The notes under the pieces are model-generated. The model saw only the letters and a list, made by a program, of their open reading frames with translations. It ran no database searches and was not told the origin of the DNA. Source: Chloroflexota bacterium (GTDB lineage Bacteria > Chloroflexota > UBA5177). Taken from it: 64,000 nt of DNA. The DNA is taken from the NCBI GenBank assembly GCA_051002135.1, contig JBPCMQ010000004.1, positions 2,095-66,094 of the forward strand, written 5' to 3'. This document shows positions 1 to 64,000 of the stretch, in pieces. Numbering within the stretch: the first letter of the stretch is position 1; every line of letters starts with the position of its first letter. The position numbers and the translations under genes were made by a program.

Positions 1-1669
1 CGGCCGACTGGCACTCGTATATGACTTGATGGAGCCGCTCCGTCCAGAGGTCGATCGGTATGTGTTGGAAGTTGTTCGAGAGCATACGTTTGCGCCAAAT
101 GATTTTCTGATCACAGCGCGGGGAATGGTGCGCCTGCATCCGCAAACCTATAACACCGGCAACGACTTCATCTACCGAGATGACTACGCACATCCCCTCG
201 ATGCTTACCTCGTCTTAACGGGCCAAAAGGACTTGGATGGAAACCTATTAACGAGTAACCCCGAGACAAGTGGACGTTATCACTCGTCATGGCTTTCGAT
301 GATGTATCCCCGCCTTTTCCTTGCGCGTCAACTCTTACGAGAGGACGGCGTCATCTTCGTGAGCGTCGATGACCACGAAGAACATGACTTACGTCTCCTG
401 ATGAACGAGATCTTCGGGGAAGAGAACTCCCTGGGCACGCTCGTGTGGCAATCAAAGAAAGGGGGTGGCGGCGACAGCGGAAATCTAGTGCAGGATAACG
501 AGTATGTTCTCTGTTATCGCGGAACCAATAACCCACATTGTCTATCGAGGGTTGAGATCGCAGCAGAAGAATTGGATAGGGTGGACGTGAAAGGGCCGTA
601 CCGAAGAGGACGGGAGCTTAATAAGTGGGGTTCTGGTTCGAGACGCGACGATCGTCCTACGATGTATTTTCCCATTCCAGGCCCCGACAGCAATAGCGTG
701 TACCCCATCCGGAATGACGGCAGCGAGGGCCGTTGGAGGAAGGGCCTCAAGAAAATGCTGGCTTTAGTGAATCGAGGCGATGTGGAGTTTGAACAAAGAC
801 CAGATGGAAGCTACATCGTATACGAAAAGATTCGATCAGCCGATCCTCGCTTGAAACCATACCGGACGTGGCTCACCGATGTGGGCACAACAGCCGATGG
901 GTCGAAGACTGTGAAGGAGTTGTTTGACGGTCGCTCCGTCTATGACTACCCGAAGCCGGTTGCGCTCCTCAAGCGTCTCATCTTCATGGGCACAAATGGT
1001 GATGATGACTTAGTTTTAGATTTCTTTGCTGGATCTTGCACTACCGCTCAGGCTGTTCTCGAACTGAACCGTGAGGATGAAGGATCAAGGCGGTTCATCT
1101 GTGTACAGGTACCTGAGCCGTCACCGCTTAAATCCGAGGCACGAAAGGCTGGTTACGGAACGCTTGCCGACGTTGGCAAAGAGCGCATCCGGCGAGTAAT
1201 GTTTCGCATGAATCAGGACAGTGCAAGTGCCCTTGACCTCAGGGAATCTGACGAGCCCGAGGACCTGGGGTTTAGGGTTCTCAAACTCGTTCAGTCGAAC
1301 CTGCGAGGCTGGAATGCAGTTGCTGCTGGTACTTCACCGACTGAATACGCTAGCCAGCTTGAGATGCTCGAAGATCCTCTCGTGCCAGGGTGGATGCCTT
1401 TGCAGGTCATCTATGAGATTGCCATTAAGGAAGGCTTGAGCCTGACGTTCGCGGCAGAAGAGGCAATCGTGGACGGCGTCACGATCTGGAACGTGACCGA
1501 TGACCAGACTGGACAGGGAATCAAAATATGCCTTGACGATGCCCTCTGCCTGGACACGGTTCGAGCTTTGGATCTGACCAAGGAGGATCGATTCATCTGC
1601 CGTGATATCGCGCTCGATGACACAGTCACGGCGAATCTCGCCCTCCAATGTCACTTGAAGACGATCTAG
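1..1669 (+). CDS. mod: Type III restriction-modification DNA methyltransferase (Mod subunit), 5'-partial: the reading frame is open to the window edge
   Basis: C-terminal FxGxG-like SAM motif 'LVLDFFAGSCTTAQAV'. Beta-class N6-adenine methyltransferase architecture, with the expected DPPY motif lying upstream of the window. Its stop (1667-1669) abuts the GTG start of the downstream res gene. Confidence 0.8.
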   Translation, partial: GRLALVYDLMEPLRPEVDRYVLEVVREHTFAPNDFLITARGMVRLHPQTYNTGNDFIYRDDYAHPLDAYLVLTGQKDLDGNLLTSNPETSGRYHSSWLSMMYPRLFLARQLLREDGVIFVSVDDHEEHDLRLLMNEIFGEENSLGTLVWQSKKGGGGDSGNLVQDNEYVLCYRGTNNPHCLSRVEIAAEELDRVDVKGPYRRGRELNKWGSGSRRDDRPTMYFPIPGPDSNSVYPIRNDGSEGRWRKGLKKMLALVNRGDVEFEQRPDGSYIVYEKIRSADPRLKPYRTWLTDVGTTADGSKTVKELFDGRSVYDYPKPVALLKRLIFMGTNGDDDLVLDFFAGSCTTAQAVLELNREDEGSRRFICVQVPEPSPLKSEARKAGYGTLADVGKERIRRVMFRMNQDSASALDLRESDEPEDLGFRVLKLVQSNLRGWNAVAAGTSPTEYASQLEMLEDPLVPGWMPLQVIYEIAIKEGLSLTFAAEEAIVDGVTIWNVTDDQTGQGIKICLDDALCLDTVRALDLTKEDRFICRDIALDDTVTANLALQCHLKTI

Positions 1670-4369
1670 GTGGCTCTGATGGAATTCAGATTTGACGCCA
1701 ACCAAGCGTTCCAGACAGAGGCGGTCGATGCAGTCGCTGACCTCTTGGATGGTCAACCCCTCGTCACACCTGATCTGACCCTTGCCCTAGGTGGCGGATT
1801 TGCCGCCGTTGGGAACCGGCTGGACTTGAGCGAGGGGACGATCCTGAACAACTTGCGGAACTTTCAGGAGCGAAAGGGCATCGAGGTAGATAAGACACTG
1901 AACACTATCGATCAAGATATCGAGACGGCTGACGGTAGGAAGCTGGTCAGCTTCCCCAACTTCTCCGTGGAAATGGAAACTGGTACCGGAAAGACTTACG
2001 TCTACATCCGAACCGTTCTCGAACTCTTCTCGCGCTATGGTCTCCGCAAGTTCATCGTGGCGGTGCCCAGTGTCGCGGTGCGGGAAGGTGTGCTCAAAAC
2101 CCTGCGCATGACGCAGCAGCATTTTCGGGAACTCTATACCAACGTTCCCTATCGGTACTACGCCTACAACTCGGAGAACTTGACGCAGATCCGGAGCTTC
2201 GCTTTGTCAGACAGTATCGAGATCATGATCATGACGCTCGATTCGTTTAACAAGGCGGGAAACGTATTTTGGCGAAGCACGGATCACTTGCAAGGCGAGA
2301 CACCGGTTCATCTCGTCCAGGCCGCTCGCCCCATCCTCACCCTTGACGAGCCGCAGAATATGGAGAGCGAAAAGAGCATCGCGGCCCTGGCTGCACTCGA
2401 TCCTCTCTTCGCTCTCCGGTACAGTGCGACCCACCGCAACGCCTACAACCTCGTGTATCGCTTAACACCCTTCGATGCCTACCGACAGGGCTTGGTGAAG
2501 CGGATCGAGGTTGCCTCGGTGGTCAAGGACGATGACTTCAATCAAGTCTTCTTGCGGCTGGAGGATATCAAGGCGCAAAAGAAGACAGTCTCCGCTCGCC
2601 TCGCGGTCCACCAACTCATGAAGGACGGCAGCGTCAAAGAGAAGGTAGTCACGGTCAAGCCTGGAGACTCGCTGGAGGACAAGACTAAACGACCGGAGTA
2701 CGCTAGCTTCGTTGTTGACGAGATCAACCCTGGTAGCGAAAGCGTGTGCTTCGCGAACGGGATCGAGATCGGGCTTGGAGAATCCCAAGGGGCTGACAAG
2801 GAAGCGGTATTCGAAGCGCAGATCCGGTACAGCATCGAAGAGCATTTCCGAAAGCAAGCTCGGCTGAAACCGCACGGCATCAAAGTCCTCTCGCTCTTCT
2901 TCATTGACCGAGTAGCGAACTACGCCTCCGAGGATGGCATTATCCGGCGTCTCTTCGATGCGCAGTTCGAGTCGATCCGGCAGCGGTATCCCGACTGGTC
3001 GGATATCGATTCGGCTTCTGTGCAAGCCGCGTACTTCGCTCAACGTCGCTCTACGGGGGGAGAGGTCATCTACGAGGACAGCACGACTGGCGCGGCAAAG
3101 AAGGACGAGGAGGCATACGACTTGATCATGAAGGACAAAGAGCGGCTACTCTCCTTCGATCAGCCGGTCTCGTTTATCTTCTCCCACTCGGCCCTCAGGG
3201 AAGGATGGGATAACCCGAACGTCTTTCAGATCTGCACATTGAACCAGACAACGTCCGAGATGAAGAAGCGCCAGGAAGTCGGTCGTGGGATGAGGCTGGC
3301 GGTGGATCAAACGGGCGAGCGTGTCTGGGACGAGCACGTCAATATTCTGACCGTCGTGGCAAACGAGAGCTACGACCGCTATGTCTCGACGCTCCAACAG
3401 GAAATCGAGGCCGACCACGGCAAATCGGGGCTGCCGCCGAGGCCGAAGGATGCGAGGAAGCGGGGAATTGCTCGTCTCCGCAAGGAGTACACGCTGCGAC
3501 CGGAGTTTCAGGAGCTATGGCAGCGGATAAGTCCCAAGACCCGATATGCGGTTCGCGTTGACACCGAGACGCTCATCCAGCAGGTGGTCGGAGACTTGGA
3601 CAAAGTTCAGATCCGTCCTCCCCAAGTCGTTGTGTCCAAGGCGCGGGTGGCGGTCGATGACGAGGATCGTCTGCATTCGATTCGGCTGACCGGTGACAAG
3701 GGCGTGCTGGATCTGAGCAAACGGCACACCCTCCCCAACGTCATCGGCATCATGACCCACCTGCTGGAATTCACCACTCCACCGATTCGTCTCAGCCGAT
3801 GCACCTTGCTTGAGATCTTTCGGCGCACGTCGAATCAGCAAGCGGCACTCTCCAACCCTCAAGAGTTTGCCGCGGTGGTGGTCCAGATCCTCAAGTCCCG
3901 CCTAGCGGATCAACTCGCCGACGGCATCCAGTACGAGAAGATCAACCAGTGGTACGAGATGACCCAGTTCGACGCCGAGATCGAGAGTTGGGAGGACCAT
4001 CTCGTGCCGGCGGACCACGCCCTCTATGACTACGTCATCTACGATTCAGCCGTCGAGCGGCAGTTTGTAGAGGATCTCGAAGGCCGTGATGACGTACGCC
4101 TCTACATCAAGCTGCCGAACTGGTTCAAGGTGCCGACTCCGGTTGGAGAGTACAACCCAGACTGGGCAATCGTGATGGAGGATCGCGACGAACACGCCGA
4201 CACGAATGGCAAGCCGCTTCTCTATCTGGTGAGAGAGACGAAGTCCACTACGAACATGGACGATCTGCGACCCGATGAGCGCAGGAAGATCATTTGCGGT
4301 GGGCGGTTCTTCAGGGAAGCTCTAGGCGTCGAGTACACCGTTGGTCCAGAAGCCGCCACACTACCATGA
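1670..4369 (+). CDS. res: Type III restriction enzyme Res subunit (SF2 helicase + PD-(D/E)xK nuclease)
   Basis: Walker A 'METGTGKTYVYI'. DEAH-like motif II 'LTLDEPQNM'. Helicase C motifs 'REGWDNPNV...QEVGRGMRL'. C-terminal nuclease motif 'YNPDWAIVMED...VRETK'. GTG start immediately after the mod stop. Confidence 0.85.
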   Translation: MALMEFRFDANQAFQTEAVDAVADLLDGQPLVTPDLTLALGGGFAAVGNRLDLSEGTILNNLRNFQERKGIEVDKTLNTIDQDIETADGRKLVSFPNFSVEMETGTGKTYVYIRTVLELFSRYGLRKFIVAVPSVAVREGVLKTLRMTQQHFRELYTNVPYRYYAYNSENLTQIRSFALSDSIEIMIMTLDSFNKAGNVFWRSTDHLQGETPVHLVQAARPILTLDEPQNMESEKSIAALAALDPLFALRYSATHRNAYNLVYRLTPFDAYRQGLVKRIEVASVVKDDDFNQVFLRLEDIKAQKKTVSARLAVHQLMKDGSVKEKVVTVKPGDSLEDKTKRPEYASFVVDEINPGSESVCFANGIEIGLGESQGADKEAVFEAQIRYSIEEHFRKQARLKPHGIKVLSLFFIDRVANYASEDGIIRRLFDAQFESIRQRYPDWSDIDSASVQAAYFAQRRSTGGEVIYEDSTTGAAKKDEEAYDLIMKDKERLLSFDQPVSFIFSHSALREGWDNPNVFQICTLNQTTSEMKKRQEVGRGMRLAVDQTGERVWDEHVNILTVVANESYDRYVSTLQQEIEADHGKSGLPPRPKDARKRGIARLRKEYTLRPEFQELWQRISPKTRYAVRVDTETLIQQVVGDLDKVQIRPPQVVVSKARVAVDDEDRLHSIRLTGDKGVLDLSKRHTLPNVIGIMTHLLEFTTPPIRLSRCTLLEIFRRTSNQQAALSNPQEFAAVVVQILKSRLADQLADGIQYEKINQWYEMTQFDAEIESWEDHLVPADHALYDYVIYDSAVERQFVEDLEGRDDVRLYIKLPNWFKVPTPVGEYNPDWAIVMEDRDEHADTNGKPLLYLVRETKSTTNMDDLRPDERRKIICGGRFFREALGVEYTVGPEAATLP

Positions 4370-4407
4370 CCGCCGTTCTGCCCCCGACCCAAAGTCTGCC
4401 GTAAAAG

Positions 4408-5703
4408 ATGACCAGAGACGACCCGACACTTCTCGGTCGAGGATTGCAGGGTAGCAGCCCTCCGCACCGTGACGATCACAAGCGGGTACTCGTGCCGCTT
4501 GAAGCCTGGGAATACAACTCGCCCTTGCTTAAGATTGAAGGGAAGAGAACGGACCTGGGACTCCTGGCAGAAGCACTCCTGTATTACGACCAGGTCTTCG
4601 TCGATATTCAAAGCGAGCACCAACTCGAAGACCTCTTGCGTTGGGCAATCGAGCGCGACCATATTAATTCGCTGCTTACCTTAATTCATGAGGGCGTGCT
4701 CAAGTTCCACTATCACGCTTTCCTCACCACTGCGGTAAGCACCGAAGGGGTTTTCCGATTACTCCATATCGAGGATACAGCGCAAGCACGAGGGGCCTCC
4801 TTCCCTGAAAAGATCATTTACCGCGCCGATTACTCGTGCCTCCACGCGAGGAAACAGAGGGCTCTCATCCAAGAAATAGAGCGGAACTACGTGGAGGCGA
4901 AGGTAGATAACTACGAACTCCCAATTGAAGACGCCAGACGAGCGTTAGGTGACCCCGAATACTGTAGCCAGTTACTTCAGACATTCATTGATGACCTGTA
5001 TCGCGGTCTCCACCTGGGCAAGCCCCCGCAGGTTTCCTGCGAAATCGAGCAAGTTAGTCCGGAGACCTACACGATCAAGTGGAATACCGACTTCACCCAG
5101 ATCACAAACATGACCTCTGGAAAGCTCGACTTTCGTCCGGACATTCCGATCATCGGTGAGGCTCACACCAACCGCTGCATCATGACTGCCATTCGCAATG
5201 GGCTGGATCTTTCTCTCGGCGATGTGATGGCTACCCTAGCTGGCAACAAACTGGTCGAGGCAAGCGAGCACTCAGGTCGAGTTAGAGAGATCATACAGGA
5301 ATTGAAGATCGAAGTGGAGTTCCCAGACGTGCGCGGACTCGTCAACTCCGGCGACATGTATCTCGACACGGTGCTAGAAATTCGGGCGAAATCGAGCAAA
5401 TTCCGAGGGTGGCTTCAGCAGGAAGGCGACAAGGATCGCAATGCGCTGTCAGCGTATCACAACGAAGTTGCGCAAGCGTCGGGCGTAGCTAAGCAAGGAG
5501 TCGCGACCTTAAAGTTATTCGGAATCCTTAGTTCAACTGGTGCCGCCGCTGCGCGGGTAGTCGATCCAACTGGCGCTGTCAGCACTGCTCTAACCGCCAC
5601 CACAGGTGTCACTAATTTTCTCGGATTCATCGGAGACCGGCTCGTGAAAGATTGGAAGCCGGTTGTGTTTGGGGACTGGGTAAAGAAGCGTCTGGACAGT
5701 TAG
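4408..5703 (+). CDS. Hypothetical protein, third gene of the type III R-M operon (no recognisable domain)
   Basis: 431-aa ORF with an ATG 38 bp after the res stop, on the same strand. Visibly lower GC than the rest of the window. No motif I can assign. Confidence 0.6.
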   Translation: MTRDDPTLLGRGLQGSSPPHRDDHKRVLVPLEAWEYNSPLLKIEGKRTDLGLLAEALLYYDQVFVDIQSEHQLEDLLRWAIERDHINSLLTLIHEGVLKFHYHAFLTTAVSTEGVFRLLHIEDTAQARGASFPEKIIYRADYSCLHARKQRALIQEIERNYVEAKVDNYELPIEDARRALGDPEYCSQLLQTFIDDLYRGLHLGKPPQVSCEIEQVSPETYTIKWNTDFTQITNMTSGKLDFRPDIPIIGEAHTNRCIMTAIRNGLDLSLGDVMATLAGNKLVEASEHSGRVREIIQELKIEVEFPDVRGLVNSGDMYLDTVLEIRAKSSKFRGWLQQEGDKDRNALSAYHNEVAQASGVAKQGVATLKLFGILSSTGAAAARVVDPTGAVSTALTATTGVTNFLGFIGDRLVKDWKPVVFGDWVKKRLDS

Positions 5704-6018
5704 GATCGGCGCATGCTCCTCCCCCAACGCATCTCCGCGTGCGCCGGCTGCTTCCTACAGAACGCCCGCTTGTCGCCCGGATTTGCCCACGCCTCGACTA
5801 CTGCCCAAGCTGCCTGCTTGCGTCGATCAGGCACTGACTTGTCACGGCGCGAAAGGGTGCTTGAAAGAGTTATCAACGTGTTTGTCTTTGCGAAATCGAA
5901 GAGCATCACGGAGACATTATCTTTTAACCACCACGCATTCACTCCGTGTAGTCAAAAATGGTGCCTTGAGTAGATAACGCTATACCCCGCCGTCCGTCCC
6001 AGCCCCTATGGTTCAGGC

Positions 6019-6132
6019 TGTCCATGACGGAGATCGTACGCGTCGCGTGCGTCTTCCCCTGCGACACGCACGGCCTGTCCATGACGGAGATCGTACGCGT
6101 CGCGTGCGTCTTCCCCTGCGACACGCACGGCC
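6019..6132. repeat. Near-perfect 57-bp tandem direct repeat, 2 copies
   Basis: 'tgtccatgacggagatcgtacgcgtcgcgtgcgtcttcccctgcgacacgcacggcc' occurs at 6019-6075 and again at 6076-6132. Each unit contains an imperfect internal inverted repeat. Confidence 0.9.
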
Positions 6133-6363
6133 ACGGGGGGTAACCTCTCACTCGCTTCAAACTGACGGTCGTATCTTGACACCTTCTATTTGTCAAGTGT
6201 TCGGCTCGACGTGCGCCGCTGGCTAAGTCGTGTCAAGCCTTGATGTGATCCCGTCTCTCACTCCGTCAATCTTTCCCATGTCAAGTTGACACGGGTACGT
6301 CTCTATGCATGGTCGTGGATTGAGCGACACTACATCAACTCACCTTCGGTGTGTCACTGAGGC

Positions 6364-6556
6364 CACGGGCGCTCGGTCCCACGGCCCGCACAGAGCCTCA
6401 GAGAGCCCGATTCATCGACCCACACGGGCACCCGGACGGCACGCCCCACGTCCTCGCGGACAGCACGGGCACTCGGTCCCACGGCCCACACGGGTCCATA
6501 AGAGCCCGATTCTACGATCCTCACGGGCACTCGGACGGCCCGGAAGTATTGACAGG
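6364..6556. repeat. Degenerate ~95-bp tandem duplication built of four 'CACGGGCRCYCGG...' half-units
   Basis: Units 6364-6463 and 6464-6556 align by eye ('cacgggcgctcggtcccacggcccgcaca...agagcccgattc...cacgggcacccggacggc'). The duplication ends in a perfect 9-bp-arm hairpin, GGAAGTATT-N8-AATACTTCC, at 6541-6566. Confidence 0.7.
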
Positions 6557-7107
6557 GTAATACTTCCATGCGATGAACGCAACATGAATCGGAGGGACAC
6601 TCGCCACCCCTCTAACAGGAGTACACCAACCATCGCCGGTGCGCCGCTGTTCTCGCTCTGTCAATCCTAGCAGGTCGCATGAAGTCTTGCTCTGTTCATG
6701 CTGCAGGCGGGCGTAGAGCGTGCCACAAGGCGCCCCTACCGTTTCGCAAGGAGTGCCCGATGGCAATTGCACAAATGGACCGCGGCACAAAATGTCAGCC
6801 GAAAGTCGTCCGACTGACGCCGAGCACACTTGACACGCTCGATATCATGGGGGACTGCCTGCTCAACTTCTCGTTGGAGCAGCGGCAGAGACAACAGCGC
6901 CGAGGCGGAGGTCCACCCGTGAGCTACGCGCTCGCGCTGGGAAACGCGGTGCACGAAACTGTCGCACAGATGAATCGTTTGCTCGCGGCCGGACGCCCCC
7001 TCCCGCCGCCCGTTCAAGAAGGTCGCGCCAGTGGCTTGATGGCATTGATTCGCAACATCCGGCGCGAGTCTGCCGGTCTTAGACGGACGAGAAGCCGTGT
7101 TGGCCGC

Positions 7108-9684
7108 CTACGGCCAGCGCACCCTCGCGTAGTTCCAAACCTCTTCCATAGACAGCGCCACCGTTTGGTTGTTGGCTCGAATGAACAACTGCTGCCCTTT
7201 GTCGTCGGTCACAAATGCGGGACGGGGCGAAGGCTTGATGGAGACTTCGCACACCTCTTGGCCGCTCGCATTGGGGAAGGTGATGCGGATGAACGCGCTC
7301 AAGTCTTTCCCGTAGGCGTTCAGCAATAGGTTCGTTAGGTGTAGCTCGAAGCCATCGCGACCAGGCTTCTTGGTGAGCGACTCGTAGTCGTGTGCCAAAC
7401 CCAGGGCCGTCCCGATGTCGTCAACCCCGATCAGCAGGACGCCGCCTGCCACCGAGTTGAGGAAGCCGGCAACGGTCTTCACGATGACCTTCTCGAGCAC
7501 CGGATTGACCTTGTTCTCCCGCATATCCCAACGTAGGGAGGACTTGAACTCGAGTGTCTCGCTCTCTCCTCCGGCGATCAAAGCGGCCACGCCAGACGCG
7601 GGCGCGGGAGCAGGGGGCGCGGCGCCAAGGTAGGTCAACTCCCCGAGCTGGGCCGGCTGCAGCTTGTCGAATTCTTTCTGCAGAACCTTTAGGTATCGCC
7701 ATTCAATGCCGGTTAAGAGGGTCGCGTTCTCGCACCAGATCTGGGCCGCGCGGTCCTTGTGCGCAACGTCAATATCCTCTCGCCCCTTGGTCTCGATAAG
7801 ACAGTGAATCTCGTCGGCGGAAACGGCGACGAAGTCGGGCTCGTAGTACCGGAGGTTGGCGGCGGCGTCTGTGTACTCGATCGTGAAGCCGAATTGAGAG
7901 GGCATCTTGGCGAACCGGAGCACGTCGCTCGCGTCTTCGAGAAAGCCGGCAAACTGTCGTTCGAACTCGTTGTCGCAGGCAACGAGGTTGAAGACGGTCT
8001 TCGTAGCGGGTCGGGTCGGACGCGAGAAGGGGAAAGGCAAGACCTGCGAGAGCCGGCGATCGCTGAGGATGAGCTCGGGTGTCTGCTGCTCAATGACAAG
8101 GGCGCGAAGCGCTGCCGTGAAGGATTTGACGGTGACGTACTGAGCGACGCTCGTGGAGATGGCCTTGAGAATGATCGGGTCGTAGAGGTCGGCGGGCTCG
8201 CCAAAGGCGCGTTCCGCGAGAAATTCTCGTACCTTGGGGACTAAAGCCGCAAATTGAGAGGGCAGCTTGACATCTTGCGCGATCCGCTTTGCATAGTAGG
8301 AAATGACTTCCTCGGGTGTCTGGACCTCGGGTATGCTGTAGTCGCGGTCGACGACCTTCTCTAACGTGATGATGTCGTAGCCCTCGTAATGGAACTCCTT
8401 GGCGGCGGCATCGTTCTGCGTCTTGGGCAGGGGAGGGCACGTCATCTCGCGGACGTTGAGGCCCTCGATCTCCTCGGTGAGGGTCTTCTTGCGGGACAAG
8501 ATCGGACTCAGCTGAGGCATGGCTATGTCCTTGCCGAGCTTGTCTTCGTCAGGCTTGATGACGACGATCTTGACCTTGTCGCCGGTCAGATCGAAGGTTC
8601 CGAGCTCGAGCACCTCGTCACGCTCCAGCTGTTCGACGAACTCGATAAAATTCTTGTTGCCTATCACGTCAACGCGCTCTTGGTACAGATTGCCCAGGTC
8701 GCGAAACATGAGGCGAAGGCCGCGCCCCACGGTCTGCTCGGGAAGAATATTGGCCTTCGCCTTGTATGGGCGTAGGCCGACAACGACCGTGACGTTCTGG
8801 ACGTCCCACCCCTCCCGCAACATAAGCACGCTCACGATGGCATTGACGGGACTCTCAGCCTCGTCAACCTCGCGAGCGACCCGCCGGGCAATGTCAAGGT
8901 CCTTGTCTGAGACCTCTCCGGACCGTTTCGTGTGGATCACCAGAAGTCTGTGGCCTCCAAACTCGCTCGGGTACTTTGTTCGGAGATAGTCTCCCACGTC
9001 ATCGGCCTCGCTCGTGTCGTGCATCATGACGAAGAGGATCGGCGTCTTTCCGAGTGGCTCCAGCTGCTCGCGATACTCGCGCCAGCGCTCCACGGCAGCC
9101 GTCAAGTAGGCCTGGTAGCGTGTGCTGGCGACGTCGGATGGCTGTTCTCTAATACCCCTCGCGATGCCCTTCATCGGCCGCTTCACGACATTGTCAAGGA
9201 TAGCTTGCTTGAGCGGATAGTCATAGACGGTCCAGGTAAAGAGACTGCCCTTGGGGTACCGAGGCGTGGCCGAAAAATCTAGTTGGGCCGCGAGACCTCC
9301 CGGGTTGTCCACGTGGAGGCGACGGATCGCCCGGCTCCACTCGCTCTCCTCGTCGTGCGTGTGATGAGCTTCGTCGTTGATGACAAGGCAGGGAGACTTG
9401 CGCGACGCGATGCGCTCGTCGAAGTCGTCGATATCAGACATCTTCGCCGGCGGCTTCGGGCCGAGGACCGCCGTCATTGCCTCGGGTTCGCCGTCGGCGC
9501 CATTGACCGAAGACCGATCATAAATCTGCTGTATGTTCGTCAGGTAGAGCGCGCCTTCCGACCCGGCACGTTCATTTTCACCCCTGAGATAAACGTCGAC
9601 GTCCCAGAAGATTTGGAAGTCCGGCGGGATCACCGGATCGGATCGGAAGACACGGCCGGCCGCGAAGTCTAGACGGGGTGGCTA
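7108..9684 (-). pseudogene. N-terminally truncated SF2 helicase-nuclease (type III Res-like) with a C-terminal AlbA_2/Schlafen-like domain
   Basis: The frame opens only ~16 codons above a GTG at 9633. DEAH box 'LVINDEAHH' lies ~90 aa from the N-terminus and no Walker A is present. Helicase C 'LMLREGWDVQNV...QTVGRGLRL'. PD-(D/E)xK 'YEPDFVAV...IETKG'. C-terminal 'ESETLEFKSSLRWD...' is the AlbA_2 signature. Confidence 0.6.
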
Positions 9685-9781
9685 ATGTTCGTACCTAAGT
9701 GCACGTACAAGGATCCTTGTTCGGAGAGAAGCTCATGGATAATCAGCAGTCTCTCATACATCATCTGCAGGTAGGAGTCTA

Positions 9782-11503
9782 GATTTCGGCATTCTCGAGG
9801 AGGCCGAGATCGACGAGGCGCAGGAGGCCAAGCTCGGCCGCCTCTTCGCCCAGCAGTACGAGCTGATCACCCGCGAGGAGCGCCTCGATATCGTGGGCCG
9901 GGACATCGTCGACCACTTCCTCGGCCGCGGCTTCGCCGGCAAGGCCATGGTCGTCTCCATCGACAAGGCCACCGCCCTCCGCACCTACGACAAGGTCCAG
10001 AAGCACTGGCAGGCACGACTCTCCGCCAAACTAGCCCGCCTCGCGAACGATGCACTCTCTGAAGAGGAAGCAGAGCTCCTCCACGAGGAGATCGCGTGGA
10101 TGCAATCCACCGACATGGCGGTCGTCATCTCCTCCTCGCAGAACGAGATTGCCGAGATGGCGGAGCGTGGACTCGACATAACCTCGCACCGGCGGCGGAT
10201 GGTCGAGGAGGATCTCGACGAGAATTTCAAGAATCCGGCAAATCCCCTGCGGATCGCCTTTGTCTGCGCCATGTGGACCACCGGCTTCGACGTGCCCTCC
10301 TGCTCGACCATCTACCTCGACAAGCCGATGCGCAACCACTCCTTGATGCAAACCATCTCCCGCGCCAATCGCGTGTTCCCCGAGAAGAACAACGGCGTGA
10401 TCGTCGCATACGTCGACGTCTTCCGCGATCTCCAGAAGGCGCTGGCGCTCTACGCGGTCACCGGGGGCATCGGCAAGGGGGCCATCGACACTGGTGTCCT
10501 CCCCATCGAAGAGAAGGCCGTCTTGGTCGACGAGCTCCGGGACGCGGTGGACGATGCGGTCTCGTACTGCTCGAACCGAGGAGTGCTTCTTGGCGCTCTC
10601 ACCGGCCTGCAGGGGTTCGAATTCGTCCAGGCGGCCGGCGACGCCGTCGAGCAGCTGATCGTCAACGATGAGGAGAAGGCGGCATTCCTCGACCACGCCA
10701 AGCTGGTCGACCGGCTCTTCAAGGCCATCCTGCCCGATCCCAGCGCCTCCGAGTTCGGCCCGATGCGGGGGGTCCTCGTCCACCTGTCCCGCACCATCGC
10801 GGACTTCTCGCCGCGGGTCGACGTGAGCCCGGTTCTGCGTCGCGTCGAGCAGCTCCTCGACGACTCGGTTGCCGCCAAAGCCTACGTGATCCACGAAGAC
10901 CGCGCGCCCTATCAGATCGACCTCAACGACGTGGACTGGCAGGCGCTCGAGCAGACCTTCCAGCAGGGTCACAAGCGCACCGCGGCCGAGCGGCTCCGAT
11001 CAATGCTGACCACCCGCGTGATGAACCTCGCCCGCCTCAACCCGACGCGGACCGACCTCCTCGAGCGCTTCCAACGACTGATCGACGAGTACAACGCGGG
11101 CTCGAGCAACGTCGAGGAATTCTTCCAGCGGCTGATCGCGTTCACCAAGGACCTCACCGCCGAAGAGCAGCGTACCGTCGCTGAGCATCTTACCGAAGAG
11201 CAGCTCGCCGTGTACGACCTCCTGATGCGTCCCTCGCCCGAGCTGAGCGACGCCGAACAGTCGCAGGTCAAGCGGGTCGCCGAGTCGTTGCTCGACGTCC
11301 TCAAACGCGAGAAGTTGGTCCTCGACTGGCGCAAAGAGCAGCGCTCCCGCGCCTCGGTGCGGCTGACGGTCGAGGAGAAGCTGGACGAGCTGCCGGAGAC
11401 ATTCACCCGGCAGCTCTACGCACAGAAGTGCGACGTCGTCTACCAGCACGTGTTCGACAGCTACTGGGACGACGGGCAGAGTGTTTACGACCGGGTTGCA
11501 TGA
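9782..11503 (+). pseudogene. hsdR: Type I restriction enzyme HsdR, C-terminal fragment lacking the nuclease domain and helicase motifs I-II
   Basis: HsdR-specific motifs 'IVDHFLGRGFAGKAMVV' and 'LRIAFVCAMWTTGFDVPSCSTIYLDKPMRNHSLMQTISRANRVFP'. The frame opens at 9743 after a TAA. There is no start codon before 9893, and homology begins around 9782. Confidence 0.7.
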
Positions 11504-11625
11504 CGGTAGAGCCGGCAGGACTCCCGACACGCGCCACCGTGAAGTAACGGGAGAGCCGTCACCTTACGGCTCTCGGCACAATTTGGCGCGGACCGCTCAA
11601 GGGGGGCCTAAAGTTCCGAACCCGT

Positions 11626-11934
11626 TTACGCGAGAGGCTCGCCTTCGAGTGGAATCTTGGCTTCTGTCCAGCGTATCGAGTAGCGCGCTGCGGCACGCCT
11701 AACGACTCCGTACGACGTTCGTGGATTGCTGTGCTGAATCCTGATGTGATCTTGGATTAGATCGAGGAGCACTTCGTCAACAGATTTATCGCGCCGCTCA
11801 GCCATCTCGTCGAGTTCGAGGTAGTCGACTATTGGCATCTTCAAATAGATCGCCGTATCAGTAGGCGCCGTCTTCGGACGCGCCCGCTCGGTGACGCGAA
11901 TGTATGGCTCGTGCTTGTCCGGCTCGGCGCTCAT
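11626..11934 (-). CDS. Ribbon-helix-helix antitoxin (BrnA-like) of a type II TA pair
   Basis: 102 aa. A beta-strand followed by helices 'TAIYLKMPIVDYLELDEMAERRDKSVDEVLLDLIQDH'. Its start overlaps the upstream toxin stop (ATGA, 11931-11934). Confidence 0.5.
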   Translation of the reverse strand: MSAEPDKHEPYIRVTERARPKTAPTDTAIYLKMPIVDYLELDEMAERRDKSVDEVLLDLIQDHIRIQHSNPRTSYGVVRRAAARYSIRWTEAKIPLEGEPLA

Positions 11935-12290
11935 GTCAGGCTACGCTTGAAGTCCCAGTACATACCTTCATAGTACTTACTATCGGGCTCATAGGCTGTC
12001 CATGCAAGCCAAACTCCCCGATGATCAGAAGGCACGAGTGCAGTTAGCAGAAATCGGCCCTTGCGTGTGTAGCCAAGCATTATGAGAGGCGCTCCCCGGT
12101 CTCCTTCCGAATAGCCCGTGTTGTACGCGAACTCGGCGCCGTTTGGGTCTTGATAGCACTGCAAGACCTCGGCGAATCGGACACGATGATCCCCGAGCTG
12201 AACGTGATCATCGAAGTTCGCGTCTCGCACGATCTCGTCAACGCCACCGTACCGGTCGAAGTACCAATTAGCGTCTTCCACTCCGCGCAT
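11931..12290 (-). CDS. BrnT-like toxin (DUF497 family ribonuclease)
   Basis: 119 aa. 'DHVQLGDHRVRFAEVLQCYQDP' matches the DUF497 pattern W..N..KHGV.F.EA..VF.DP, and 'GRFLLTALV...RGVWLAWTAYEPD' matches GRLL.VV.T.R..IRIISAR. Toxin-first gene order as in brnTA. Confidence 0.55.
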   Translation of the reverse strand: MRGVEDANWYFDRYGGVDEIVRDANFDDHVQLGDHRVRFAEVLQCYQDPNGAEFAYNTGYSEGDRGAPLIMLGYTRKGRFLLTALVPSDHRGVWLAWTAYEPDSKYYEGMYWDFKRSLT

Positions 12291-12380
12291 TCTCTGCTTT
12301 TAGGCGGCACTGTCCCTTTGTTAGCGAGCGGGCTTGTAGCGAACGCAGAGCCGGACGAGCTCCCCGTGCGGCCCAACAGG

Positions 12381-12473
12381 CCAACTGTACGCGCAGAAGT
12401 GGGACGTCGTCTATCAGCACGTGTTCGGCAGCTACTGGGACGACGGACGAAGTGTTTACGATCGAGTGGCGTA
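12381..12473 (+). repeat. Second copy (~85% identity) of the hsdR 3' terminus (last 30 codons plus stop)
   Basis: Encodes 'QLYAQKWDVVYQHVFGSYWDDGRSVYDRVA*', compared with 'QLYAQKCDVVYQHVFDSYWDDGQSVYDRVA*' at 11411-11503. Confidence 0.8.
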
Positions 12474-12714
12474 GGGCGTGGACGGGGGAAAGTTTGCCGA
12501 CCCGCGCGGTCCCAACTCACAATCCACTCCGTGTTCAACGTGTAGGTGACAACGGACGGCGCAATGGGCAACGCGGGTCGCGCACCAGGCGATGACGCTA
12601 CGGGCCACGTGTGGACAACGCGGTCGATCCAATGGGCGGCACGAGTCACGCGTATATTCGATGAACCCGCCTGCTCCGAATCCACCCACCATCCCGACGA
12701 CCTCGTGCTACCAT

Positions 12715-12830
12715 GAGGTGCAGCTAGGGGAGCGCGTTTTTCGCGCTGAGAGTGTGGCTGAGGCCGCAGACCCTTGAACCTGATCCGGGTAATTCCGGCG
12801 TAGGGAAGACTCCAAGCGACTTTCCGCTCC
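12715..12830 (+). promoter_or_regulatory. TPP (THI-box) riboswitch
   Basis: 'ctaGGGGaGC...GCTGAGAgtgtggctgaggccgcagACCCTTGAACCTGATCCGGGTAATTCCGGCGTAGGGAAG' is a near-consensus THI element, sitting directly upstream of the 12841 operon. Confidence 0.85.
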
Positions 12831-12840
12831 CACCTGCGGT

Positions 12841-13932
12841 GTGAGCGGTTATTTTTTGGAGAGTCGTGTGCGGGGTGAGCTGAGACCGGCTGCCGGCAAG
12901 GTGTCGAGCTCGCTGTTCGAGCGGGTCATCAAGCCGTCGCTCGGCGCGGGTCGCCACGACGTCGTGGTGGGTCCGCGGTCTGGGGTCGATGTGGGCGTTC
13001 TCAATATTGGGAGCGGACAGGTCATGGTGCTGACCTGCGACCCGCTGTTTGTCATGCCGGCATACGGGTGGCGCCGCGCGGCCTGGTTCGCGGTTCATAT
13101 CGTTGCTTCAGACGCGGCGACGTCGGGTCTCTGCCCCAGCCTCTGCGCGATCGACCTGAATCTCCCTCTGGACATGACCGACGACGAGCTGGCCCTTTTA
13201 TGGGAGGGAATCCACGAGACCTGCCGGGACACCGGCGTCGCTATCGTAACCGGACACACCGGAAGGTACGAAGGGTGTGCGTACCCCATGCTGGGCGCGT
13301 GTACGATGATGAGCATCGGCTCCGCGGATGGATACGTGACGCCGGACATGGCCCGCGTTGGGGACGAGGTGGTCATCACCAAGGGTGCGGCCATCGAGAC
13401 GACGGGGCAGCTGGGCGTCGTTTTCGAACGTCGCATATGCGATGCTCTCGGTCCCGACGTTGCGCGTGAAGCCGCCGCGCTGTTTTTTCACATGTCCGTC
13501 GTGAAGGATGCGTCCATTGCCGCCGAGATTGGGGTACGCGACGCGGGCGTCACGGGCATGCACGATGCTACCGAGCGCGGTGTGTGGGGCGGGCTGGTGG
13601 AGATCGCGGAAGCAGCGGGGGTGGGATTGACGATCGATGGTGACGCCATTCCGGTTCGACCGGAGGTCGCTGCCGTTTGCGGTCTCTTCCGTATTGATCC
13701 GTTCACGGCGAGCAGCGAGGGGACGCTCCTCATCACCTGCCGGCCATCGAAGGCGGCATGCCTGGTCCAACGACTGCAAGATGAGGGAATCCAGGCCGCA
13801 CGCATTGGCGAGGTGCTGCCGCCGGAGTGTGGGCTGTCCGTGACACTCGAGGGCCGCGCCACTCGCTTGCAGTCTCCGGAGACGGATCCCTTCTGGCCCG
13901 CGTTCACGGCTGCCCTCGAGGAAAGCCGATGA
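12841..13932 (+). CDS. AIR synthase-related protein (PurM-like superfamily; HypE/ThiL-like fold), first gene of the TPP-riboswitch operon
   Basis: 'VHIVASDAATSGLCP' and 'GVAIVTGHTGRYEGC' match PurM-like N- and C-domain signatures. It lacks the SelD Cys/Sec loop. Confidence 0.7.
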   Translation: MSGYFLESRVRGELRPAAGKVSSSLFERVIKPSLGAGRHDVVVGPRSGVDVGVLNIGSGQVMVLTCDPLFVMPAYGWRRAAWFAVHIVASDAATSGLCPSLCAIDLNLPLDMTDDELALLWEGIHETCRDTGVAIVTGHTGRYEGCAYPMLGACTMMSIGSADGYVTPDMARVGDEVVITKGAAIETTGQLGVVFERRICDALGPDVAREAAALFFHMSVVKDASIAAEIGVRDAGVTGMHDATERGVWGGLVEIAEAAGVGLTIDGDAIPVRPEVAAVCGLFRIDPFTASSEGTLLITCRPSKAACLVQRLQDEGIQAARIGEVLPPECGLSVTLEGRATRLQSPETDPFWPAFTAALEESR

Positions 13933-14705
13933 AGCTCGAGGCGGCCGCGGTCTCGAAACACTTCCGCCTCGATGGCGGAACGCTCACCGCACTCGAGAAC
14001 GTATCTCTTTCGGTGCGTCCGGGAGAATTTGTCAGTCTTGTCGGGCCGAGCGGCTGCGGCAAGAGCACGCTCTTCAACATTCTGGCCGGGTTGGAGCTTC
14101 CGGACGGCGGCAACGTTCGTATCGACGGCATGGACGTGACGGGGCGCCTCGGTCTGGTCGCTTACATGCCGCAGAAGGATCTCCTGCTGCCGTGGAAGTC
14201 CGTGCTGGACAACACGGTTGTTGGCGCGCGGCTGAGGGGAATATCGAAGGCGGATGCGCGCCGGGAGGCTCTTGCCTGGTTCCATCGCTTCGGGCTACAG
14301 GGATTCGAGCGTTCCTACCCGGCAGCGCTTTCGGGAGGCATGCGGCAGCGAGCAGCGCTGCTCCGCACGCTGCTGTGCAGGCGGGAGATCCTGTTGCTCG
14401 ATGAGCCGTTTGGGGCGCTTGACGCTCTCACGCGCATCGACATGCAGACGTGGCTGGTTGACATACGCCGCGAGCTCGACAACACGATCGTGCTCATTAC
14501 CCATGACGTGGACGAGGCCATCTATTTGTCGGACAGGGTATTCGTCATGAGCTCTCGACCCGGACGCGTGCTCGCCGATGTACCGATCCTCGTCGAGCGA
14601 CGGGGTGAACACGAGGAGACCGCGACCTCACCGGCGTTTGTAGGGGTGAAGCGCGATCTTCTGCGTCTGTTACGTCCCAATGGGGCTCACGAGGAGGTAG
14701 CGTGA
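13929..14705 (+). CDS. ABC transporter ATP-binding protein, NitT/TauT family (ThiZ-like)
   Basis: Walker A 'GPSGCGKST'. Signature 'LSGGMRQR'. Walker B 'LLLDEPFGALD'. H-loop 'ITHD'. ATGA overlap with the upstream gene. Confidence 0.85.
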   Translation: MKLEAAAVSKHFRLDGGTLTALENVSLSVRPGEFVSLVGPSGCGKSTLFNILAGLELPDGGNVRIDGMDVTGRLGLVAYMPQKDLLLPWKSVLDNTVVGARLRGISKADARREALAWFHRFGLQGFERSYPAALSGGMRQRAALLRTLLCRREILLLDEPFGALDALTRIDMQTWLVDIRRELDNTIVLITHDVDEAIYLSDRVFVMSSRPGRVLADVPILVERRGEHEETATSPAFVGVKRDLLRLLRPNGAHEEVA

Positions 14706-15607
14706 GCAGAAGCCAATCTCGCGCCCCGTCCCGAAGGGTGGAGGCTGAGAAGATTCGCGGACATCGCCTGCTGCGGCTCGTCCCGCCGATTGCCCTGGTG
14801 GCCGCCGCGCTCTCGCTATGGGAGGCGGTGGTCGATATCCGCCACGTCCCGGATTACCTTTTGCCCGCGCCGTCCGAGATCTGGCGGACGACGCTCAGTG
14901 AGCGTGATCTCCTCTTCGTCAATACCCTCCCGACACTGGAGATTGCGGTTCTGGGTTTTTCTCTCGCCCTTGTGGCCGGTCTCGCCATCGCTCTTGCCAT
15001 TCACTTCTCGCGAGCGGTCGAGCTTGCGTTCTACCCGATGGTCATTGCGTCGCAGGCAGTCCCCGTGCTCGCACTCGCGCCCATCCTGGTGATTCTCATG
15101 GGATTCTCGATCTTCCCAAAGCTCGTGGTGGTGGCTCTGATCTGCTTCTTTCCCATCACGGTCAATGCCGTGGACGGGATGAAGAGCGTCGATCGCGATC
15201 TTGTCAACCTGATGCGGACGATGGGCGCCAACCGCTGGCACGTTCTGCGCGACGTGGAGCTTCCGACCGCGCTACCTTTCTTTTTCTCCGGCGCCAAGAT
15301 CGCGGTGACCTTCAGCGTCGTTGGATCGCTCTACGGGGACTGGGTCGGCGGCTCGTCAGGGAGCCTGGCGCTGGTGATCATACAGGCTCAGTCCCGGTTC
15401 GACACGGCGGTGCTGTTCTCGGCCATGGCCATCCTGACGATCATCGGCGTTGCGCTCTTCGCGCTGCTCTCTTTCGTGGAATGGCTTGCGATGCCGTGGC
15501 GCCGCGCCCAGCGCTTTCCCGCCGCGGGACATCAAGATCCAAAGACATCTGACCAGGGGGATGAGCGTGTCACGGACGGACAGAGGAACAGGGAGAGATA
15601 TGCGTAA
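14702..15607 (+). CDS. ABC transporter permease (BPD_transp_1; ThiX/SsuC-like)
   Basis: Six predicted TM helices. GTGA overlap with the ATPase gene. The C-terminal ~40 aa may be run-on sequence. Confidence 0.8.
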   Translation: MSRSQSRAPSRRVEAEKIRGHRLLRLVPPIALVAAALSLWEAVVDIRHVPDYLLPAPSEIWRTTLSERDLLFVNTLPTLEIAVLGFSLALVAGLAIALAIHFSRAVELAFYPMVIASQAVPVLALAPILVILMGFSIFPKLVVVALICFFPITVNAVDGMKSVDRDLVNLMRTMGANRWHVLRDVELPTALPFFFSGAKIAVTFSVVGSLYGDWVGGSSGSLALVIIQAQSRFDTAVLFSAMAILTIIGVALFALLSFVEWLAMPWRRAQRFPAAGHQDPKTSDQGDERVTDGQRNRERYA

Positions 15608-16619
15608 AACACAGCGAATCGGCGTAAGAGTCGTGCCGGTCCTGCTTGCGGGGTACCTCGCGCTCGGCGGCACAGCGGGCTTGGGACATGGCACCGCGGC
15701 CGGCCTCCAGCACGCGTCGATCGTGCTGGACTGGTATCCCAATTCCGATCATGGTGGTCTCTATACAGCTATCCGGCAGGGATTTTTCCGGAAAGCCGGA
15801 ATCGACATGACCGCTCGCGTGCCGTCCGATACCAGCGCGCAGATTCGACTCGTCGCTGCTGGGGCTGCCGACTTTGGCATTTCCTATGAAACCGATCTAC
15901 TGGCTGCCCGCGCGCACCGCATCCCGGTCCGTTCGGTGATGTGCATCATGCAGCACCCTCTCGACACCGTCATGACGTTACGAACCTCCGGCATCACGCG
16001 TCCGCGCCGGCTCGCCGGCCACAGCGTCGGCATGGCCGGATCTCCCAGCGATGAGCCCATCGTCAGTGCCATGATGACGCACGACGGCTCGTCCATCGGT
16101 CGGGCGCACATGGTGAATGTCGGCTACAACCTCTTGCCGGCGTTGCTGAGCAAGAAGGTAGACGCCATCGTGGGCGTGTACTGGACGTGGGAGGCAATTC
16201 AGGCGCGGCAGCGCGGCTACGCGGTCAACGTCATGCGCGTGGAGCGCTGGGGCGTGCCCAACTACTGTGAGCTGGTGCTGGTGGTGAGCGAGCGGACGAT
16301 ACGAACGCGGCCCGGGTTTGTCCGGGCGACCGTGCAGGCGCTGCAGAAAGGCTATAGGTTGGCCGAAGCGCGTCCGGAGATTGCCGTACGGAGCCTGTCC
16401 GTCGCGGACAGGACGTACTCCAAGGGGCGGAACAAGGCTCTCGTGCTCGAGAGCATACGTCTCCTGCGCTCGGTCGTGGGAAGTGCCCGGACAATCGGAT
16501 ACCAAAGTCCGCCGCAGTGGCGTCACTATGCCGGCTGGTTGGCCAGGAACAAGCTGATTGACGGACGAGTGGATGCCCGCGCCGCCTTTACCAATCAGTT
16601 TCTGGGTCAGATTCGATGA
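15600..16619 (+). CDS. NMT1/THI5-like periplasmic substrate-binding protein (ThiY-like, pyrimidine-precursor binding)
   Basis: Signal peptide 'RIGVRVVPVLLAGYLALGG'. 'LDWYPNSDHGGLYTAIRQGFFRKAGIDM' is characteristic of the NMT1/THI5 family. Confidence 0.8.
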   Translation: MRKTQRIGVRVVPVLLAGYLALGGTAGLGHGTAAGLQHASIVLDWYPNSDHGGLYTAIRQGFFRKAGIDMTARVPSDTSAQIRLVAAGAADFGISYETDLLAARAHRIPVRSVMCIMQHPLDTVMTLRTSGITRPRRLAGHSVGMAGSPSDEPIVSAMMTHDGSSIGRAHMVNVGYNLLPALLSKKVDAIVGVYWTWEAIQARQRGYAVNVMRVERWGVPNYCELVLVVSERTIRTRPGFVRATVQALQKGYRLAEARPEIAVRSLSVADRTYSKGRNKALVLESIRLLRSVVGSARTIGYQSPPQWRHYAGWLARNKLIDGRVDARAAFTNQFLGQIR

Positions 16620-16643
16620 TTGCGGTGTATCACCGGAGCTCGA

Positions 16644-17303
16644 CTAGATAGAGGCGGTATCTCGCTCCTGGCTGGCCGTGGTCTCCTCGTCTCTTGCTTT
16701 TCGTGCCCTCTTCCGCCGAACATGCAGCACGTACAGGACCACCACCGCGAGGGCAGCCACGACCACGCCGCCGATTCCGACTGCCGTTTCCACTTTATGG
16801 AGCAGCTGCAGATTCTTACCCAGCTCGAAGGCGAGCATTCCGAAAAGGACAGCCCAGCAGATCCCGCCGGTGGCATTGAAAAACAGAAATTTCGGCCAGG
16901 GCATGCGATTGACACCCGCCAGGAAAGCCGCCCAAGCACGCAGTACCGCGACGAATCGTCCGAGAAATACCGTTTTGTCCCCATGGCGTTGGAAGAACGC
17001 CTCAGCCAATCGCAGCTTTGCCTCGTCTAGACGCACGTACTTGCCGTAACGCAGGACGACTTGACGTCCCGCTGTGTGGCCGATCACGTACCCGATGTTG
17101 TCGCCAATGATAGCCCCGGCGGCGCCAAAGCCGATGACCAGTGGGATCTGCAGATTCCCCGCGCCCGCATACACCCCGGCGGTCACCAGCATCGTCTCGC
17201 CGGGGAATGGAATCCCGGTGGACTCGACCGCGACGAACACGAAAACCGCCAGGTAGCCCCAAGTGTTCAGCAGGTGTTCGAGAGCCGTGGTCGAGAAGTG
17301 CAC
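16644..17303 (-). CDS. DedA family membrane protein
   Basis: 'GIPFPGETMLVTAGV...' DedA/SNARE-associated motif. Polytopic. Basic C-terminal tail. Confidence 0.85.
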   Translation of the reverse strand: MHFSTTALEHLLNTWGYLAVFVFVAVESTGIPFPGETMLVTAGVYAGAGNLQIPLVIGFGAAGAIIGDNIGYVIGHTAGRQVVLRYGKYVRLDEAKLRLAEAFFQRHGDKTVFLGRFVAVLRAWAAFLAGVNRMPWPKFLFFNATGGICWAVLFGMLAFELGKNLQLLHKVETAVGIGGVVVAALAVVVLYVLHVRRKRARKARDEETTASQERDTASI

Positions 17304-17478
17304 GCGTCATCCTTTGCTCGGACTATGATCCGCCGGCGGGTGCCCAAGCCTGGTCCACTCCATTGTGGCGGACTCGGCTCTCGCGCTCGACGCGCCTGCG
17401 CCAATCTCCGCCTCTTCGCACAAACAGATGGAGCGGCCACGAATTGGCCACGCGAAGAATTGGCCACGCGAAGAATTG

Positions 17479-17513
17479 CCGGTCCGCGGGCAGGGACTCC
17501 GCCTGCGGACCGG
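17479..17513 (-). terminator. Candidate intrinsic terminator hairpin downstream of the 17537 surface-protein gene
   Basis: CCGGTCCGCGG ... CTGCGGACCGG inverted repeat (one mismatch) with a 10-nt loop. Weak T-run on the minus strand. Confidence 0.3.
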
Positions 17514-17536
17514 CGTACGACGTTCCTCGCTCGAGC

Positions 17537-19405
17537 CTACCTCCTGATCAAGAACGATCCGAATGTCTTGGCCGTCTGCAGACCCCTCCACAGCTGGAAG
17601 TGGACGTACACCCTCCTGGAGAATCGATTCGTTGCTCCGTAAGGAATGCGGAACTGCTTCGTCCAGTGTCCGGTTGAGTCTGTCCGGGTTCGGTAATCGT
17701 AGTGCCGGCCCGTGGGGAAATTGATGTGCACCCAGATGATCGTAACCGCCGCCACGTTTGCCTGCGCATCTATGCGATTCTTTTCGCCGGCTCGAACCGT
17801 GTGACGCTGCGTGCGCACGTAGACGAAGCCGATGTGGGGAGGAACGGGCGTCGCCGTCGGGGTGGGCGTGTTCGTCGGGATCGGCGTGGCACTGGGCGTT
17901 GGCGTGGACGTCGGAGTCGGCGGCACTCCCTGGATCGTGAGCGTGGTCGTCGTGGTGACGCCGATCGAAGCCTGACTGGCCGTGACGGCCACCGAGCTCG
18001 ACGTCGCGCCCGCGGGAATCGTGAGCGCGGTGAGGATCACGCCCGAGGCATCCGGTTGCGTTGTCGCCGAGATCGTCTGAACGCCGCCATTGACGGTCAC
18101 TTGAGCCGCGACCGTCACCGGTGTGCCGGGAAGGAACCCACTACCCGAGACCGCGACCGCGTTCCCGGGAGTGACAGTCGATGGCGTGAGGACCAGCGCG
18201 GGATTGAGGTTGGCCACGTTGAGCTTGGTGCTGGCGGTGAGCGTGCCGGTGGTGGTGGTCTGAGTGGCAACGACCGTGACGCTGTTGGAGGCGGAGTTCG
18301 CGGGAATCGGCAATGCAACCGAGAATGCGCCGTTATTGTCGGTGGCGGCGTTTACCTGAACCGTCTGGACGGTGCCGTCCTTCTGTGGGACCTGGGCGCT
18401 GATGGTTACCGTCGCGTTCGGCGCGAAGAATTGCCCGGTGATGGTGGCGCTTCCGCCCGCTCCCGCCGTGGCCGGTGAAACCGTGATTGACGATGCCGAG
18501 GTGACCGTGAGCTGTCCGGTTGCGGTGCGGTGTGAGCTTTCGCCGGTTGCCGTGACCGTGTACTTACCCGGGACGACGTTCGGCAGAACGTAGAGCAAGA
18601 CGTTGGCTAGGGCGCCGGCCTGATCGCCCGTGCCCGATCCGATCACCTGTTGCGTGCCGCCGCTGGTGAGGTTCGCGGTGTAGGAGACATCGATCCTTTC
18701 TCCCGGCAGGAAGTTCGTCCCGGACGCCGTGAAGGTCGTGTAGGCGCCGGCAGGCACCGAAGACGGTGTGAGAACGAGGCTGGTGGCCTGGCCAACCGTC
18801 AGCGTGCCGGTCTGGACGACGCCGCTGCCCTGTAGGAATCGAACCGCGTAGGTGGAGCTGACGGCCGTGGCCGGCACCGCCAGGGTTGTCGCGAAACCAC
18901 CATTGCCACCAACTTGAACTGCCTGGTTTACGGGTTGCGTGCCTCCGCCCGCCAGATTGAAGGTGACGGATAACGTGAGAACGACGTTGGGCGCGAAGCC
19001 CGAGCCGCCGACGGTCACCGTTCCTCCCGGCCCTACCGACGAGGGGGTGAAGGACACCTGAGGATTTCCCACCTGCAGGATAGCCATCGCGGAGATTCCG
19101 GCGCAGATCCCGGTGACGGTGTAAGTCCCGGATTGGGTCCCGGTCGGGATCGACACCGTAATCGAAAACCTGCCGGAGGGGTCGCTGCTGACATTCGACC
19201 CGACGAACTGCGGACTGGTGTTGATCGTAATTGAGCACGGCTGTGATGCGGGGAAGTTCACTCCGATCACGGTCACCGGACCGCCTGGGGCAACCACCGC
19301 GCTCGACAGCGACAGCGCCGGTGCCCCCACTCCGCTTGGCGCCGCCCTCGCTACCTGCCACGGGATCACCAGCGCGGCCAGCGCAATGACAAAAACTCTC
19401 TTCAT
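17537..19405 (-). CDS. Secreted cell-surface protein with multiple Ig-like (Big/IPT-type) repeats and a PT-rich linker
   Basis: Signal peptide 'MKRVFVIALAALVIPWQVARA'. Repeated ~90-aa beta-rich modules. 'TPTSTPTPSATPIPTNTPTPTATP' linker followed by a C-terminal domain. Confidence 0.7.
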   Translation of the reverse strand: MKRVFVIALAALVIPWQVARAAPSGVGAPALSLSSAVVAPGGPVTVIGVNFPASQPCSITINTSPQFVGSNVSSDPSGRFSITVSIPTGTQSGTYTVTGICAGISAMAILQVGNPQVSFTPSSVGPGGTVTVGGSGFAPNVVLTLSVTFNLAGGGTQPVNQAVQVGGNGGFATTLAVPATAVSSTYAVRFLQGSGVVQTGTLTVGQATSLVLTPSSVPAGAYTTFTASGTNFLPGERIDVSYTANLTSGGTQQVIGSGTGDQAGALANVLLYVLPNVVPGKYTVTATGESSHRTATGQLTVTSASSITVSPATAGAGGSATITGQFFAPNATVTISAQVPQKDGTVQTVQVNAATDNNGAFSVALPIPANSASNSVTVVATQTTTTGTLTASTKLNVANLNPALVLTPSTVTPGNAVAVSGSGFLPGTPVTVAAQVTVNGGVQTISATTQPDASGVILTALTIPAGATSSSVAVTASQASIGVTTTTTLTIQGVPPTPTSTPTPSATPIPTNTPTPTATPVPPHIGFVYVRTQRHTVRAGEKNRIDAQANVAAVTIIWVHINFPTGRHYDYRTRTDSTGHWTKQFRIPYGATNRFSRRVYVHFQLWRGLQTAKTFGSFLIRR

Positions 19406-19659
19406 CCTCCACCCCTCTCCTACAACTCGATGAATGCCCATCAATCCATGAACGCTGCAGGCAGGGCAATTGTAACCAGCCAATTCGATGAATTTTGGGA
19501 TGTTTTGCTATAGGCAGCTCGGGGGCAGGCTACACGTCCCCAAGTCAAGAGGCGAGTCGATCAGAACATCGACGCGAGCGCGTCCGGAGAAGTGGCAGCG
19601 CATGTCGCTCGATAGTGAATCGGAGAGAGACACCGACTTAACTCCATATTCATCGTTGT

Positions 19660-20778
19660 TTGTCGCATTGCCCGCGAGCCTTCGGGAATCGTATCACCGT
19701 GTGGCACGCGCTCGACGAGGCAGAAGCACGGCCCCACGGGCCGGCTCGCATAAGGGTAGATATTGGGACAGATGTGCAGAGAAAAACGCCGAGTACCGGC
19801 GGTGTGAAAGTGAACGCGAGTGTAGGTCGTGTGGTCACCCTCCGGCTGTCCCCTTTCAGCGAAGTAGCGTTCAGTGGATGCCCCGGAACGCGCCTCAACG
19901 TGCGCGACCAGACGACGAGTATCACGCCGAGCGGCGGATCGAGCGTGAACATGGCGTACCTCGACAGCAGCCAGACACGCCGCACGGCCGCCGGCGGCCT
20001 CTCGTATCAGGATGACAGCATCGGCGTGAGCACGATCACCGGCGCCATGACCCCCGCCGGTTCCGGCGGCTCGCTGTCCGCCACGTATTCGACGAACGGC
20101 CAGCCCATGTCCCTGGCGGCGGATGGAACCGCGACGTTCCAGGTGACTCTGACGAACACGGGAACCAGCACGTGGGCGGCAGGAGGACCGACCCCGTACC
20201 ACCTTCGCATCGCCTTCGAGCCGTCGACCTGCAACGACATCCCAGTTACCATCACCGCGCCGGCGACCACGGGCGGCATGAAGCTCGTGTTCCAGATGGT
20301 TCACGAGGGCTACGCCTTCTTTCCGCAATAGCTCGATTCGTCCGTCTCGGTGGCGGGAGGCGGGCTCGCGGCGTCGTACGCCATTAGCGGGCAGCTCACC
20401 AGCGCCTCACCGGGACAGACCGCGAGCTATCAAATCACCGTCACGAACAAGGGGACGAGCACCTGGTCCGCGGGCGGGGCGAACCCGGTGCACCTGCGCA
20501 TCGCGGCAGCGCTCAGCATGACGACCGTCCCCAAAGGCACTCTGGTCAGCGATCAAGGGTACGCGCTCCCCGCAGACGTTGTGCCCGGGCAGAGCGTCAC
20601 GCTCTCCGTGTCCATGCCCATGCCGAGCAGCACGGGTGCCTACGCCCTGATCCATCAGATGGTGGAGGAGGGAGTCGTCTCCTTCTCACAGTATATCAGG
20701 AGAGATCCTGCTTCCCGTCGGACTTGCGGAATCCAGGGGCGGTACCAATCATCGAGTGTTCCCCTCGACGGTATCTAG
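19660..20778 (+). pseudogene. Tandem two-domain Ig-like (NBR1-like) protein interrupted by an in-frame TAG at 20329-20331
   Basis: Domain 1 '...TLTNTGTSTWAAGGPTPYHLRIA...QMVHEGYAFFPQ*' and domain 2 'LDSS...TVTNKGTSTWSAGGANPVHLRIA...QMVEEGVVSFSQY' are in the same frame. The TAG sits where the paralogous domain has Tyr. Confidence 0.5.
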
Positions 20779-20830
20779 CTCTTTGCGCGGCGTCCGGCCT
20801 GGCAGAGCTGAGCGGGATCATGGTGACTAA

Positions 20831-21799
20831 CTAACCGGAGACAGCCGCCGAGATCACCGGGTTGATCATCGAGCTCCAGCGGAACTCGGATTGGGATTCG
20901 GGCCTCTTCAAGGCACACTCGATGGCGAAGTTGGCGAGGTGCTCCACCACCCATTCGAACCTGTCGGGCCCGATGGATGCACGATCGGAGTCCGGTGCCG
21001 GATTGAGAAAGTCGATGGCCACGGGAATGCGGTCGCGAATGGCGAACTCGACGGTGTTCATGTCGTATCCGAGGGCTCGATTCAGGGTCAGCACGTCGCG
21101 AATGATCCGCTCGCGCAGCTCCTCGTCGATGCCTTCAAACCCGTCGACATACCTTTCCGCATGCGGCAGGGAATGGTCGTAGCGCGAGATCAGCACGTTA
21201 TTCTGTCCGACGCAATAGCACCGCACGTAGTTCTCGAACTCGATCTTCTCCTGGAGGATCATCAAGAGCTGATTGCTGCGGCCGTACGCCTCCTCCAGCT
21301 CTTGTACCGAGTGGACGATCGAGATGTTCTTGTTGCCGCCACCGATAGCGGGCTTGAGCACGGCGGGCGACCCCGTGTAATCGAGCATGTCCTCCCAGGG
21401 CATGGGGTAGACGATGTTCCGCAACGACTCCTCCCGGCTGATGTCCGGCGGAAACTCACTCGAGGGCAAGACGATCGTCCGTGGGATCGCCACGCCGAGA
21501 TCCTGCGCCAGGACGCACTCGAAGAATTTGTCGTCGGCGGACCACCAGAAGGGGTTGTTGATCACAGTGCAGCCATCGGCCACGGCCTTCTTGCAATAGG
21601 CGCGATAGTAGCATACTTCGTGCGATATGCGGTCGAGAATGACGCTATAGGGGATTCTCTCGTCCGTGCGTGTGCCACCGTGCAGACGCACAAACTCCGC
21701 CGTCACGCCCTCGACTCTCTTGCTGTTGACACGATCGATGAAGGCGTCCGGAAACGTGTTTTCTTTGCCAACCAGCAGCCCTATCTTTGTCACGTGCAC
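20831..21799 (-). CDS. ATP-grasp ligase, RimK/GshB-like
   Basis: N-terminal pre-ATP-grasp region. 'PAVLKPAIGGGNKNISIVHS' ATP-binding loop. 'LMILQEKIEFENYVRCYCVG' motif. Confidence 0.8.
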   Translation of the reverse strand: MHVTKIGLLVGKENTFPDAFIDRVNSKRVEGVTAEFVRLHGGTRTDERIPYSVILDRISHEVCYYRAYCKKAVADGCTVINNPFWWSADDKFFECVLAQDLGVAIPRTIVLPSSEFPPDISREESLRNIVYPMPWEDMLDYTGSPAVLKPAIGGGNKNISIVHSVQELEEAYGRSNQLLMILQEKIEFENYVRCYCVGQNNVLISRYDHSLPHAERYVDGFEGIDEELRERIIRDVLTLNRALGYDMNTVEFAIRDRIPVAIDFLNPAPDSDRASIGPDRFEWVVEHLANFAIECALKRPESQSEFRWSSMINPVISAAVSG

Positions 21800-21833
21800 T
21801 CCTCTTACGGCGAGCTACGCCTCGCATGGCGAG

Positions 21834-22967
21834 TCACGCCTTGGCTGATGTTTCGTGAACCGTGGACCCGCGCATGGTCTCATCCGCTAGGTAGTCGACC
21901 ACCGCGTGGAGGCTTCCTGTCCGCCTGTAGACTTCGAGCTGCCGGTCCGCACCGGTTCCCTCGTTCAGAATTTGATACACCGTTTGTAGCGCATCGCGGC
22001 TGCCCAGCTCGTCGACGACGTCGTCGATGAATTCCAGGAGTTCCAGAGCGAGGCTTCGCATGGGGACCTCCGTGCTCTTGCCCAGGTCGATCAGGTCACC
22101 GTCCACCCCGTAGCGGATGGCACGCCAGCGATTCTCCTGAATCAGCGCGCGCTGATACACACGGAACCCCAAGTTTTGCGATCGCAGACGGGCCAGCTTC
22201 ATCACCACGGCCTGGAAGAGCGCGGCGATCGCGATCGTCTCCTCGACGCGGGTAGGCATGTCGCAGACCCGAAACTCCAGTGTGTTGAAGCGGGGGTGGG
22301 GACGTATGTCCCACCAGATCTTTTTGGGCTCGTCGATGGAGTTGGTCGCCAGCAGCGTGTTCACAAAATGTGTGTAATCGTCCCACGACTGAAAGGTGTC
22401 CGGGATGCCCGACCGCGGCATACGACCCCAGATGATCGAGCGGTATGACTTCAGGCCCGTGTCTCTTCCCTCCCAGAACGGAGAGTTGACGGAGAGGGCG
22501 AGAATGTGAGGCAAAAAGTACCTGATCTCATTCATGATCTCGATGGACTGGTCACGGTCGTCGATGCCGACATGCACATGCAGGCCGTACACGGCGATGG
22601 AGCGCGCGATCTGCTGCAGATGGTTCTCCAGCTGCGCGTAGCGCTCGTCCTGGGTCACGTCCAGCGTGTCCCACCTGGCAAACGGGTGGGCGCCGGATGC
22701 GGCGACCCGACAACCAGCCCGACGGGCCAGCTCGATAACTGTTCCTCGCAGGCGGCAAATTTCGGTCTTCGCCTCCACGACGTCCGTGCAGACCACGGTC
22801 CCAACCTCAATCATGGCCTGGAACATCTCTTTTTGAATCTGCTCGCCCAGAATGCTCTCACCGTTCGCGAGAATCTGAGTAATCGAGGAGCGCAGATCCC
22901 TGGTCTCCGGGTCGACGAGCTGGTATTCCTCTTCGATGCCCACGGTAAATTGCGATTGCCTGTGCAT
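21834..22967 (-). CDS. Carboxylate-amine ligase, YbdK / glutamate-cysteine ligase family 2 (GCS2)
   Basis: 'FTVGIEEEYQLVD' N-terminal signature, 'GLHVHVG', and 'WWDIRPHPRFNTLEFRVCD' GCS2 motifs. Confidence 0.85.
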   Translation of the reverse strand: MHRQSQFTVGIEEEYQLVDPETRDLRSSITQILANGESILGEQIQKEMFQAMIEVGTVVCTDVVEAKTEICRLRGTVIELARRAGCRVAASGAHPFARWDTLDVTQDERYAQLENHLQQIARSIAVYGLHVHVGIDDRDQSIEIMNEIRYFLPHILALSVNSPFWEGRDTGLKSYRSIIWGRMPRSGIPDTFQSWDDYTHFVNTLLATNSIDEPKKIWWDIRPHPRFNTLEFRVCDMPTRVEETIAIAALFQAVVMKLARLRSQNLGFRVYQRALIQENRWRAIRYGVDGDLIDLGKSTEVPMRSLALELLEFIDDVVDELGSRDALQTVYQILNEGTGADRQLEVYRRTGSLHAVVDYLADETMRGSTVHETSAKA

Positions 22968-22975
22968 CGGTCCTC

Positions 22976-24361
22976 CTACTCGGCCACGAACGTGGGGGTC
23001 GTGCTGCCGGTCCCGGCCGACACATTGAGCAGGGCGCTACCGGAGACGCGGGTCAGAATGCCGCCCAGGCGGTTTCGGAAGAGAAGCGGGTCGGCATCGA
23101 CGAGAAGAGGGACGAATTCCAGGCGGCCATCTATCCATACCGGAAAATCGGAGTGCGGCACGGGTACCCGCTCTTGCAGCACATAGTGACCCTGCATAGC
23201 CGTCTCCAGAGCGGCGCGCCACGGCTCCTCGCTGCTCTCCCATCCCAGTACGACGCCCTTTCCGCCGTACTCGTCCGACGGCTTCAACGCCATCGTTTCA
23301 CGCTCGGCCACCGCCAGTTCGAGGATGTCCCGCCTTTGCCCGTCGTACGTCGTTTCCCCGGCAACCACACATCTCGTCCAGGGAATGACTCGGTCGACGA
23401 GTGCACGTTGTTCGGCGGTCATGTCGATGCCGGCTTCCGGATCGCTGAGCAGCGCGAACAGCGCCTTCTTGTGCAAGAGCTTCGATCGCGGCGAATTCAC
23501 CATGCAGATGGCGCCTTCGCGATAGGCAGTGAGTAGCGGCTGCACCTCATCCCCGCGTTCGAGCAGCTCGTGAAGCAACACGCGTCGATACGCCAGCGTG
23601 ATGCGTCGATCTTCAAGCCAGACCGATCCTCCCTCGTAGCGGAGCTGTCGGGGGTCACAGATCACCGTGGGGATGCCCTGGCCGCGAAAGTAGTCGGCGC
23701 AGAGCTCGAAGTCGCGTTTTGTGATCACTGTGTCCCAGTCGATAATGGCAATGGCCGGCGTATCCGTCCCGCCCCACTCGGAGTACGCCCAGAGCAGAAC
23801 GTCCAGCAGAGCGCGCCGGGTCTCATACCGAGTCAGTCCTCCGGCGTGGTCCCAACCGGACACGGCCGGAAGCTCCAGGAAGATCTGCGAAAGGCAATCG
23901 CAAAAACCGATGCTGGCGGGGCTCTCCGCGTTGTACTCTACAAACCTTGGACCGTCGTCACCCATGAACGAATCGAGCCGCGACGTCGCGCTGAAGCCGG
24001 GGTACCCCGGATCGACCCCCCATAGATTCCGTTCCTGCTCGCTTGCACCCATCCGATCCAGCAAGCGGTCGTCGGAGAGAATTTGCTCTCCCGCTTGCAC
24101 GCAGAGCACCGCGACCAGCTCGGCGATGGAGGCCAGCATGTCGACGGTCTCGTGCGTCAAGAGACGTGGCCGCAATACATTGCATAGCATGCGTTCTCGA
24201 ATGTAAAGGCCATGTGTGCGGTGCGCTTCCACCAACGCTCGATGCGTGGCTTCGGCGAGAGCGCTGTCATTTCGCAGACGCGCGTGATACGACTCCACCA
24301 CGGGAGCCTCAGTCTCCGTATCGGTGTCGTACGCCCGTTGGGGCACACGGCTGCCTACCAT
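22976..24361 (-). CDS. Circularly permuted ATP-grasp type 2 protein (DUF404/DUF407 amidoligase)
   Basis: 461 aa. 'LLHKKALFALLSDP...' and 'ALKPSDEYGGKGVVLGWE' are characteristic of CP-ATP-grasp_2. Lies 8 bp upstream of the GCS2 gene. Confidence 0.75.
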   Translation of the reverse strand: MVGSRVPQRAYDTDTETEAPVVESYHARLRNDSALAEATHRALVEAHRTHGLYIRERMLCNVLRPRLLTHETVDMLASIAELVAVLCVQAGEQILSDDRLLDRMGASEQERNLWGVDPGYPGFSATSRLDSFMGDDGPRFVEYNAESPASIGFCDCLSQIFLELPAVSGWDHAGGLTRYETRRALLDVLLWAYSEWGGTDTPAIAIIDWDTVITKRDFELCADYFRGQGIPTVICDPRQLRYEGGSVWLEDRRITLAYRRVLLHELLERGDEVQPLLTAYREGAICMVNSPRSKLLHKKALFALLSDPEAGIDMTAEQRALVDRVIPWTRCVVAGETTYDGQRRDILELAVAERETMALKPSDEYGGKGVVLGWESSEEPWRAALETAMQGHYVLQERVPVPHSDFPVWIDGRLEFVPLLVDADPLLFRNRLGGILTRVSGSALLNVSAGTGSTTPTFVAE

Positions 24362-24459
24362 GCTGCGCCTCTCCGCCCCTACAGTTGCCTACAGTCTAGC
24401 CTACGCACATGGCCATTGAGCCTCTCCGCGTCGCCCTCATACGTCGTTTTAGCGAGCCG

Positions 24460-25065
24460 TCAACGGTCCGGTTCGCGCTCCAGCAGTCCCACGATCTGGA
24501 ACCACGCCGGCGTTGGCTCGGGGTTACGCAGCACTCGCATTTTCAGCTTGCGCATCACCGCGATCGAGGCGGCGTTTGTGTACTCAGTCGTGGCCACGAT
24601 GCGCCCGAGGTTGAGCTCCCCGAAAGCGAATTCGATGAGCGCTCTTGCGGCCTCTGTCGCGAAGCCGCGAGTCTGCGCTTCCGGGTCGAGGGCCCAGTAC
24701 AGCCCCACTTCAGGGAATCGATAATGGGATCCTTGATTGACGGGGAAGCCCGCCAGCTGGCCGAACGGTCCCATCGCAGGCACCAGTCCGACACTGCCGA
24801 TCAGCCGGCCGTCTTCCATGAGCACGACGGCGCGGTCCCCGTACGGTGGTTGGGTCAGGGCCGCAAGCTCGCCGTAATTGGCCACTGTCCACCGGAGCCA
24901 CCGCTCGCGCGCCGGAAGATTGTCTTCCTGTTTGTGAGAGGACACGCCCCACGCGTTCGACAGCACTCGGTGTACCGACTCCAGGTCCTCCATCACAAAA
25001 GGCCGAATCAGCAGGCGTTCGGTGCGGAGCCGAGGCATTGCGGTGGGCATGGTGCACGATATCAT
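24460..25065 (-). CDS. GNAT N-acetyltransferase, RimJ/RimL-like (Acetyltransf_3)
   Basis: 'RTERLLIRPFVMEDLESVHRVLSN' N-terminal motif. 'VLMEDGRLIGSVGL', 'IGYALDPEAQTRGFATEAARALIEFAF'. Start codon is ambiguous (25065, 25050 or 25038). Confidence 0.75.
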   Translation of the reverse strand: MISCTMPTAMPRLRTERLLIRPFVMEDLESVHRVLSNAWGVSSHKQEDNLPARERWLRWTVANYGELAALTQPPYGDRAVVLMEDGRLIGSVGLVPAMGPFGQLAGFPVNQGSHYRFPEVGLYWALDPEAQTRGFATEAARALIEFAFGELNLGRIVATTEYTNAASIAVMRKLKMRVLRNPEPTPAWFQIVGLLEREPDR

Positions 25066-25202
25066 CCGCTTCGGTCAGGTCAGCCGGATCGACAGAAGAC
25101 CCCGCCGCTTCTCGTGAGTGCGCCCTGGAACCTGGATTGCGCGCCGCGCTCACTCACGGCTACTCTTATACCTGCAGCTGTCCGAACGTTCGAGGTCCTG
25201 GA

Positions 25203-26276
25203 TTGCGGTTTCTCGCCGTTTGCCTTGCTCTGATCGCGCTCTCGGTAATTCCCGTCTTGGCTCAGTCCGTACCGGCCTCTCATCCATCCATGACGATCAC
25301 CAGCGGAGGAGGGGACTACCGGTCCCCGCATGAGGTCGTCGTCGATGGCGTGCAGCCGGGCAGCCGCCAAATGCTTGTTCTCTTCGATCCTGACGGCCAG
25401 CAGACGATTTTTCAGGCGCAGACCGCCGTTACCGGGCATGCGACCTGGACGCTCAACCCTCCCAACGGCCAATGGATTCTGGGTCTCTACCGCCTGGTGC
25501 TTCCGCTAGGGGAGGGACGCGCGATCAGCGAAACGTTCGTGTCCGGCGATCATCAAGCGCACCTCTTCGCGGAACCCTTCTTGCCGTCGCCGACTTCAGT
25601 CTTCGACTTCGTCGGCATCGGCTTGACGCCTGACACATCGGTGACCCTGGATCTGGTGCTGACCGCGGGACAGGGTGAACATCTCTTGCAGACGGTGACC
25701 GATGCGTCCGGGTCTTTCTCGCTCTTTGTCTGGCCGCAGCAGTTCGGTTTGCCATTTTTCGCGGCCGGGGACTACCTGGTACAGGTCCCGACAATCAAGC
25801 CGGGCACGGAATTTCGCGTACGCGAACATCCGGGAAGCTCGAGCCTCTCTGTTGATGGGCCGGTCGTCAAAGGCCTGGATGCAACTCTGCACCTTCGCGG
25901 ATACCAGGCGGATCGCCTTGTGTGGGGCATGTATGCCGGCCTGCACGGAGACGCCTCGGGTGAGTTCTTGGTGGGCCCGACCAGCGGAGCCGGCTCGCTG
26001 GACACGTCCGTCGCACTGACGCTGCCCGGCCCCGGCCAATATTTGATCGGCAGCCCAATTGACTGGGGGGAGACATCTTTCGAAGCCATAGAGCCGACCG
26101 CGACCGCGACCGCGACGCCTCCGCCCACGCCGGCGGTGACCCCGAGTGCGATCGCGCCTACCCCGACGGCGACCGCGCCGTCTCGCCTACGACGAGCACG
26201 TGCACTTTTTGCCCCTCACGGACCTCGTAGCCTTGGCCCTTCACCCGGTCAACTCTTCCGCCAGGATACGTCGTGA
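25203..26276 (+). CDS. Secreted hypothetical protein with a PT-rich C-terminal tail
   Basis: Putative TTG start giving signal peptide '(M)RFLAVCLALIALSVIPVLAQS'. The portion upstream of 25203 in the ORF track overlaps the GNAT gene and is likely spurious. The 3' end is uncertain. Confidence 0.5.
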   Translation: MRFLAVCLALIALSVIPVLAQSVPASHPSMTITSGGGDYRSPHEVVVDGVQPGSRQMLVLFDPDGQQTIFQAQTAVTGHATWTLNPPNGQWILGLYRLVLPLGEGRAISETFVSGDHQAHLFAEPFLPSPTSVFDFVGIGLTPDTSVTLDLVLTAGQGEHLLQTVTDASGSFSLFVWPQQFGLPFFAAGDYLVQVPTIKPGTEFRVREHPGSSSLSVDGPVVKGLDATLHLRGYQADRLVWGMYAGLHGDASGEFLVGPTSGAGSLDTSVALTLPGPGQYLIGSPIDWGETSFEAIEPTATATATPPPTPAVTPSAIAPTPTATAPSRLRRARALFAPHGPRSLGPSPGQLFRQDTS

Positions 26277-26316
26277 GACCCACGACCAGGACGCCCTCGC
26301 GGTCAACTAACTAGAG

Positions 26317-27459
26317 CTACTTTTGAGTGCCCAACTTTACCGTGAGATCCATCGTCTTGCCGTTGCGCCAGACCGATAACTTGACGGTATCTCCCGCGTT
26401 GTGATGCAGGATGATGTCCTGCAGGGTTGTGGTATCCGTCATCGACTGGCCGTCGATCTTCGTGATGACGTCACGCGGCTGCATGCCTGCCTTAGCGGCT
26501 GGAGAATTGGGGGTAACCGAAACGATGTAGGCGCCTCGAGGCAGGTTGAAGTACGAGGCGTCCTGCTGCGTCATGTCTCGGTAGACCACTCCCAGGAAAG
26601 CGGACGGCTTGTGGTGAATGAGACGCTCGACCGTCGGCTGAACGGCCTTGCTGGGGATCGCAAAGCCAAGACCCTCGGCAACCACCTGGCTGGACAGTCC
26701 GAACGGGTCGGATTGCGGTGCGCCCCGGGTTATTGCGGTGTTTACGCCCACAACCTGCCCTCGATCGTTCAGAAGAGGTCCGCCGCTGTTTCCCTGGTTG
26801 ATCGCCGCGTCGGTCTGGACCATGTTGTGTATGGTAATGCCATTCTGCTCGTTGATCGTCCGATTGAGGGCGCTCACGACTCCCGCGGTTACGGTATTGC
26901 GAAACTCGCCGAGAGCGCTTCCGATGGCCATGACCGGTTGGCCCCGCAGGAGTTTCGAGCTGTCCCCGAAGTGCAGGACGGTGCTCACCGGCACGTGAAC
27001 GCGCACCACTGCGAGATCGGAGAGCATATCGTGTGAAACCAGGGTCGCGGGCGCTTTGCGGCCGTCCGAAAAGACGACCTGCAGTGATTGCTCCTGGTCA
27101 ATGACGTGATTGTTGGTCACGATGTCGCCCTGCTTGTCGATAACGAAGCCGGTGCCCTCCGCCGTTCCCCCGGGAATGGGATTGTTGAAAAAGTCCGTCT
27201 GGCCCGACTGATGATTGATGATTGTCACGACGGCCGGCCCCGCTGTGCTTGCGATCTGCGCCCAAGACATGGGCGCGCCGCCGGTGATGGCGGCGGACGC
27301 CACATTGCTGGAGCTAGGCGCCGGCGCGGCTACTTTCTCCACCACCGTAGGATTGCCGGTTTCCTTGGCCGCGACCGCGCCTCCGATGGCGCCAAAAACA
27401 AGAGCGAGGACCGCGATCAGCGACATGCGGACCGCCCCAATTGACGTGCGTGTATTCAT
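26317..27459 (-). CDS. htrA: HtrA/DegP-family trypsin-like serine protease with a PDZ domain
   Basis: His 'TNNHVI', Asp, Ser 'GNSGGPLLN' catalytic triad. C-terminal PDZ. N-terminal TM anchor 'SLIAVLALVFGAIGG'. Confidence 0.85.
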   Translation of the reverse strand: MNTRTSIGAVRMSLIAVLALVFGAIGGAVAAKETGNPTVVEKVAAPAPSSSNVASAAITGGAPMSWAQIASTAGPAVVTIINHQSGQTDFFNNPIPGGTAEGTGFVIDKQGDIVTNNHVIDQEQSLQVVFSDGRKAPATLVSHDMLSDLAVVRVHVPVSTVLHFGDSSKLLRGQPVMAIGSALGEFRNTVTAGVVSALNRTINEQNGITIHNMVQTDAAINQGNSGGPLLNDRGQVVGVNTAITRGAPQSDPFGLSSQVVAEGLGFAIPSKAVQPTVERLIHHKPSAFLGVVYRDMTQQDASYFNLPRGAYIVSVTPNSPAAKAGMQPRDVITKIDGQSMTDTTTLQDIILHHNAGDTVKLSVWRNGKTMDLTVKLGTQK

Positions 27460-27583
27460 GGTTATCTCCCCGTAAAGTACATCTACTCCTCCAGTATGGT
27501 GGGGCAAAATTGGAGGACAATTAAAAATCGGGTGAGATTCTCATCGACGAGGAAGCGGCGCGGCGCTACCGACCCTTGCGCCA

Positions 27584-27877
27584 CTACTGGCCGGCCACCA
27601 CGTAGACCGTCTCCGCTCCTAGCCGCTCTGCTGCGTAGCCCAGCGTGGCCCGCACCTGCTCCTCGGTTAGAGCGTAGGCTTCCATGATGGACTCGATGCT
27701 CTCGCCTCCCGCCAATTGCCCCACAATAAGCCGTGCAGGAATGCGGGTTCCCTTGATGACCGGCATCCCGTGAACGACACGTGAGTCCACAACCACACCC
27801 GGATACACCTCTGCCGCGTTGTCGGGCTCTTCCACGTTGTCCTCCCTTGTCCCACACGACGGCGTCGCCTTACTCAC
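27584..27877 (-). CDS. DUF433 domain protein (antitoxin-like DNA-binding)
   Basis: 'VVHGMPVIKGTRIPARLI...ESIESIMEAYALTEEQVRATLGYA' is the DUF433 signature. Confidence 0.6.
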   Translation of the reverse strand: MSKATPSCGTREDNVEEPDNAAEVYPGVVVDSRVVHGMPVIKGTRIPARLIVGQLAGGESIESIMEAYALTEEQVRATLGYAAERLGAETVYVVAGQ

Positions 27878-27893
27878 TGCTACTCGCCGCCGA

Positions 27894-28516
27894 CTATCCG
27901 CTTCGCGAGCAGAACTGATTCTTCGGCGAGGCCAAGCGCCCGCACCGCACTCGTCTCATCGAATATCTCCCAACCTGAAACGATAGGAGGCTTCCTCGTT
28001 TTTCAGGGGTCTTCCCGATCTTCTCCCACGTCATGACCCACGGACCTCGAGGTTGTGTCTTCCACCTCCAGACATCACCTGCCGGCGTACGGTCCCGGTA
28101 GAGGCCCGCCTCCTTGATTAACCGCCGCAGGTGGAGGAGGCGCTTCGCTGCGTAACCGGTCGGGTCGAAGAGGGCCTGACCATCTACAGCGATATCCAGA
28201 TACAACGAAGGGAGATGGGACTCGAATTCTTGCCGCGTGCGGGCGATCATCGACGGCAGGGTATGGCAGGTGAACAACAGGTGATGCAAGAACAGTTGCC
28301 GGTCAAAGTAATTTTCTTGCAACCCTTCAGCGATGAGCAGCAGGTCCCAGTCGCTCTCGTCCTGCTCTTCGCCGCGCGCGTGCGATCCAAACAGGACCAC
28401 CGCGACCAGGCGCTCGCCGAGGGCCGCATGCAATGCTCGGATGGTCTGCTGTGGCACCTCGCGCTCGAGACCGAGAGTCTGAGCCATGCTGTTTCCTTTC
28501 AGGAGATCTGCCATGC
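27894..28516 (-). CDS. Nucleotidyltransferase domain protein (Pol-beta superfamily, MNT-like)
   Basis: 'VVLFGSHARGEEQDESDWDLLLIAEG' is the minimal NTase GS...D.D motif. The C-terminal ~60 aa look like run-on sequence. Confidence 0.6.
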
Positions 28517-28643
28517 TCCGCCTGACGGAGGCCGCAAGCGCTTCTGGGGCTGGTTCATCGGGCCCCCTGGGGAATCCTACGTACACCCTGCCCTGTCTTG
28601 CTCACATCGAATCGACTTAGTGTCCTGAGAGGCCTGAAAGAGA

Positions 28644-28733
28644 TGGCGGAGAGGGTGGGATTCGAACCCACGAAGCGTTGCCGCTTACGGCATTTCCAGT
28701 GCCGCGCCCTAGGCCAGACTAGGCGACCTCTCC
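28644..28733 (-). tRNA. tRNA-Ser (anticodon GGA)
   Basis: Cloverleaf 'GGAGAGGTCGCCTAGTCTGG...CTGGAAA...long variable arm...GGGTTCGAATCCCACCCTCTCCGCCA', with the CCA encoded. Confidence 0.85.
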
Positions 28734-29236
28734 TCGAACCCGTACGCAATGACGAAGTTCCCTGCGCCCTTCCTCGGCCGCCTGCTACTCGCGTCACCGT
28801 GAGGGCCGGGCCCTGCGATTCGGCACAAGTCTAGCAACCGGCCCAATCAATGGTCAACGAGGGGAATCTGTCCGAGCGCGCATCCCGGGCGTAGGGGTCG
28901 CTCGTCAGCGACCCAGGGCGATGCTCGTCGGAGGTGACTATCGACCCACGTTCCGAGGCAGAGTGTTTCATAGGGAGATAGGTTGGGCGGGGACGTGGGC
29001 GAGCGCGCGATCCCCCGTAGCTTTGGCCTTTAGGCCAAGCTTCGGCACTTCGACGAGAGACACCTCGAGTTACTGTGGCGCTGTGACCCCTCGCCGTCGA
29101 TGCGTCACTCTCCTGGCAGAAACTTGGCCTGAAGGCCAAAGCTACCAGGAGCCACCCTACGAAAGACGTCGTTCCGGTCACTTTCTGGGAAACTACTATA
29201 GAGCGGGTATCACCAACAATGGGAGGTGCAAAGACG

Positions 29237-29878
29237 ATGAATCTTCATCTTGGCGCGGATGTCCGTCAGCGCGGGGGCGACAAATTCGGCGAGCTTCAGG
29301 GCATCGTTTACGATCCCCAATCTCACCACGTCATGGCGTTGGTCGTCCAGCAAAGTGGGTTGGCGGGGGAGGACACGCTCGTGACGGCGCGTGCTATCTC
29401 GGGCACGGACATGGACGGAGAAGAGGTATACCTCAATCTCACCCCGGACCAGTTCGCAAACATGAAGCCTCTGTACGAGCGAAGCGATAACATCGCTCCT
29501 CCTCCGGACGCGGCGAACGTCGTGTCGAACACGGTGCGCGAGCCCTTCGACATTCCCGATGTCCCTCCCCTTGGCGCGGCCGTCGGGGTGGAGTCCATCG
29601 CTTTCACGCCTTTGATTCAGGAGATCACTAACCTTCGCCAGCAGGACGTGCTTGTCGGACGCTCCACCTTGGTGAGAGCCATGGACGGGGACGTGGGTCA
29701 GGTGGTGAGAGTGTTCGTCGACGATGACAGCGGCAGCATGACCGGGCTGGTCGCTGAAAGGGGACTCGTGTTCACGCATGACGTCTTCGTGCCCATGCAC
29801 ACCGTCGCATCTCTCAATCAGGACGAGATTGAGCTGAACGTAGACAAAGGCGTGCTGCAGGAATACAAGAGGGGTTAA
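29237..29878 (+). CDS. PRC-barrel domain protein (two PRC repeats)
   Basis: 'LGADVRQRGGDKFGELQGIVYD' and a second 'VGRSTLVRAMDGDVGQVVRVFVDDDSG' PRC-like segment. Confidence 0.65.
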   Translation: MNLHLGADVRQRGGDKFGELQGIVYDPQSHHVMALVVQQSGLAGEDTLVTARAISGTDMDGEEVYLNLTPDQFANMKPLYERSDNIAPPPDAANVVSNTVREPFDIPDVPPLGAAVGVESIAFTPLIQEITNLRQQDVLVGRSTLVRAMDGDVGQVVRVFVDDDSGSMTGLVAERGLVFTHDVFVPMHTVASLNQDEIELNVDKGVLQEYKRG

Positions 29879-29978
29879 ACCGCTAGCGCGACACTCGGGT
29901 CGCGTCTCAGATTGCCTCGTCGATCAGCGTTCCTTGGAGCAGGCGCGTGAAGTCGGGTTTTCGGGCGATTATAGTGCG

Positions 29979-30290
29979 TCAGGCGCGCGCCAGGTTCCGG
30001 AGCCCGGACGAGAGAGACGAGAGGACGAGTGCCTCATCACCGCTCAGACCGCTCACTTCTACGATGTCTTCCCCGAAGACTGTGTAGTCCTCGAGAAGGT
30101 GGACAAGCTGCTCCCAATCCACCACATAGGTAGATCGTACGGGGCCGCCGGTATCACCGACGGTCGAAGGCCGTTCTCCGACGCACACGACCCTGTAAAA
30201 GTCGTGGAAATACTCTTGAAGGTGGTCTTCGTGGATGTTTTCCTCGTAGACCAAGTGCAGCATAGCCATTCCCGTGGCGGCCTCCTGGAA
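29979..30290 (-). CDS. Hypothetical small acidic protein
   Basis: ORF only. No motif recognised. Confidence 0.35.
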   Translation of the reverse strand, partial: FQEAATGMAMLHLVYEENIHEDHLQEYFHDFYRVVCVGERPSTVGDTGGPVRSTYVVDWEQLVHLLEDYTVFGEDIVEVSGLSGDEALVLSSLSSGLRNLARA

Positions 30291-30417
30291 GGGTGGGTCA
30301 GTATCCAGGTGCATCAATCGTGCCGCGGCCTAAATCCCGGCGTGATGCCGACCTCGTGCCGTACCACACGCCTTTCGTGAGACAAAAGAAAAGGACCCGC
30401 CATGCAGGTCCAAAATT

Positions 30418-30492
30418 GGTAGCGGGGGTTGGATTCGAACCAACGACCTCCGGGTTATGAGCCCGACGAGCTGCCACTGCTCTACCCCGCGG
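30418..30492 (-). tRNA. tRNA-Met (anticodon CAT), initiator-like
   Basis: 'CGCGGGGTAGAGCAGTGG...TCGGGCTCATAACCCGG...GGTTCGAATCCAACCCCCGCTACCA'. Three consecutive G-C pairs in the anticodon stem. Position 1:72 is unpaired (C1 opposite U72). Confidence 0.85.
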
Positions 30493-30833
30493 CGCATCTC
30501 AACTATACAGGAAGGTTGGCAAGGCCATCAAAGTGCCCCATTTCGCACACTCCAAAAGTCGTCGGGACGGTACCGGTCACCCACACGGTTGTCGTGGGCA
30601 GGGGCACACCAGGCGGAACGACGCGTGATCTCTGCGCGACGCGACACAATGGCGGCGCCGGCTCTTTGCCGCGATTCGGGCTCACAATACCTCTCTGCGT
30701 CAGCGGGCATAGTATTGAGCGATGGATAGCAGCCGCGGTCAGCAGATGCAGGCCACCGCCGATGCGATCCTGAATACGTCGGGTTGCTCTGCACCCGCGG
30801 AAACGCCGCGCGGCGTTCGATCGTGCCGAGGCC

Positions 30834-31073
30834 TTGGCTGTGGGTACACGTGAAGATGCCGGCGATCTACAGGAGCCGCTGCTCGGTTTTGTCATGAAGA
30901 TTTGTACCGGTGCATATGAAATCACTGATGGGGACATACAGCGACTCACCGACGGCGGCTATTGCGAGGATGCCATCTTCGAAGCGATTATCAGCACGGC
31001 GGTCGGAGCGGGCATGAGCCGCCTGGCTCTCGGACTTGCGGCGCTCAGGTCAGGGGACGATGGATGCGTCTGA
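30834..31073 (+). pseudogene. C-terminal fragment of a carboxymuconolactone decarboxylase (CMD/AhpD-like) family protein
   Basis: 'ITDGDIQRLTDGGYCEDAIFEAIISTAVGAGMSRLALG' resembles a CMD C-terminal helix pair. No N-terminal part in frame. Confidence 0.4.
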
Positions 31074-31630
31074 AGAACGTGGCCACGAAGTTCGACGCAA
31101 GCTGGCTTCCAGACGGTGCGCCTGAACCCCGCGATGTTGTCAAGACCTTGAACTACCGAAAGAATCTTTTCGGCAGACCATTCAGCCACGCCCTGCAAGA
31201 TGTCATGCGCGGGCCCTCGCACTGGAGCGTGGGAGATCGGGAGCTGATGGCCGCTTTCGTGTCCCGCCAAAACAAATGTGCATACTGAACTTCGGCCCAC
31301 GGCGCGGTCGCGTCGCTTGCCTTAGAGAATGAGGAGCTTGTTGGGGCCGTTCTCGATGACCTGGAGACGGCGCCCATTGCGGATTCCCTGCGAGCCACCC
31401 TACGTTTTTTGGCCAAGCTCACACTGAGCCCGGACACGATCGAGGGTTCAGACGTGCATGACGTGCGGGTTCAGGGTGTCAACGACCACGCAATCTCCGA
31501 CGCCATTCACGTTTGCGCTCTGTTCAACATGATTGATCGCTGCGCCGATGCACTTGGTTTTGAGGTCCCGATCGGCCACCCGGGCCGGTACCTCCTCGAT
31601 CATGGCTACCTGGGCATGGGAAGTTAGCAC
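31064..31630 (+). CDS. AhpD-like / CMD-family peroxidase-related protein with an in-frame UGA (candidate selenocysteine) at 31286-31288
   Basis: ATG at 31064. The same frame continues through TGA to a stop at 31628-31630 (189 codons). The CMD catalytic motif reads 'VSRQNKCAY[TGA]TSAH', so TGA replaces the second Cys of the family's C-x-x-C...H motif. The C-terminal half is 'ISDAIHVCALFNMIDRCADALGFEV'. Confidence 0.55.
31294..31321 (+). promoter_or_regulatory. Candidate bacterial SECIS hairpin
   Basis: 12 nt after the UGA lies a 6-bp stem, CGGCGC/GCGUCG, with one G-U pair. Its 4-nt apical loop is GGUC, the same as the E. coli fdhF SECIS loop. A lower 3-bp stem sits at 31294-31296/31319-31321, with an internal loop between. 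Confidence 0.35.
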
Positions 31631-31722
31631 GAAATCATCCGCGTCCGGTGCAATGCGGGCGTAGCTCAGCCCTCCTGGCGCAATGCCCTAGAAGGCGCAC
31701 ATGTCTTCGCCCCACGGGCACT

Positions 31723-31851
31723 CGCCTTGCATACGGACGGCCACGGAGGCCGAGCGACATCGCCCTGCGGCGATCCCGTGCGGTGCTCACATCGAGGACC
31801 TCCCGGCCCTTACGGACGGCGTAGCTCGGCCCTCCGTGGCCGTCCGTCCGG
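31723..31851. repeat. REP-like palindromic elements upstream of the RAYT: one direct copy and one inverted, hairpin-forming copy
   Basis: 'ACGGACGGCCACGGAGGCCGAGC' at 31723-31751. 31811-31851 is the reverse complement and also forms a 9-bp-arm palindrome. A second repeat family, 'GGCGCAATGCCCTAGAAGGCGCAC' (31671) / 'GGGGCAATGCCATAGAAGATGAAGGCCAC' (31858), is interleaved. Confidence 0.7.
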
Positions 31852-31927
31852 AGTTCCGGGGCAATGCCATAGAAGATGAAGGCCACGATGACACAATAGT
31901 TGTATCCACAGGGGAAAGACACCTTGT

Positions 31928-32413
31928 ATGGAATATGACTCTCCACCAAATCGGCAACCTTGGAAGTATCGCCGCCTACAAACCTACGATTATTCCAACC
32001 CGGAACACGCCTACTTCGTCACCGTGTGCGCGCGACGCCACACGCGTCCTTTCAGAGACTCCCTCGCAGCCGAGGAAGTTATTTCCTAGCGGATGTGGAT
32101 TCGGGATCACCGTGAGGTGGATCTGTATGCCTACTGCCTCATGCCGGACCATCTTCATCTGCTCCTCAAATTGAGGACCAATCGGTGGACGCTCGGGGAT
32201 GTGATCGGCAGCCTGAAGTCATTTACCACGGAGAGAAGCTGGCAATTGGGGCATGAGGGCGCACTTTGGCAGGACAGGTTTCATGATCACATCCTGCGGC
32301 GGAGTGAGGATGGAGATGAGACTGCCGCGTATATCCTGAATAATCCGGTGCGCAAGGGCCTTGTCAAAGATCGTGACGACTATGCCTACAGCGGTACCCC
32401 GGATCCGATGTAG
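31928..32413 (+). mobile_element. REP-associated tyrosine transposase (RAYT, IS200-like Y1 HUH) with an in-frame TAG at 32087-32089
   Basis: N-terminal part 'YDYSNPEHAYFVTVCARRHTRPF'. HUH motif 'LMPDHLHLLL'. Catalytic Tyr region 'AAYILNNPVRKGLV'. Both parts are in the same frame, separated by TAG ('AAEEVIS*RMWIRDH'). Confidence 0.7.
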
Positions 32414-32438
32414 CAAAGTTACGGCAAGGTTGTAACCG

Positions 32439-32471
32439 TCGGACGGACGGCCACAGAGGGCCGAGCTACAT
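32439..32471. repeat. REP-like element, third copy, downstream of the RAYT
   Basis: 'cggacggacggccacagagggccgagctacatc' matches the 31723 and 31811 copies. Confidence 0.7.
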
Positions 32472-32519
32472 CTTCTACGGCGTAGCCATGTCGTACTACA
32501 ATGCAGGAGGCGCCTGCCG

Positions 32520-32982
32520 CTATGGCTGAGACGCAAGGGCCTCCAACACTTCGCCCGCGTGCTCATCGGGTTTGACTTTGCGCCAAATCCTTTTTATCCT
32601 CCCGTCGCGGTCGATCAAGAACGTGGTGCGTTCGATCCCCATGTAGCGGCCGTGCCATACGCCTCTGCGACACGGTGGTCGGTATCCGCCAGGAGCGCAA
32701 ACGGCAGGTTGTACTTCTCCGCAAAACGATCGTGGGAGACCGTGTCGTCCGGACTCACGCCGAGCACCACCGCATCGGCGCCTTCGATTGATCCGTGGAC
32801 GTCACGGAAATTGCACGATTCCTTTAGCACTGGTGCTCGTATGTGCATCCCGACGTGTCGTCCTTCGGGTAGAAGTACAGGACCACATCTTTTCCCCGCA
32901 GTTCGTCGGGAGAGACAGAGCCGCCTCCAAGCGGGGCATCGTGAAATCGGGCGCACGATCGCCCTCGTTAAGCTGCGTCATG
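32520..32982 (-). pseudogene. bcp: Bcp-type peroxiredoxin (thiol peroxidase) disrupted by at least three frameshifts
   Basis: On the minus strand from ATG 32982: 'MTQLNEGDRAPDFTMP', then 'GKDVVLYFYPKDDTSGCTYE' in a second frame, 'KESCNFRDVHG...VLGVSPDDTVSHDRFAEKYNLPFALLADTDHRVAEAYG' in a third, and 'TTFLIDRDGRIKRIW...' in a fourth. Total ~154 codons, the size of Bcp. Confidence 0.6.
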
Positions 32983-33058
32983 CGATTCCTCCTGCTCGCA
33001 CCCGTATCCGGCTATTTTATCCGTCCTCGGCGCACCCTGTGCTATGCTACGGCGTTCG

Positions 33059-34120
33059 ATGAAGGTCCCCCGTTTCAGCCGCCTCCGATGGCTCGGTATC
33101 CCGGTTCTCGCCCTGGTCGCCTCCGGGCTGCCCGGGTATATTCCGGCACAGGCAGGGCCCGTCTTCCTTCCGGGGTTTCCCTTGCTACGCCAGCAGCGGC
33201 CTCTGACCTGCGAAGCGTCCGCTGCCAGCATGGGAACGCGCGCACGGATCGGTGAGAGCCGGCTGATGGCGATGATGTCGCGAAATCCGAATCCAAACCT
33301 TGGATTCCGCGGCAACCCCGATGGATTTCAGGGCCAGACTCTCGTCGACTACGGCGTGTATGCCAAGCCTCTGCACCAGGCGCTCCTGCGCTTCGGGTAT
33401 CAAAGCGATGTCATCGACTATGGCAGTGACTGGCTACTGCGGTCGTACCTCAATAGAGGATGGCCAGTCGTCGCCTGGATGACGTATCAGCTGCAGCATG
33501 CGGTCCCTCGCCTAGCGGAAGCTAACGGGGTGCAGTTCTTTCTCGTGCCTCACGAGCACGCGATTTTGATCGTTGGGTACGACAACGCCTCGATCCTGGC
33601 AAATGATCCCTGGACCGCTCAGCTTGTCCGTTATGGGTGGAAGTCGTTTAACCGCTCCTGGGGCCTTTTCGGGAACATGGCGCTCGCTTTACAGCCCTGC
33701 GCTGCCCCTCAGCCCGTGATCGACCTGCGTGTTCTACGTCCAACGCCCCCGGAAGTGACATGGGTGTGGAAACGACCCATTGGTGCCGTGCGCTTCCGCC
33801 TGACGTTGACGGCGTCGGGCAGTCGTCACCGACTGCTCTATCTGGCCAACCAGACGGATAACCGTTTTACGTACGTAGGAACTCGTCCCGGCAAGGGATA
33901 CCTCCTCTCCGTCGCATCCGTGTCCGGCTGCGGGTCGGTGGCTCCCGGCTATGGCGCATGGTACTGGACGTCCCCGGCCACCCCGACGCCCACCCCATCT
34001 CCCACGCCATCGCCCACTCCGCTCGTGGAAGGGACCGTGTCTCCAACCAGCGCTCCCACCGAAATTCCGACCGCCGCGGTGCCGCCTGCTGCCTCTATCA
34101 CACCCACGAGTAACCCCTGA
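33059..34120 (+). CDS. Secreted C39-like cysteine peptidase with an Ig-like domain and PT-rich tail
   Basis: Signal peptide 'MKVPRFSRLRWLGIPVLALVASG'. Cys motif 'QQRPLTCEASAASM'. His motif 'PHEHAILIVGYD'. C-terminal 'TPTPTPSPTPSPTP'. Confidence 0.65.
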   Translation: MKVPRFSRLRWLGIPVLALVASGLPGYIPAQAGPVFLPGFPLLRQQRPLTCEASAASMGTRARIGESRLMAMMSRNPNPNLGFRGNPDGFQGQTLVDYGVYAKPLHQALLRFGYQSDVIDYGSDWLLRSYLNRGWPVVAWMTYQLQHAVPRLAEANGVQFFLVPHEHAILIVGYDNASILANDPWTAQLVRYGWKSFNRSWGLFGNMALALQPCAAPQPVIDLRVLRPTPPEVTWVWKRPIGAVRFRLTLTASGSRHRLLYLANQTDNRFTYVGTRPGKGYLLSVASVSGCGSVAPGYGAWYWTSPATPTPTPSPTPSPTPLVEGTVSPTSAPTEIPTAAVPPAASITPTSNP

Positions 34121-34326
34121 ACCCCGTCATTTTCGGTCGGGGCCTTTGGTACAATTGTTTCTCTTGGTCATGTCCTCATCGATGAAAATGCGTTGCTTCG
34201 GGAAAAGGGACGCTCCTCCCGAAGATTGATACACAGGCGGGTGCCGGCGGGCACGTCACCCAGTGCGAGTGCCCTGGCGTGATCGCCGGCTTACCCAAAA
34301 ACCCGCGATAACATCCGGACGGTAGG

Positions 34327-35406
34327 TTGGAAAAAAAGACAGCGCTGTACGACCAGCATGTGACATTGGGGGCGCGCATCGTGCCCTTCGCGGGTTACCT
34401 GATGCCTCTGGAGTACTCCGGCATTGTCGACGAGCACCGGGCGGTGCGGGAGGAAGCGGGACTCTTCGATCTGTCTCACATGGGCGAGCTGCGGGTGGAG
34501 GGTGAGGAAGCCGTGGAGGCCGTGGACTACCTTGTCACCAACGACATTCGGGGTCTTGATGTGTACCAAATCAGATACACGCCGATGTGCTACCCGGACG
34601 GCGGGATTGTCGATGATCTGCTGGTGTATCGGTTCGCGGATCATCTGATGCTGGTCGTCAACGCCTCCAATATCGACAAAGATCTGGCCTGGATTGTCGA
34701 CCATCCTGCCGGCGATGCGCGGATCGAAAACGTGAGTGACGACGTGGCTCTCATCGCGATCCAGGGGCCGAAGGCAGAGGGCATTCTGGCGCAGGTGACC
34801 GAGATCGACCTCGAGAGCATCGAGTACTACTGGTTCACTAGCGGCGACGTCGCGGGCGTGGACGCGACCGTGTCCCGCACCGGTTACACGGGCGAAGACG
34901 GCTTCGAGCTGTATGTGTCGCCCGCGGGCGCTCCGGAGGTGTGGCAAGCCCTTCTCCACGCCGGGCAGAGCAGCGGCTTGAAGCCGGTGGGTTTGGGGGC
35001 GCGTGATACCCTGCGACTGGAGGCCGGGTACATGCTGTACGGCAACGATATCGACCAGGGTACGTCGCCCTTAGAGGCCGGCCTTGGCTGGACGGTCAGG
35101 TTCGGCGCCTCGGATTTCATTGCCCGGGAGGTCCTGGAGGCACAGAAGGCGAACGGAGCAGAGCGTCGGATGGTAGCGCTCGAGATGCAGGACCGGCGCA
35201 TTCCCCGACCTCACTGCGCCGTATTCAGCGGGTCGGACCGCATTGGCGAGCTGACGAGCGGGACGTTCTCTCCGACATTCAAGCGCGGCATCGCGCTCGG
35301 GTACCTCGCTTCGAGTCACGCCCGACCGGGTACGGAGGTCGAGGTAGAAATCCGAGACCAGCGCCACGCGGCCCGCGTGGTACGCAAGCCCATATACAAA
35401 CGATAA
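34327..35406 (+). CDS. gcvT: Glycine cleavage system T protein (aminomethyltransferase)
   Basis: 'TALYDQHVTLGARIVPFAGYLMPLEY' canonical N-terminus. TTG start. First gene of the gcvT-H-PA-PB operon. Confidence 0.9.
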   Translation: MEKKTALYDQHVTLGARIVPFAGYLMPLEYSGIVDEHRAVREEAGLFDLSHMGELRVEGEEAVEAVDYLVTNDIRGLDVYQIRYTPMCYPDGGIVDDLLVYRFADHLMLVVNASNIDKDLAWIVDHPAGDARIENVSDDVALIAIQGPKAEGILAQVTEIDLESIEYYWFTSGDVAGVDATVSRTGYTGEDGFELYVSPAGAPEVWQALLHAGQSSGLKPVGLGARDTLRLEAGYMLYGNDIDQGTSPLEAGLGWTVRFGASDFIAREVLEAQKANGAERRMVALEMQDRRIPRPHCAVFSGSDRIGELTSGTFSPTFKRGIALGYLASSHARPGTEVEVEIRDQRHAARVVRKPIYKR

Positions 35407-35425
35407 GGATCGGAGAGGGCATCGT

Positions 35426-35818
35426 ATGGCTGGAAATTTTCCGGACGATCTGCGTTACACGAAGGACGATGAGTGGGTGCGGCGGGAGACGGACGAGGCC
35501 GTATACGGCGTCACCTCCTTTGCCACCGAGCAGCTGGGCGACATCGTGTTTCTGCAGCTACCGGACGTGGGCGCGCGTTTTGCTCAAGGCGAAGCTTTCG
35601 GCGAGATCGAATCGGTCAAGGCGGTGTCGGAGCTGTATTGTCCCGTCGGTGGAGAGATAGTGCGGGTCAATGACGACCTCGATCAGAACCCGGGGTTGGT
35701 CAACGAGGATCCGTATGGGCGCGGCTGGCTGGCCCGTGTACGTCTGGACGACCCGGAAGAGCTCGAAAACCTGCTCGACGCCGCGGCGTATGAACAAAAG
35801 ACTCTCGAGCCGCATTGA
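35426..35818 (+). CDS. gcvH: Glycine cleavage system H protein (lipoyl carrier)
   Basis: Lipoyl-lysine motif 'GEIESVKAVSELYCPVGGEIV'. Confidence 0.9.
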   Translation: MAGNFPDDLRYTKDDEWVRRETDEAVYGVTSFATEQLGDIVFLQLPDVGARFAQGEAFGEIESVKAVSELYCPVGGEIVRVNDDLDQNPGLVNEDPYGRGWLARVRLDDPEELENLLDAAAYEQKTLEPH

Positions 35819-37212
35819 TGTCCTATCTGCCGCACACGCCGGACGAGCGCGCTGCAATGCTGCACGCCGTCGGAGTGGAACGGGTCGAGGACCTGTTCGC
35901 GAATATTCCCGATGAGCTGCGAAGCGGACCGCCGGACATACCGGCCGGTGTAAGCGAGATGGAGGTAGCGCGGCTCTTGACCGCGCTGGCCGCCAAAAAT
36001 CTCGATCTCGAGCACCGGCCGTCATTTCTGGGAGCAGGCGCCTACCGGCATTACGCCCCCAGCGTGGTCGGTGCCATCACCGGTCGTTCCGAGTTTTACA
36101 CGTCGTACACGCCGTATCAGGCCGAAGCTTCGCAGGGCACGCTGCAGGCTATCTACGAGTACCAGACGATGATCGCCGAGCTCACGGCTCTGGACGTGTC
36201 GAACGCCTCCTTGTACGATGCGGCGACCGCGGTAACGGAGGCCGCCACCATTGCCATCAACGAGACGCGGCGTGAGCGCATTGGCGTGGCGCGCGGCCTC
36301 CATCCCGAATACCGGTGTGTCCTGGAGACCTATTTCAAGGGTGAGGGATTCGACCTGGTCGATCTGGACGAGACATGGTCGGCCAGCCCCTCGACCATGG
36401 GCGACGCGCTGGACGAGAATTTCGCGGCAGTGGTCGCACAGTCCCCGAACTTCTGGGGCGCTATCGAGCCGATGGCCGGCCTTGCCGAGGCAGCGCATGG
36501 CCACGGAGCGCTGTTCATCGCCGTCAACAATCCGCTTTCCCTGGCGCTTCTGGCCCCACCGGGTGAGTACGGTGCGGACATCGCCGTCGGCTGTGGGCAG
36601 CCGTTGGGAATCTCCCTGTCGTACGGTGGTCCGTATCTGGGACTGATCGCGGTGCGATCGGGTCTCGTGCGGCGGCTTCCCGGGCGCATTGCCGGCGCGA
36701 CGGTCGACACCAATGGTCGCAAGGGGTATGTGCTGACGATGCAGGCGCGGGAGCAACACATTCGGCGCGAGAAGGCCACGTCTAATATCTGTACAAATCA
36801 CGCCCTTATGGCGCTGGCGGCCACGGTTTATCTCTCCCTGATGGGCGCTGAAGGACTCCGCGAGCTGGCAACTCTGTGCCTGGGGAAGGCGCGCTACGCC
36901 GCCAAAGAGATCGCCGCCGTGCCGGGATTCGAGCTGGCGTTCGACGCGCCCTTCTTCAACGAGTTCACGGTGCGCACCCCGGTTCCCGCGGCCGAGGTCA
37001 ACCGTTTCCTCCTCGGCCGGGACATCATCGGAGGGTTCGACCTCGGGACGGTCGATCCGGCGATGGACCGCTACCTCCTGCTGGCTTTCACGGAGATGAC
37101 CTCCCGCCAGGAGATAGACGATCTCGTCGCGACGCTTCGTGAAATGGGCGCCGCCGGCACCGACGCGTCGCAGCGACTCCTGGAGGGTGCCGGCGCGCGA
37201 GGGTCCGAATGA
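35815..37212 (+). CDS. gcvPA: Glycine dehydrogenase (decarboxylating) subunit 1
   Basis: Split P-protein N-terminal subunit. '[15 protein letters not shown]', '[12 protein letters not shown]'. ATGA overlap with gcvH. Confidence 0.9.
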
Positions 37213-38729
37213 GCGAACCTCTCTCCTTCGAGCTGAGCTCTCCCGGACGCAAGGGCTACTCCCTGCCGGCGTCGGATGTGCCGGCCGTCGTCGTCGAGGA
37301 CGTGATACCACGAGAATACTTGCGCAACGCGCCGCCGGCGTTGCCGGAGCTGTCCGAGCCGGACGTGGTGCGGCACTTCACGCATCTGTCCGAGCTGAAT
37401 TACAGCATCGACTCGGGTTTTTATCCGCTGGGCTCGTGCACCATGAAGTACAACCCGAAAATCAACGAGGACACGGTCAACCAACCGGGGTTTCGATCTA
37501 TCCACCCCTATCAAGCGGAGTCGACTGTCCAGGGAGCGCTCCAGCTGATGTACGAGCTGCAAGAGGCACTTCTCGCCATCACCGGAATGGAGACGTTCAC
37601 TCTGCAGCCGGCGGCCGGAGCCCACGGTGAGCTGACGGGTCTGCTGATGATCCAGGCCTACCATCGCGCCAGCGGCGAGGAGCGCACCGAGATCATCGCT
37701 CCCGACTCGTCCCACGGAACCAATCCGGCCAGCGCCGCGACACTCGGCTACAAGCTGATCACAGTGCCGTCCGATTCCCGCGGACGGGTCGATCTGGAGA
37801 AGCTGAAGGCGTTGGTCAACGAAAGAACCGCGGCCCTGATGCTGACGAATCCGAGCACGCTGGGTCTCTTTGACGAGCAGGTGGAGGATATGTCCCGGAT
37901 CGTTCACGAGGCAGGTGGTCTCATGTACTATGACGGGGCCAATTTGAACGCGATCATGGGCCTTGCTCGGCCGGGAGACATGGGCTTCGACGTCGTCCAT
38001 TTGAACCTGCACAAGACGTTCACCACACCACACGGGGGTGGGGGACCTGGCGCCGGGCCGGTCGGCGTACGGGATACGCTCGGTCCATTCCTGCCGGTGC
38101 CGCTTGTCATCCGGAGGGGAGAGCAGTACGCTCTCGACTTCGATCGGCCGCACTCGATCGGCAAGGTCCGCAGCTTCTGGGGCAACTTCGGCATGCTGGT
38201 GCGCGCCTATACCTACATACGGCGTATGGGAAGCGATGGTCTGTCGCAGGTGAGCCGCGATGCCGTCCTGAGCGCCAATTACATTCGTGCCGGGCTGCGA
38301 GATGTCTACGACGAGCCGTACCCGGGCTTGAACATGCACGAATGCGTCCTGTCCGGCCGCCGGCAGAAGAAGATGGGCGTACGCACGGCGGATATTGCCA
38401 AGCGCCTCATGGATTATGGATTCCATCCGCCGACCGTATACTTTCCTCTCATCGTCGACGAGGCGCTGATGATCGAGCCGACGGAGACGGAGAACAAGGA
38501 CACCCTCGACGCTTTTATCGAGGCCATGCGTGCCATTGCCCGTGAGGCTGAGGAAGACCCGGACCTGGTGAAGAGTGCGCCGCACGCGACCATCTTGAGC
38601 CGGCTTGACGAGGCGCGAGCCGCCCGCGTCCCCGATCTACGATGGCGCCCTGTGGAGGGCGAGCACGTACTTCGCCCAGAAGGCGTTCCGGAAGTGCCGT
38701 TTACCACGGTGTCGCCCACGGCCTCCTGA
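37209..38729 (+). CDS. gcvPB: Glycine dehydrogenase (decarboxylating) subunit 2
   Basis: PLP-binding subunit. '[26 protein letters not shown]' with the PLP-lysine. ATGA overlap with gcvPA. Confidence 0.9.
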
Positions 38730-38757
38730 ACAACGGCGCGTTGCCGGCCAACTAGAT

Positions 38758-39015
38758 GTAGGCCGCGTGGTCACTCTCCGGCTGGTCCTTGGTATGTAGG
38801 TCCCGGTTGTCACGCTGTCGCGGGCAGAGGGGGCCATGGATGTTACTGGAGGGGAGACATACTACCGGCGAGCCGGAGAGGGACCGACGGCCTACACAGG
38901 TGTAAGGCCGGGCAGACTGCCCCTCGGGAGCCGGAGAGGGACCAAGCGGCCTACAGACTGTCGAGTGGACGGAGGCTACCTCTGGCGAGCCAGATAGGGA
39001 CCACGCGGCCTACCC
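38758..39015. repeat. Cluster of a ~28-bp repeat family, 'GAGCCGGAGAGGGACCNNNCGGCCTAC': one inverted copy plus three direct copies at ~59-60-bp spacing
   Basis: Inverted copy 38758-38785. Direct copies begin at 38869, 38927 and 38986, each followed by a 27-28-bp unique spacer. A solo copy occurs at 50294-50318. Confidence 0.7.
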
Positions 39016-39206
39016 GCGGTCACCAACTCGGATACTTCCCGGGACTCTGAAGAGGGGCCAGGGGGTGAGGGTACGCCGTATTTCTCGCGACTGTGGTACG
39101 GTAGGGAAATTGGGGAGAGGTAAACGCGATTGCGCGCGGCGCGGCCAGGGGCCGGCCGCCGTGTCTTGTCGGACTCAGGCTTCGTGAGAAGGACGGATTC
39201 GAAGCG

Positions 39207-40274
39207 ATGGCAACGGCTGTACCGCAAGGAAACGGTGATTCGAAGACCCTCCTTCAGGTAAAAGACCTTCGCACGTTTTTCTATACACGAGCCGGCGTTG
39301 TGAGGGCAGTTCAGGGTGTGGACTTTCATCTGGACAAGGGCGAGACGCTGGGCATCGTGGGTGAGTCGGGAAGTGGCAAGAGCGTAACCGCCATGTCCAT
39401 CATGCGGCTTATTCCGCAGCCACCGGGCCGTTTCGACAATGGCAATGTGATGTTCAACGATATTCCGATCATCGACGTTGTCCAGGTAAAACAGCCGAAC
39501 GGAGAGGTGCGTCGCATCGACAAGAGCATCTCAGATTCGCGGATGCGCCTTATCCGCGGCGGAGATATCTCTATGATCTTTCAGGACCCCATGACGTCCC
39601 TGAATCCACTCCTCACGATTGGCCGGCAGATCGCGGAAACGGTGCAAGAACATATGCACATGAACAAGAAAGACTCGTACGACCGCGCGACCGAGATGCT
39701 CGCCAGGGTAGGGATTCCGAGCCCGCGCGCCCGCCTGAAAGACTACCCCCATCAATTTAGCGGCGGAATGCGACAGCGCGTGATGATCGCCATCGCGCTG
39801 TCGACAAACCCGGATCTCCTGATAGCCGACGAGCCGACGACGGCCCTGGACGTGACTATCCAGGCACAGATTCTCGACCTGATGCGTGACCTCTCGAGCG
39901 AGTTCGGTTCCTCGGTCATCCTGATCACCCACGACCTCGGTGTCGTCGCCGGCATGGCGAATCGCGTTGCGGTGATGTACGCCGGCTACATTGTGGAGAC
40001 GGGAACGCTCGACGAGATCTTCTACACGGCGCGCCACCCGTACACGCATATGCTACTGCAGTCGATTCCGCGCGTCGATCAAGAGCGAGGATCGATGTTG
40101 AAGCCGATTCCGGGAGCCCCGCCGGACATGTTGACGCTCGGACCGGGCTGCCCCTTCGCGCCCCGCTGCCCCAATGTCCTGGACGTATGCCGGCAACAGA
40201 TGCCGCCGCTCGATCCCGTGTCTCCGGGACATCTTGCCGCCTGTTGGAATCCGGTGAAGGAGTCGCAAGCATGA
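39207..40274 (+). CDS. Oligopeptide/dipeptide ABC transporter ATP-binding protein (OppD/DppD-like)
   Basis: Walker A 'GESGSGKSV'. 'LSGGMRQR'. '[12 protein letters not shown]'. C-terminal oligopeptide-ABC extension carrying Cys residues. Confidence 0.85.
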
Positions 40275-41314
40275 GTGCCGTAACGACGCTGATTGAGGCG
40301 CGAGGCGTAAACGTCCACTTCCCGATCAAGGGCGGCTTCTGGGGACGGCAGGTCGGGGCTGTACACGCGGTCAACGACGTCAATTTGGCGGTGCACGAGG
40401 GCGAAACGCTCGGTCTCGTGGGTGAGAGCGGCTCGGGCAAAACCACGCTCGGGCGCGCTTTGCTCAAGCTCGTTCCATCGACTGCCGGGCAGATCGCGTT
40501 TCAGGGTAAAGACATCACGCGCATGTCCCAGTCGCAGGTTCGACCGCTGCGCCAAGAGATGCAGATGATCTTTCAGGACCCCTTTGGCTCTCTCGATCCG
40601 CGCATGACCGTCTTCCAGATCGTGTCCGAGCCGCTGGAGAATTTCGGGCGAGGCAACAAGCGAGAACAGCGCGCCCAGGTGGCCGAGCTGCTCAGGATTG
40701 TCGGTCTCAACCCTGGACATATCAACCGGTACCCTCACGAGTTCAGCGGCGGTCAGCGTCAGCGCGTCGGAATCGCTCGTGCCATCGCTCTCCGTCCCAA
40801 GCTGGTGGTCGCCGATGAGGCGGTTTCAGCTCTCGACGTTTCGATTCAGGCTCAAATCCTCAACCTTCTCGAGAACCTTCAGCAGGAGTTTGGGCTCACC
40901 TACCTCTTCATCGCCCACAACCTCAGTGTCGTTCGGCACATCAGCGACCGGGTGGCCGTGATGTATCTGGGCAACGTCGTCGAGCTGGCGGACAGTGAAG
41001 AGCTGTACGGAGGCCCGTTACACCCGTACACCCAGGCCCTGATGTCGGCTATTCCTCTGCCGGATCCCATTCAAGAGCGCAGAAAAGAGCGCATTATCCT
41101 GCAGGGTGACATCCCGAGCCCGGTGAACCCGCCGCAGGCCTGCGTCTTCCACACGCGCTGCTTCAAAGCTCGGCCGATCTGCAGCGAGGTCACTCCGGCG
41201 TTTGAGGAAAAGCGCCCCGGTCATTGGGCAGCGTGCCATTTTGCCGACGTCCCCGGAGTGACCCGGCCTCAGGAGATCAAAGCGCCAATTCAGGCGTCTC
41301 CAGGGCAAGCGTAG
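40271..41314 (+). CDS. Oligopeptide/dipeptide ABC transporter ATP-binding protein (OppF/DppF-like)
   Basis: Walker A 'GESGSGKTT'. 'FSGGQRQR'. 'LVVADEAVSALD'. ATGA overlap with the upstream ATPase gene. Confidence 0.85.
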   Translation: MSAVTTLIEARGVNVHFPIKGGFWGRQVGAVHAVNDVNLAVHEGETLGLVGESGSGKTTLGRALLKLVPSTAGQIAFQGKDITRMSQSQVRPLRQEMQMIFQDPFGSLDPRMTVFQIVSEPLENFGRGNKREQRAQVAELLRIVGLNPGHINRYPHEFSGGQRQRVGIARAIALRPKLVVADEAVSALDVSIQAQILNLLENLQQEFGLTYLFIAHNLSVVRHISDRVAVMYLGNVVELADSEELYGGPLHPYTQALMSAIPLPDPIQERRKERIILQGDIPSPVNPPQACVFHTRCFKARPICSEVTPAFEEKRPGHWAACHFADVPGVTRPQEIKAPIQASPGQA

Positions 41315-41837
41315 AGCCTGTTTTTGCTCGAGCGCTAAATCGACGTCCATTGCCGTGCCGCACAACCCCTCGCGGCGCAGAGATCCTCGGATACGGAGCG
41401 GAGAGGCCGCGCGCATCCATACGGCATGAAGGGTGCGACTACCGACGACTGTGTGTGAGGTAGGGCGTTTTCTAAGGAGGGGCTGACGCTACAGGCGAGG
41501 TGTGAATGTCGAGAGACGCCTCAAAGACAAACGTCACCACGCGGATCCAATCTATGCCACGCCATGCCCGGCCTAAGCCAGCATCACCTTCTCTGGTTAC
41601 ATTTCAGGTCACCGGCTCGTTAGCAATGACAAGAGGGTGCATCCCATCTCCACGCGGAATGCTTCCTGCTACGAATCGTGGATTGAGATTCCCGGACGTG
41701 CGGTGCGCATGCGTGAAGTGACCGGGAAAGGGGGCAGCAACAGCAGCAGATACCAGGTAACAAACCCTACCTTTGTGGAGAGGGTAGCGGAACAACTACC
41801 AAAACTCGATTACCGACCCTTAGTTCTCAGGAGGAGA

Positions 41838-43538
41838 ATGTTGAGAAAACTTTCAACGAAGATTTTGAGCGTTGGCATTGCCGCCGCGTTCGCCGGAGGG
41901 GCATTCGCGACGGCGTCGTATACGACGTCGGCCAGCTCCGCCCGGCACACGACGCACGCCAGCATGGCGACGATTCGACTGGGCACGCTGACGACCGTAA
42001 CGTCGGCCCCCAATATCGACCCCTCCCAGGTGGGATCCGACTACCAGATCAACATGGAGACTCTGATTCACGCAGGTCTGCTGGTCCTGGGCACGGACAA
42101 CAAGATCCACAAAGACCTGGCGCTGAGCGTTAAGAGCAGCAAGGACCTCAAGACCTTCACGTTCACGATGCGGCCGGGATTGCGGTTCTCCAACGGCGAC
42201 AAAATCACGGCGGCGGACGTCGTGTTCTCGGTCAAGAGGGCATTGGCTCCAGCCGCGGCCTCACCGACCGCCATGACCTACGACGGGCTCATCCTGGGCG
42301 CCACGGAGTACAACGCGGGCAAGGCGACGACCCTCCCGGGCATCAAGGCGCTCAACAGCTCGACCGTCCAGGTCAAGCTCACGCAGAGTACGCCTTTCTT
42401 CCTGAAGACGTTCTCCTACGCCACGAACTTCGTGCTCGATCCCAAGGTGGAGTCGGGTCACAGCTCCGGGCCAAATAACAACTACATGACCACGACGTGC
42501 TCGGCGAACGTGGGAGCCGGACCGTTCAAGTTCGACTGCCTCGGCAACGCGGCCGGCCATGGATTCTACGTGGGCGGCAGGACACCGAGCTACACGGTGG
42601 TTCCGAACAAGTACTACTGGGGACCAAAACCGCACGTTAAGGTCTTCATGCCGGAGATTGCCACGACGGATACGGCGTATCGCGAATTCCTGTCCGGCCA
42701 GATCGACGAGTCCGCTATCCCCACGACCAACCTGGCGACTGCGAAGAAGACGAAGGCGTATCACTTCTCGAAGTCGACGGATATCACGTACATCGCGCCC
42801 AACACCCAGGCAGCTCCGTTCAACGACGTCAATTGCAGGTTGGCACTGGCCTACTCGATCAACCGCAACGCCATTGTCAAAGTGCTGCACAACGCTCCCA
42901 CGGCGCTGTACACGGTATTGCCGCCCGGCTTCCTCGGCCACATCTCCGGACACCCCAAGGGCGTTCCGTACTTCAACCCAACCCTGGCGAAGAAGTATCT
43001 GAGCAAGTGCCCGAGCAAGTCGACCCCCGTGAAGTACACGTACAACACGGGTAGCTCCGACGCCGATCATCTTGCCGCCGTCATCGTGGCCAACATGCAG
43101 GCCACCGGTTTCAACGCCAAGGTGAATGGAATCTCGGTTACCGACTGGGAGAATGACATCAGTCACCCCGAGAGCCAGTCAGGTTTGCAGGCCACGCGCT
43201 ACGGCTGGATCGAGGACTACCCGGATTCGCAGGACTACATGGATAACCTGTTCACGTCCACGGCCGCCGAGAACATCATGGGCTGGAAGAACGCGAAGTT
43301 CGACGCGCTGGTGAACAAGGCGGACTTCTACCACGGCAAGAACGTCACCACGACGCGGTCGAATCTCTACAAGCAGGCGCAGGCCATCTTGCTCAAGCAA
43401 GCCGCCGCAGTCCCGTATGACTCGGGTCCGTACTACACGCTCATCAATCCCAAGGTGAAGGGCCTGGGTATCTACATTTCCTACGACGAGATCTTTCCGG
43501 CGAACATCATGGACTGGTCGCACGTGAGTGTGAGCTAG
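41838..43538 (+). CDS. ABC transporter substrate-binding protein, family 5 (peptide/nickel type)
   Basis: RBS 'AGGAGG' 7 bp upstream of the ATG. Signal peptide 'MLRKLSTKILSVGIAAAFAGGAFA'. SBP_bac_5-like length and motifs. Confidence 0.8.
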   Translation: MLRKLSTKILSVGIAAAFAGGAFATASYTTSASSARHTTHASMATIRLGTLTTVTSAPNIDPSQVGSDYQINMETLIHAGLLVLGTDNKIHKDLALSVKSSKDLKTFTFTMRPGLRFSNGDKITAADVVFSVKRALAPAAASPTAMTYDGLILGATEYNAGKATTLPGIKALNSSTVQVKLTQSTPFFLKTFSYATNFVLDPKVESGHSSGPNNNYMTTTCSANVGAGPFKFDCLGNAAGHGFYVGGRTPSYTVVPNKYYWGPKPHVKVFMPEIATTDTAYREFLSGQIDESAIPTTNLATAKKTKAYHFSKSTDITYIAPNTQAAPFNDVNCRLALAYSINRNAIVKVLHNAPTALYTVLPPGFLGHISGHPKGVPYFNPTLAKKYLSKCPSKSTPVKYTYNTGSSDADHLAAVIVANMQATGFNAKVNGISVTDWENDISHPESQSGLQATRYGWIEDYPDSQDYMDNLFTSTAAENIMGWKNAKFDALVNKADFYHGKNVTTTRSNLYKQAQAILLKQAAAVPYDSGPYYTLINPKVKGLGIYISYDEIFPANIMDWSHVSVS

Positions 43539-43708
43539 GACACAGACACCGGTCAGATTCCAGGGGGCAGGTGTGCGTACGCCTGCCCCCTCTGGTCCCG
43601 AATCCTGATTTGTGGTGTCGACGGAAACGCGATGCGGCGCTATACTTCTACAGACAACCTCTCTACCTCCCGTCGCCTTTGCCGGCGTGACTCGTGGGAG
43701 CCCCTAGC

Positions 43709-44665
43709 ATGAATGCCATCCTTGTCTTTGCGGTCAAACGCTTTTTGGCTATGATCGTGATCATCTGGGTGATCGTCACCGTCGTTTTCTTTCTGGCTCA
43801 TCTGACCCCGTACGACCCGATCACGCTACTGCTCGGCGCCAAAGCGAGACAAGAGCACCTGGCCTACCTGCAATTGCGCCATCTGTACGGCCTTGACCAG
43901 ACGCTCTGGCAGCAGTACCTGAACTACACCGGAGGTTTGCTCCACGGCAATCTCGGCTACGCGGAGGAGCAGGGGGCGCTCGGAACCCCCGTCTGGTCCA
44001 TTCTGAGAAGTGGTGTGCCCGTATCGCTGAGACTTGGTGGCTACGCGCTGTTGGTGGCATTACTGGTTGGTCTGCCGGTGGGACTGATATCGGCCATCAA
44101 GCAGAATTCCGCGATCGATCATTTCAGCCAAACCGCGGTGATTGTGGCGTTCGCAGTGCCGTCGTTCGTGTTTGCTCCCATCTGTCAGCTCATTTTTGGC
44201 GTCGAGCTGAAGTGGCTCCCGGTGGCCGGTTGGGGCGATCCCGGCGTTCTCGGCCTAAAAGAGTTGATCATGCCAGTGTTGATATTTGCTGCAGGTTTGG
44301 CTGGTTTCTTCGCGAAGTCGTTTCGCAGCTTCATGCTCGAGGTCCTGGGCCAGGACTATATCCGTACCGCCAGGGCGAAGGGGCTCAAGGAACAAAGAGT
44401 TGTGATCCTGCACGCCATGAAGAACACGCTTATTCCGCTGGCAACCATCGTCGGCCCCATCCTCGCATTTCTGATCGTCGGCGCTTTCATTATCGAGCTG
44501 TTCTTCAGCATTCCAGGTATCGGAAATATTACCGTCAACGCGGTGATCGCTTCGGATTACCCGGTGATCGAGGCCACGACAATCCTGCTCGCCGTGGCGG
44601 TGGTGGTGGTGAATTTTCTCACCGACATTTTCTACGCGCTCATCGATCCGCGCGTAAGACTCTAG
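43709..44665 (+). CDS. ABC transporter permease (OppB/DppB-like)
   Basis: BPD_transp_1 EAA-like region 'IRTARAKGLKEQRVVILHAMKN'. Six TM helices. Confidence 0.85.
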   Translation: MNAILVFAVKRFLAMIVIIWVIVTVVFFLAHLTPYDPITLLLGAKARQEHLAYLQLRHLYGLDQTLWQQYLNYTGGLLHGNLGYAEEQGALGTPVWSILRSGVPVSLRLGGYALLVALLVGLPVGLISAIKQNSAIDHFSQTAVIVAFAVPSFVFAPICQLIFGVELKWLPVAGWGDPGVLGLKELIMPVLIFAAGLAGFFAKSFRSFMLEVLGQDYIRTARAKGLKEQRVVILHAMKNTLIPLATIVGPILAFLIVGAFIIELFFSIPGIGNITVNAVIASDYPVIEATTILLAVAVVVVNFLTDIFYALIDPRVRL

Positions 44666-44680
44666 GACAGGAGGAGACGC

Positions 44681-45667
44681 ATGGCACAGCGCCGGCAGGA
44701 CGTACCCAGCGAAAGCTTGCGGTCGACCGCGGGGCGGGAAATGGCATCGTCCGCAGCAAGCGTACTAGAGGCGGAGTCGGCGCCGCGACCCACCGCCGTA
44801 AGCTCTCCCCTCAAGGATGGGTTGCGGCGGTTTCGCCGCAACTGGGCGGCCATGATCAGTGGGATTACGATCATCGCTCTCATAGTCATGGCCATTTTCG
44901 CTCCGTTTCTGCATAGCGCCGATCCCCTGGCTCAGAATTATGACGCTTTGGGCATCGGGCCGACCTGGCAGCACTGGTTCGGGACCAACGGGCTGGGACA
45001 GGACCAATACAGCCGCGTCCTGTATGGTCTGCGCGTGCCGCTCATCGTCGGAATCGTGGGAACCGTTATCACGGTGATCCTTGGCGCCTTCTTCGGCGTC
45101 ATTGCCGGATATTTCGGCGGTGTCATCGATCAGCTTCTGGCTCGTTTTACCGACGTCATTTTTGCCTTCCCCGGGTTTACCCTGGCCCTCATCGTGGTCA
45201 GCCTGTACGGCGACGCGCTCAACTTCCTGGGTGGCTCCGGCCGGGTCGTTATCCTGACCATCGTGTTCGCCATTGTCGGCTGGCCTGGGCTGATGCGTTT
45301 TGTGCGCTCGCTCGCGCTTACCATGAAGGAGCAGCAGTTCGTGGAGGCGGCCCGGACCTCCGGCTCGTCGTCCTGGAAAATCATGACCCAGCACCTGTTG
45401 CCCAACATGTACGGGGTGATCCTGGTGCAGGCGAGCTTCCTGGTGGTGTTTTTTGTCACGACCGAGGCGGTCCTGAGCATCCTCGGACTGGGCGTTACCC
45501 CGCCGAACCCGGATATCGGACAGATGCTTTTCGACGGCGTGCAGAACATGGGCACAAATTACTGGCAGATGATCTTCCCGACGATGTTCCTCACGATCAT
45601 CATCCTGGCGTTTACCTTCTTCGGGGACGGAGTTCGCGACGCTGTCGACCCGCGCGGCCAGCCGTGA
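44681..45667 (+). CDS. ABC transporter permease (OppC/DppC-like)
   Basis: 'VEAARTSGSSSWKIMTQHLLPN' EAA motif. Polytopic. Confidence 0.85.
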   Translation: MAQRRQDVPSESLRSTAGREMASSAASVLEAESAPRPTAVSSPLKDGLRRFRRNWAAMISGITIIALIVMAIFAPFLHSADPLAQNYDALGIGPTWQHWFGTNGLGQDQYSRVLYGLRVPLIVGIVGTVITVILGAFFGVIAGYFGGVIDQLLARFTDVIFAFPGFTLALIVVSLYGDALNFLGGSGRVVILTIVFAIVGWPGLMRFVRSLALTMKEQQFVEAARTSGSSSWKIMTQHLLPNMYGVILVQASFLVVFFVTTEAVLSILGLGVTPPNPDIGQMLFDGVQNMGTNYWQMIFPTMFLTIIILAFTFFGDGVRDAVDPRGQP

Positions 45668-45827
45668 TCGCGTTCGCACGCCAGCCCCGCTGACGAGAAG
45701 GAGGAAGGAACGTCCTTGACGACGTGCCGCGGACGCCGACCAAAGCCCCGGGAATCGCGAGCGAGCACTCTCGCTTCGTAGGGTTGGCTCGCCTACCGGT
45801 CGTTGTGCGTGGCCGGCTTCCATTCCC

Positions 45828-47165
45828 ATGAACGATATCTATCGAGCCGCCATTGTCGGGGCGGGTCCGGGCGGGCTGATCGCTTTCACGACGTTGCGCT
45901 ATGCCGGGGTGCCGTCCGGCGAAATCATCGTCATGGACGACCGCGCTGTGCCGCTGCGTGCGTGGGCCGGACACACCGCCGCGATTCGGCAGGGATCCAT
46001 GAGGTCCGAATCGGAGGGCCATTTCTTCCCCACGGATTTGCCGGGCTTCGCCCAGATGGACGCCATCCATCATGCTTCGCTGGGCCCCCTGATCAAATCG
46101 ACCTTTAACCGATACACGCCGCCGCTGGACAGGGTGCTCCACCACGGAGAGGCTCTTGGTCGCCACTTTGGCATGTCGGAGCGCATCGAGCCCTCACGCA
46201 TCGCACGCGTGGTGCGAGAAGAAGGGCCGGTGGCGCACTTCGCTCTCTGCGATTCGGCAGGTGACGTCCGGGCACGTGCCAAGCATGTACTGTTGGCCCT
46301 GGGTCATGCGGATTTGCGCTGGCCGGACGTCTGCTCAGACCGGGCGGCGAGAGATGACCTCTCGGACCTGCTGTACCACGCCTACCAGCCGAAACCGTAC
46401 GGCCAGCGCCATGTCCTCGTGATCGGGAGCGGGATGGCCGCCGCGGGCGAATGGATCAATGTATTCCGCGCGGGCGGGTCGGTGGTGTCAATTCGCCGGT
46501 CGCCCCACATCGCGGAGCAAGCGTTGTCGGCGCCCCGCTGTGCATTCGGCGGTCCCTGGCTCGATCGCTATCATCGCCTTGAGGTCCCGGAGCGTCGGGC
46601 AGAGCTGGCAAAACTGGGCCGCGGCAGCTTTCCGCCGGATCCGAAATGGAAGAAGCCGATCCACCAGGCGCGGGCGGAGGGACAATTGCACCTACGCGTG
46701 GGCACGGTGGTGCGTCTGGAGCGGACGCCGCAGAACCGCGTCGCGGCACTCGTCCGGGATGGCGTGACATCAAGGGAAGACACGCTTGTTGCCGATATGG
46801 TGGTGGCGGCCACCGGGTTCTTGTCGGCCTGGCACGACTACGATATCCTCGATCGCCTGGTAAAGGAGTACCACCTCGACACGTACGCAAGCTACCTCGC
46901 GCTCGGCGACGACTGCGCCGTACCCGGCATCTCGCGGCTTGACTCGGTGTTGATGGTGAGTGGACCGGCGTCACGCTGGGCTTACCCAGCCGCCGATTCT
47001 TTTGCGGGCATGAAGTATGCGGCCCGCCGGTTCGGCAGGTATGCGGCGCCCGAAAAGCGGGCAGGTCCACGGTTTCGAACGTGGCTCGGCATGGTGCGTG
47101 CCGGGTGGCCATACACCGGGGCTGAGGACGGGTGGAGCGGGAGCGAATCATGTGCGTCTCCCTAA
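45828..47165 (+). CDS. FAD/NAD(P)-binding oxidoreductase, function unknown
   Basis: N-terminal Rossmann motif 'AAIVGAGPGGLIA'. A second dinucleotide motif 'HVLVIGSGMAAAGEW'. Confidence 0.55.
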   Translation: MNDIYRAAIVGAGPGGLIAFTTLRYAGVPSGEIIVMDDRAVPLRAWAGHTAAIRQGSMRSESEGHFFPTDLPGFAQMDAIHHASLGPLIKSTFNRYTPPLDRVLHHGEALGRHFGMSERIEPSRIARVVREEGPVAHFALCDSAGDVRARAKHVLLALGHADLRWPDVCSDRAARDDLSDLLYHAYQPKPYGQRHVLVIGSGMAAAGEWINVFRAGGSVVSIRRSPHIAEQALSAPRCAFGGPWLDRYHRLEVPERRAELAKLGRGSFPPDPKWKKPIHQARAEGQLHLRVGTVVRLERTPQNRVAALVRDGVTSREDTLVADMVVAATGFLSAWHDYDILDRLVKEYHLDTYASYLALGDDCAVPGISRLDSVLMVSGPASRWAYPAADSFAGMKYAARRFGRYAAPEKRAGPRFRTWLGMVRAGWPYTGAEDGWSGSESCASP

Positions 47166-50140
47166 CCGGCCGTCTGCAAACGCGGCTGGTGGCTCTCGCG
47201 GTCCCTGCTCTGCTTGCCGCCATCCTGATCGCCCTCACCGGAGATCAGCGCTACTTCACGATGTTCCTGATCGTAGCCGTCGTCGCCCTGGATCTGGAGC
47301 TGTTCCTGTACCATCGCGTTTTCGGCTATCAGGCGCGCTGGCAGACGTACCTGCTCGGTATCGTCGAGTTTCCCATCTACCTGCTCATCGTCTACGGCCT
47401 GGGTGGTACCCTGCCTGTCCGCACCATCGTCCTCTACTACCTTACGGGCTGGATCGGCGGATTGCTGGCGGTCAATTTCCTGCTTCCGCTCGTCGACGTC
47501 ACATGGATGGAGCATGGGGGAGAGATTGCGAGGGGACGGATCGCCCGTCCCTCGGCCCAGACACTCCTGCTTGGTGTCTTGGTCCTCCTCATTGCGCTGC
47601 AGCTGACGCTGATCCCCGGATCCCTGTCGTTTGCTCAGGTCGCGACGGCCGGGGTGACCGCTCTCGCTCTGGGCTGGGCCGCGCGCCGCCTGGCGCTTTC
47701 CGCCCCGGGTCCCAGCGAATCCCTGGTGCTGGGATTGTCCGTGACGTTGCTCATCCGAGCTCCTGGTGTCATGCCCTTCGCACTCTCCGCCGGGTTGGCG
47801 ATTCTCGTGCGCTCCTGGCTGCATGTGGCGCGGCGTCCGGTATTCAACGGTGCGGCAGCCGCGTTTGTCGCGCTCGTGCTCTTCGTGCCCGGCGTCTACG
47901 CGGCGGAAGCGCAGTGGGGCAACTCCTTGCTCTTGCCGCTGGTGATGGCCAATCTGGGACTCCTCATCGGGCTACGACGCAAGAAGCTACAATTTGTTCT
48001 GGCCTTTGCCGCCGTCTTTCTCGCCCACGGCCTGCTCGTGACTCACGCGCGCCAGGACATCTTGCAGATCCTCCTGCCGAGTCTCCTCCCGGCGTCCTTC
48101 GTGTTCTTCGCCGGCTTCGTGGCGCCGGACGACGCGACCATCCCCAACGGTGCGTGGGCCCAGATCATTGTTGGCGGCGCCGTAGGTGTGCTGGGACTGA
48201 CGCTGCAAGCGCGGGGGATCGGTTTGCCCTTCGCGGTGGCTCTGCTCGCCCTGAACTATGCGACGAGTCTGGCCAGGATAGCCGGCGGCGTCATGCCTCG
48301 GTTGCATCTTCCCGCATTCGCCACTCTTCACCCTGTCCGGGCTCCGGATGCCCGGGCAGCTCCCCCTGCGCGAGAGCCTCATCTCGCAGCCCCAATGTCG
48401 ATTGAGGCGCGCGCAGGGTCGGGCGTCGGTCCGGTAACCAACAGGCGTGTCTTCCTGGGCTCGATGGGCATTCTAGGCGGAAGCGTCTTCTTGGGCGGCG
48501 CGGTGAACCGCCTCACCGGTGTCGATCCCGCGATTCTGTCCTTGCCGCCCGAGCCGGCGCTTGCCAACGGGCAGGCGATCCCCCGCTTTCGCGACGTAGC
48601 GGCCGAGTCGGGCATTGTGATGAATCATCACGGGGCCCCGAGCGAGGGCAGCCCGGCGGTAGGGACGGGCGTCGCCTGGGGCGACTTCGATAACGACGGG
48701 TTGCCGGATCTCTACGTGACCGATCACCTCGGACCCAGCCACCTGTATCGCAACAACGGTGACGGCACGTTCACCGACGTCGCGGTCGCCGCGGGTGTGG
48801 CCCATCCCACGACTCGCACGACCTCGGCAACCTTTGTCGACTATGACAATGATGGATGGCTCGACCTGTATGTGGGGGCCGCGTACGGACCGAATGTGCT
48901 TTACCACAATAACGGAGACGGCATGTTCACGGACGTCACAACCCGCTCGGGCCTCGGTGATACCGGCCGCACTATGTCGACGGCGTGGGCGGACTACAAC
49001 GGCGACGGCTATCTGGACGTCTTCGTCGCCAATTACTCGGAGCAGGCCATCACGTTTAATCCAAACGATACGCCGGGACAGAACACCCGGCACGTCATGC
49101 GCTTGCCCCGCCCCCAGAGCCGGCTGTATCACAACAACGGAGACGGCACCTTCACCAATGTGACGCCGCAGCTGGGCTATCTTCCAACCGAAGGCCTCGG
49201 CTTCTCCGCCGTGTGGCTCGACTATAACGACGACGGCCGCCCGGATTTGTACGTGGTGTACGACTTTGGGTCGGTCCTCCAGCCGAGTACGCTCTGGCGC
49301 AACGATGGACCTGGTGGACCGACCGGTTGGCGTTTCACCGAAGTGGAAAGCCAAATGGGCGTTGACACCAAGATGAATCCCATGGGCGCGGCGAGTGGCG
49401 ACTACGACAATGACGGCTGGCTCGACCTGGCCGTGTCCAATATCGGACCCAACCTCCTGTATCACAACGAAAGAGGCCGCGGGTTTCGCGAGGTGGCTCA
49501 GCAGGCGCACGTGACTTATCACAGTCAGGTCATCGATAACATGCTGGATCCCTCAATGACCTGGGGCGTGAGCTTCGCCGATTTCAATAACGACGGCTGG
49601 CTCGACCTCTACATGGTTGCCGGCCCCATGGATTATGAACACGTCCCACAGCCCAACCTTCTTTTCCTGAACGACCATTCGGGAAGATTCATTGACGTTT
49701 CCGCGGTTTCCGGGACCAACGACCCCGGACAGGGTCGAAGTGTTGCGGTGGCGGACTATGACGGCGACGGATCCCTGGACATGTTCGTGGCGAATTATGG
49801 CCAGCCGCCGTTGCTTTATCGCAATGTGGGCCGCTCCTCGGCCAATAGGTGGGTGCGACTCAAGCTAGAAGGCACGGAAAGCAACCGCAGTGCAGTCGGG
49901 GCGCGTGTCACCGTGTTTGCCCACGGGATGCGTCCTCAGACACGGGAGGTGCAGATCGGCCAGGGTTTGGGTTCCTGCGACGACACGGCCCTGCATTTCG
50001 GGCTGGGAACAGCGGCGGAGATCGAGTTGGTGAGGATTCGCTGGCCCAGCGGCCGGAAGCAGACTCTCCGTGGCGTACAGTTCAACCGCGTGGTCGGGGT
50101 GCGCGAGCCCGGCCCCTCCCGTTGGCCACAGAGACGGTGA
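47150..50140 (+). CDS. CRTAC1/ASPIC-UnbV family protein with FG-GAP/VCBS beta-propeller repeats, fused to an N-terminal polytopic membrane domain
   Basis: ~400-aa hydrophobic N-terminal region. Repeated 'DFDNDGLPDLYVT...LYRNNGDGTFTDV' motifs. C-terminal UnbV_ASPIC domain 'RWVRLKLEGTESNRSAVGARVTV...IRWPSGRKQT'. Confidence 0.7.
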   Translation: MCVSLTGRLQTRLVALAVPALLAAILIALTGDQRYFTMFLIVAVVALDLELFLYHRVFGYQARWQTYLLGIVEFPIYLLIVYGLGGTLPVRTIVLYYLTGWIGGLLAVNFLLPLVDVTWMEHGGEIARGRIARPSAQTLLLGVLVLLIALQLTLIPGSLSFAQVATAGVTALALGWAARRLALSAPGPSESLVLGLSVTLLIRAPGVMPFALSAGLAILVRSWLHVARRPVFNGAAAAFVALVLFVPGVYAAEAQWGNSLLLPLVMANLGLLIGLRRKKLQFVLAFAAVFLAHGLLVTHARQDILQILLPSLLPASFVFFAGFVAPDDATIPNGAWAQIIVGGAVGVLGLTLQARGIGLPFAVALLALNYATSLARIAGGVMPRLHLPAFATLHPVRAPDARAAPPAREPHLAAPMSIEARAGSGVGPVTNRRVFLGSMGILGGSVFLGGAVNRLTGVDPAILSLPPEPALANGQAIPRFRDVAAESGIVMNHHGAPSEGSPAVGTGVAWGDFDNDGLPDLYVTDHLGPSHLYRNNGDGTFTDVAVAAGVAHPTTRTTSATFVDYDNDGWLDLYVGAAYGPNVLYHNNGDGMFTDVTTRSGLGDTGRTMSTAWADYNGDGYLDVFVANYSEQAITFNPNDTPGQNTRHVMRLPRPQSRLYHNNGDGTFTNVTPQLGYLPTEGLGFSAVWLDYNDDGRPDLYVVYDFGSVLQPSTLWRNDGPGGPTGWRFTEVESQMGVDTKMNPMGAASGDYDNDGWLDLAVSNIGPNLLYHNERGRGFREVAQQAHVTYHSQVIDNMLDPSMTWGVSFADFNNDGWLDLYMVAGPMDYEHVPQPNLLFLNDHSGRFIDVSAVSGTNDPGQGRSVAVADYDGDGSLDMFVANYGQPPLLYRNVGRSSANRWVRLKLEGTESNRSAVGARVTVFAHGMRPQTREVQIGQGLGSCDDTALHFGLGTAAEIELVRIRWPSGRKQTLRGVQFNRVVGVREPGPSRWPQRR

Positions 50141-50343
50141 AGTTCGGGCGACTTGGGACAAGCTTTTCTCTCTCGTCCACAATCTGTAGGCGGGCGGTCT
50201 CCATAGGCTTCCTGGTAGCGTCTCTCCCCTTCGTAGCATGCACGACCCCTCTGCGCGCGACTCCGTAGTAAACGGCAACTATACGCTAGGGGACAGCCGG
50301 AGAGGGACCACGCGGCCTACACCGCGTCTACTTCCATCTACCG

Positions 50344-51207
50344 CTAGTCGGCGCTTTTCTGCAAATCTGTCCCAACGCCTACCGCTGTCGGGACGTGAGT
50401 GGGGACGCGGACTTCATAGACGGCCTGATGGCGCGGAGGATACGCTGTGAGATGCGAGTGGGCGGGGCCGCGACCCTTTCGCAGCTGCCTCTGCTGGTGG
50501 GGCAAGCTCGAGGGGAACAGCGTGTTGAGCGTCACGAAGCGGTAGCCCCGCTGCTTCAATATCGGAAGCAGGACGGAGACCGCCGCGACCGTCTGCGCTC
50601 GATATCCGCCACCGTCGTGAAAGAGGACGATGCTCCCGGGGCGCACGGAAACCAGCACTCTTTGCACGATGGCCGCCACGCCCGGTTCCGACCAGTCTCG
50701 CGGATCAACCGACCACGTAACCGTGCGCAATCCGAGTCGGGCGGCAAGCGTGACAACACGCGCGTCGACTGCGTCGAATGGAGGCCGAAACCACAGGGGA
50801 GTGGTACCGGTCTCCGCGCGCACGACCCGTTGCGTGGCCTGTAGCTGGGCAATCGCCTCATCTTCGGGCAACCATGCGAGGTCGACGTGCGTATAGGTGT
50901 GATTGCCGAGCAGATCTCCGGCTGTCACCTCAGCCTTGACGATTTTGGGGTAAGTTACCACGTGCATGCCCACCACGAAGAACGTCGCTGACGCATGGTG
51001 CGCCCGCAAGAGCGAGAGAATAGCCCAGGTATAGGGGGACGGGCCGTCGTCGAAGGTCAGGGCGATGACGTGGTCGCGAGTCACCGCGTCACTTATGATC
51101 GCATTGAACCCTGGTTGTCCGCTCGCCCCGAACACCCGCTGTGGACCGCACAGGAGGGCAAGCGTGATGGCGATGGAGAGAAGGCGGCGGAAACGAGCGC
51201 GGTCCAT
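50344..51207 (-). CDS. Polysaccharide deacetylase (NodB homology domain), secreted
   Basis: 'ALTFDDGPSPYT' NodB motif 1. 'GNHTYTHVDL' motif 2. Signal peptide 'LLSIAITLALLCG'. Confidence 0.8.
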   Translation of the reverse strand: MDRARFRRLLSIAITLALLCGPQRVFGASGQPGFNAIISDAVTRDHVIALTFDDGPSPYTWAILSLLRAHHASATFFVVGMHVVTYPKIVKAEVTAGDLLGNHTYTHVDLAWLPEDEAIAQLQATQRVVRAETGTTPLWFRPPFDAVDARVVTLAARLGLRTVTWSVDPRDWSEPGVAAIVQRVLVSVRPGSIVLFHDGGGYRAQTVAAVSVLLPILKQRGYRFVTLNTLFPSSLPHQQRQLRKGRGPAHSHLTAYPPRHQAVYEVRVPTHVPTAVGVGTDLQKSAD

Positions 51208-51406
51208 GAGCCCTCCTTCACGAGGCGAATATCCTACGTGCATGACGCTATGTATCCCATTGCGCCGCTCGGCCTGCAGATGATCCTCAACTGAGACGTT
51301 TCAATTCAGTTAGCGCGCGAGCTGCCTCGAAAGTTACAAACTTCTTGGACACGTGTAACGAAGCCGCCCCGGAGCGCGTTGTAATAGGTAAGACCGGCGG
51401 ACCGCG

Positions 51407-52018
51407 ATGGGAGGCACGGTGAACGACCTGGCACTGGCGTATCAGGCCGAGTCGACGCTTGCCGTGCCCTGCGCCGCGCTCGAGGAGCAGGAGTGGGTCG
51501 AACGCGCCCGAGCGGGAGACATGGACGCCTTCGACGCCATCATGATTCGCTACGAGCCGCGTCTCCTCCGTTTTCTCACGGGTGTGGTGTACGATGCCGA
51601 GACGGCACGCGAGCTGTGTCAGGACACGTTTCTGGCGGCATATCAGTTTCTCCCACGTCTCCGAGGCGAGGTGCGGTTGTCGGCCTGGCTGCACACCATC
51701 GCGCTCAACCGCGCACGCAGCTATCATCGCCGGCGGCGGTTGCGATTGTTTCTCCCGATCGAGGAGGAGTATTTCAAGTCGGCGCCAGTCGACATTGGGG
51801 ACGCGATCGCGGCAAATGAGCTGGTTGAGCGCGTGCTCGCGCGCATGCCCAAAAAATATGCGCATGCGTTGCTTCTGCAATTGGCGTCGGGTTTGAGCTG
51901 CCGCGAGATCGCCGGCGTGGTGGGGTGCAGCGAGGGCGCGGTAAAGGTGCGCCTCCTGAGGGCACGAGAACATTTCCGCTGTCTGTACCAGGAAGAGGAT
52001 CGAGGACCATGCACATAG
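51407..52018 (+). CDS. RNA polymerase ECF-subfamily sigma factor
   Basis: Region 2 'FLAAYQFLPRLRGEVRLSAWLHTIALNRARSYHRRRR'. Region 4 HTH 'SCREIAGVVGCSEGAVKVRLLRAREHF'. Confidence 0.8.
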   Translation: MGGTVNDLALAYQAESTLAVPCAALEEQEWVERARAGDMDAFDAIMIRYEPRLLRFLTGVVYDAETARELCQDTFLAAYQFLPRLRGEVRLSAWLHTIALNRARSYHRRRRLRLFLPIEEEYFKSAPVDIGDAIAANELVERVLARMPKKYAHALLLQLASGLSCREIAGVVGCSEGAVKVRLLRAREHFRCLYQEEDRGPCT

Positions 52019-54156
52019 GACGGTGCCGGACCTATCGTCTCTGGATGCAGGCGGACGATCTTGACGCTTCGGCTCTCGCCGCTCTGCACGCGCACACCCG
52101 CGAATGCGACGAGTGCCGCGCCGTACTCGAGGGGCACGTCCAGGTCGATGACACGATTGGAAAGTATCTGGACACTGCTTCGCAGTTTCCTTCCTCTCGC
52201 GACGTCATCAAAGCCCGCATCATGGTTGGGGAAGACGCCACGCAGCGGTCTTTCTTGTCGCATCAGACTCGCCGGCTAAGAGCTTTTCGACTTCGCCCAC
52301 GATTTCTGGCCGTCCCCTTTGCGCTGTGCGCTCTCGCCGGCGCGCTATCCATTCCTCAGAATGCGGATAGCCCGGTTTTTCGCGTGCAGCCTGTCGCCGC
52401 TATCTCCTGGGCACGCAGCAACCCCTACGTGGGTTTCCCCCTTGCGGTCGACGCGACACGGCCCGGTCATCTGCTTGCCGGCGCGCACGGGAGGGTGTAC
52501 GAGTCGTACGACGCGGGCGACCACTGGCGTCCGTTGGCGCCATTGCCCCCTCATCTCGTGATCCGCGCGGTTGCCGTGGACCGGCAGCATTCGTCCCGTT
52601 ACCTCGTGGCGACCTTGAGGTCCATATACGTCACGAACGACCATGGTCGACACTGGAGTGCCGCCGCAACCGCTCTTTTGGGAGCAGAGGTCATGTTCCT
52701 GCTCCAGGATCCGCGGAGGGCGGATACGTTCTATGCAGGACCGAGCGTGTTGTGGAGAAGCACGGATTCCGGGAAGACATGGAAGCGTTTGGGCCGAGGA
52801 CGAGTATTTGCTCCGAGCGGGATTCAGTCTCTGGCATTTATGCGAAATGGAACACTGGTGACGGGCATCTGGGGAGGCGGAGTCGCGGTCTCTCACGATG
52901 GCGGCGTCACCTGGCATCGCCGCTCCTTGGGCCTGGCCAAGAACGTCATGGACGTGTCTCCCCTGGCCTCCGGGAGGATCTACGTCGCGACGGATCGCGG
53001 AGTATTTACCGGCGTGGCCGGTGCGACGGCATGGCGAAGGTCGGGGCCTGCTCAACACTTCTTCGCGACGAGTCTGTTGCAAGCCGGCACGTCGATTCTC
53101 GTCGGGGGAGACGGCGCTCTCTACCGATCGGATGACGGGGGAGTGAGCTGGCAGCTGTCCATGGCCGGCTTGCAGCTCGCGCCGTACATCAACGCCCTGA
53201 CCCTCGATGCCTTCAAGCCGGACAGGGTGTACGCGTCCGTCAACGCCGATGGCCTTTTCCGCTCGGACGACCAGGGAAGGCATTGGGTAGCCATCAATCG
53301 CGGCATTCCGCTATCGCCGGTGCCCGGTACGTCGACTCGTATCCTGTTCTTGCGAAGCGGCACGCTCTGGTCAACCGATAGTCAGGGAACAGATCCGGGC
53401 GTTCTAACAGTGGATGCCGATGTGCGCGGCGCTTCCCTCGCTCCCGACGGACGCGCGATAGCGTATGTTGTCGGTGCGTCGCCTACCTGGGAGGTCAAAG
53501 TCCTGGCGCCACGAAAATCCGGCGCACGGACCGTGGTACGGCTACACGATCGACGGCCGCCGAGGTTGTACTGGTCCCCTGACTCCGCTCTGCTGGCGGT
53601 TGCGAGCTCCTCCGCGGTCACCGTCTCCAATCTCACGCGCACGATACACACGTTTTTGCTTGCGGGGAATTTGCGCCCGGTGGGATGGATGGGTGACGGC
53701 TCGACGTTCCTCCTATGGAGCGGTCGGACGAGGCGCCTTCTCCGCTTGTCGCGGGCCACGAGATTGACGCCGGCCACCATCGAGTATGACGGCGTTTATG
53801 AGATGCCGCCCGTGCTTGCACCCGATCACCGGCACGTTGCCGCCGCCTACCGCGGCCAACTTTTTGTGCAGCCTGTTGAGGGTGGGCCTGCCACAACGAC
53901 CTCCGTTCCCGCCACCTGCATCGTTCGCACCTGGTCCCAGGACAGCAGGGCGGTTGTCCTCTTCTGTGGACGGGAGGTGCAAGTACGAGCCGTCTCGGGT
54001 ATCGTCCTGGGGCAAGCGCCGGTCGCGGATGTCACTCAAGTGATCGTGCCCAACGCGGCGCGCGGTCCTGTCCTTCTGTTCGCGCGCGGCGCACTCTGGA
54101 GCGCGACGAGATCGGGACAGATGCGGGAAATTGTGGCCGCGGCCTCGCCCGCGTGA
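52009..54156 (+). CDS. Anti-sigma factor (zf-HC2) with a TM helix and a large extracytoplasmic BNR/Asp-box beta-propeller plus TolB-like region
   Basis: Overlaps the sigma-factor gene by 10 nt. 'HAHTRECDECRAVLEGH' zinc motif. TM 'FLAVPFALCALAGAL'. Six or more 'S/TxDxGxxW' BNR repeats. C-terminal 'WSPDS...' propeller. Confidence 0.65.
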   Translation: MHIGRCRTYRLWMQADDLDASALAALHAHTRECDECRAVLEGHVQVDDTIGKYLDTASQFPSSRDVIKARIMVGEDATQRSFLSHQTRRLRAFRLRPRFLAVPFALCALAGALSIPQNADSPVFRVQPVAAISWARSNPYVGFPLAVDATRPGHLLAGAHGRVYESYDAGDHWRPLAPLPPHLVIRAVAVDRQHSSRYLVATLRSIYVTNDHGRHWSAAATALLGAEVMFLLQDPRRADTFYAGPSVLWRSTDSGKTWKRLGRGRVFAPSGIQSLAFMRNGTLVTGIWGGGVAVSHDGGVTWHRRSLGLAKNVMDVSPLASGRIYVATDRGVFTGVAGATAWRRSGPAQHFFATSLLQAGTSILVGGDGALYRSDDGGVSWQLSMAGLQLAPYINALTLDAFKPDRVYASVNADGLFRSDDQGRHWVAINRGIPLSPVPGTSTRILFLRSGTLWSTDSQGTDPGVLTVDADVRGASLAPDGRAIAYVVGASPTWEVKVLAPRKSGARTVVRLHDRRPPRLYWSPDSALLAVASSSAVTVSNLTRTIHTFLLAGNLRPVGWMGDGSTFLLWSGRTRRLLRLSRATRLTPATIEYDGVYEMPPVLAPDHRHVAAAYRGQLFVQPVEGGPATTTSVPATCIVRTWSQDSRAVVLFCGREVQVRAVSGIVLGQAPVADVTQVIVPNAARGPVLLFARGALWSATRSGQMREIVAAASPA

Positions 54157-54197
54157 GGTCGCTCGGCAAGCGCACGAGCCTGCCCCTATTCTGATAT

Positions 54198-55547
54198 ATG
54201 CGGATTGAGCTCGAGATCCCCGAGCACATCCTTCACGATCTGTTGGATGGCGTAGACCTACCTCGCTTCGCGACGCTCAGCTACACCATTCGGACTCCAC
54301 CTGCCCTTCGAGACCTCGGATCCGCGGTCCTGGAACAGATGGCGGAGCCAGGGATCCGAGAGATGTTCGAGCCCGGCCAGCGTATCGCCATCGGGGTCGG
54401 CAGCCGGGGAATTGGGCGCCTACCTGAGATCGTCCGCGGAGTTGTATCCGCCATCCGCCGGCGAGGCGCTGACCCGTTCATCATTCCCTCCATGGGCAGC
54501 CATGGCGGAGCAACGGCAGAGGGCCAACGCCGTGTTCTGGCCCATCTGGGCGTGACCGAAGACAGTGTGGATGCGCCGATCGTATCGGACATGGACACGG
54601 TTGTGATCGGCCACATTGCTGACGGGACAGCGGTGCACCTGGATCGACGAGCGGCGGGAGCGGATGGTATCGTCTTTGTGGCCCGCGTCAAACCGCACAC
54701 GGCATTCCGTGGCCCGTACGAAAGCGGACTGGCCAAGATGATTGCGATCGGCCTCGGCAAGCAAGCCGGCGCCTCAACGACGCACGCGCGCGGCTTCGGC
54801 GAAATGGCGGTGATGGTGCCCGAGATGGCCCGGATCGCTCTGGAGAAAGCGCCGATTCGTCTCGCGATCGCCGTGATCGAGAACGCTCACGACGAGCCCT
54901 ACAAAGTTCTCGGCGTGCCTTCCGTCCAAATTCTCGACCTGGAGCCGGAGCTGCTGGTGGAAGCGCGGGCCGCCATGCCGCGCCTCCCGTTTGATGAATG
55001 TGACGTCCTGATCATCGATCGCATCGGCAAAAACATCAGCGGCGACGGCGCCGATCCCAATATTACGGGTCGCTACCCAACCCCGTACGCACACGGCGGA
55101 CCACAAATCACGAAACACGTGGTGCTGGATCTGGACGCAGCGTCCGCGGGGAATGCAAACGGCGTGGGCACGGCGGATTTCACCACTGTCCGCCTCGTTC
55201 GCAAGCTTGTGCTGGCGCAGACCTACCCCAATGCTCTGACGTCTACTGTGGCGCGTCCCGTCGCTCTGCCCATGGTCCTCCCGTCCGATCACCTCGCGAT
55301 CGCAGCGGCTCTGTTGACCTGTAACGCGGTGGGACGACCCGCCACGGTTGTCCGTATTCGGGACACGTTGCATCTGGACCGCCTCATTGTTTCCGAAGCG
55401 CTCTTGAATGAGGTCCAGGGACGAGCGGACATCGAGGTGCTTCACGGCCCGGCACCATTGGCATTCGACGAACTCGGCAACCTCCTGGACCTGGACGAAT
55501 CTAGTGAGAAGCAGGTTATTGGTCTAGAGATGCACGACGTCTGGTAA
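54198..55547 (+). CDS. LarA-like / DUF2088 (lactate racemase family) protein
   Basis: 'RIAIGVGSRG', 'SMGSHGGAT', 'VARVKPHTAFRGPYESGLAKMIAIGLG' and 'ASTTHA' match the LarA N-domain pattern. Assignment is tentative. Confidence 0.55.
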   Translation: MRIELEIPEHILHDLLDGVDLPRFATLSYTIRTPPALRDLGSAVLEQMAEPGIREMFEPGQRIAIGVGSRGIGRLPEIVRGVVSAIRRRGADPFIIPSMGSHGGATAEGQRRVLAHLGVTEDSVDAPIVSDMDTVVIGHIADGTAVHLDRRAAGADGIVFVARVKPHTAFRGPYESGLAKMIAIGLGKQAGASTTHARGFGEMAVMVPEMARIALEKAPIRLAIAVIENAHDEPYKVLGVPSVQILDLEPELLVEARAAMPRLPFDECDVLIIDRIGKNISGDGADPNITGRYPTPYAHGGPQITKHVVLDLDAASAGNANGVGTADFTTVRLVRKLVLAQTYPNALTSTVARPVALPMVLPSDHLAIAAALLTCNAVGRPATVVRIRDTLHLDRLIVSEALLNEVQGRADIEVLHGPAPLAFDELGNLLDLDESSEKQVIGLEMHDVW

Positions 55548-55711
55548 ATCGGACAGAAAACGAAGGGGACGACGCAAATTGGACCAGCGTCCGTGTGTCG
55601 CGCCATCTCGACTTTCTCACGGAACTTAGTCAGAGCTTTGGGTACACATATTTGGCATAGTGTTGGCCGACCCAGTATGGTGACACCACCACCTTTTGCT
55701 GGCAGCGAGGC

Positions 55712-57457
55712 ATGCCGGCGTCCAAACGCCAACACGTTATCCCCACCGACGATTGGCAGCAGCTCCGCCTTCACTTGGACTGGCCGGAGCAAATTACCTA
55801 TGAGCTGATTCGCCCCGTCATTGTCTATGGCCAGTCGATTGTAAAGCGGGCCAAGGAGACAGGAGCGGCGGTGCGAACCATTCGACGTAAGGCCGACCAG
55901 TTCGACGTCGCTGGCATGGCCAGTCTCTTTCCCGCCAGGATGCGGAGTGATAACGAGAGGCTTGAGCGGCGAGAGATCCCTCAGCCGCTCCGTCAACTGC
56001 TCATCGATCTGAAGAAGGAGCATCCCGGATTCCGCGCCCACGAACTGGCGACGATTGGCTATGTCGCCTTCGGTCGACGCCTTGATCCTCGGACCGTGCA
56101 GCGGATTCTGGCGAGTGGTCTTCCTCCGAAGGGGATCACCCGTCGCTTCCCCCACTACGCCGAGATCCCAGACCCGGTCGAGCGACGGTCAGCTATTGTC
56201 CGGCTCCATGCCGAGGGCTGGAACGTGAAGAGCATTGCCGGCTACTTGGAGACCACCCGCCGGCGCGTCTATGAAGCGCTGAAGCGCTGGATACAGGAAG
56301 GGGTTCATGGACTTGAGGACAAGCCACCCATTCCAAAGCAACCCGCGCGCAAGGTGGATCTTCGCAGCATGCACACCGTGCAGAAGTTGCAAGAGAATCC
56401 GGAGTTGGGTGCCTTTCGGATGCATGCCGCGCTGAAACAGGTCGGCATCGAGCTGAGTCCCAGCACCTGTGGCCGCATCCTTGCCCTGAACCGTTCTCTC
56501 TATCAGCTGCCAGGGCCAACAACGGAACCACATGAGGCTAAGCCCATGCCGTTCCAGGCCAGCCGACGACATCAGTACTGGACCGTGGACGTTCGCTACC
56601 TTGATATGCACCAGCTGGGCGGCGGGATGATCTACTGCATCTCCATTCTCGAGAACTACAGCCGGTGCATCCTGGCCAGCATGCTCTCCCGCTCCCAAGA
56701 CCTCACTGCCTACCTCATGGTGCTCTATGCTGCGGTCCGTCGGTATGGGAGCCCAGAGGCGTTGGTCTCTGACGGTGGAAGTATCTTCAAGGCAAATCGA
56801 GCGATGACTATCTACGAGGTTCTTGGCATTAGGAAGGAGCAAATCGCGAAGCGACAACCCTGGCAGTCGTACATCGAAAGCCAGTTCAATGTGCAGCGTC
56901 GCATGGCTGATTGGCACTTCGCTCGAGCCACTACCTGGGAGGAGTTGCTGGCAGTGCATGATCGCTGGCTCGAGGACTTCAACACTCAGGTCCATTGGGC
57001 GCATCGGGAGCGGGAAGACGGGAGACACAGCCCCGCCGAAGTCCTCGGCTGGGTTGCAGGCACGCAGCATTCCCAGCAAGAACTCTACCGCATCTTCTAC
57101 ACGACACGGTTTGGGCGGCGGCTCAATAAGCTGGGTTACGTTCGCTTCCGTCATTGGCGGCTGTATGGCGAGCAGGGCGTTGCGCGACAGCGTGCGGCGG
57201 TGTGGCTCTATGGAGATCTCCTCACAGTCGAGTTCGCCGATGCCCTGCTTTCGCAATACCTGGTTACCTACGCACCAAACCACGTCCAGCTGCGGACAGT
57301 GACCCCGCTTCGCCGATTCCAGACCCCCTACCAGTCACCACAGCTCTCGCTGTGGGACTTGCAGCCTCATGAATGGCGATTGGCTCTTCCGCTACCGGCG
57401 TATGCACCCCGACGGAAGTGCGCCGCCCGGGCAGTGCAAGGACGTCTCGCGATGTAA
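55712..57457 (+). mobile_element. DDE-type transposase/integrase, rve superfamily (IS481/Mu-like), 581 aa
   Basis: HTH 'GWNVKSIAGYLETTRRRVYEALKRWIQEG'. DDE triad in 'WTVDVRYL', 'SDGGSIF', 'YIESQFN'. The region is flanked by AT-richer sequence. Confidence 0.7.
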
Positions 57458-57760
57458 GAGCCCGGTTGGGCTGAGAAAGAGGTGTGCACTTGCTCGTGGC
57501 GCTGACAACCGAAGTGCTCATAGACGCGCTCCTCCAACTCGCTGGCCTGGCAAGACGCTGCGGGACAGATGTCCGCTCCCGCGTGGAGCAAGACTGAGAT
57601 GAACGTCCGGCGGAGATCGTGAGGGCTGGACGACGATGCACGCCCGCCTCACAGGCACGGTGTCCCAATGCACCGAGCTTGACGCTGGTTCCGTTTCTAT
57701 TTTTAGTCTAAGAACTCGTTTCAGAATGAACTGCGTCGGTCCGGCGCCACGACCCCCTTG

Positions 57761-58222
57761 TCAGACGGCGTACGCTTTGATCCTAACCTCACCCTTCGCG
57801 AAATCGACGGTTCCCGGCGCCCAGACCTGGATTGGGTTCACCCAGGAGTACTCGGCGGCGGAGGTGGTAAGCGTCACGTTCTCCCGGAGCCGAGCGACCG
57901 GCGATCCCGGCTCTAGAATGAGAACGCCATCTGCGGCGAGCGCGATCTTCTTGCCGTCCTCGGTCGTAATCTCGGCGTGGATGTGGAGCTGGACACGGCC
58001 GTCGGCACGCACGTGGAGGTAGTCCACGCCCTTGACCGCGCCTTTGAGCTTCGGCCCAGTGGCAGGGCCCTCGAAGGCCACGTCGAAGCGCGCTCCCTCC
58101 GCGGGCGGCGCCGCCGCGCCCGACAGCAGCGTGTCCAAAGCCACGCCGTACTCCGTCACCTGCGTGAATTGCACTGTGTACTCGTAGATCAGCTCGCCCG
58201 GCATTCCTGCTTGTTCGCTCAT
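57761..58222 (-). CDS. DUF3237 domain protein
   Basis: 'ELIYEYTVQF...FDVAFEGPATGPKLKGAVKGVDYLHVRADG...TTEDGKKIAL' matches the DUF3237 beta-barrel pattern. The ORF extension upstream of 58222 is likely spurious. Confidence 0.55.
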   Translation of the reverse strand: MSEQAGMPGELIYEYTVQFTQVTEYGVALDTLLSGAAAPPAEGARFDVAFEGPATGPKLKGAVKGVDYLHVRADGRVQLHIHAEITTEDGKKIALAADGVLILEPGSPVARLRENVTLTTSAAEYSWVNPIQVWAPGTVDFAKGEVRIKAYAV

Positions 58223-58295
58223 CGTGAACCTCCGTTTCCGTGTAAGGGGTGATCGAGGTGGGGAGCCTCGCATCCGATCCGAGTCTAGCGCATGA

Positions 58296-58871
58296 TCATG
58301 CGGCTTGTTGTGCGATGAGGTGGTCCTGACAGTGACAGTGAAAGTGCGCACAGACACGCTCCACCAGCTCAGCGGCCGAGAGCAGGCGAGCCGGCTCGAC
58401 CACGGCCCGCTTCCCGTGCACCCATTTCGGTTCAATCGGATTCAGCCAAGGACTCTTGACCGGCAGCTGGCAGGTGATGATGCGCACGCCACGGCCCGCT
58501 TGCTTGACCTTCCGGTTGTGCTCGCGGATCCAACCCTTGACCGCCTTGCTGATATGCCAGGAGGCGTTGTCCCACACCAGCAGCAAGGCTCTCTTGCCGC
58601 GTGCTGCCAGCCGGTCGCAACCGTCGGCCAGGAACTGCGTCGTGATCGCACTCACCGGGCGACCATCGACAAAGCGCAGGCAGAGTTCCTCGGATTCACC
58701 ACCCGAGGGGCGAAGGAGCAGGCCATAGCGGACCAGGGCTTTGGGATCAGGATCGTCTTTCGCGACCGACTGCTGGACCAGGCGCACGGGTTCATCCGTC
58801 CAGGTGTGGAGCGAGGGCTGAGCCAGGCGGGTCCACCAGGTCTCGTCCCCAGCCACACCGCCGAAATCCAA
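58296..58871 (-). pseudogene. IS630/Tc1-mariner family transposase, 5'-truncated fragment (HTH domain and first D missing)
   Basis: DDE_3 motifs 'LLLVWDNASWH' and 'LPVKSPWLNPIEPKW'. Only 191 aa against ~340 aa for an intact protein. Inverted repeats 'GCTCAACC...GGTTGAGC' and 'GTTGAC...GTCAAC' at 58880-58970 immediately upstream. Confidence 0.7.
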
Positions 58872-59355
58872 TCCAGAACGGGTCGGGTTGACTAGTGGCT
58901 AATCGCGGCTCAACCAGATATGTGCTTCTTATGCTCAGCATAGTACCGGTTGAGCTAATGTCAACCCCTCCATACATCCATCGGAGAGAGTAGCGGTCGG
59001 CCACCGATGTCCCACCTATGTGTACCCACAGCTCTGAGTAGGTTCCTTTCTCACGAGCACTATCGACGATCCTGGAGTATCATGTCTATAGGCCCTGAGC
59101 CTCGAGCGCGCACGGAGGATCGATTGCAGACGCCCACAGATGAAGAGACCCAGGAGACGGTCACGTCCGTCCAGAAGAGCGAGGAGCGGGACGGCGGAGC
59201 GTCGGAGATCGCGTTCGAACAGGCGTCTCGACCCAATGAGGAGCTGCGGATGCTCTTCATCGGGTTTGGTACCGGTATGTCCGTCGGTCTAATATTCCTC
59301 ATATACATCATCGCGGCTTCCGCGCACGTCCTTCCGTAGTTTGCTCCGGGAGCCA

Positions 59356-61128
59356 CTACGGCTTTGACCGCTCCCGCAGCTTGGGAGTAGAGACCACGTC
59401 GAGGGCGTAGGTCGTGGTGATCTCGCCCAGTCTCTGGTTGCGGATACCCGAGATTTGTACTGCCGTTCCGGGCGTTATGTCCGACGCGGCGCCAGTGCGA
59501 CCGTGTCCGAGATGAATTTGGGTGGACGCAGTGATGCGCACCGTCATCATCCCCTTGTAGAACTCAACCTTCAGCGTTGCTCCGCCATCACGCACGGCCG
59601 TGACCAGGCCGTGATGGGCGTTGAATGGGGTCAGATCGAGATCGACGAGTGTTCGAGAAGCGTACGTCAATGCGCGTTGCGGATCGGGCCGCGCGATCGC
59701 CTGGATTCTGTCCCCGACCCGGAAATCTATAAAGTGCGCAGGGAGAGGCACAGCCATTCGATAGACGGTCGAAGGCCCGACGAGAAGGGTCGCCTCGTTG
59801 CCACCCTGTATTCGTAGTTGCAGGTCGCGCCCGTACGAGTGCGTCGAGATCTTGACCAGCGTGCCGTTCAGTACGGTCCGCGTGATTCTGTCACTTGTGG
59901 GGCAGGTTTTCGTTCGCATGGCCAGCGGTGGAAGCGGAGCCTGCGCGAGCTGAAGAGACGACGACAGGGAAGCGGCATGTGCGTCGCGTGCATTAAGCGA
60001 GGGCAGGCCAAAGGTGTCTTCGATGAATCTGAGGATGGATGAGAAGTCCATGATGTGGTGATCCACGAAGTGCTTCTGAGAATAGGGCGAGATGATGATG
60101 GTGGGAACACGGGGTCCGAGACTGATGTAGTCCTGACGAGGCGGCGCGACGTGATCGTAAAAGCCGCCAAAGTCATCCCAGGTCAGCACGATCACCGTCG
60201 ACTTCCAATATTTGCTGTGCATGATCGCGTTGATCTCTCGCGCCGTCCAGTCCTGACCAATGCACATGCTGTAGGGCGGATGCTCACTGTTCTCCTCGCT
60301 TGTCACAAGCCAGCTCACTGCCGGAAGCTGACCGTGTTTGACATCCGTCACAAACTGAGTATCGGGCAGCACGTTCGTGTGCCAGAGCGAGGAGTAGCGG
60401 ATGTGCCGGATCGCGTCCAGGGCAGACCAGGTATAGCCGGAGCTGTACAAACCGGGGGCGTAGTACCTCCATGACACATGATGCTGCTGGAGAGTGTCGG
60501 CGAGCGTCGGCATGTCGAAGCACGGCTTTTCTCGATAGTGCCGGCCGGTCTGGGGGTCGATTGCATCCACCATGGAGTAGGCGCCCCCGTCGCAGCCCCA
60601 TGCGTGATGTGTTTGCCCCGTCGGATTGTCGACGGCGTTGCCCGAGTCGGCGGCGATGCTGGCCAGGTGGTTGGGGAAACTGGGACCCATGATAGTCGAG
60701 AAGAAGTGGTCATCAAGCGTGAAGTGGCTCGCGTAGCTCCAGTAGAGCGGAATATCCGCCTTCCGATATTGAGATGTCGCGATGTCGCGGCCGTCTTGCA
60801 TCGCCCCGGGAAGCGTGTTGAATCGGTCCATGCGTCCGCTGTCAACCGCGTACGCGGCGGACGCTCCGGCATGTGCGATATCGAGCAGCGTATGATCCGG
60901 CGTGTGGTTCAAGGGGACAACGTCTCCGCTCGAGACTTGCGCTTGCATCGTCCCATCGGCGCCCGGATACTGTCCGAATATGTTGTCGAAGCTGTGGTTC
61001 TCCTTCTCCAGGATGACCACATGCTCAATGGGACTTGTGATCGAGCTCCTATGCGCGTCGACCGAGCCCGTCTTGATCGAGACCGCCGTCAGGGCACAGG
61101 CAGAAGAAAAAGCAATCGCCACTCCCAT
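59356..61128 (-). CDS. Phosphoesterase family protein (phospholipase C / acid phosphatase AcpA-like) with a ~200-aa C-terminal extension
   Basis: '[16 protein letters not shown]' and '[16 protein letters not shown]' phosphoesterase signatures. Signal peptide. Confidence 0.8.
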
Positions 61129-61181
61129 GAAGCGGCGATTGCGACAGAAGATCTCGCGGACGGCCCGCGAAGTGGGCGCGA

Positions 61182-62042
61182 TCAGGCGATGCGTTTGCGT
61201 TGCATCCGGTCAGGAGACACGCGGCGCACGCCGGTGATCAGATGAAGTTTCTCCAGTAACCAAATTGTGTATCCGGAGAGGTCGATCTGGTACCACTTCA
61301 TCCCATGAAAGGCCGATTCAGGGAAGGCGTGATGGTTGTTGTGCCAGCCTTCTCCCAGCCCCAGGACCCCCACAATCCACTGGTTGTGGCTGAAGTCGTC
61401 GGTGTCAAAGGCGCGCCGCCCGAACTGGTGGCAGATTGAGTTCACCGACCACGTGATGTGATGAGTTATGAAGACGCGGACGAGACCGCCCCACAGGACG
61501 CCCCTCCAACCGTCGATAAAGTACGGGAATGCGATGCCAAGGACCGCCCAAAAAAGGAATGTGCGGCTGATGACGCCCGCAACTGGGTCCTTGAGCAGAT
61601 GTCGTGCATCTTGAGCAGGCACTCCGCGAGCGGATTTGAAAAACCACCCGACGTGAGCGTGCCAGAGACCTTCCAGAGGGCTGTGTGGATCGCCGGGCTT
61701 GTCCGAGTGCTTGTGATGCTTCCAGTGATCGGCCGTCCACTGGATGACGTCTCCCTCGATTGCCATCGAGCCCAGCGCGAGCATAATGAACTCGACCACC
61801 CGATTGCTCTGAAAGCTGCGATGTGTGGCGAAGCGATGAAAACCGACGGTGATGCCCAGGCCCGTGAGGAGATACATCACCACCATCATGACGATGTCCA
61901 CGGGCACGACGTCGCGTTGCCACAGCTTCACGATCGCGAAAACGGTGGCGACAAAAGGAACCGCCACCACGGCCAAAGTGATGGCTCGCGCCATAAAGCT
62001 CTTTGGTTGGAACGCGGCCGGTTCCACCTTCAGTCCGTACAT
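61182..62042 (-). CDS. Membrane fatty-acid desaturase (delta-9 acyl-lipid/CoA desaturase family)
   Basis: Three His boxes: 'HRFATHRSF', 'HWKHHKHSD', 'HNNHHAF'. Start codon ambiguous. Confidence 0.8.
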
Positions 62043-62220
62043 ATGTTTCTGTCCTTGCATTGAGCGTCTCGTCACAGTCCGCAAGAGCAAGCCCTGTGCC
62101 ATGCAACGGCTTCCCTAGTGTACGGGACGCAGCAAGACCCATGTGTTTTCAGACGTCACCAAAGACTGTGAAAAATGTCCCACGGTGCGGGTCCCTGGCC
62201 GGTGGGGTGACAGTTGGCGC

Positions 62221-64000
62221 TCACTGGCGGACGTCGAAGTGCGCCTCCGAAACCGACGGGGTGCGTGTCCCGAACCAGAGAATCTGGACGAGGACCCGCT
62301 TGCTGCGCAAGCGCTTCGACAACGTGCGAACCGTGAAAGAGTATGATGCCTTGCCCTCCGCATCGAGTGAGAGCGAGTGAGAGGCATAGCGCCCGTCCGG
62401 GTATAAGATCTGAACCTCCAGCCTTGCTGCCGCTGGTCCCCGAAGCGAGAGGCTCTGTCTCTCGCCGCCGCGCAGAGACGAATGCCGGACGGAGATCTTC
62501 AGCGCAATGACCTTGCGATTGCCTTTCGGCCCGTGCGTCATGACTCGCAGCGATGTCGTCCCCAGTACGGTCATGCTTCTGCTGTTGAGGAGGCCGTTCA
62601 GGGAAACAACTTCATTGACAATCAGGTCGGAAGCTGAGCCGTGCGAGCCGGTGGCCGTGACGATCCGCGTGTGACGGCTGACGTTGACAATTACGCTTTG
62701 CGAGCCGGTCATGGCGCCGAAGTACGATCCATCCGGGGCCACCGTAGTTATCACGACTCTCTTGTTGTTCCACGGGACCAGTGACAGATCGCGCAACGTG
62801 AAGGCCGTGTAGACGAGCGCTTTTTGCGGGTCGGGTGTCGCGCGAGTGGACACCTCATCGCCGGGAGAGACAAATGAGAAAGGGAACCTTCTCGTGCCCG
62901 TCCGGTCTTCCATGACGTACGACGGCCCGAAGAGAACCGAAACGATCGTCCCTCCTTTGATTCGCAGGACGATGCTATTCAATCCCTTGTAGGTGTGTGG
63001 CCGCTCGACCTGACCAGAGAGCGAGGTGGACGTCGCATAGGCGCTCTTTGGGCAGCGCGCGGGCGTGAGGTCCAGCGGGCGGAGGGGCCTCTGCTTGAAA
63101 TCGAAAGAGGATGTCATGGACGCCGCGTGCTTGTCGGCGCTCGTCAAAGACGGCAGGTGAAAATCCTCTTCGATGAAGCGCAGGAAGGAATTGAAGTCGA
63201 GCACCGAGTGGTCCACGCCGTGTCGTCGCGCGTAGGGTGAGATGACGATGGTTGGCACCCGTGGCCCGAGGCCGATTACGTCACGTCGCGGCGGGGCCAC
63301 ATGATCGTAAAAACCCCCAAAGTCGTCCCAGGTCAGGAAGACAGCGGTGTCCTTCCAGTAACGGCTGCGCATGATGCTATTCACCGCGCCCACCGTCCAT
63401 CCTTCTCCAAGGCAGATTGACGCTGGAGGATGGTCGCTGTGCCGGGCGTCGGTGACGAGCCAGCTGACCGACGGTAGGTGACCATCTTTGACGTCATGGA
63501 CGAACGACGTGTCCGAAGGTACGTTGTGCTTCCACAGGCTCGAGTAGCGAATGTGCTTGATGGCATCGAGCGACGACCACACGTAGCCGGACTTGAGATA
63601 AGCGGGCGCGTAGTACTTCCAGGACACGTGGTATTTCTGGAAGAGATCCGGCAATGTTTTGAAATCGAAACAGGGACGAATGAAGTAGGACGAGCCATCC
63701 GCCCGGATGGCTCGTACATGCGACTGAGAACCCGCGTCACACCCCCAGGCGTGGAGAATCTGGCCCGATGGGTTGTCAATCGTGTTTCCGGACGTGCCGG
63801 CAACCGTCACCAGATGGTTGGGGAAGCTCGGACCCATGATCGTGGAGAAGAAGTGGTCGTCGAGAGTGAAGTGTTCAGCGTACTTCCAGTAGTTGGGTAT
63901 GTCGGCCTGCTGGTATTGCGAGTTGGCGATGTCTTTGCCATCCTGGTGTGCACCCGGCAGAAGGTCAAATTTATCCATTCTGCCGCTGTCCACGGCGAGG
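62221..64000 (-). CDS. Phosphoesterase family protein, paralogue of 59356-61128; 5'-partial, since the N-terminal ~95 aa lie beyond the window
   Basis: '[19 protein letters not shown]'. Aligns to the paralogue from its residue ~96 ('[26 protein letters not shown]'). Same C-terminal extension. Confidence 0.8.

Follow-up and report, generated by a model that had tools for sequence, protein, structure and literature searches.

EcoP15I (4ZCF) is the closest described system to the restriction-modification (R-M) genes analysed here; its mod gene is directly followed by res, with a target-recognition region and AdoMet motif I in Mod, and helicase and PD-(D/E)xK domains in Res. In beta-class N6-adenine methyltransferases motif IV forms the catalytic loop. 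Two further groups of genes are relevant for comparison. Cas1 homologues located outside CRISPR-cas loci are referred to as Cas1-solo genes, and R-M operons are known to carry cargo genes, such as prrC, which encodes an anticodon nuclease at the EcoprrI type I locus, and genes of the RloC type.

The locus investigated lies at the left end of a 64,000-nucleotide stretch of DNA from a Chloroflexota bacterium (hereafter the window). It shares with EcoP15I the abutting mod and res genes, the Mod target-recognition region and motif I, and the Res helicase and nuclease domains. It differs in that Mod starts only at the equivalent of EcoP15I residue ~123, a Cas1-like domain replacing the preceding part. 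The reading that we favour, and to which we give an even chance, is that this is an acquired block in which truncation of mod inactivated the R-M system, and that the third gene is autonomous, possibly encoding a membrane-acting defence protein, and not a type III subunit. The features of the locus are as follows.

1..145, plus strand: Cas1-like C-terminal remnant, 48 codons (Pfam Cas_Cas1, PADLOC Cas1, alignment to P0076)
143..151, plus strand: Cas1/Mod fusion junction, Q48-T49-Y50 (homology switches from HPQ to YNTGNDF)
149..1669, plus strand: type III mod, N-terminally truncated (PADLOC MTase_III PDLC03634, alignment to P0041)
1670..4369, plus strand: type III res, full-length, 899 aa (PADLOC REase_III, Pfam ResIII and RE_endonuc)
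4408..5703, plus strand: 431-aa gene of an uncharacterised family (homologue search, AF2 model)
5491..5610, plus strand: hydrophobic Gly/Ala/Ser/Thr-rich stretch, residues 362-401 of the 431-aa protein (hydropathy, Pfam in homologues)
5704..6356, no strand: non-coding tail of the low-GC block (change-point fit)
7108..9633, minus strand: second Res-like gene, partial (Pfam)
9605-9776, minus strand: weak Mod remnants (tblastn with P0041)
9893..11503, plus strand: type I HsdR, C-terminal half only (Pfam)

PADLOC profiles and alignment to the EcoP15I proteins upheld the assignment of the first two genes to type III mod and res made in the preliminary description. Res matched REase_III (PDLC03647, 2.9e-238) as well as Pfam ResIII and RE_endonuc, the latter at 2.2e-34, and aligned to residues 5-942 of the 970 in EcoP15I Res. 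The SF2 helicase motifs METGTGKT, DEPQ and QEVGRGMRL are followed by a C-terminal PD...ExK endonuclease domain, and judged by its sequence Res is complete.

The same description had read the genes as a type III R-M operon. An intact system of this type was not borne out, as Mod was found to lack part of its N-terminus and to be fused in frame to a Cas1-like gene. The mod ORF was listed from position 26; its frame is open from base 2, ends at 1669 and extends past the left edge of the window. ORF residues 1-48 correspond to the C-terminus of Cas1 (Pfam Cas_Cas1, PF01867, positions 225-272 of 283, E 4.5e-6). This part was also matched by the PADLOC Cas1 model and is 45% identical to the stand-alone Cas1-like protein P0076, ending in RLHPQ. 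Homology to Mod begins at YNTGNDF, one residue past the HPQ at which homology to Cas1 ends, meaning that ~120 N-terminal residues are missing together with the DPP of motif IV (DPPY); the junction reads HPQTYNTG where relatives have IDPPYNTG. Accordingly, EcoP15I Mod could be aligned only from residue ~123, the MTase_III profile (PDLC03634, 3.3e-120) was matched over positions 126-609 of 621, and 49% identity to the full-length Mod P0041 was observed from residue 124 of that protein on. The Mod-derived part, ~507 residues compared to 611-705 aa in stand-alone relatives, retains the target-recognition region and AdoMet motif I (DFFAGSCTT). The NCBI annotation calls the fusion simply "Cas1", without a pseudogene flag.

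We propose that a break within motif IV left mod joined in frame to a Cas1-solo-like gene upstream of it, an event that would have removed the methyltransferase active site along with the ~120 N-terminal residues. As motif IV is the catalytic loop, methylation should be lost, and the loss of DPP makes it most likely that the R-M system was recently inactivated and is no longer working. The R-M part of the locus is otherwise ordinary and its value is that of a caution, in that what looks like a coupled mod-res pair conceals a mod that is truncated and joined to a Cas1-like gene.

The upstream partner of the fusion resembles Cas1-solo genes in that it has a Cas1 domain and its relatives stand alone with no cas2 nearby. 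It differs from them in that truncated Mod here takes the place of the Cas1 C-terminus. The window contains just 145 nt of the Cas1-like gene. In a second assembly the same locus holds one Cas1-Mod ORF of 968 aa (L001:3527-6433). No cas2 was called in this second locus or found near the Cas1-like relatives P0076, P0079 and P0080, all of which are solo genes that no type III gene adjoins. The fusion is a singleton, the other 40 hits being stand-alone proteins (37 Mods of 611-705 aa and 3 Cas1-like proteins of 542-595 aa). That the R-M block had simply inserted into a Cas1 gene was considered and rejected, as tblastn of the 64-kb window returned neither the Cas1 3' part nor the mod 5' part.

A chimeric join introduced during metagenome assembly, with mod intact in the real genome, could also produce such a junction. 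Both sources are MAGs, the shift in GC content described below falls within ~150 nt of the junction, and an artefact is possible if the two assemblies share the same reads. The junction is however identical in two separately deposited NCBI assemblies, GCA_003244175.1 and the one containing MGI8824131.1, which differ at 3 of 6465 nt owing to a 3-nt substitution away from it; it is in frame, with no repeat seen there in the sequence, and the missing mod 5' and Cas1 3' parts do not reappear elsewhere in the 64-kb window. We therefore regard a chimeric join as very improbable.

The two genes downstream of the block show that truncation is not confined to mod. The second Res-like gene matched Pfam ResIII at positions 91-163 of 164 only and thus lacks the N-terminal helicase lobe; it retains RE_endonuc and has a C-terminal Schlafen/AlbA_2 (SLFN_AlbA_2) domain. 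The HsdR gene encodes T1R_D3-like and T1RH-like_C domains with neither HSDR_N nor a ResIII lobe, and the Mod remnants sit between the two truncated genes. With two further truncated restriction genes downstream the surroundings amount to a decaying defence island, in which rearrangement and decay are the local norm. This bears on whether the fusion might instead be a functional new protein, in which a Cas1-like integrase/nuclease would be tethered to the DNA-recognition and AdoMet parts of Mod and act together with Res and possibly the third gene. The in-frame junction, the 968 codons of open frame, the retained target-recognition region and motif I, the intact Res, its presence in two assemblies and the missing pseudogene flag all speak for such a protein. 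Nonetheless we consider it highly improbable, given that nearby restriction genes are truncated too, that one in three random deletions is in frame, that the fusion is unique among all database hits and has so far been seen in no divergent genome, and that the Cas1-like relatives are solo with no adjoining type III genes.

Inactivation of the R-M system through truncation of mod is thus retained as the preferred reading, and it leaves the arrangement of the remaining genes to be considered. The preliminary description held mod and res to be translationally coupled. The stop codon TAG at 1667-1669 does directly abut GTG at 1670, but translation of res may instead start at ATG 1679, ahead of which AGGTGG is found at 1668-1673. 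The two genes are tightly linked whichever start applies; in the two closest type III relatives they are separated by 6-10 nt. Placement of a 431-aa ORF at 4408..5703 on the same strand, 38 nt after res (4370-4407), proved accurate, and inspection of this gap revealed nothing resembling a terminator or a promoter. Co-transcription of the third gene with mod and res would be in keeping with this layout. The NCBI annotation (PZS07660.1) starts the third gene at an alternative TTG, at 4444.

GC content was 0.552 (55.2%) in 146-5703 compared to 0.617 (61.7%) in 12300-64000 (sd 0.021 over 1-kb windows), and a two-change-point fit (likelihood-ratio statistic, 2 x delta log-likelihood, 66) delimited a low-GC block from ~6 to 6356. 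The lower GC content noted earlier for 1-5700 is thereby borne out; the contrasting value of 65-70% given for the surroundings is not, as the window outside the block has 58-66% GC. The difference in composition is consistent with horizontal acquisition, as had been suggested. We propose that a block spanning ~146-6350 was acquired horizontally and is set within the decaying defence island, which would reach to ~12.3 kb. The non-coding tail of the block holds a perfect 57-bp x 2 tandem duplication (6018-6131), the sole tandem repeat near the locus; it was rejected as a CRISPR array on the account of having just two abutting copies and no spacers.

Proteins of the family to which the third gene belongs are ~420 aa long and uniform in architecture (39 homologues, 703 cluster representatives). 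The absence of a recognisable domain, reported earlier from inspection alone, was confirmed. The 431-aa protein had no match among Pfam, PADLOC or NCBIfam families, and a PDB profile sequence search gave chance matches only (E above 0.3). In PADLOC-DB v2.0.0 the copy in the window was without a match and the 39 members gave just four marginal ones, at E 8e-4 or worse. AlphaFold, proposed earlier as a check, returned a confident AF2 model (pLDDT 79, pTM 0.82, with pLDDT below 50 in the hairpin region), for which Foldseek searches of the PDB and BFVD gave no match with E below 0.1 or TM above 0.3. A PD-(D/E)xK reading of D267...(D/N)280-K281-x-x-E284 was rejected, this segment being helical in the model whereas the motif needs beta strands.

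Family members are predicted to consist of a soluble alpha/beta body of ~340 residues and a C-terminal hydrophobic stretch, which in most of them is a glycine zipper. The most hydrophobic 17-residue segment falls at or around this stretch (positions ~340-382) in 36 of the 39 members, and an invariant W-K-P-V-V-F-G-x-W motif comes after it. Residues D49, E55, D267, K281, H351 and E353 are invariant as well. Gly-zipper_Omp (PF13488) matched 15 of the 39 and Rick_17kDa_Anti (PF05433) 12 of the 39, with a best E of 4e-5. The copy in the window matched neither and has a degenerate zipper, with 7 Gly compared to 9-17 in most members. The family is thus similar to glycine-zipper modules (PF13488, PF05433 and Gly-zipper_YMGG, PF13441) in its GxxxG-rich C-terminal hydrophobic stretch, which two of these models match in 12-15 of the 39 members. 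The modules differ in being short and often lipoproteins, whereas the stretch here forms the tail of a cytosolic-looking body of ~340 residues whose N-terminus has no signal peptide-like part, and in that the copy in the window reaches none of their models. A literature search on glycine-zipper proteins in defence islands returned nothing naming the family.

In order to evaluate the genomic context of the family, 118 flanking proteins from ~46 independent loci with a homologue were compared to Pfam and PADLOC, and known neighbours were searched against all loci by single-sequence phmmer, at low sensitivity. The most widespread immediate-neighbour family accounted for at most 3 of the 118 proteins, leaving no obligate neighbour. 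A consistent link between homologues and type III R-M systems, raised in the preliminary description, was not found, as type III res adjoins the third-gene homologue in the window alone. In the two closest type III relatives res is followed by unrelated genes, PDDEXK_3 and an integrase in one case and a 156-aa protein and SocA_Panacea in the other, which suggests that the position after res is a variable cargo slot that the third gene here occupies.

These results also bear on the idea that the type III operon works and that the third gene is its dedicated partner, be it a specificity factor, a controller, an anti-restriction control protein or an abortive-infection (Abi) partner. Such a role would fit with the three genes being on one strand within one compositional block, with the terminator-free gap of 38 nt and with an intact Res. 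It is nevertheless very unlikely. Mod is without the DPP of motif IV and ~120 N-terminal residues, no other homologue lies beside type III res, the closest relatives carry other genes in this position, and Pfam assigned to the 431-aa protein neither an HTH nor any other regulator domain. Similarly, no Pfam match indicated an anti-restriction protein of the ArdA, Ocr or KlcA type, and family homologues were absent from the phage and plasmid collections searched (50,697 phage records, IMG/VR contigs and 72,556 plasmids).

We instead propose that the 431-aa gene is autonomous chromosomal cargo and not a subunit of the type III enzyme. R-M genes were located near ~6 of the 46 loci and belonged to four different types; these are raw counts. 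The same-strand contexts were type I (twice), II-like, IIG and, in the window, type III. Both type I loci contain the hsd genes, in the order HsdM-KilA-N-HsdS-ORF-x-x-HsdR in one (L005), where the ORF overlaps hsdS by 11 nt, and HsdR-HsdM-HsdS-x-x-ORF in the other (L030). The II-like locus (L016) reads Rep-MTase-PLD nuclease-x-ORF-x-integrase, and in the fourth (L040) the ORF is followed by a type IIG enzyme. Other loci had toxin-antitoxin pairs, transposases, an integrase, TniQ or IS200 as neighbours. Many neighbours were housekeeping genes, including those of ThiC, SecA, SHMT and urocanase. The family is patchy across at least 10 phyla, with some copies apparently split or frameshifted.

A membrane-associated protein without a role in defence, for example one of envelope or stress physiology for which the R-M neighbourhood is incidental, might account for part of this picture. 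The many housekeeping neighbours, the lack of a PADLOC match and the ~40 of 46 loci, by raw count, with no R-M genes nearby agree with that possibility. Set against it are the four independent loci other than the window in which the gene is part of, or directly adjoins, an R-M operon on its own strand, the operon type varying and hsdS being overlapped in one case, the mobile-element and toxin-antitoxin neighbours at other loci, and the patchy distribution with its broken copies. On balance we consider a non-defence role possible yet somewhat unlikely.

The cargo interpretation has a precedent in PrrC and RloC. As with these, the gene for the 431-aa protein is a separate one that shares the strand of an R-M operon and is found within it or at its end, here in the variable position after res; at the hsdS-overlapping type I locus the ORF is placed between hsdS and hsdR, which is also the position of prrC. 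The 431-aa protein differs in that it resembles neither PrrC, RloC nor any PADLOC model in sequence or structure, has no ATPase or nuclease motifs and has a glycine-zipper hydrophobic end, and in that most members are outside R-M operons. The protein may act as a single-gene system for defence, abortive infection or addiction, anchored in the membrane or inserting into it. Detection of a trigger would fall to the cytosolic body and disturbance of the membrane to the glycine-zipper tail. The gene would move along with R-M cassettes and serve as their second defensive layer. Both the defence role and the membrane action are inferred. A more far-reaching version is that the ~420-aa family is a new single-gene Abi or defence system, with a sensor body and a pore-forming zipper tail, that is captured preferentially in R-M operons as a back-up that would fire, as for PrrC, once R-M is disabled, for instance by DNA damage or by the anti-restriction factors of a phage. 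We consider this version unlikely. If the defence hypothesis in general is true, the family would represent a new sensor fold among membrane-acting abortive-infection proteins and a further case of second-line defences that use R-M operons as landing pads.

The third gene is in any event a useful lead, being the representative of a compact family, a few hundred clusters in size, with a confident model and no solved or viral structural relative. The family has cultured carriers in Marinobacterium stanieri DSM 7027, whose copy appears split or frameshifted in the assembly, and Cellvibrio fibrivorans BE190, which makes the defence hypothesis directly testable.

The preliminary description had read the left end of the window as a type III restriction-modification (R-M) operon with a possible co-transcribed accessory partner, and the gene layout it gave was reproduced by ORF calling:

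26(2)..1669, + strand, first ORF (mod)
1670..4369, + strand, second ORF (res), 899 aa
4408..5703, + strand, third ORF, 431 aa

The mod stop codon TAG at 1667-1669 is followed directly by GTG at 1670, and a gap of 38 nt (4370-4407) separates res from the third ORF, both as described. In related systems the spacing from mod stop to res start is 6-10 nt. An alternative res start at ATG 1679, with AGGTGG 5' of it at 1668-1673, is plausible next to GTG 1670. No terminator-like or promoter-like site was found in the 38-nt gap and the third gene would thus be read through from res.

The Res protein is complete (PADLOC REase_III, 2.9e-238; Pfam ResIII and RE_endonuc), aligns to residues 5-942 of the 970 of EcoP15I Res and shows Walker A, DEPQ box, QxxGRxxR and PD...ETK motifs in translation. 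The first ORF was found to be a fusion. Its frame is open from base 2 and hence extends beyond the window edge. Residues 1-48 (GRLALVYDLMEPLRPEVDRYV...RLHPQ) form the C-terminal end of a Cas1 domain (Pfam Cas_Cas1 225-272 of 283; PADLOC Cas1), and the match to type III methyltransferases does not start before position 126 of the 621 in the profile (PDLC03634, E 3.3e-120). The locus is also present in GCA_003244175.1 (contig QHBP01000123.1, locus L001), where the gene is one 968-aa ORF carrying both Cas1 and N6_N4_Mtase Pfam domains. This second assembly differs from the window in 3 of 6465 nt, the three bases being adjacent (3482-3484, inside res), which suggests two separate consensus sequences from one population. 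The sequence 5' of the window (L001:1-4764) shows that the Cas1-like part has an N-terminal CxxC...CxxxC zinc-ribbon-like segment and is preceded by a 336-aa gene of no named family and by divergent ParB_N and Mom-like genes.

The breakpoint was mapped pairwise. Similarity to P0076, a stand-alone Cas1-like protein (45% identity), ends at ...RLHPQ, P0076 itself extending roughly 100 residues further; that to P0041, a full-length Mod (49% identity), begins at YNTGNDF, which in P0041 and in EcoP15I Mod (PDB 4ZCF, residue ~123) is preceded by IDPP. Across the junction the DNA is cgc ctg cat ccg caa acc tat aac acc ggc. Mod has therefore lost the DPP of motif IV and some 120 residues of its N-terminus. 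The mod-res pair is an EcoP15I-like type III system that departs from its class in these two features of Mod. As motif IV is the catalytic loop of beta-class N6-adenine methyltransferases, the fused protein is predicted from its sequence to be unable to methylate.

Searching the databases with the 968-aa protein retrieved the same fusion from one more NCBI assembly (MGI8824131.1, on a 68,026-bp contig from which the window probably derives); all remaining matches were stand-alone, either Mods (611-705 aa) or Cas1-like proteins (542-595 aa). Neither cas2 nor type III genes adjoin the Cas1-like relatives, which are solo genes; the Cas1-solo proteins P0076, P0079 and P0080 (540-600 aa) have differing extra domains. 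Neither the Cas1 3' remainder nor the Mod 5' part was found elsewhere within the 64-kb window, and simple insertion was rejected as the origin of the fusion on that account. Further damaged restriction genes lie to the right, up to the riboswitch at which housekeeping DNA starts:

7108-9633, - strand, Res-like gene (841 aa) with the first (N-terminal) helicase lobe missing (Pfam ResIII positions 91-163 only), RE_endonuc and C-terminal Schlafen/AlbA_2
9605-9776, - strand, weak Mod-like remnants directly upstream of the Res-like gene
9893-11503, + strand, C-terminal half of a type I HsdR (536 aa; T1R_D3-like, T1RH-like_C)
12716-12823, + strand, TPP riboswitch (Rfam RF00059, 67 bits)

The Res-like gene and the Mod remnants look like what is left of a second type III module after extensive deletion. 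The HsdR half lies head-to-head with the Res-like gene across a 260-nt gap, and no hsdM or hsdS was seen close to it. Since homologues are otherwise only stand-alone and the neighbouring restriction genes are similarly damaged, the fusion is most likely a rearrangement scar within a decaying defence island. The R-M part is ordinary and broken. An assembly chimera and a functional neo-protein are minor alternatives, both very unlikely. At 11626-12290 (- strand) a small ORF of 119 aa and then one of 102 aa overlap by 4 nt in a toxin-antitoxin-like arrangement, with no Pfam match for either. The riboswitch is followed by an AIR-synthase-related gene, an ABC transporter and an NMT1/THI5-like gene.

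GC content is indeed lower in the operon segment (0.53-0.58 in 1-kb windows within 1-6000), while the 65-70% given for the remainder proved too high, the mean from 12 kb onward being 0.616 (sd 0.021, minimum 0.581). A two-change-point likelihood fit to the window plus 4.7 kb of upstream sequence from the second assembly placed the block at about 6 to 6356 (GC left/block/right 0.598, 0.553 and 0.617; likelihood-ratio statistic, 2 x delta log-likelihood, 66). GC3 values are 0.59 (mod), 0.72 (res) and 0.62 (third gene), compared with 0.70-0.82 in a sample of housekeeping genes from the 12.8-64 kb region. Within the non-coding tail of the block lies a perfect tandem duplication (6018-6131; 57-bp unit, 2.0 copies, 100% identity), rejected as a CRISPR array as no spacer separates the copies. 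Two imperfect direct repeats about 100 nt apart (28 nt, 93% identity; 42 nt, 86%) lie in a G+C-rich, non-coding stretch at 6364-6542 that has no Rfam match.

The third gene was said to encode no recognisable domain and nothing was found for it in Pfam, PADLOC or NCBIfam. A word-indexed search recovered 39 full-length homologues of 408-473 aa, and an exhaustive profile search 703 cluster representatives at E up to 1e-3 (164 at E up to 1e-30). Almost all of the full-length representatives have 400-480 aa and share a single architecture. The alignment has three conserved parts: an N-terminal HxxxLVPxExWxYxSPxL...DxGLLAEALxYYD, a C-terminal block VEFPDIRxLVNxG...KFRxWLQxExxRDRDAIIAYHNEVA, and a Gly/Ala-rich hydrophobic stretch followed by an invariant DWKPVVFGxW. 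The hydrophobic stretch resembles glycine-zipper membrane modules and is matched by Pfam glycine-zipper models in 12-15 of the 39 members. In 36 of the 39, hydrophobicity over 17 residues peaks in this stretch or its immediate surroundings (positions ~340-382). The zipper is degenerate in the window copy and its nearest relatives (7 Gly versus 9-17 in most members). The proposed structure prediction gave a confident AlphaFold2 model from the alignment (mean pLDDT 79, pTM 0.82), pLDDT exceeding 90 over most of residues ~25-295, averaging 73 in one block near residue 125 and lying below 50 in the hydrophobic stretch, but yielded no structural relative: Foldseek against PDB and BFVD returned nothing with E <0.1 or TM >0.3. 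A profile search of PDB sequences with the family gave no match either. On current evidence the body has a fold for which no relative can be detected among solved or viral structures.

Genomic context was surveyed at about 46 independent loci, comprising the window, five metagenomic/NCBI loci and 40 GTDB species-representative loci from at least ten phyla. The consistent linkage to type III systems that the preliminary description proposed to check did not hold, as a type III res adjoins the family member in the window only. Other types of R-M gene are found repeatedly on the strand that encodes the family member (ORF):

L005-L008, HsdM-KilA-N-HsdS-ORF-149 aa-169 aa-HsdR-SocA/Panacea, ORF start overlapping hsdS by 11 nt
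L030, HsdR-HsdM-HsdS-224 aa-132 aa-ORF
L016, Rep-MTase-PLD nuclease-241 aa-ORF-128 aa-integrase
L040, ORF followed at a distance of 57 nt by a type IIG enzyme
L043, type III-like MTase and KilA-N gene, 5.7 kb from the family member

At other loci the neighbours include PemK or MazE/PIN pairs, a transposase with integrase and DUF2726, a YgjP-like gene, TniQ, IS200, a TIR effector and PDC-S35. The type I operon at L005:4286-14362, close to dnaA/dnaN in an abundant freshwater organism (24 contigs), embeds four genes (KilA-N, the family member, the 149-aa and the 169-aa gene), with an HTH-SocA/Panacea gene downstream. Housekeeping genes are plainly numerous among the neighbours, and as no neighbour family accounts for more than 3 of 118 immediate neighbours, the third gene is without an obligate partner. 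In the two closest relatives of the type III system both Mod (630 and 650 aa) and Res (892 and 897 aa) are full-length, and the genes that come next are unrelated cargo (PDDEXK_3 and integrase; a 156-aa protein and SocA_Panacea), making the position after res a variable slot. No family member was found in 50,697 phage records, IMG/VR viral contigs or 72,556 plasmids, which makes it less likely that the family is an anti-restriction function borne by mobile elements.

The third gene is thus a member of an autonomous chromosomal family of patchy phyletic spread, repeatedly captured in R-M operons and in mobile or toxin-antitoxin-rich regions, whose product has a large soluble body, an N-terminus that is not signal peptide-like and a C-terminal, glycine-zipper-like hydrophobic stretch. 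We hold this anatomy with high confidence. Tentatively, the protein might be tail-anchored in or insert into the membrane and act in single-gene defence, abortive infection or addiction, the gene travelling with R-M cassettes and the window copy being transcribed by read-through; anatomy and mechanism taken together have an even chance of being right. The main rival, a membrane protein without a defence role, would make the recurrent R-M neighbours incidental; we consider it unlikely, though only a little less likely than the defence and membrane mechanism. We class the third gene as cargo of a defence island, its product having a hydrophobic tail and a body of no recognised kind. PrrC and RloC are cargo genes embedded in R-M loci, which the third gene resembles at most in its way of working, having neither sequence nor fold in common with them. 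At L035, L038, L039, L041, L049 and L050 the family member is seemingly split into two or three ORFs, which could be pseudogenisation or frameshift errors of long-read assembly. The orphan family offers a concrete, testable lead, with cultured carriers existing in Cellvibrio fibrivorans BE190 and Marinobacterium stanieri DSM 7027.

Follow-up and report, generated by a model that had tools for sequence, protein, structure and literature searches.

The window analysed here is a continuous stretch of 64,000 nucleotides from an uncultured Chloroflexota genome (assembly GCA_051002135.1), which contains between positions 7108 and 11503 two long open reading frames facing each other head-to-head across a short spacer. 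According to their domain content and to alignments with full-length homologues both are restriction motor genes truncated at the N-terminus, as an earlier inspection of the DNA (the sequence-only reading) had proposed. The minus-strand remnant, res′ (7108–9675), corresponds to residues 168–1023 of homologues of ~1023 aa, so that ~855 codons at the 3′ end of the gene for a type-III-like Res subunit are kept. Its annotated ORF (7108–9633) starts with GTG and encodes 841 aa; upstream of this GTG 16 further open codons are found before a TAG at 9682–9684, in line with the ~16 codons counted previously. The DEAH box, which had been placed ~90 aa from the N-terminus, is retained at residue 87 (window 9364–9375, minus strand) together with the later helicase motifs, and a motif search of the res′ product for Walker A (GxGK[ST]) gave no hit, again as expected from that inspection. 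The remnant is colinear with residues 168–1021 of the full-length relative P0002 at 73% identity. Full-length Res homologues measure 1022–1035 aa and carry GSGKT at residues 124–135; homology begins at homologue residue 168, corresponding to window position 9675, and the alignment, suggested earlier as a means to quantify the missing part, shows that residues 1–167 including Walker A are absent. The Pfam ResIII profile matches with positions 91–163 of 164 only and below its gathering score. C-terminal of this part, RE_endonuc (PF19778) was detected at residues 545–637 (window ~7723–8001, E 3.1e-7), and SLFN_AlbA_2 (PF04326) was detected at residues 690–827 (window ~7153–7566, E 3.2e-14, profile positions 1–117 of 118). 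The 841-aa ORF is deposited as 'RNA-binding domain-containing protein' and would be better annotated as a pseudogene that preserves part of a Res subunit.

The plus-strand remnant, hsdR′ (9786–11503), comprises a type I HsdR from residue ~494 to the C-terminus. Its frame opens at 9743 after a TAA, there is no start codon at the homology boundary, and the first possible start is a GTG at 9893, from which a product of 536 aa would be read. The only Pfam matches are the second RecA-like motor domain (T1R_D3-like, PF22679, E 7.5e-18) and the C-terminal helical domain (T1RH-like_C, PF11867, E 2.8e-31), while the PADLOC model REase_I is matched at positions 513–995 of 1029 and TIGR00348 at positions 471–669 of 674. 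The nuclease domain PF04313 (HSDR_N), which is present in P0156 and in other full-length homologues, is missing, as is the first motor domain, to which Walker A, DEAH and motif III belong. P0156, encoded at locus L003 of a Chloroflexi MAG, is the closest full-length HsdR, with 91% amino acid and 88.6% nucleotide identity over the retained part; its Walker A (310), DEAH (410) and TGTP (437) motifs all precede residue 494, and at 9786 (residue 494) the nucleotide homology sets in abruptly. The earlier description of a frame that opens without a start codon after motif III is thereby corroborated. The P0156 gene sits in an hsdM-hsdS-hsdR operon; tblastn with the HsdM and HsdS of L003 found neither gene across the 64-kb window, where the HsdR is indeed an orphan, as had been stated. 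Furthermore, no full-length homologue naturally starting at the positions of the two breaks was found: all Res homologues of at least 57% identity keep the N-terminal 167 aa, and the C-terminal-only HsdR entries in the database are contig-truncated or frameshift-split. We suggest that the HsdR piece be read as a pseudogene.

The gap between the two homology ends had been given as 9685–9781, which is close to the 110 nt measured here (9676–9785); its coding origin had been missed. The minus strand of this ~110-nt spacer encodes LDSYLQMMYERLLIIHELLSEQGSLYVHLG…, and the peptide matches residues ~124–156 of the Mod (596 aa) encoded ahead of res in locus L004, with 60% identity over 33–35 aa (tblastx E 1.7e-11; tblastn against the whole window E 3.7e-8, aligned core 9684–9782). 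Pfam N6_N4_Mtase was matched at profile positions 25–56 of 221 (E 0.009), and the peptide resembles the L004 Mod more closely than it does the intact Mod of the window itself. Judged from these alignments, the spacer between the two R genes is a coding-derived leftover of a third gene, the cognate N6_N4 DNA methyltransferase Mod (mod remnant, 9676–9785, minus strand, ~33–35 codons, LDSYLQMMYERLLIIHELLSEQGSLYVHLGTNISH). It shares the orientation of res′ in a different reading frame and lies downstream of the catalytic IDPPF motif seen in the L004 Mod, so that it contains no catalytic motif. In all full-length loci examined (L004–L007) mod is directly upstream of res. An upstream continuation of the kind that the sequence-only reading had listed among the findings against it hence exists as a piece of mod upstream of res′, although neither gene is rescued by it. 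Short 'spacers' between gene fragments should, with this caution in mind, not be assumed to be intergenic DNA.

Several other identities of the spacer were considered. A MITE, an IS remnant or a target-site duplication was rejected, as further copies were found neither in the window nor in the other loci compared, and as terminal inverted repeats are lacking inside the octamers beside the junctions (see below); the right-hand octamer moreover encodes the conserved L-D-S of Mod and is therefore native and not duplicated. The codons for MMYERLL account for a faint similarity to a Tn5-type end. The single match of a 21-mer from the mod stub in a metagenome scan was a Mod of ~40% identity sharing the 21-mer by chance. 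No Rfam match to a structured RNA was obtained in the spacer, and its DNA fold is unremarkable (z-score −1.88). A 14-nt palindrome, ACAAGGATCCTTGT, falls inside its mod coding sequence.

The spacer is rich in restriction sites (XbaI, BamHI and PstI, with a second XbaI site at the far end) and lower in G+C; the XbaI, BamHI and PstI sites first suggested a laboratory deletion cassette. An artefact in the form of a chimeric metagenome assembly or an engineered scar could be argued from the sites, from the lower G+C and from locus L001, a contig that further downstream, at its end, is demonstrably a chimera or a recombinant. All 53 differences between L001 and the window lie within 10315–10681, where L001 turns 100% identical to L003-type hsdR up to the contig end at 10736; by this pattern, the L001 contig ends either in a chimera or in a recombined tract. 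Since these differences stem from that end and not from res′, a test of selection on res′ via L001 was discarded. The junction itself is base-for-base the same in the window and in contigs from two other assemblies, GCA_036816325.1 and GCA_003244175.1 (100% identity), both of which are environmental MAGs. The scar is consequently neither an assembly artefact nor engineered: overlaps of 8 nt are not joined by assemblers, translation of the 'polylinker-like' stretch gives a conserved segment of Mod, and environmental origin together with conserved Mod coding rules out the cassette. We regard an artefact as the most improbable of all explanations.

The three remnants meet at two junctions. At junction 1 (9672–9681) mod codon ~160 is joined out of frame to res codon ~168; the exact base is uncertain, as the nearest homologues are only ~70% identical. 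This junction implies the loss of ~1.8 kb, comprising the 3′ part of mod and the 5′ part of res. At junction 2 (9783–9788) hsdR codon 494 on the plus strand is joined to mod codon ~122 on the minus strand in opposite orientation, and the bases CGA/TCG can be assigned to either side. If the two operons were once divergent neighbours, junction 2 implies that at least 4.7 kb were lost, namely the 5′ end of mod, anything between the operons, hsdM, hsdS and 1.48 kb of hsdR. Previously, a single deletion or recombination was held to have removed both 5′ ends; on such a model all DNA between them was lost as well, and the ~100 nt left would be intergenic or filler. The head-to-head geometry, the short distance between the homology ends and the lack of any partner gene in the window would fit such an event. 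However, the 110 nt represent an internal coding fragment of mod in its native orientation to res, with mod sequence missing on both sides. A single simple deletion is excluded in practice, and we give it hardly any weight, because one deletion leaves one junction, whereas the locus has two junctions and three remnants.

The idea of a scar left by deletion or rearrangement within variable DNA rich in defence genes was, on the other hand, borne out. The nearest syntenic relatives among the GTDB species genomes are only 55–59% identical; they keep the downstream thiamine-type operon but share nothing upstream, which places the scar in variable DNA, and an intact canonical type III pair is found elsewhere in the same window (26–4369, with its Mod at 26–1669). 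The comparison of syntenic loci suggested earlier thus yielded a shared downstream operon, whereas the ancestral intact arrangement was recovered neither from GTDB species genomes nor from the other loci examined: in L003, the only close hsdR relative, the genes upstream of hsdM are unrelated and lie on the plus strand, and in L004–L007 mod is not beside a type I system.

Instead of being lost, the 5′ halves of hsdR, mod and res might survive at reciprocal junctions elsewhere after an inversion or translocation, and as the source MAGs are incomplete, the missing parts could indeed sit at another place in the genome. The orientation of hsdR′ opposite to mod′ and res′ is expected from an inversion between same-strand genes, and a 12-nt inverted repeat with 11 of 12 positions matching (9663–9674 and 9777–9788) spans the two junctions. 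Against this, the missing N-terminal parts of res, mod and hsdR occur nowhere in the 64-kb window, a database of 5.8 billion proteins holds no ~90%-identical N-terminal HsdR fragment besides the intact P0156, and no Res relative between 73% and 100% identity was found in the protein database. An inversion alone would also leave the second junction (mod to res) uncreated, and we consider this explanation unlikely.

Taken together, the locus very probably is what remains, without function, of two restriction-modification systems; it lies in an accessory region and is made up of three remnants with two breakpoints. The first system would have been a type-III-like mod-res operon on the minus strand, whose Res carried the helicase, a PD-(D/E)xK-type endonuclease and a C-terminal Schlafen/AlbA_2 domain, and the second, on the plus strand, a type I operon of hsdM, hsdS and hsdR. 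What is left of them are res codons 168 to the end, mod codons ~124–160 and hsdR codons 494 to the end. We infer that the ancestral layout was most likely back-to-back, with mod and res reading leftward and hsdM, hsdS and hsdR reading rightward from the other side of mod. One loss (~1.8 kb) would run from inside mod to inside res, whereas the other, of at least 4.7 kb, would have taken the 5′ part of mod, hsdM, hsdS and the beginning of hsdR. Both may have occurred as two successive deletions, or in one complex event of break repair or template switching in which the 110 nt of mod were kept or copied. The stop-free frames extend over 857 codons (chance ~4e-12) and 573 codons (~2e-8), and as such lengths are not expected by chance and the remnants are colinear with their homologues, the inactivation would be recent.

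The octamer AGTCTAGA, palindromic and of XbaI type, occurs only twice in the 64-kb window, and each copy abuts one junction. Copy 1 (9666–9673, plus strand) lies immediately left of junction 1 and reads on the minus strand as ..R-L-D-F.. of res; copy 2 (9776–9783, plus strand) lies immediately left of junction 2, reads on the minus strand as ..L-D-S.. of mod and makes up, with copy 1, the 12-nt inverted repeat described above. Depending on the strictness of position scoring, the empirical chance of this coincidence is 0.06–1.6%. A plain model of two deletions leaves the octamers at both junctions unaccounted for. As a sub-case of the preferred explanation, a single complex event could be envisaged, in which either a broken or stalled replication end changed template through microhomology or the repair of a double-strand break captured a local fragment, leaving the 110 nt between hsdR′ and res′ as a templated mod piece. 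Templated insertions of microhomology-mediated break-induced replication are short, local and in native orientation, and the kept fragment resembles them in all three respects, besides having the octamers directly at its two junctions. However, both octamers look native to their genes, so that the repeat may be coincidence; the same end state can be reached by two ordinary deletions, and microhomology at the donor sites is an assumption. We therefore hold the single complex event to be possible, if less likely than its alternatives combined. It is considerably more doubtful that the breakpoints are non-random to the extent of recording site-directed breakage at TCTAGA, after which the DNA was resected on one side and the ends were joined or the template was switched. 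If true, such a scar would be a natural trace of defence operons destroyed by a neighbouring defence nuclease; the cutter could be a self-restricting type II enzyme or another palindrome-targeting nuclease.

With respect to function, Res works only in complex with Mod, and the res′ product, which lacks both Walker A and its Mod, would be inactive, just as hsdR′ would be by the loss of the nuclease, the first motor domain and the M and S partners. Both long ORFs are fully intact, which is also compatible with retained function. The truncated genes might accordingly still be functional, with the 841-aa product acting as a stand-alone nuclease and the C-terminal half of HsdR cooperating with a separately encoded N-terminal half. 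The frames are open throughout and colinear with their homologues, split HsdR genes exist in other lineages, and Schlafen domains are active as effectors in other prokaryotic defence proteins, according to two reports (PMC13462974; bioRxiv 10.64898/2026.05.29.728809). On the other side, no sigma-70-like promoter was found in a scan of 9300–10200, which is weak evidence as promoters of Chloroflexota may differ, and the GTG at 9633 is not preceded by an obvious ribosome-binding site. The earlier statement that both genes are devoid of promoters and N-terminal domains agrees with these results; partner genes and essential domains are missing from both as well. In addition, the N-terminal 167 aa are never dispensed with in the Res homologues mentioned above, and the HsdR splits of other lineages are frameshifts with both halves present, whereas the N-terminal half is absent here. 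The three available copies are identical across res′ and hence uninformative on selection. Retained function is thus judged improbable, and the preferred reading remains that of a decayed locus.

Compared with known systems, the res′ branch is nearest to NCBIfam NF046055 ('BPTD_3080 family restriction endonuclease') and PADLOC REase_III (PDLC03648), and resembles the Res of type III systems (Mod and Res, EcoP15I type) in its SF2 helicase core with DEAH, its C-terminal PD-(D/E)xK-type endonuclease (PF19778) and the mod immediately upstream in full-length relatives. Unlike these, the window copy has no residues 1–167 and retains a mod stub of only 33–35 codons, and its NCBIfam score of 135.8 bits stays well under the curated cut-off of 800 bits. 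With type I HsdR (TIGR00348, PADLOC REase_I PDLC03040) hsdR′ shares the second RecA-like motor, the C-terminal helical domain and the 91% identity to P0156, but it differs by the absence of PF04313, the first motor domain, a start codon at the boundary and hsdM and hsdS in the window. Restriction-modification systems, those of Helicobacter and Neisseria among them, are often cut short, disrupted by frameshifts or orphaned, and like other decayed genes of this kind in genomic islands the locus combines truncated R genes devoid of M partners with variable DNA beside intact defence genes. It is distinguished from them by an internal mod stub between two opposed R remnants and by the position of both junctions beside the same octamer.

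The locus consequently provides a clean example of defence-island turnover, in which two restriction-modification systems appear to have been inactivated together while a third, of type III, is intact next door. Such decay of restriction-modification genes is ordinary, and apart from the need to annotate them correctly the locus is of little consequence. The parent family deserves more interest than the scar itself, being a sub-branch of type-III-like Res that adds a C-terminal Schlafen/AlbA_2 domain absent from most relatives (~850 aa). In its fusion of SLFN_AlbA_2 to a defence enzyme this family resembles prokaryotic Schlafen defence proteins such as CRISPR-associated Schlafen ('Cash') and SLFN-pAgo. 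It differs from both in being fused to a type-III-like Res helicase-nuclease; the copy in the window is truncated, and P0002 and P0004 are intact members.

The two long genes of the head-to-head arrangement are N-terminally truncated and are separated by a short piece of a third gene. The minus-strand ORF (7108-9633, 841 aa, GTG start, frame open for 16 further codons until a TAG at 9682-9684) encodes only the final part of ResIII (profile positions 91-163/164, below the gathering score) together with an RE_endonuc domain and a C-terminal Schlafen/AlbA_2 domain, as revealed by Pfam. DEAH is located at residue 87 of this product, and a motif search of it found no Walker A. A database search with the product returned full-length Res relatives of 1022-1035 aa carrying ResIII, RE_endonuc and SLFN_AlbA_2 at 57-73% identity, as well as many relatives of ~850 aa without the Schlafen domain; among the matches listed, none fell between 73% and 100% identity. 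Alignment to P0002, a full-length Res homologue, showed that the homology reaches ...RLDFAAGRVFRSDPVIPP, corresponding to P0002 residue 168 and position 9675, and that the GSGKT Walker A falls within the 167 residues which are absent from the remnant (res', 7108-9675). The C-terminal Schlafen/AlbA_2 domain is present in only about 9 of the best 120 Res homologues (those of 1022-1035 aa, the others being ~850 aa long), and the type-III-like restriction enzymes with this Res-Schlafen fusion form an uncharacterised sub-branch.

The plus-strand ORF (9893-11503, 536 aa, GTG start, frame beginning at 9743 after a TAA) contains two Pfam domains, T1R_D3-like (in type I HsdR, the second motor domain) and T1RH-like_C. 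Its closest relative, and the only close one found in the database search, is P0156 (91% aa identity), encoded by the third gene in an hsdM-hsdS-hsdR operon on the 19-kb Chloroflexi contig L003. At the nucleotide level, 88.6% identity to this hsdR sets in abruptly at 9786, equivalent to HsdR residue 494, and no similarity to it was detected in the 50 nt left of this position. With Walker A, DEAH and motif III of the L003 protein at residues 310, 410 and 437, the remnant (hsdR', 9786-11503) consequently lacks the entire nuclease domain and the first motor domain. The sequence-only reading, which had described a gene starting inside the helicase core, with DEAH ~90 aa from the N-terminus and no Walker A, facing an HsdR whose frame opens after motif III, was accurate with respect to both ORFs, and the alignments to full-length homologues place the missing Res part at 167 N-terminal residues and the HsdR start at 494. 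Its statement that hsdM and hsdS are missing from the window also holds, since tblastn with L003 HsdM and HsdS was negative. Several HsdR homologues of other lineages are frameshift-split around residues 480-500, near the break in hsdR' (P0251/P0143, P0127, P0247), for example into P0251 (488 aa, its tail out of frame) and P0143 (565 aa), each of which, counted separately, is found on some 20 contigs reaching up to 119 kb; this could reflect a recurrent frameshift hotspot.

The two homology ends are separated by 110 nt (9676-9785) of lower G+C with several 6-bp palindromes, which were first taken for a cassette scar or mobile-element remnant until translated comparison with the fetched loci unveiled a Mod match instead. 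The minus-strand translation, LDSYLQMMYERLLIIHELLSEQGSLYVHLGTNISHPV, aligns with residues ~124-156 of Mod, the N6_N4 methyltransferase of 596 aa that is encoded directly upstream of res in the full-length locus L004 (60% identity, tblastx E 1.7e-11 against the fetched loci; tblastn with L004 Mod as query against the whole window, E 3.7e-8), and Pfam assigns it to positions 25-56 of the N6_N4_Mtase profile (E 0.009). As mod lies directly upstream of res on the same strand in all full-length loci examined (L004-L007), the piece occupies the expected place of a cognate mod in the correct orientation. It is nearer to L004 Mod than to the intact type III Mod of the window, is not in frame with res' and terminates at a stop codon. 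Judged by its translation, the 110-nt stretch is a third gene remnant, derived from mod. A perfect 14-nt palindrome, ACAAGGATCCTTGT, lies within it at 9707-9720, where the codons specify ..EQGSLY..; it is probably a coincidence.

Read on the minus strand, the scar runs from antisense hsdR (from codon 494) through junction 2 (~9783-9788, to mod codon ~122/124), mod and junction 1 (~9672-9681, mod codon ~160 to res codon 168) to res, which continues up to its stop. Using homologues as a ruler, the loss at junction 1 is estimated at ~1.3 kb of the mod 3' part and ~0.5 kb of the res 5' part; at junction 2 it comprises ~0.37 kb of the mod 5' part, whatever DNA lay between mod and hsdM and, if a complete L003-type operon was once here, ~4.3 kb from the hsdM start to hsdR codon 493. 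The proposed deletion scar was right in spirit, but the mod remnant had been overlooked, and a single simple deletion is ruled out by an internal mod piece bounded by two junctions. At minimum two deletions would be needed; alternatively, there may have been one complex event in which 110 nt of mod were kept or copied. The ancestral layout would most economically have been back-to-back, res<-mod / hsdM->hsdS->hsdR. Searches of the protein database, of GTDB relatives and with a 21-mer from the mod stub recovered no intact ancestral allele: for the flanking thiamine-type operon, the GTDB relatives were only 55-59% identical and had only the downstream genes in common, and the sole 21-mer match was an unrelated Mod. 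An inversion or translocation would have left reciprocal junctions elsewhere in the genome; it is improbable, as no 5' fragments were found within the window or in the protein database.

Two other Chloroflexota MAGs, L001 (GCA_036816325.1) and L002 (GCA_003244175.1), carry the identical 841-aa protein and also the junction, with 100% identity over the 130 nt around it. This makes an assembly artefact at the res/mod/hsdR junctions very improbable and excludes an engineered origin. Over 4110 nt, L002 shows a single nucleotide difference from the window. L001 equals it from 1216 to 10314, all 53 differences lying within 10315-10681; from 10315 to its contig end at 10736 it matches the intact L003-type hsdR at 100% identity. 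This switch marks either a chimeric contig end or a tract of recombination, and shows that an intact-type hsdR allele was present in the same sample.

Only two copies of the octamer AGTCTAGA are present in the 64-kb window (TCTAGA has five); they lie at 9666-9673 and 9776-9783, directly left of junctions 1 and 2, respectively. Both copies seem native, encoding R-L-D-F in res and L-D-S in mod, and a target-site duplication was therefore rejected. Among random point pairs 100-120 nt apart drawn within the window, 1.6% had a direct repeat matching exactly over 8 nt or more within ±10 nt, and 0.06% had one ending 0-4 nt left of both points. The placement could be due to chance, to template switching or to breakage at the palindrome.

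A Res without Walker A neither binds nor hydrolyses ATP, and without Mod its DNA-recognition partner is missing; likewise, HsdR without nuclease domain, first motor domain and M2S complex does not restrict. The remnants belong to the type III-like Res/Mod and type I HsdR families but, as encoded, lack defining features of functional members, and the res' and hsdR' products should be unable to restrict. No sigma-70-like promoter was predicted near the junction. Both long frames are fully open and colinear with their homologues, with a chance of being stop-free of about 4e-12 (857 codons) and about 2e-8 (573 codons), which suggests recent inactivation or, less likely, products still in use; res' is identical in all three available copies. 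Truncated, orphaned R-M genes are commonplace in variable regions, and the scar is only mildly notable for its three-piece architecture, the octamer coincidence and the Res-Schlafen fusion of the parent family, whose intact members are the better study objects.

The surrounding window contains an apparently intact type III pair at 26-4369 (+), with Mod at 26-1669 (PADLOC MTase_III, 3e-120), whose ORF may begin upstream of the window, and Res at 1670-4369 (REase_III, 2.9e-238). A following 431-aa ORF (4408-5703, +) had no match in Pfam, NCBIfam or PADLOC. Within 5703-7108 (~1.4 kb) no gene could be assigned to a family and Rfam gave no match; its repeats comprise a 57-nt unit duplicated perfectly in tandem (6018-6131) and an imperfect series with a period of ~100 nt (6364-6542). 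Between hsdR' and a TPP riboswitch, two small minus-strand ORFs (11626-12290; 119 aa, then 102 aa, 4-nt overlap) show a toxin-antitoxin-like layout, with no match in Pfam, NCBIfam or PADLOC. The riboswitch (12716-12823, +; RF00059, 67.4 bits, E 5e-12) lies upstream of a gene for an AIR-synthase-like protein (12841-13932) and genes for ABC transporters. The operon keeps its synteny in three distant Chloroflexota MAGs (L008, L011, L012), everything to its left does not, and it marks the right edge of the variable region.

Follow-up and report, generated by a model that had tools for sequence, protein, structure and literature searches.

Genomic islands and prophages whose integrases target tRNA or tmRNA genes enter at the 3' end of the gene and supply it with a replacement 3' end. 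Restriction genes of the E. coli immigration control region are said to vary in a cassette-like manner, and homology-facilitated illegitimate recombination reportedly takes place during DNA uptake. In the variable defence locus of Streptococcus suis, restriction and defence genes vary like cassettes at a fixed chromosomal locus (PMC5398294). At the level of single modules, BrnT/BrnA is a type II toxin-antitoxin (TA) system of Brucella abortus (PF04365/DUF497; PDB 3U97; Heaton et al. 2012, via PMC5086665), and PMC5086665 names Asp6, Glu7, Lys9, Arg41 and Glu78 as catalytic or toxicity residues of the B. abortus toxin.

These are the systems nearest to the locus described here. It lies in a 64,000-nucleotide stretch of Chloroflexota DNA (hereafter the window), ahead of a thiamine operon headed by a TPP riboswitch, and is probably a scar of mosaic make-up within a defence island in decay, composed of the stump of an older hsdR gene, the 3' end of hsdR from a related allele and an acquired TA pair. 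Its features are, from left to right:

7108-9633, minus strand: 5'-truncated ResIII/AlbA_2 gene
9634..9784, no strand: 150-nt low-GC filler (GC 0.52), forming the left junction from the ResIII/AlbA_2 gene to the 5'-truncated hsdR
9785..11503, plus strand: type I restriction gene hsdR (allele A), 5'-truncated to its 3' half, as recognised by Pfam, PADLOC, TIGR00348 and homology to a second Chloroflexi allele (L091)
11363..11503, plus strand: copy 1 of the repeat, the tail native to hsdR allele A (46 codons and TGA), with the strong part of the repeat at 11411-11503
11551..11574, no strand: 9-bp hairpin rich in G+C (GAGAGCCGU / ACGGCUCUC), lying where the hsdR fragment and the TA operon converge, from RNA folding
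11626..11934, minus strand: putative antitoxin, 102 aa, with an RHH-like core at about residues 28-65
11931..12290, minus strand: putative toxin of BrnT-like fold, 119 aa long (116 aa as called by NCBI), leading gene of the pair
12291..12342, no strand: junction from the start of the TA operon to the hsdR remnant, with no convincing hsdR similarity
12343..12474, plus strand: copy 2 of the repeat, a decayed tail belonging to a second allele of hsdR (allele B), with 30 codons and TAG intact at 12382-12474
12716..12823, plus strand: TPP riboswitch (Rfam RF00059, 67.4 bits), heading the core thiamine-salvage operon

The hsdR gene of the window is a dead pseudogene fragment. Its open frame runs from 9770 and homology to intact Chloroflexi hsdR begins at 9785; from there it corresponds to residues 494-850 of the intact L091 hsdR, with 88.6% nucleotide and 91% amino acid identity, the L091 protein being longer by 493 N-terminal residues. 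The fragment covers positions 513-995 of 1029 in the PADLOC REase_I profile and 471-669 of 674 in TIGR00348, and its only Pfam domains are T1R_D3-like and T1RH-like_C. The N-terminal nuclease domain and the first helicase lobe (HSDR_N, ResIII/SWI2_SNF2) are absent from it, profile coverage starting only at position 513, and the 5' half of the gene is missing from the window. What identifies it as HsdR are the C-terminal domains and the conserved tail, QLYAQKCDxVYQHVFDSYWDDGxSVYDRxA, which is more strongly conserved than any other part of the protein in this HsdR clade (clade-typical motif: YQHVFDSYWDDG). Searches by tblastn with the HsdM and HsdS proteins of L091 and of an unrelated Acidimicrobiaceae MAG (L014) gave no match in the 64-kb window. 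The initial annotation had considered a TA cassette inserted at the end of a restriction gene; as the neighbouring hsdR is dead and 5'-truncated and the window holds neither hsdM nor hsdS, this is not a cassette at the end of a working gene. L091 comes from the same JGI sample as another contig, L001, and we considered whether the two belong to one genome and together make up an intact hsdR with the TA pair behind it. Identity to the window makes this unlikely, varying as a mosaic of 70-98% up to the contig end and never rising to 100%.

The end of this hsdR fragment occurs twice. Positions 11411-11503 are repeated in frame at 12382-12474, with 77 of the 90 coding bases identical over 30 codons and a stop codon closing each copy (TGA in copy 1, TAG in copy 2). 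The repeat, including its frame and stop, had been seen in the initial annotation, and the coordinates given for copy 2 (12381-12473) are corrected here. Without gaps, identity reaches 87% over 89 nt (11411-11499 versus 12382-12470). If a 1-nt indel is allowed, the match extends back to 11379 and 12349, giving 80.3% over 122 nt (11379-11499 versus 12349-12470; blastn E = 4e-25 in the 64-kb window). Similarity starts abruptly about 130 nt upstream of the stop codon and ceases at it, the longest run identical in both copies is 18 nt, and the TA-bearing spacer between them measures 878 bp. The 13 differences fall on codon positions 1, 2 and 3 in numbers of 0, 2 and 11 (binomial p = 2e-4), and third-position divergence is 37%, as against 21% between two full alleles. 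This concentration in third positions implies that the copies diverged while both tails were under selection at the protein level. With no difference at first positions, it further implies that copy 2 did not arise by local duplication but is the tail of another hsdR allele that was once functional. Of the readings offered initially, the remnant of a second hsdR allele thus agrees with the pattern, whereas a simple insertion with target duplication is contradicted by it. Both copies also carry the clade-rare residues CDVV and DRVA and have in common a 32-nt block, variable at a single base, that all other loci in a set of 85 lack, which makes them related alleles.

Whatever its past, copy 2 is today a non-functional relic and not a gene. 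It lacks a start codon, its intact codons are preceded by an in-frame stop (12337-12339), and its LDELP codons (12349-12364) sit in another frame because of the 1-nt indel. Two of its changes, C->W and D->G, hit positions that are invariant in more than 100 homologues. No ORF of at least 40 aa is present in the frame of copy 2 and no alternative ORF with homologues covers it, while an Acidimicrobiaceae HsdR matches it by tblastn with 75% identity over 32 aa.

Within the interval, the TA pair alone seems to be intact. Its two minus-strand genes, at 11931-12290 and 11626-11934, overlap by the 4-nt ATGA that joins the toxin stop to the antitoxin start, as had been noted initially. Neither protein gave useful matches in Pfam (to E = 10), NCBIfam, PADLOC or PHROGs, nor, as a single sequence, in the PDB, and word-indexed homologue searches returned nothing but self matches (for the toxin, in a search of 5.8 billion proteins). 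The toxin family is rare, with 19 representatives among 1.84 billion proteins; M71, G73, T75, P87, G92 and W94 are its conserved residues. Six of 18 family members match PF04365 weakly (best E 1e-3), the window toxin itself has no significant match to this BrnT family model (PF04365/DUF497), and a toxin profile built from alignment A2 retrieved no BrnT chain from the PDB by sequence. The AF2 model from the single sequence was poor (pLDDT 48.8) and was replaced by one based on alignment A2 (pLDDT 92.5, pTM 0.85), for which Foldseek returned a Salmonella TA toxin (7vd7_A; E 4.7e-3, prob 1.0) and BrnT itself (3u97; prob 0.92, TM 0.68 normalised to BrnT, rmsd 3.4). The toxin model has, in short, a BrnT-like fold. 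A literature search on PDB entry 7VD7 found nothing relevant.

The gene pairing is conserved. In the four homologous loci examined the toxin comes first and each toxin homologue is followed by a partner of 103-112 aa. Two of the four partner proteins in alignment A4 match RHH_1 (PF01402; E 5.8e-5), and the A4 partner profile finds in the PDB the EndoAI antitoxin 4me7_E (E 0.005) and CopG regulators, although the window antitoxin, only 15-24% identical to the partner homologues, is itself unmatched by RHH_1. The locus shares with BrnT the toxin-first bicistron with a putative RHH-family antitoxin, and "hypothetical protein" can give way in both genes to the label of a putative BrnT-like TA pair. 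The family search proposed together with the initial annotation has a mixed outcome: the DUF497/BrnT-like identity of the toxin stands at the level of fold, with weak PF04365 matches in relatives, and the RHH identity of the antitoxin at the level of its family, but the window proteins themselves match no curated family model. None of the four homologous loci has hsdR beside the TA homologues, and the toxin is absent from viral contigs.

Base composition and flanks set this interval within an island of mixed origin. GC3 is 0.88 in the hsdR fragment, 0.60-0.65 in the TA pair (0.60 in the toxin) and 0.73-0.77 in core genes, so that the locus is a mosaic in base composition. The window is matched at 99.7-100% identity by five contigs taken from other assemblies (JGI, two NCBI MAGs, two Logan runs); all of them carry the insertion, and two of the five contain both copies together with the TA pair between them. 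This agreement among independent assemblies means that the arrangement is not an assembly artefact. RNA folding of 11500-11630 gives -51.4 kcal/mol (z = -2.2), and the hairpin at 11551..11574 is possibly a terminator shared by the hsdR fragment and the TA operon. Simple promoter and terminator scans found nothing, the terminator scan having missed this hairpin because it lacks a T run. No sigma-70-like promoter was found in the junction 12291..12342, where the TA promoter/operator presumably lies. The TPP riboswitch marks the right edge of the island. Relatives keep the thiamine operon behind it at 55-60% amino acid identity and, in a synteny search with the AIRS-like protein, show no hsdR or TA genes upstream, so that they provide no ancestral or empty site. 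Thus, a related hsdR locus lacking the insertion, which the initial annotation had suggested looking for, did not turn up in the form of a TA-free empty site, and no genome was found with an intact allele B beside the thiamine operon.

We propose the following history. An older hsdR gene, allele B, would formerly have ended at 12474 and would have been overwritten or deleted down to its final ~130 nt. DNA carrying the 3' end of the related allele A, together with a separately acquired TA pair, would then have been placed upstream of this stump, most likely by recombination with a homology anchor inside the hsd genes on one side and illegitimate joining on the other. The junction near 9785 may date from a later deletion that took hsdM and hsdS along with the 5' half of hsdR. 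The toxin, with its modelled BrnT fold (RelE-like), is presumed to be a ribonuclease and would be translated first, and the putative RHH antitoxin, translationally coupled to it, presumably binds the toxin and so neutralises it, besides repressing the operon. Together they would serve as an addiction or abortive-infection module, and might stabilise the island, as had been suggested. The order and mechanism of such events cannot be read from a single sequence.

Could the second tail be something other than the stump of an exchanged allele? Chance similarity of an unrelated gene or regulatory element, or an assembly chimera, has nothing to recommend it except that high G+C content makes chance ORFs more numerous. 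The E value of the repeat, the preservation of frame and stop position, the HsdR match to copy 2, the lack of an alternative ORF with homologues over it and the five concordant assemblies leave this reading with next to no credence, and coincidental similarity, which would have undone the initial annotation, is ruled out. It is also very improbable that the arrival of the TA pair, through duplicative insertion or replication slippage, copied the hsdR tail on the spot and that the downstream copy then decayed neutrally. The 878-bp cargo is indeed flanked by direct repeats and copy 2 is partly decayed, with an indel and two radical substitutions. However, neutral decay predicts differences spread evenly over codon positions instead of the 0, 2 and 11 observed, the third-position divergence of the copies exceeds that between two full alleles, and insertion mechanisms are not known to yield target duplications of 90-130 nt.

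A further reading, which we consider unlikely, is a small integrating cassette aimed at the conserved hsdR 3' tail in this clade. Like tRNA-targeting islands, it would restore the gene end with a surrogate tail of its own and displace the original ~130-nt tail past the cargo. The order of intact tail, cargo and displaced tail is the one expected, as are the abrupt upstream limit of similarity and its end at the stop codon, and the GC3 of the TA pair is unlike that of the hsdR fragment. Moreover, L014 has the same layout, with an intact hsdR, an unrelated cargo (HNH plus Mrr_cat) and a decayed tail of similar length. Against this, no integrase, transposase or other recombinase is encoded in the cargo of the window locus or in that of L014, the copies share no identical run longer than the 18 nt given above, and the TA homologues elsewhere are not beside hsdR. 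A second hsdR tail occurs in only one of 75 related genome loci, that of L014, for which no empty site was found among the closest relatives, the nearest of which diverge right after the hsdR stop. Viral contigs contained no tail-bearing element and, in plasmids, the tail peptide gave only single matches within full-length hsdR genes. Another locus, L079, examined as a further second-tail case, had unrelated fragments only. The remnants in the window and L014 are both ~130 nt long and start near the TVEE codons (n = 2, in a search that looked for tails only); a random illegitimate junction, as in the history preferred here, does not predict two remnants beginning at nearly the same codon. A 25-nt junction motif common to both remnants (p ~0.007, post hoc, n = 2) was treated as probable chance. 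More generally, the highly conserved last ~45 codons of HsdR in this clade might be a recurrent landing pad or recombination anchor, at which small addiction or defence cargos are swapped together with a replacement tail while the old ~130-nt tail is left behind. Two phyla show this layout, and their cargos are unrelated, with a BrnT-like TA pair in the Chloroflexota case and HNH plus Mrr in the Acidimicrobiaceae one; we regard the generalisation as unlikely.

The mosaic-scar reading makes the locus a clean, datable example of defence-island turnover, in itself an ordinary scar of gene swapping. As the stump derives from a different, once-selected allele, restriction alleles have been exchanged at this site and not duplicated. 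The locus also adds a very rare and unannotated branch of BrnT-fold toxins with RHH partners, whose matches to curated models are weak at best. The practical value is chiefly one of annotation: hsdR is to be labelled a pseudogene fragment, copy 2 a relic and the two small genes a putative BrnT-like TA pair. Wider significance is hinted at only by the layout recurring in a second phylum and, if true, the landing pad would be an undescribed mode of cassette exchange in defence islands.

In comparison with BrnT/BrnA, the pair shares the order of toxin before antitoxin, the small overlapping genes, the RHH antitoxin family and, set against the description in PMC5086665, a four-stranded antiparallel sheet packed on helices in the toxin model. 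It differs in a toxin ~30-40 aa longer, with extra N-terminal helices and no PF04365 match even at E = 10, in an antitoxin that matches no BrnA model and in the great rarity of the toxin family. Like islands that integrate at gene 3' ends, the locus has a direct repeat of a gene 3' end that brackets cargo, with an upstream copy that completes the gene and a downstream copy in the place of the displaced original. Unlike them, it has no integrase and less than 1 kb of cargo, its repeats have diverged by 14% and contain no long core of identity, and the target is a protein-coding defence gene. With cassette-like defence loci it shares the replacement of alleles or genes by recombination at one locus, giving a mosaic island of mixed base composition; the evidence here is a single genome with a leftover stump, as opposed to a population comparison with conserved flanks, and its present hsd system is itself dead. 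As for homology-facilitated illegitimate recombination, a mechanism that we infer from the end product alone, the likeness lies in one end anchored by homology in the hsd genes, the other joined illegitimately, and a resident stump left downstream of foreign cargo.

The best-supported reading of this locus is that it is a scar of defence-island turnover, in which the tails of two hsdR alleles have come to flank a putative toxin-antitoxin (TA) pair beside a conserved operon. From left to right, the features are:

7108-9633, minus strand, gene with ResIII, RE_endonuc and Schlafen AlbA_2 domains, which begins at the DEAH motif without helicase motif I and is thus 5'-truncated
9634-9784, low-GC filler of 150 nt between two 5'-truncated, head-to-head genes (7108-9633 and hsdR)
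9785-11503, plus strand, hsdR fragment (allele A), ending in copy 1 of the repeat
9-bp G+C-rich hairpin, between the convergent hsdR fragment and TA operon
11626-11934, minus strand, putative antitoxin (102 aa)
11931-12290, minus strand, putative toxin (119 aa)
12343-12474, plus strand, displaced hsdR tail (copy 2)
12716-12823, plus strand, TPP riboswitch (RF00059, 67.4 bits), about 240 nt right of copy 2

The repetition of the hsdR 3' end described in the initial annotation ranked first among the direct repeats of the region in an independent search (11411-11499 versus 12382-12470, 87% over 89 nt), the coordinates first assigned to copy 2 being one base too low. Compared in codons, the copies agree at 77 of 90 bases and their stops (TGA, TAG) occupy the same position; a gapped alignment, in which one 1-nt indel is needed, takes the repeat back to 11379/12349, and blastn aligns the copies at 80.3% over 122 nt (E = 4e-25). 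The arrangement is not an assembly artefact, since five contigs of other assemblies (JGI 3300009400, two NCBI MAGs and two Logan runs) match the interval at 99.7-100% identity, scaffold Ns being the sole differences, and two of them cover both copies and the TA pair between them.

The 86% match alone does not prove a local duplication, because the tail DNA of unrelated high-GC genomes reaches the same 77/90 identity with copy 1 (copy 2 itself matches nothing beyond the window at better than 72/90). The last 30 residues are the most conserved part of this HsdR clade, with 24-28 of them common to proteins only ~62% identical overall. The distribution of the 13 differences between the copies is decisive: none falls at first, two at second and 11 at third codon positions (binomial p = 2e-4). 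This pattern implies protein-level selection on both sequences and shows copy 2 to be the end of a different hsdR allele (allele B), functional in the past; of the two readings offered by the initial annotation, the remnant of a second hsdR allele is the right one. Copy 2 is related to allele A: the copies have in common the clade-rare residues CDVV and DRVA, as well as a 32-nt block with one variable base found in no other of 85 loci. Third-position divergence is 37% between the copies, versus 21% between allele A and its counterpart on a contig of a Chloroflexi MAG (L091). Copy 2 has decayed since its functional past: it carries Trp and Gly at sites where Cys and Asp (or Glu) are invariant in >100 homologues, its LDELP codons are moved to another frame by a 1-nt indel, an in-frame stop lies at 12337-12339, and a start codon is lacking. 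No hsdR similarity can be made out to the left of about 12343; with the toxin gene beginning at 12290, this gives the stump a length of 130-180 nt.

Allele A is itself incomplete. The ORF ending at 11503, in this high-G+C contig of a Chloroflexota MAG, encodes only HsdR C-terminal domains (T1R_D3-like and T1RH-like_C in Pfam) and aligns to positions 513-995 of the 1029-position PADLOC REase_I profile and 471-669 of 674 in TIGR00348. It is 91% identical in amino acids and 88.6% in DNA to residues 494-850 of the L091 HsdR, homology starting abruptly at base 9785, and tblastn queries of HsdM, HsdS and the N-terminal half of HsdR found nothing else across the 64 kb. The type I system of the window is dead, its hsdR a 3' pseudogene fragment, and the 5' ends of both hsdR and the 7108-9633 gene seem to have been lost in one deletion or rearrangement. 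L091 (Ga0116854_1002924, positions 1-12552) comes from the same JGI sample (3300009400) as L001, a contig identical to the window. On L091 lie genes for Cas1 and for a 1129-aa protein without recorded Pfam match, and an hsdM-hsdS-hsdR operon; its hsdR is interrupted where the contig stops, 74 nt short of the start of L001. An Actinomycetota MAG (L079) holds only fragments of the same hsdR (3713-3919 and 8001-8798), a C-terminal part from residue 309 and an opposite-strand piece; within this clade, decay of hsdR may be frequent.

On the right, the TPP riboswitch opens an operon (genes at 12841-16619) for an AIR-synthase-related (AIRS-like) protein, an ABC ATPase, a permease and an NMT1-type binding protein, a set that probably serves as a salvage transporter for thiamine precursors. 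The operon is conserved in relatives at 55-60% amino acid identity (L092-L098), with neither hsdR nor TA genes upstream. Copy 2 is thus, at the island's right edge, the innermost relic. GC3 is 0.88 in the hsdR fragment, 0.60-0.65 in the TA genes, 0.73-0.77 in the core operon and 0.59-0.72 in type III restriction-modification genes at the window's left; given this sharp contrast, the hsdR fragment and the TA pair had no long common history, and at least three sources are juxtaposed.

The type III system (26-5703, plus strand; GC 0.52-0.58, below core) is apparently intact, with mod at 26-1669 and res at 1670-4369 (PADLOC REase_III, E 2.9e-238), followed by a 431-aa ORF (4408-5703, plus strand) that matches nothing in Pfam, NCBIfam or PADLOC and may be an accessory or defence gene. 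At the other end, two 590-aa ORFs (59356-61128 and 62221-63993, both minus strand) have identical short peptides in common and are probably paralogues; no DNA repeat of at least 40 nt exists between them.

The TA pair (ACR2JC_00550 and ACR2JC_00545) is, to all appearances, the only intact unit of the locus. Its ORFs overlap by ATGA, the larger one first. The initial assignment to BrnT holds at the level of fold and not of direct matches: no match to either protein turned up in Pfam (up to E = 10), NCBIfam, PADLOC, PHROGs or the PDB sequences, and among 5.8 billion proteins a word-indexed search retrieved nothing but the two queries. Scanned exhaustively with HMMER, 1.84 billion representatives yielded 19 relatives of the 119-aa protein, whose alignment (A2) raised the pLDDT of the AlphaFold toxin model from 48.8 to 92.5. 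Among Foldseek matches in the PDB, the Salmonella TA-complex toxin 7vd7_A ranks first (E 4.7e-3, prob 1.0) and Brucella BrnT (3u97) third (prob 0.92, TM 0.68 on BrnT length), followed by RelE, HigB and YoeB toxins; PF04365 (BrnT_toxin) is weakly matched by 6 of 18 family members (best E 1e-3). Every toxin homologue with readable context is followed by a partner of 103-112 aa, 15-24% identical to the window's 102-aa protein; two of four partners match RHH_1 (5.8e-5), and the partner profile matches the EndoAI antitoxin and CopG regulators in the PDB. BrnTA modules likewise have the toxin gene first and an RHH partner (PMC5086665), a likeness from which we accept, as a working description, a putative BrnT-like fold toxin with an RHH antitoxin, set apart from PF04365 rather than filed as a member. 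Such a pair would most likely work as a type II module, its RNase-type toxin neutralised, and its expression auto-repressed, by the antitoxin; possible effects are retention of the segment or a part in abortive infection. In the loci examined, homologous pairs adjoin a DUF6941 gene in ordinary metabolic neighbourhoods and never hsdR, and no toxin relatives were found in viral contigs. A divergent DUF6941 (PF22091) gene lies immediately upstream of the pair for the three closest toxin homologues, P0123, P0124 and P0125 (DUF6941-adjacent loci: L086 356-790, L087 180-614, L089 2169-2591 and the P0124 locus); in the window, the hsdR stump occupies this position. The locus adds a rare unannotated TA family.

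The arrangement has one parallel. Among 75 related hsdR loci of species-representative genomes, each scanned for a second copy of its own tail, one clear displaced tail was found, in another phylum, on an Acidimicrobiaceae MAG contig (PMTF01000024.1, L014), where an intact hsdM-hsdS-hsdR operon (architecture spanning 6552-11577) is followed by:

9812-10321, HNH gene
10404-11447, frameshifted Mrr_cat gene
11449-11577, decayed hsdR tail (76.7% over 90 nt, with stops and indels)

This remnant is also about 130 nt long and starts near the TVEE codons, its differences falling 9, 9 and 20 times at codon positions 1, 2 and 3. The case hints at recurrence; as there are only two cases and neither cargo holds a recombinase, a targeted cassette mechanism behind displaced tails is a minority possibility. 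The 25 nt just upstream of the displaced tails are alike (window 12321-12345, L014 11431-11456; TAGCGAG..GCTNGTAG..CGAA), a weak likeness (local score 13 versus 7.3 +/- 1.4 in shuffles, p ~0.007, tested post hoc) that is probably due to chance; its L014 side encodes the end of the Mrr ORF. No empty site was available for L014, its nearest relatives diverging immediately after the hsdR stop.

Under turnover of the island, the resident allele B beside the thiamine operon would have been replaced or overwritten until only its last ~130 nt were left, the tail of the related allele A and a BrnT-like TA pair, acquired separately, would have come to sit upstream of the stump, and the remainder of the type I system would have been lost in a later deletion. 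The simplest mechanism would be recombination in which one side was anchored by homology and the other was illegitimate. Sibley and Raleigh reportedly described cassette-like variation of restriction loci in 2004. Such variation is also reported elsewhere (PMC5398294). The finding in the window is real, ordinary in its biology and comparable to this variation.

Follow-up and report, generated by a model that had tools for sequence, protein, structure and literature searches.

The window analysed here is a 64-kb stretch of DNA from a soil Chloroflexota genome, in which four ORFs, all on the minus strand, occupy positions 20831-25065. From the upstream end, the locus comprises the following features:

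24460..25065, minus strand: GNAT, a RimJ/RimL-type N-acetyltransferase (PF13302, E = 3.3e-22)
24362..24459, minus strand: 98-bp spacer between the GNAT and CP-ATP-grasp genes, with the putative promoter and ribosome-binding site of the ligase operon
22976..24361, minus strand: circularly permuted (CP) ATP-grasp ligase, 461 aa, opening the conserved ligase operon
21834..22967, minus strand: GCS2/YbdK-family carboxylate-amine ligase, 377 aa (PF04107, E = 1.8e-66)
20831..21793/21799, minus strand: classical (non-permuted) ATP-grasp ligase, 320-322 aa (AF2 model and Foldseek)

A preliminary description had placed a GNAT and three different carboxylate-amine ligases, in close spacing, at these coordinates, and was correct as to positions, gaps and domain calls. 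The intergenic gaps measured 98 bp (GNAT to CP-ATP-grasp), 8 bp (CP-ATP-grasp to GCS2) and 34 bp (GCS2 to classical ATP-grasp), the last becoming 40 bp if the GTG at 21793 is taken as the start. Judging from the sequence, this GTG is likely the true start: AGGAG lies 5 nt ahead of it, and an NCBI protein of identical sequence (100%) has a length of 320 aa. The four ORFs showed a codon bias of coding type (GC3 of 0.74-0.81 versus GC2 of 0.39-0.48). A homologue search with the GNAT, the CP-ATP-grasp and the classical ATP-grasp returned hundreds of homologues for each (E < 1e-50); the GCS2 gene was supported by full-length family-model matches and by tblastn matches of 50-75% identity in 55 related loci.

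Gene order was compared across 80 related genome loci, 60 of which had adequate flanks. The CP-ATP-grasp gene was adjoined by GCS2 in 55 of the 80 loci and by the classical ATP-grasp in 62; both partners were found beside it in 38 of the 60 well-flanked loci, and all were co-directional. The gap between the CP-ATP-grasp and GCS2 genes had an estimated median of 8 bp, and in one locus (L081) the two genes, as called, overlapped by 4 bp. In the window this junction reads TAG-GAGGA-CCG-ATG, the stop codon abutting the SD sequence, an arrangement which suggests that GCS2 is translationally coupled to the CP-ATP-grasp gene. The triad loci came from MAGs labelled as about ten phyla, including Chloroflexota (cultured Herpetosiphon included), Dormibacterota, Vulcanimicrobiota, Acidobacteriota and Gemmatimonadota. 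Since the three-ligase arrangement recurred in 38 of the 60 loci and over this range of labels, it is far beyond chance. The conserved unit consists of the three ligases only, CP-ATP-grasp, GCS2/YbdK and classical ATP-grasp; the neighbourhood comparison proposed in the preliminary description revealed a co-directional, tightly spaced module, with no transporter or regulator inside it, as had been noted. In 10 of the 60 loci (about 17%), the CP-grasp had neither partner or occurred in other contexts, such as beside a glycosyltransferase, a different GNAT (L031) or a STAND-like NTPase, which indicates that it is not bound to one pathway.

The GNAT is a lineage-specific, upstream chance neighbour, outside the conserved ligase operon. 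Its membership of the RimJ/RimL-type family was clear (PF13302, Acetyltransf_3; 80.1 bits, cutoff 25.4), and weak partial matches to bleomycin and spermidine N-acetyltransferases were detected. These matches, its co-directional position, separated from the ligases by 98 bp that hold no terminator-like hairpin, and, in the distant locus L031, the occurrence of another GNAT immediately before the CP-grasp would be compatible with a unit of four genes whose GNAT N-acetylates the peptide or amine product of the three ligases, as in N-acetylated dipeptide osmolytes or self-resistance acetylation. However, this GNAT was found beside the ligase unit in none of the 80 related loci, and close orthologues of the window GNAT (65-69% identity) resided in three unrelated, non-ligase neighbourhoods. 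In the nearest syntenic relatives, its position was either empty or taken by M32 peptidase and FmdA genes, and the GNAT of L031 belonged to another family, in a locus without GCS2 and a second ATP-grasp. We consider a four-gene unit very unlikely.

The 98-bp spacer contained an SD sequence as well as the direct repeat ACTGTAGG(CA)ACTGTAGG; a simple scan of it found neither a sigma-70 consensus nor a terminator. In the closest relatives (L002, L003, L005 and L007), a -10-like GGCATAAT preceded the CP-grasp start by 20-30 nt, which suggests that the operon starts there. The spacer at 24362..24459 therefore probably holds the ligase operon's own ribosome-binding site and promoter, the latter being a prediction. 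Given the absence of linkage in the 80 loci, the unrelated contexts of the orthologues and the position of GGCATAAT, both the framing of the locus as a four-gene cassette and the N-acetylation step that had been proposed with it were dropped.

The CP-ATP-grasp belongs to the structural class of GspS, YgiC and the eukaryotic glutathione synthetases. Its fold and its conserved Mg/ATP residues are those of the circularly permuted ATP-grasp superfamily (GspS, eukaryotic glutathione synthetase, CP_ATPgrasp_1 and _2), and its top Foldseek matches were eukaryotic glutathione synthetases. The sole Pfam match was to PF14403 (CP_ATPgrasp_2), with 21.2 bits, under the gathering threshold of 32 bits; triad relatives, including those of Roseiflexus and Herpetosiphon, scored 20.8-30.6 bits, apart from one (P0074) at 41.5 bits. 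As this threshold is missed by the window protein and by most CP-grasps of the triads, the clade lies at the edge of the curated family. PF03738 gave no match in the window protein and sub-threshold matches in relatives (17.8-22.7 versus 29.3 bits). The ATP-grasp catalytic residues were invariant in both the CP and the classical family. In a distant relative, four to five tandem CP-grasp domains were fused to NRPS C-T-TE domains, which indicates that the CP-grasp domain is in use for small-molecule assembly.

The GCS2 protein gave full-length HMM matches above the curated cutoffs of its family, with PF04107 (224.9 bits, cutoff 21), the 'carboxylate-amine ligase' model NF010039 (516 bits, cutoff 371) and TIGR02050 (314 bits, cutoff 176), and it matched E. 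coli YbdK (1r8g) with an E-value of 2e-50. YbdK itself is a weak gamma-Glu-Cys ligase; the GCS2 family also includes true gamma-Glu-Cys ligases, namely haloarchaeal GshA and EgtA. The latter, together with the glutathione synthetases at the top of the CP-grasp Foldseek results, would agree with housekeeping glutathione synthesis, in which GCS2 acts as GshA, one ATP-grasp acts as GshB and the other genes are incidental. Compared with glutathione and homoglutathione synthesis by a gamma-Glu-Cys ligase and a CP glutathione synthetase, however, the window CP-grasp is only 11-15% identical to glutathione synthetase and has no Pfam or NCBIfam match to it, the operon has a conserved third ligase, and GCS2 is of the YbdK type. 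GCS2 fell below the cutoff of every GshA equivalog model: NF010043 (381 versus 409 bits), NF010042 (284 versus 427), TIGR02048 (63 versus 249) and TIGR01436 (25 versus 463). We judge plain glutathione synthesis to be improbable. The preliminary description had seen the logic of this pathway in the pairing of GCS2 with a GshB-like ATP-grasp; the parallel stands, but the enzyme resembling glutathione synthetase and GspS is the CP-ATP-grasp, not the fourth protein.

The classical ATP-grasp gave sub-threshold sequence matches throughout. It missed the cutoffs of the RimK, bacterial GshB and LysX family HMMs by a wide margin (TIGR00768 rimK_fam, 32 versus 143 bits; TIGR02144, LysX, 24 versus 276 bits), with ATP-grasp_3 at 19 bits and no GSH-S_ATP match. 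Profile searches had been suggested for all four proteins; those for GCS2 and Acetyltransf_3 were above cutoff, whereas CP_ATPgrasp_2 and RimK stayed below. The AF2 model (pLDDT 88.9) matched best, by Foldseek, LysX/ArgX, Ddl, RimK and microviridin ligases (E of about 1e-13, TM of 0.6-0.68), and the family profile aligned with the ATP sites of Ddl and biotin carboxylase (E = 1e-8). Invariant residues of the family include K149, G153-G155, E251, D263 and N266, so that the ATP/Mg motif of RimK, LysX/ArgX and Ddl is kept. On the basis of this model, the protein is assigned to the general classical ATP-grasp fold only, with no narrower RimK, GshB or LysX membership.

LysW-bound LysX/ArgX, RimK and RiPP macrocyclases were among its best structural matches, and the Pup ligase is a member of the GCS2 superfamily. 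Both would be in line with protein or peptide tagging, whether of a C-terminus or side chain (as in RimK/S6, LysX/LysW or PafA/Pup) or of a ribosomal precursor peptide. ORFs of 25-95 aa from the 80 loci and the window were clustered, and no conserved small ORF, whether a RiPP precursor or a LysW- or Pup-like carrier, was detected within 2 kb of the triad, consistent with the earlier report of no precursor-peptide ORF; recurring clusters were mostly alternative-frame or opposite-strand ORFs within a neighbouring esterase gene, plus low-complexity matches. Unlike RimK and LysX, the triad has no S6- or LysW-like substrate gene nearby; moreover, no Pup_ligase or RiPP-recognition domain was matched by the window proteins, and the partners found elsewhere are small-peptide hydrolases (C26, M29, M32, oxoprolinase-like) rather than proteasome or chaperone genes. 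Tagging thus appears unlikely, and a substrate protein or peptide whose gene lies elsewhere may be an alternative to free small-peptide assembly.

These recurrent partners had been overlooked in the preliminary description. The commonest was an esterase-family alpha/beta-hydrolase (41 of the 80 loci), followed in fewer loci by a gamma-glutamyl-hydrolase-like Peptidase_C26 (5 loci), an M29 peptidase after GCS2 (five loci without the second ATP-grasp), an M32 peptidase upstream (3 loci and L081-L083) and a hydantoinase/oxoprolinase-like gene after the CP-grasp (5 loci). All were absent from the 64-kb window, where tblastn found no esterase homologue (best E = 0.84). In the Vulcanimicrobiota, UBP9 and Riflebacteria loci, the CP-grasp followed an AAA/TPR (STAND-like) protein of roughly 1,170 aa, as might be expected of a conflict or defence effector system instead of a metabolic one. 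This association was nevertheless confined to a few lineages, the window locus lies among housekeeping genes and has a normal composition, and the PADLOC anti-phage models gave zero matches to the four window proteins and the esterase partner; a role in defence is highly improbable.

The observations above concern the anatomy of the genes, their folds, the conservation of catalytic motifs and operon structure, and the recurrent partners. As to function, we lean towards a reading in which the triad, independently of ribosomes and NRPS, makes a small peptide or a peptide-amine conjugate in the cytoplasm via successive ATP-dependent acyl-phosphate ligations. By analogy with characterised enzymes, the product is probably a gamma-glutamyl-type, glutathione-like small peptide. 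The carboxylate activated by GCS2 would most likely be the gamma-carboxyl group of glutamate, and the enzyme would couple it with a second amino acid through the amino group of the latter, as characterised members of its family do. The CP-ATP-grasp would then activate the C-terminal carboxylate of this product and join it to a further amino acid or polyamine, since most of its characterised structural neighbours (glutathione/homoglutathione synthetases, GspS, TryS, YgiC/YjfC) do so. The LysX/RimK/Ddl-like ATP-grasp might add another residue or pre-form a dipeptide building block. In other genomes, the alpha/beta-hydrolase, the C26, M29 and M32 peptidases and the oxoprolinase-like protein may trim, recycle or proof-read the product.

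Several points run against peptide assembly, namely the lack of hydrolase partners in the window, the sub-cutoff scores of GCS2 in the GshA equivalog models, the weak gamma-Glu-Cys ligase activity of YbdK, the loose link between fold and specificity, and the CP-grasps that have neither partner or occur in other contexts. A more specific proposal, which we regard as doubtful, is that the triad is a route to an undescribed gamma-glutamyl thiol of low molecular weight, or to a conjugate of peptide and polyamine, like glutathione, glutathionylspermidine or trypanothione. If this is true, Chloroflexota, Dormibacterota, Vulcanimicrobiota (Eremiobacterota) and related phyla of soil would use the compound as their redox or stress buffer; no account of the major thiols in these groups was found in the searchable literature.

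Among the structural neighbours of the CP-ATP-grasp, YgiC and YjfC of E. coli are reported to be peptide-spermidine ligases (Pederick et al. 2023, as cited in PMC12568646). In contrast to these and to the GspS/trypanothione synthetases, the window protein has no N-terminal CHAP amidase domain and has other genomic partners. Cp1B (PDB 9cjn), a ligase of the fungal E-64 pathway, couples an epoxysuccinate warhead, a diacid, to an amino acid (PMC12568646). It differs from the window protein in being eukaryotic, in this warhead and in having no GCS2 partner. Fold similarity does not fix specificity, as the substrate of Cp1B is a diacid and not a gamma-glutamyl peptide.

The closest parallel to the operon as a whole lies in the peptide-synthesis neighbourhoods of the type 'CP-ATP-grasp type 2 + GCS2-like ligase + alpha/beta-hydrolase peptidase', which Iyer, Abhiman, Burroughs and Aravind reportedly predicted in silico in Mol Biosyst in 2009, and on which Pfam PF14403 is presumably based. 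We found no biochemical characterisation of CP-ATP-grasp/GCS2 neighbourhoods in the searchable literature, in agreement with the preliminary description. The operon and these predicted neighbourhoods differ in that the classical ATP-grasp is a near-constant extra partner here (62 of the 80 loci), and in that the window has no associated alpha/beta-hydrolase or other peptidase/amidohydrolase and a CP-grasp below the PF14403 threshold. They share a CP-ATP-grasp next to a GCS2-like COOH-NH2 ligase (8 bp apart in the window), commonly with an esterase-family alpha/beta-hydrolase, including in the Roseiflexus loci L021 and L024, and a predicted function in small-peptide synthesis. The window operon belongs to this already predicted, uncharacterised kind of ligase neighbourhood.

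The locus comprised four ORFs, listed here from the upstream end:

24460-25065, minus strand, RimJ/RimL-type acetyltransferase (GNAT), 201 aa
22976-24361, minus strand, predicted circularly permuted ATP-grasp (CP-grasp), 461 aa
21834-22967, minus strand, GCS2/YbdK-family protein (GCS2), 377 aa
20831-21799, minus strand, classical ATP-grasp (second ATP-grasp), 322 aa

All four exhibited coding-type codon bias (GC3 0.74-0.81, GC2 0.39-0.48), with intergenic gaps of 98 bp between the GNAT and the CP-grasp, 8 bp between the CP-grasp and GCS2, and 34 bp between GCS2 and the second ATP-grasp. At the CP-grasp/GCS2 junction, the stop codon was directly followed by the GGAGGA-CCG-ATG of GCS2. Judging from the sequence, the GTG at 21793 is a likelier start for the second ATP-grasp than 21799; an AGGAG motif lies 5 nt upstream of this GTG, and an NCBI protein of 100% identity has 320 aa. 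The unit was bounded downstream by a convergent plus-strand gene (20350-20778) and upstream, beyond the GNAT, by a divergent secreted-protein gene with a start near 25190. No riboswitch or leader was detected near the cassette by an Rfam scan, and a promoter and terminator scan there gave nothing above shuffled expectation.

The cassette was located in an ordinary chromosomal region, whose genes include HtrA, tRNAs, glycine-cleavage genes, and, behind a TPP riboswitch, thiL-like and ABC transporter genes. The best homologues of the window proteins were Chloroflexota MAG proteins; a haloarchaeal origin was rejected on this ground and because the proteins were not strongly acidic. The riboswitch (12716-12823, plus strand; RF00059, 67.4 bits) was directly followed by four plus-strand genes (12841-16619), encoding an AIR-synthase-related (ThiL-like) protein, an ABC ATPase, a permease, and an NMT1/THI5-like binding protein; together, they probably form a thiamine or thiamine-precursor salvage operon. 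A restriction/helicase-type gene cluster (1670-11503), with a GC content of 0.53-0.57 versus about 0.62 elsewhere, may be a degraded defence island, and included:

1670-4369, plus strand, ResIII and RE_endonuc
7108-9633, minus strand, RE_endonuc and Schlafen AlbA_2
9893-11503, plus strand, ORF in which a type I R subunit is represented by its domain-3 and C-terminal parts alone

Several secreted repeat proteins, low in charge and rich in Thr/Ser/Gly, with linkers of Pro-Thr and weak Ig-like matches (N_BRCA1_IG, DUF11, AglB_L1), were encoded on both sides of the ligase operon:

17537-19483, minus strand, repeat-protein gene
19660-20331, plus strand, repeat-protein gene
20350-20778, plus strand, repeat-protein gene
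about 25190-26276, plus strand, repeat-protein gene

In the nearest relatives, a homologue of the last of these proteins (cluster C11 in our grouping of neighbouring genes) was conserved upstream of the operon, in divergent orientation. A DUF433 gene adjoining a Pol-beta-type nucleotidyltransferase gene (27584-28586, minus strand) possibly forms a toxin-antitoxin-like pair, beyond which lay two minus-strand tRNA genes (28647-28733 and 30420-30491).

The GNAT was assigned to Acetyltransf_3 (E 3.3e-22), and GCS2 to PF04107 (E 1.8e-66) and to the NCBIfam 'carboxylate-amine ligase' model NF010039 (516 bits versus a cutoff of 371). GCS2 matched E. coli YbdK at E 2e-50 and scored below the cutoff of every NCBIfam glutamate-cysteine-ligase equivalog model. 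The sole profile match of the CP-grasp was sub-threshold (PF14403, 21.2 bits versus 32), with no match in NCBIfam. Its AF2 model, built from 19 homologues (pLDDT 90.6), resembled eukaryotic glutathione and homoglutathione synthetases in Foldseek (E 5e-18 to 1e-15, TM 0.65-0.72), with further matches to 3n6x, Cp1B, YgiC/YjfC, GspS, and TryS; because of these structural matches, the 461-aa protein belongs to the circularly permuted ATP-grasp class. Family-invariant, catalytic-looking residues were E142/N144, K360-x-x-D-x-Y-G-G, Q396, R398, D422, and N446, with E397 nearly invariant. The second ATP-grasp gave only weak RimK/ATP-grasp_3 sequence matches, and its model (pLDDT 88.9) resembled LysX/ArgX, Ddl, RimK, and microviridin ligases; K149, the G153-G155 loop, E251, D263, and N266 were invariant. 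Some of its homologues carried C-terminal extensions of about 80 aa, which were disordered low-complexity tails, so that additional domains were rejected. The profile and fold assignments thus bear out the three different ATP-dependent ligases and the GNAT of the preliminary description. A glutathione-synthetase-like enzyme, which it had placed in the fourth gene, is indeed present beside GCS2, but as the CP-grasp (GS/GspS-like). In L085 (GCA_036790605.1, DAIQJF010000224.1, 1092-2149), a locus in another assembly, apparently of the same organism, the fourth gene was 100% identical to that of the window and GCS2, intact in the window, was called as two fragments of 146 and 195 aa, owing either to a frameshift in the assembly or to a pseudogene at strain level.

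Scanning the CP-grasp alignment against one genome per GTDB species yielded 560 relatives, and the presence of partners was determined in the best 80 of these 560 loci by tblastn with the window proteins. GCS2 was co-directional and adjacent in 55 of the 80 loci and the second ATP-grasp was adjacent in 62; among the 60 loci flanked on each side by 2.5 kb or more, 38 contained both, so that the three ligases do hold together as a neighbourhood, as had been proposed. The order second ATP-grasp, CP-grasp, GCS2 was observed in 38 loci, and the order CP-grasp, GCS2, second ATP-grasp, that of the window and its nearest relatives, in 9; the median CP-grasp-to-GCS2 gap was estimated at 8 bp. Source labels, which need caution for MAGs, included Chloroflexota, Dormibacterota, Vulcanimicrobiota, Acidobacteriota, Gemmatimonadota, Sericytochromatia, and Eisenbacteria, among others. 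The Chloroflexota loci included the cultured Herpetosiphon giganteus (strain DSM 589, locus L011) and H. llansteffanensis, as well as Roseiflexus and Kouleothrix. The CP-grasp family comprised 1,207 clusters (50% identity, E<=1e-30). Most triad CP-grasps, including that of Roseiflexus, fell just below the PF14403 threshold, and the clade is therefore marginal to the curated family.

The GNAT, previously counted as a member of the cassette, did not share this conservation: a GNAT of the window type was found in none of the best 80 of 560 loci, and its orthologues (65-69% identity) occupied three different neighbourhoods, all devoid of ligases. The closest syntenic relatives shared the order PRC, HtrA, secreted protein, ligases, VTT-domain gene, with the GNAT position either empty or occupied by M32 peptidase and FmdA genes. 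In four of these relatives (L002, L003, L005, and L007), the CP-grasp start was preceded, at about 20-30 nt, by a conserved GGCATAAT, which resembles an extended -10 element. Because of its absence from the 80 loci, the ligase-free contexts of its orthologues, the empty or otherwise occupied position in syntenic relatives, and the GGCATAAT upstream of the CP-grasp, the GNAT is a lineage-specific neighbour of the ligase unit. Co-transcription with the ligases is possible, with no support from conservation, and a four-gene unit with an N-acetylated product is very unlikely, as the linkage is not conserved; dropping the GNAT from the model avoids a misleading hunt for such a product. At the equivalent place, the window spacer (24362-24459) contained the direct repeat ACTGTAGG-CA-ACTGTAGG, a possible operator. 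In a Roseiflexaceae MAG (L031, 7012-7890, plus strand), a 292-aa GNAT of a different family (Acetyltransf_1) was found 20 bp upstream of a CP-grasp lacking both GCS2 and the second ATP-grasp, an independent GNAT/CP-grasp pairing.

The recurrent additional genes encoded hydrolases acting on small peptides or amides. These were an esterase-family alpha/beta-hydrolase (41 of the 80 loci, including 28 of the 38 full-triad loci), Peptidase_C26 of the gamma-glutamyl-hydrolase/PuuD-like family (5 loci), Peptidase_M29 directly 3' of GCS2 (5 loci, all without the second ATP-grasp), Peptidase_M32 upstream (3 loci, and the related loci L081-L083), and a hydantoinase/oxoprolinase-family gene directly after the CP-grasp (5 Vulcanimicrobiota loci without GCS2). 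None of these partners was present in the window. The best match of the esterase among PDB sequences, S-formylglutathione hydrolase, was insignificant (E 0.011). A search for small ORFs within 2 kb of the unit found none that was conserved, in agreement with the earlier remark that no precursor-peptide ORF adjoins it; it returned low-complexity matches and, for the most part, ORFs lying within the adjacent esterase gene in another frame or on the other strand. Tagging of a protein or precursor peptide by the ligases, with a substrate possibly encoded elsewhere, is unlikely given the lack of a conserved substrate ORF and the small-peptide hydrolases as partners.

A distinct architecture was formed by a STAND-like AAA/TPR protein of about 1,170 aa and the CP-grasp. 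In Vulcanimicrobiota (L044, L045, L046, L053, and L055), this protein was followed by the esterase, an ATP-grasp, the CP-grasp, and the hydantoinase/oxoprolinase-family gene, without GCS2; in UBP9/Riflebacteria MAGs (L051, L062, L068, and L073), it directly preceded the CP-grasp, after which came genes for a GHMP kinase and a ComEA-like protein. This lineage-restricted association is the one argument for a defence system, which we regard as highly improbable; PADLOC models gave no matches for the four window proteins or the esterase. In a predicted metagenomic protein of 3,684 aa (P0410), NRPS condensation, PCP, and thioesterase domains preceded 4-5 tandem CP-ATP-grasp-like domains, 29-35% identical to the window CP-grasp; the protein may be a hybrid of NRPS and ATP-grasp assembly line, or else an artefact of gene calling.

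Iyer et al. (2009) reportedly predicted such a neighbourhood type in silico, a prediction that underlies Pfam PF14403, and we found no experimental characterisation of a CP-grasp/GCS2/ATP-grasp system in the searchable literature. The window operon is a further member of this already predicted and uncharacterised kind. The 'carboxylate-amine ligases' of pseudouridimycin were rejected as GCS2 relatives, as they are ATP-grasp enzymes. What is added here is the removal of the GNAT from the unit, the identification of the CP-grasp, instead of the fourth gene, as the GS/GspS-like enzyme, a catalogue of hydrolase partners, and the identification of culturable hosts. A three-ligase operon conserved across many poorly studied soil phyla is a concrete, testable 'known unknown', and its occurrence in cultured Herpetosiphon strains (loci L011 and L013) could make the product directly identifiable by thiol/peptide metabolomics and in vitro reconstitution.

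On balance, the triad probably makes a small peptide or peptide-amine metabolite by three sequential ligations, whose substrates, order, and product we infer. GCS2 and the CP-grasp would perform a two-step gamma-glutamyl-peptide assembly, to which the LysX/RimK/Ddl-like ligase would then contribute one further ligation; this core seems the most economical because of the very tight GCS2/CP-grasp pairing and the gamma-glutamyl-type hydrolase partners. That the product would be a new glutathione-like thiol or a peptide-polyamine buffer is conceivable, if rather doubtful. Characterised GCS2-family enzymes (YbdK, haloarchaeal GshA, and EgtA) make gamma-glutamyl amide bonds. To our knowledge, all characterised enzymes of the CP-grasp structural class act on a small acid or a peptide, convert its carboxylate to an acyl-phosphate, and join this to an amine. 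Glutathione and homoglutathione synthetases join gamma-Glu-Cys to Gly or beta-Ala, and GspS, TryS, and YgiC/YjfC join spermidine to glutathione or other peptides. Cp1B joins epoxysuccinate to an amino acid (PMC12568646). According to its model, the CP-grasp shares its fold class with glutathione, glutathionylspermidine, and trypanothione synthetases, and the presence of this fold in the neighbour of GCS2 narrows the chemistry to the assembly of a gamma-glutamyl peptide or peptide-amine.
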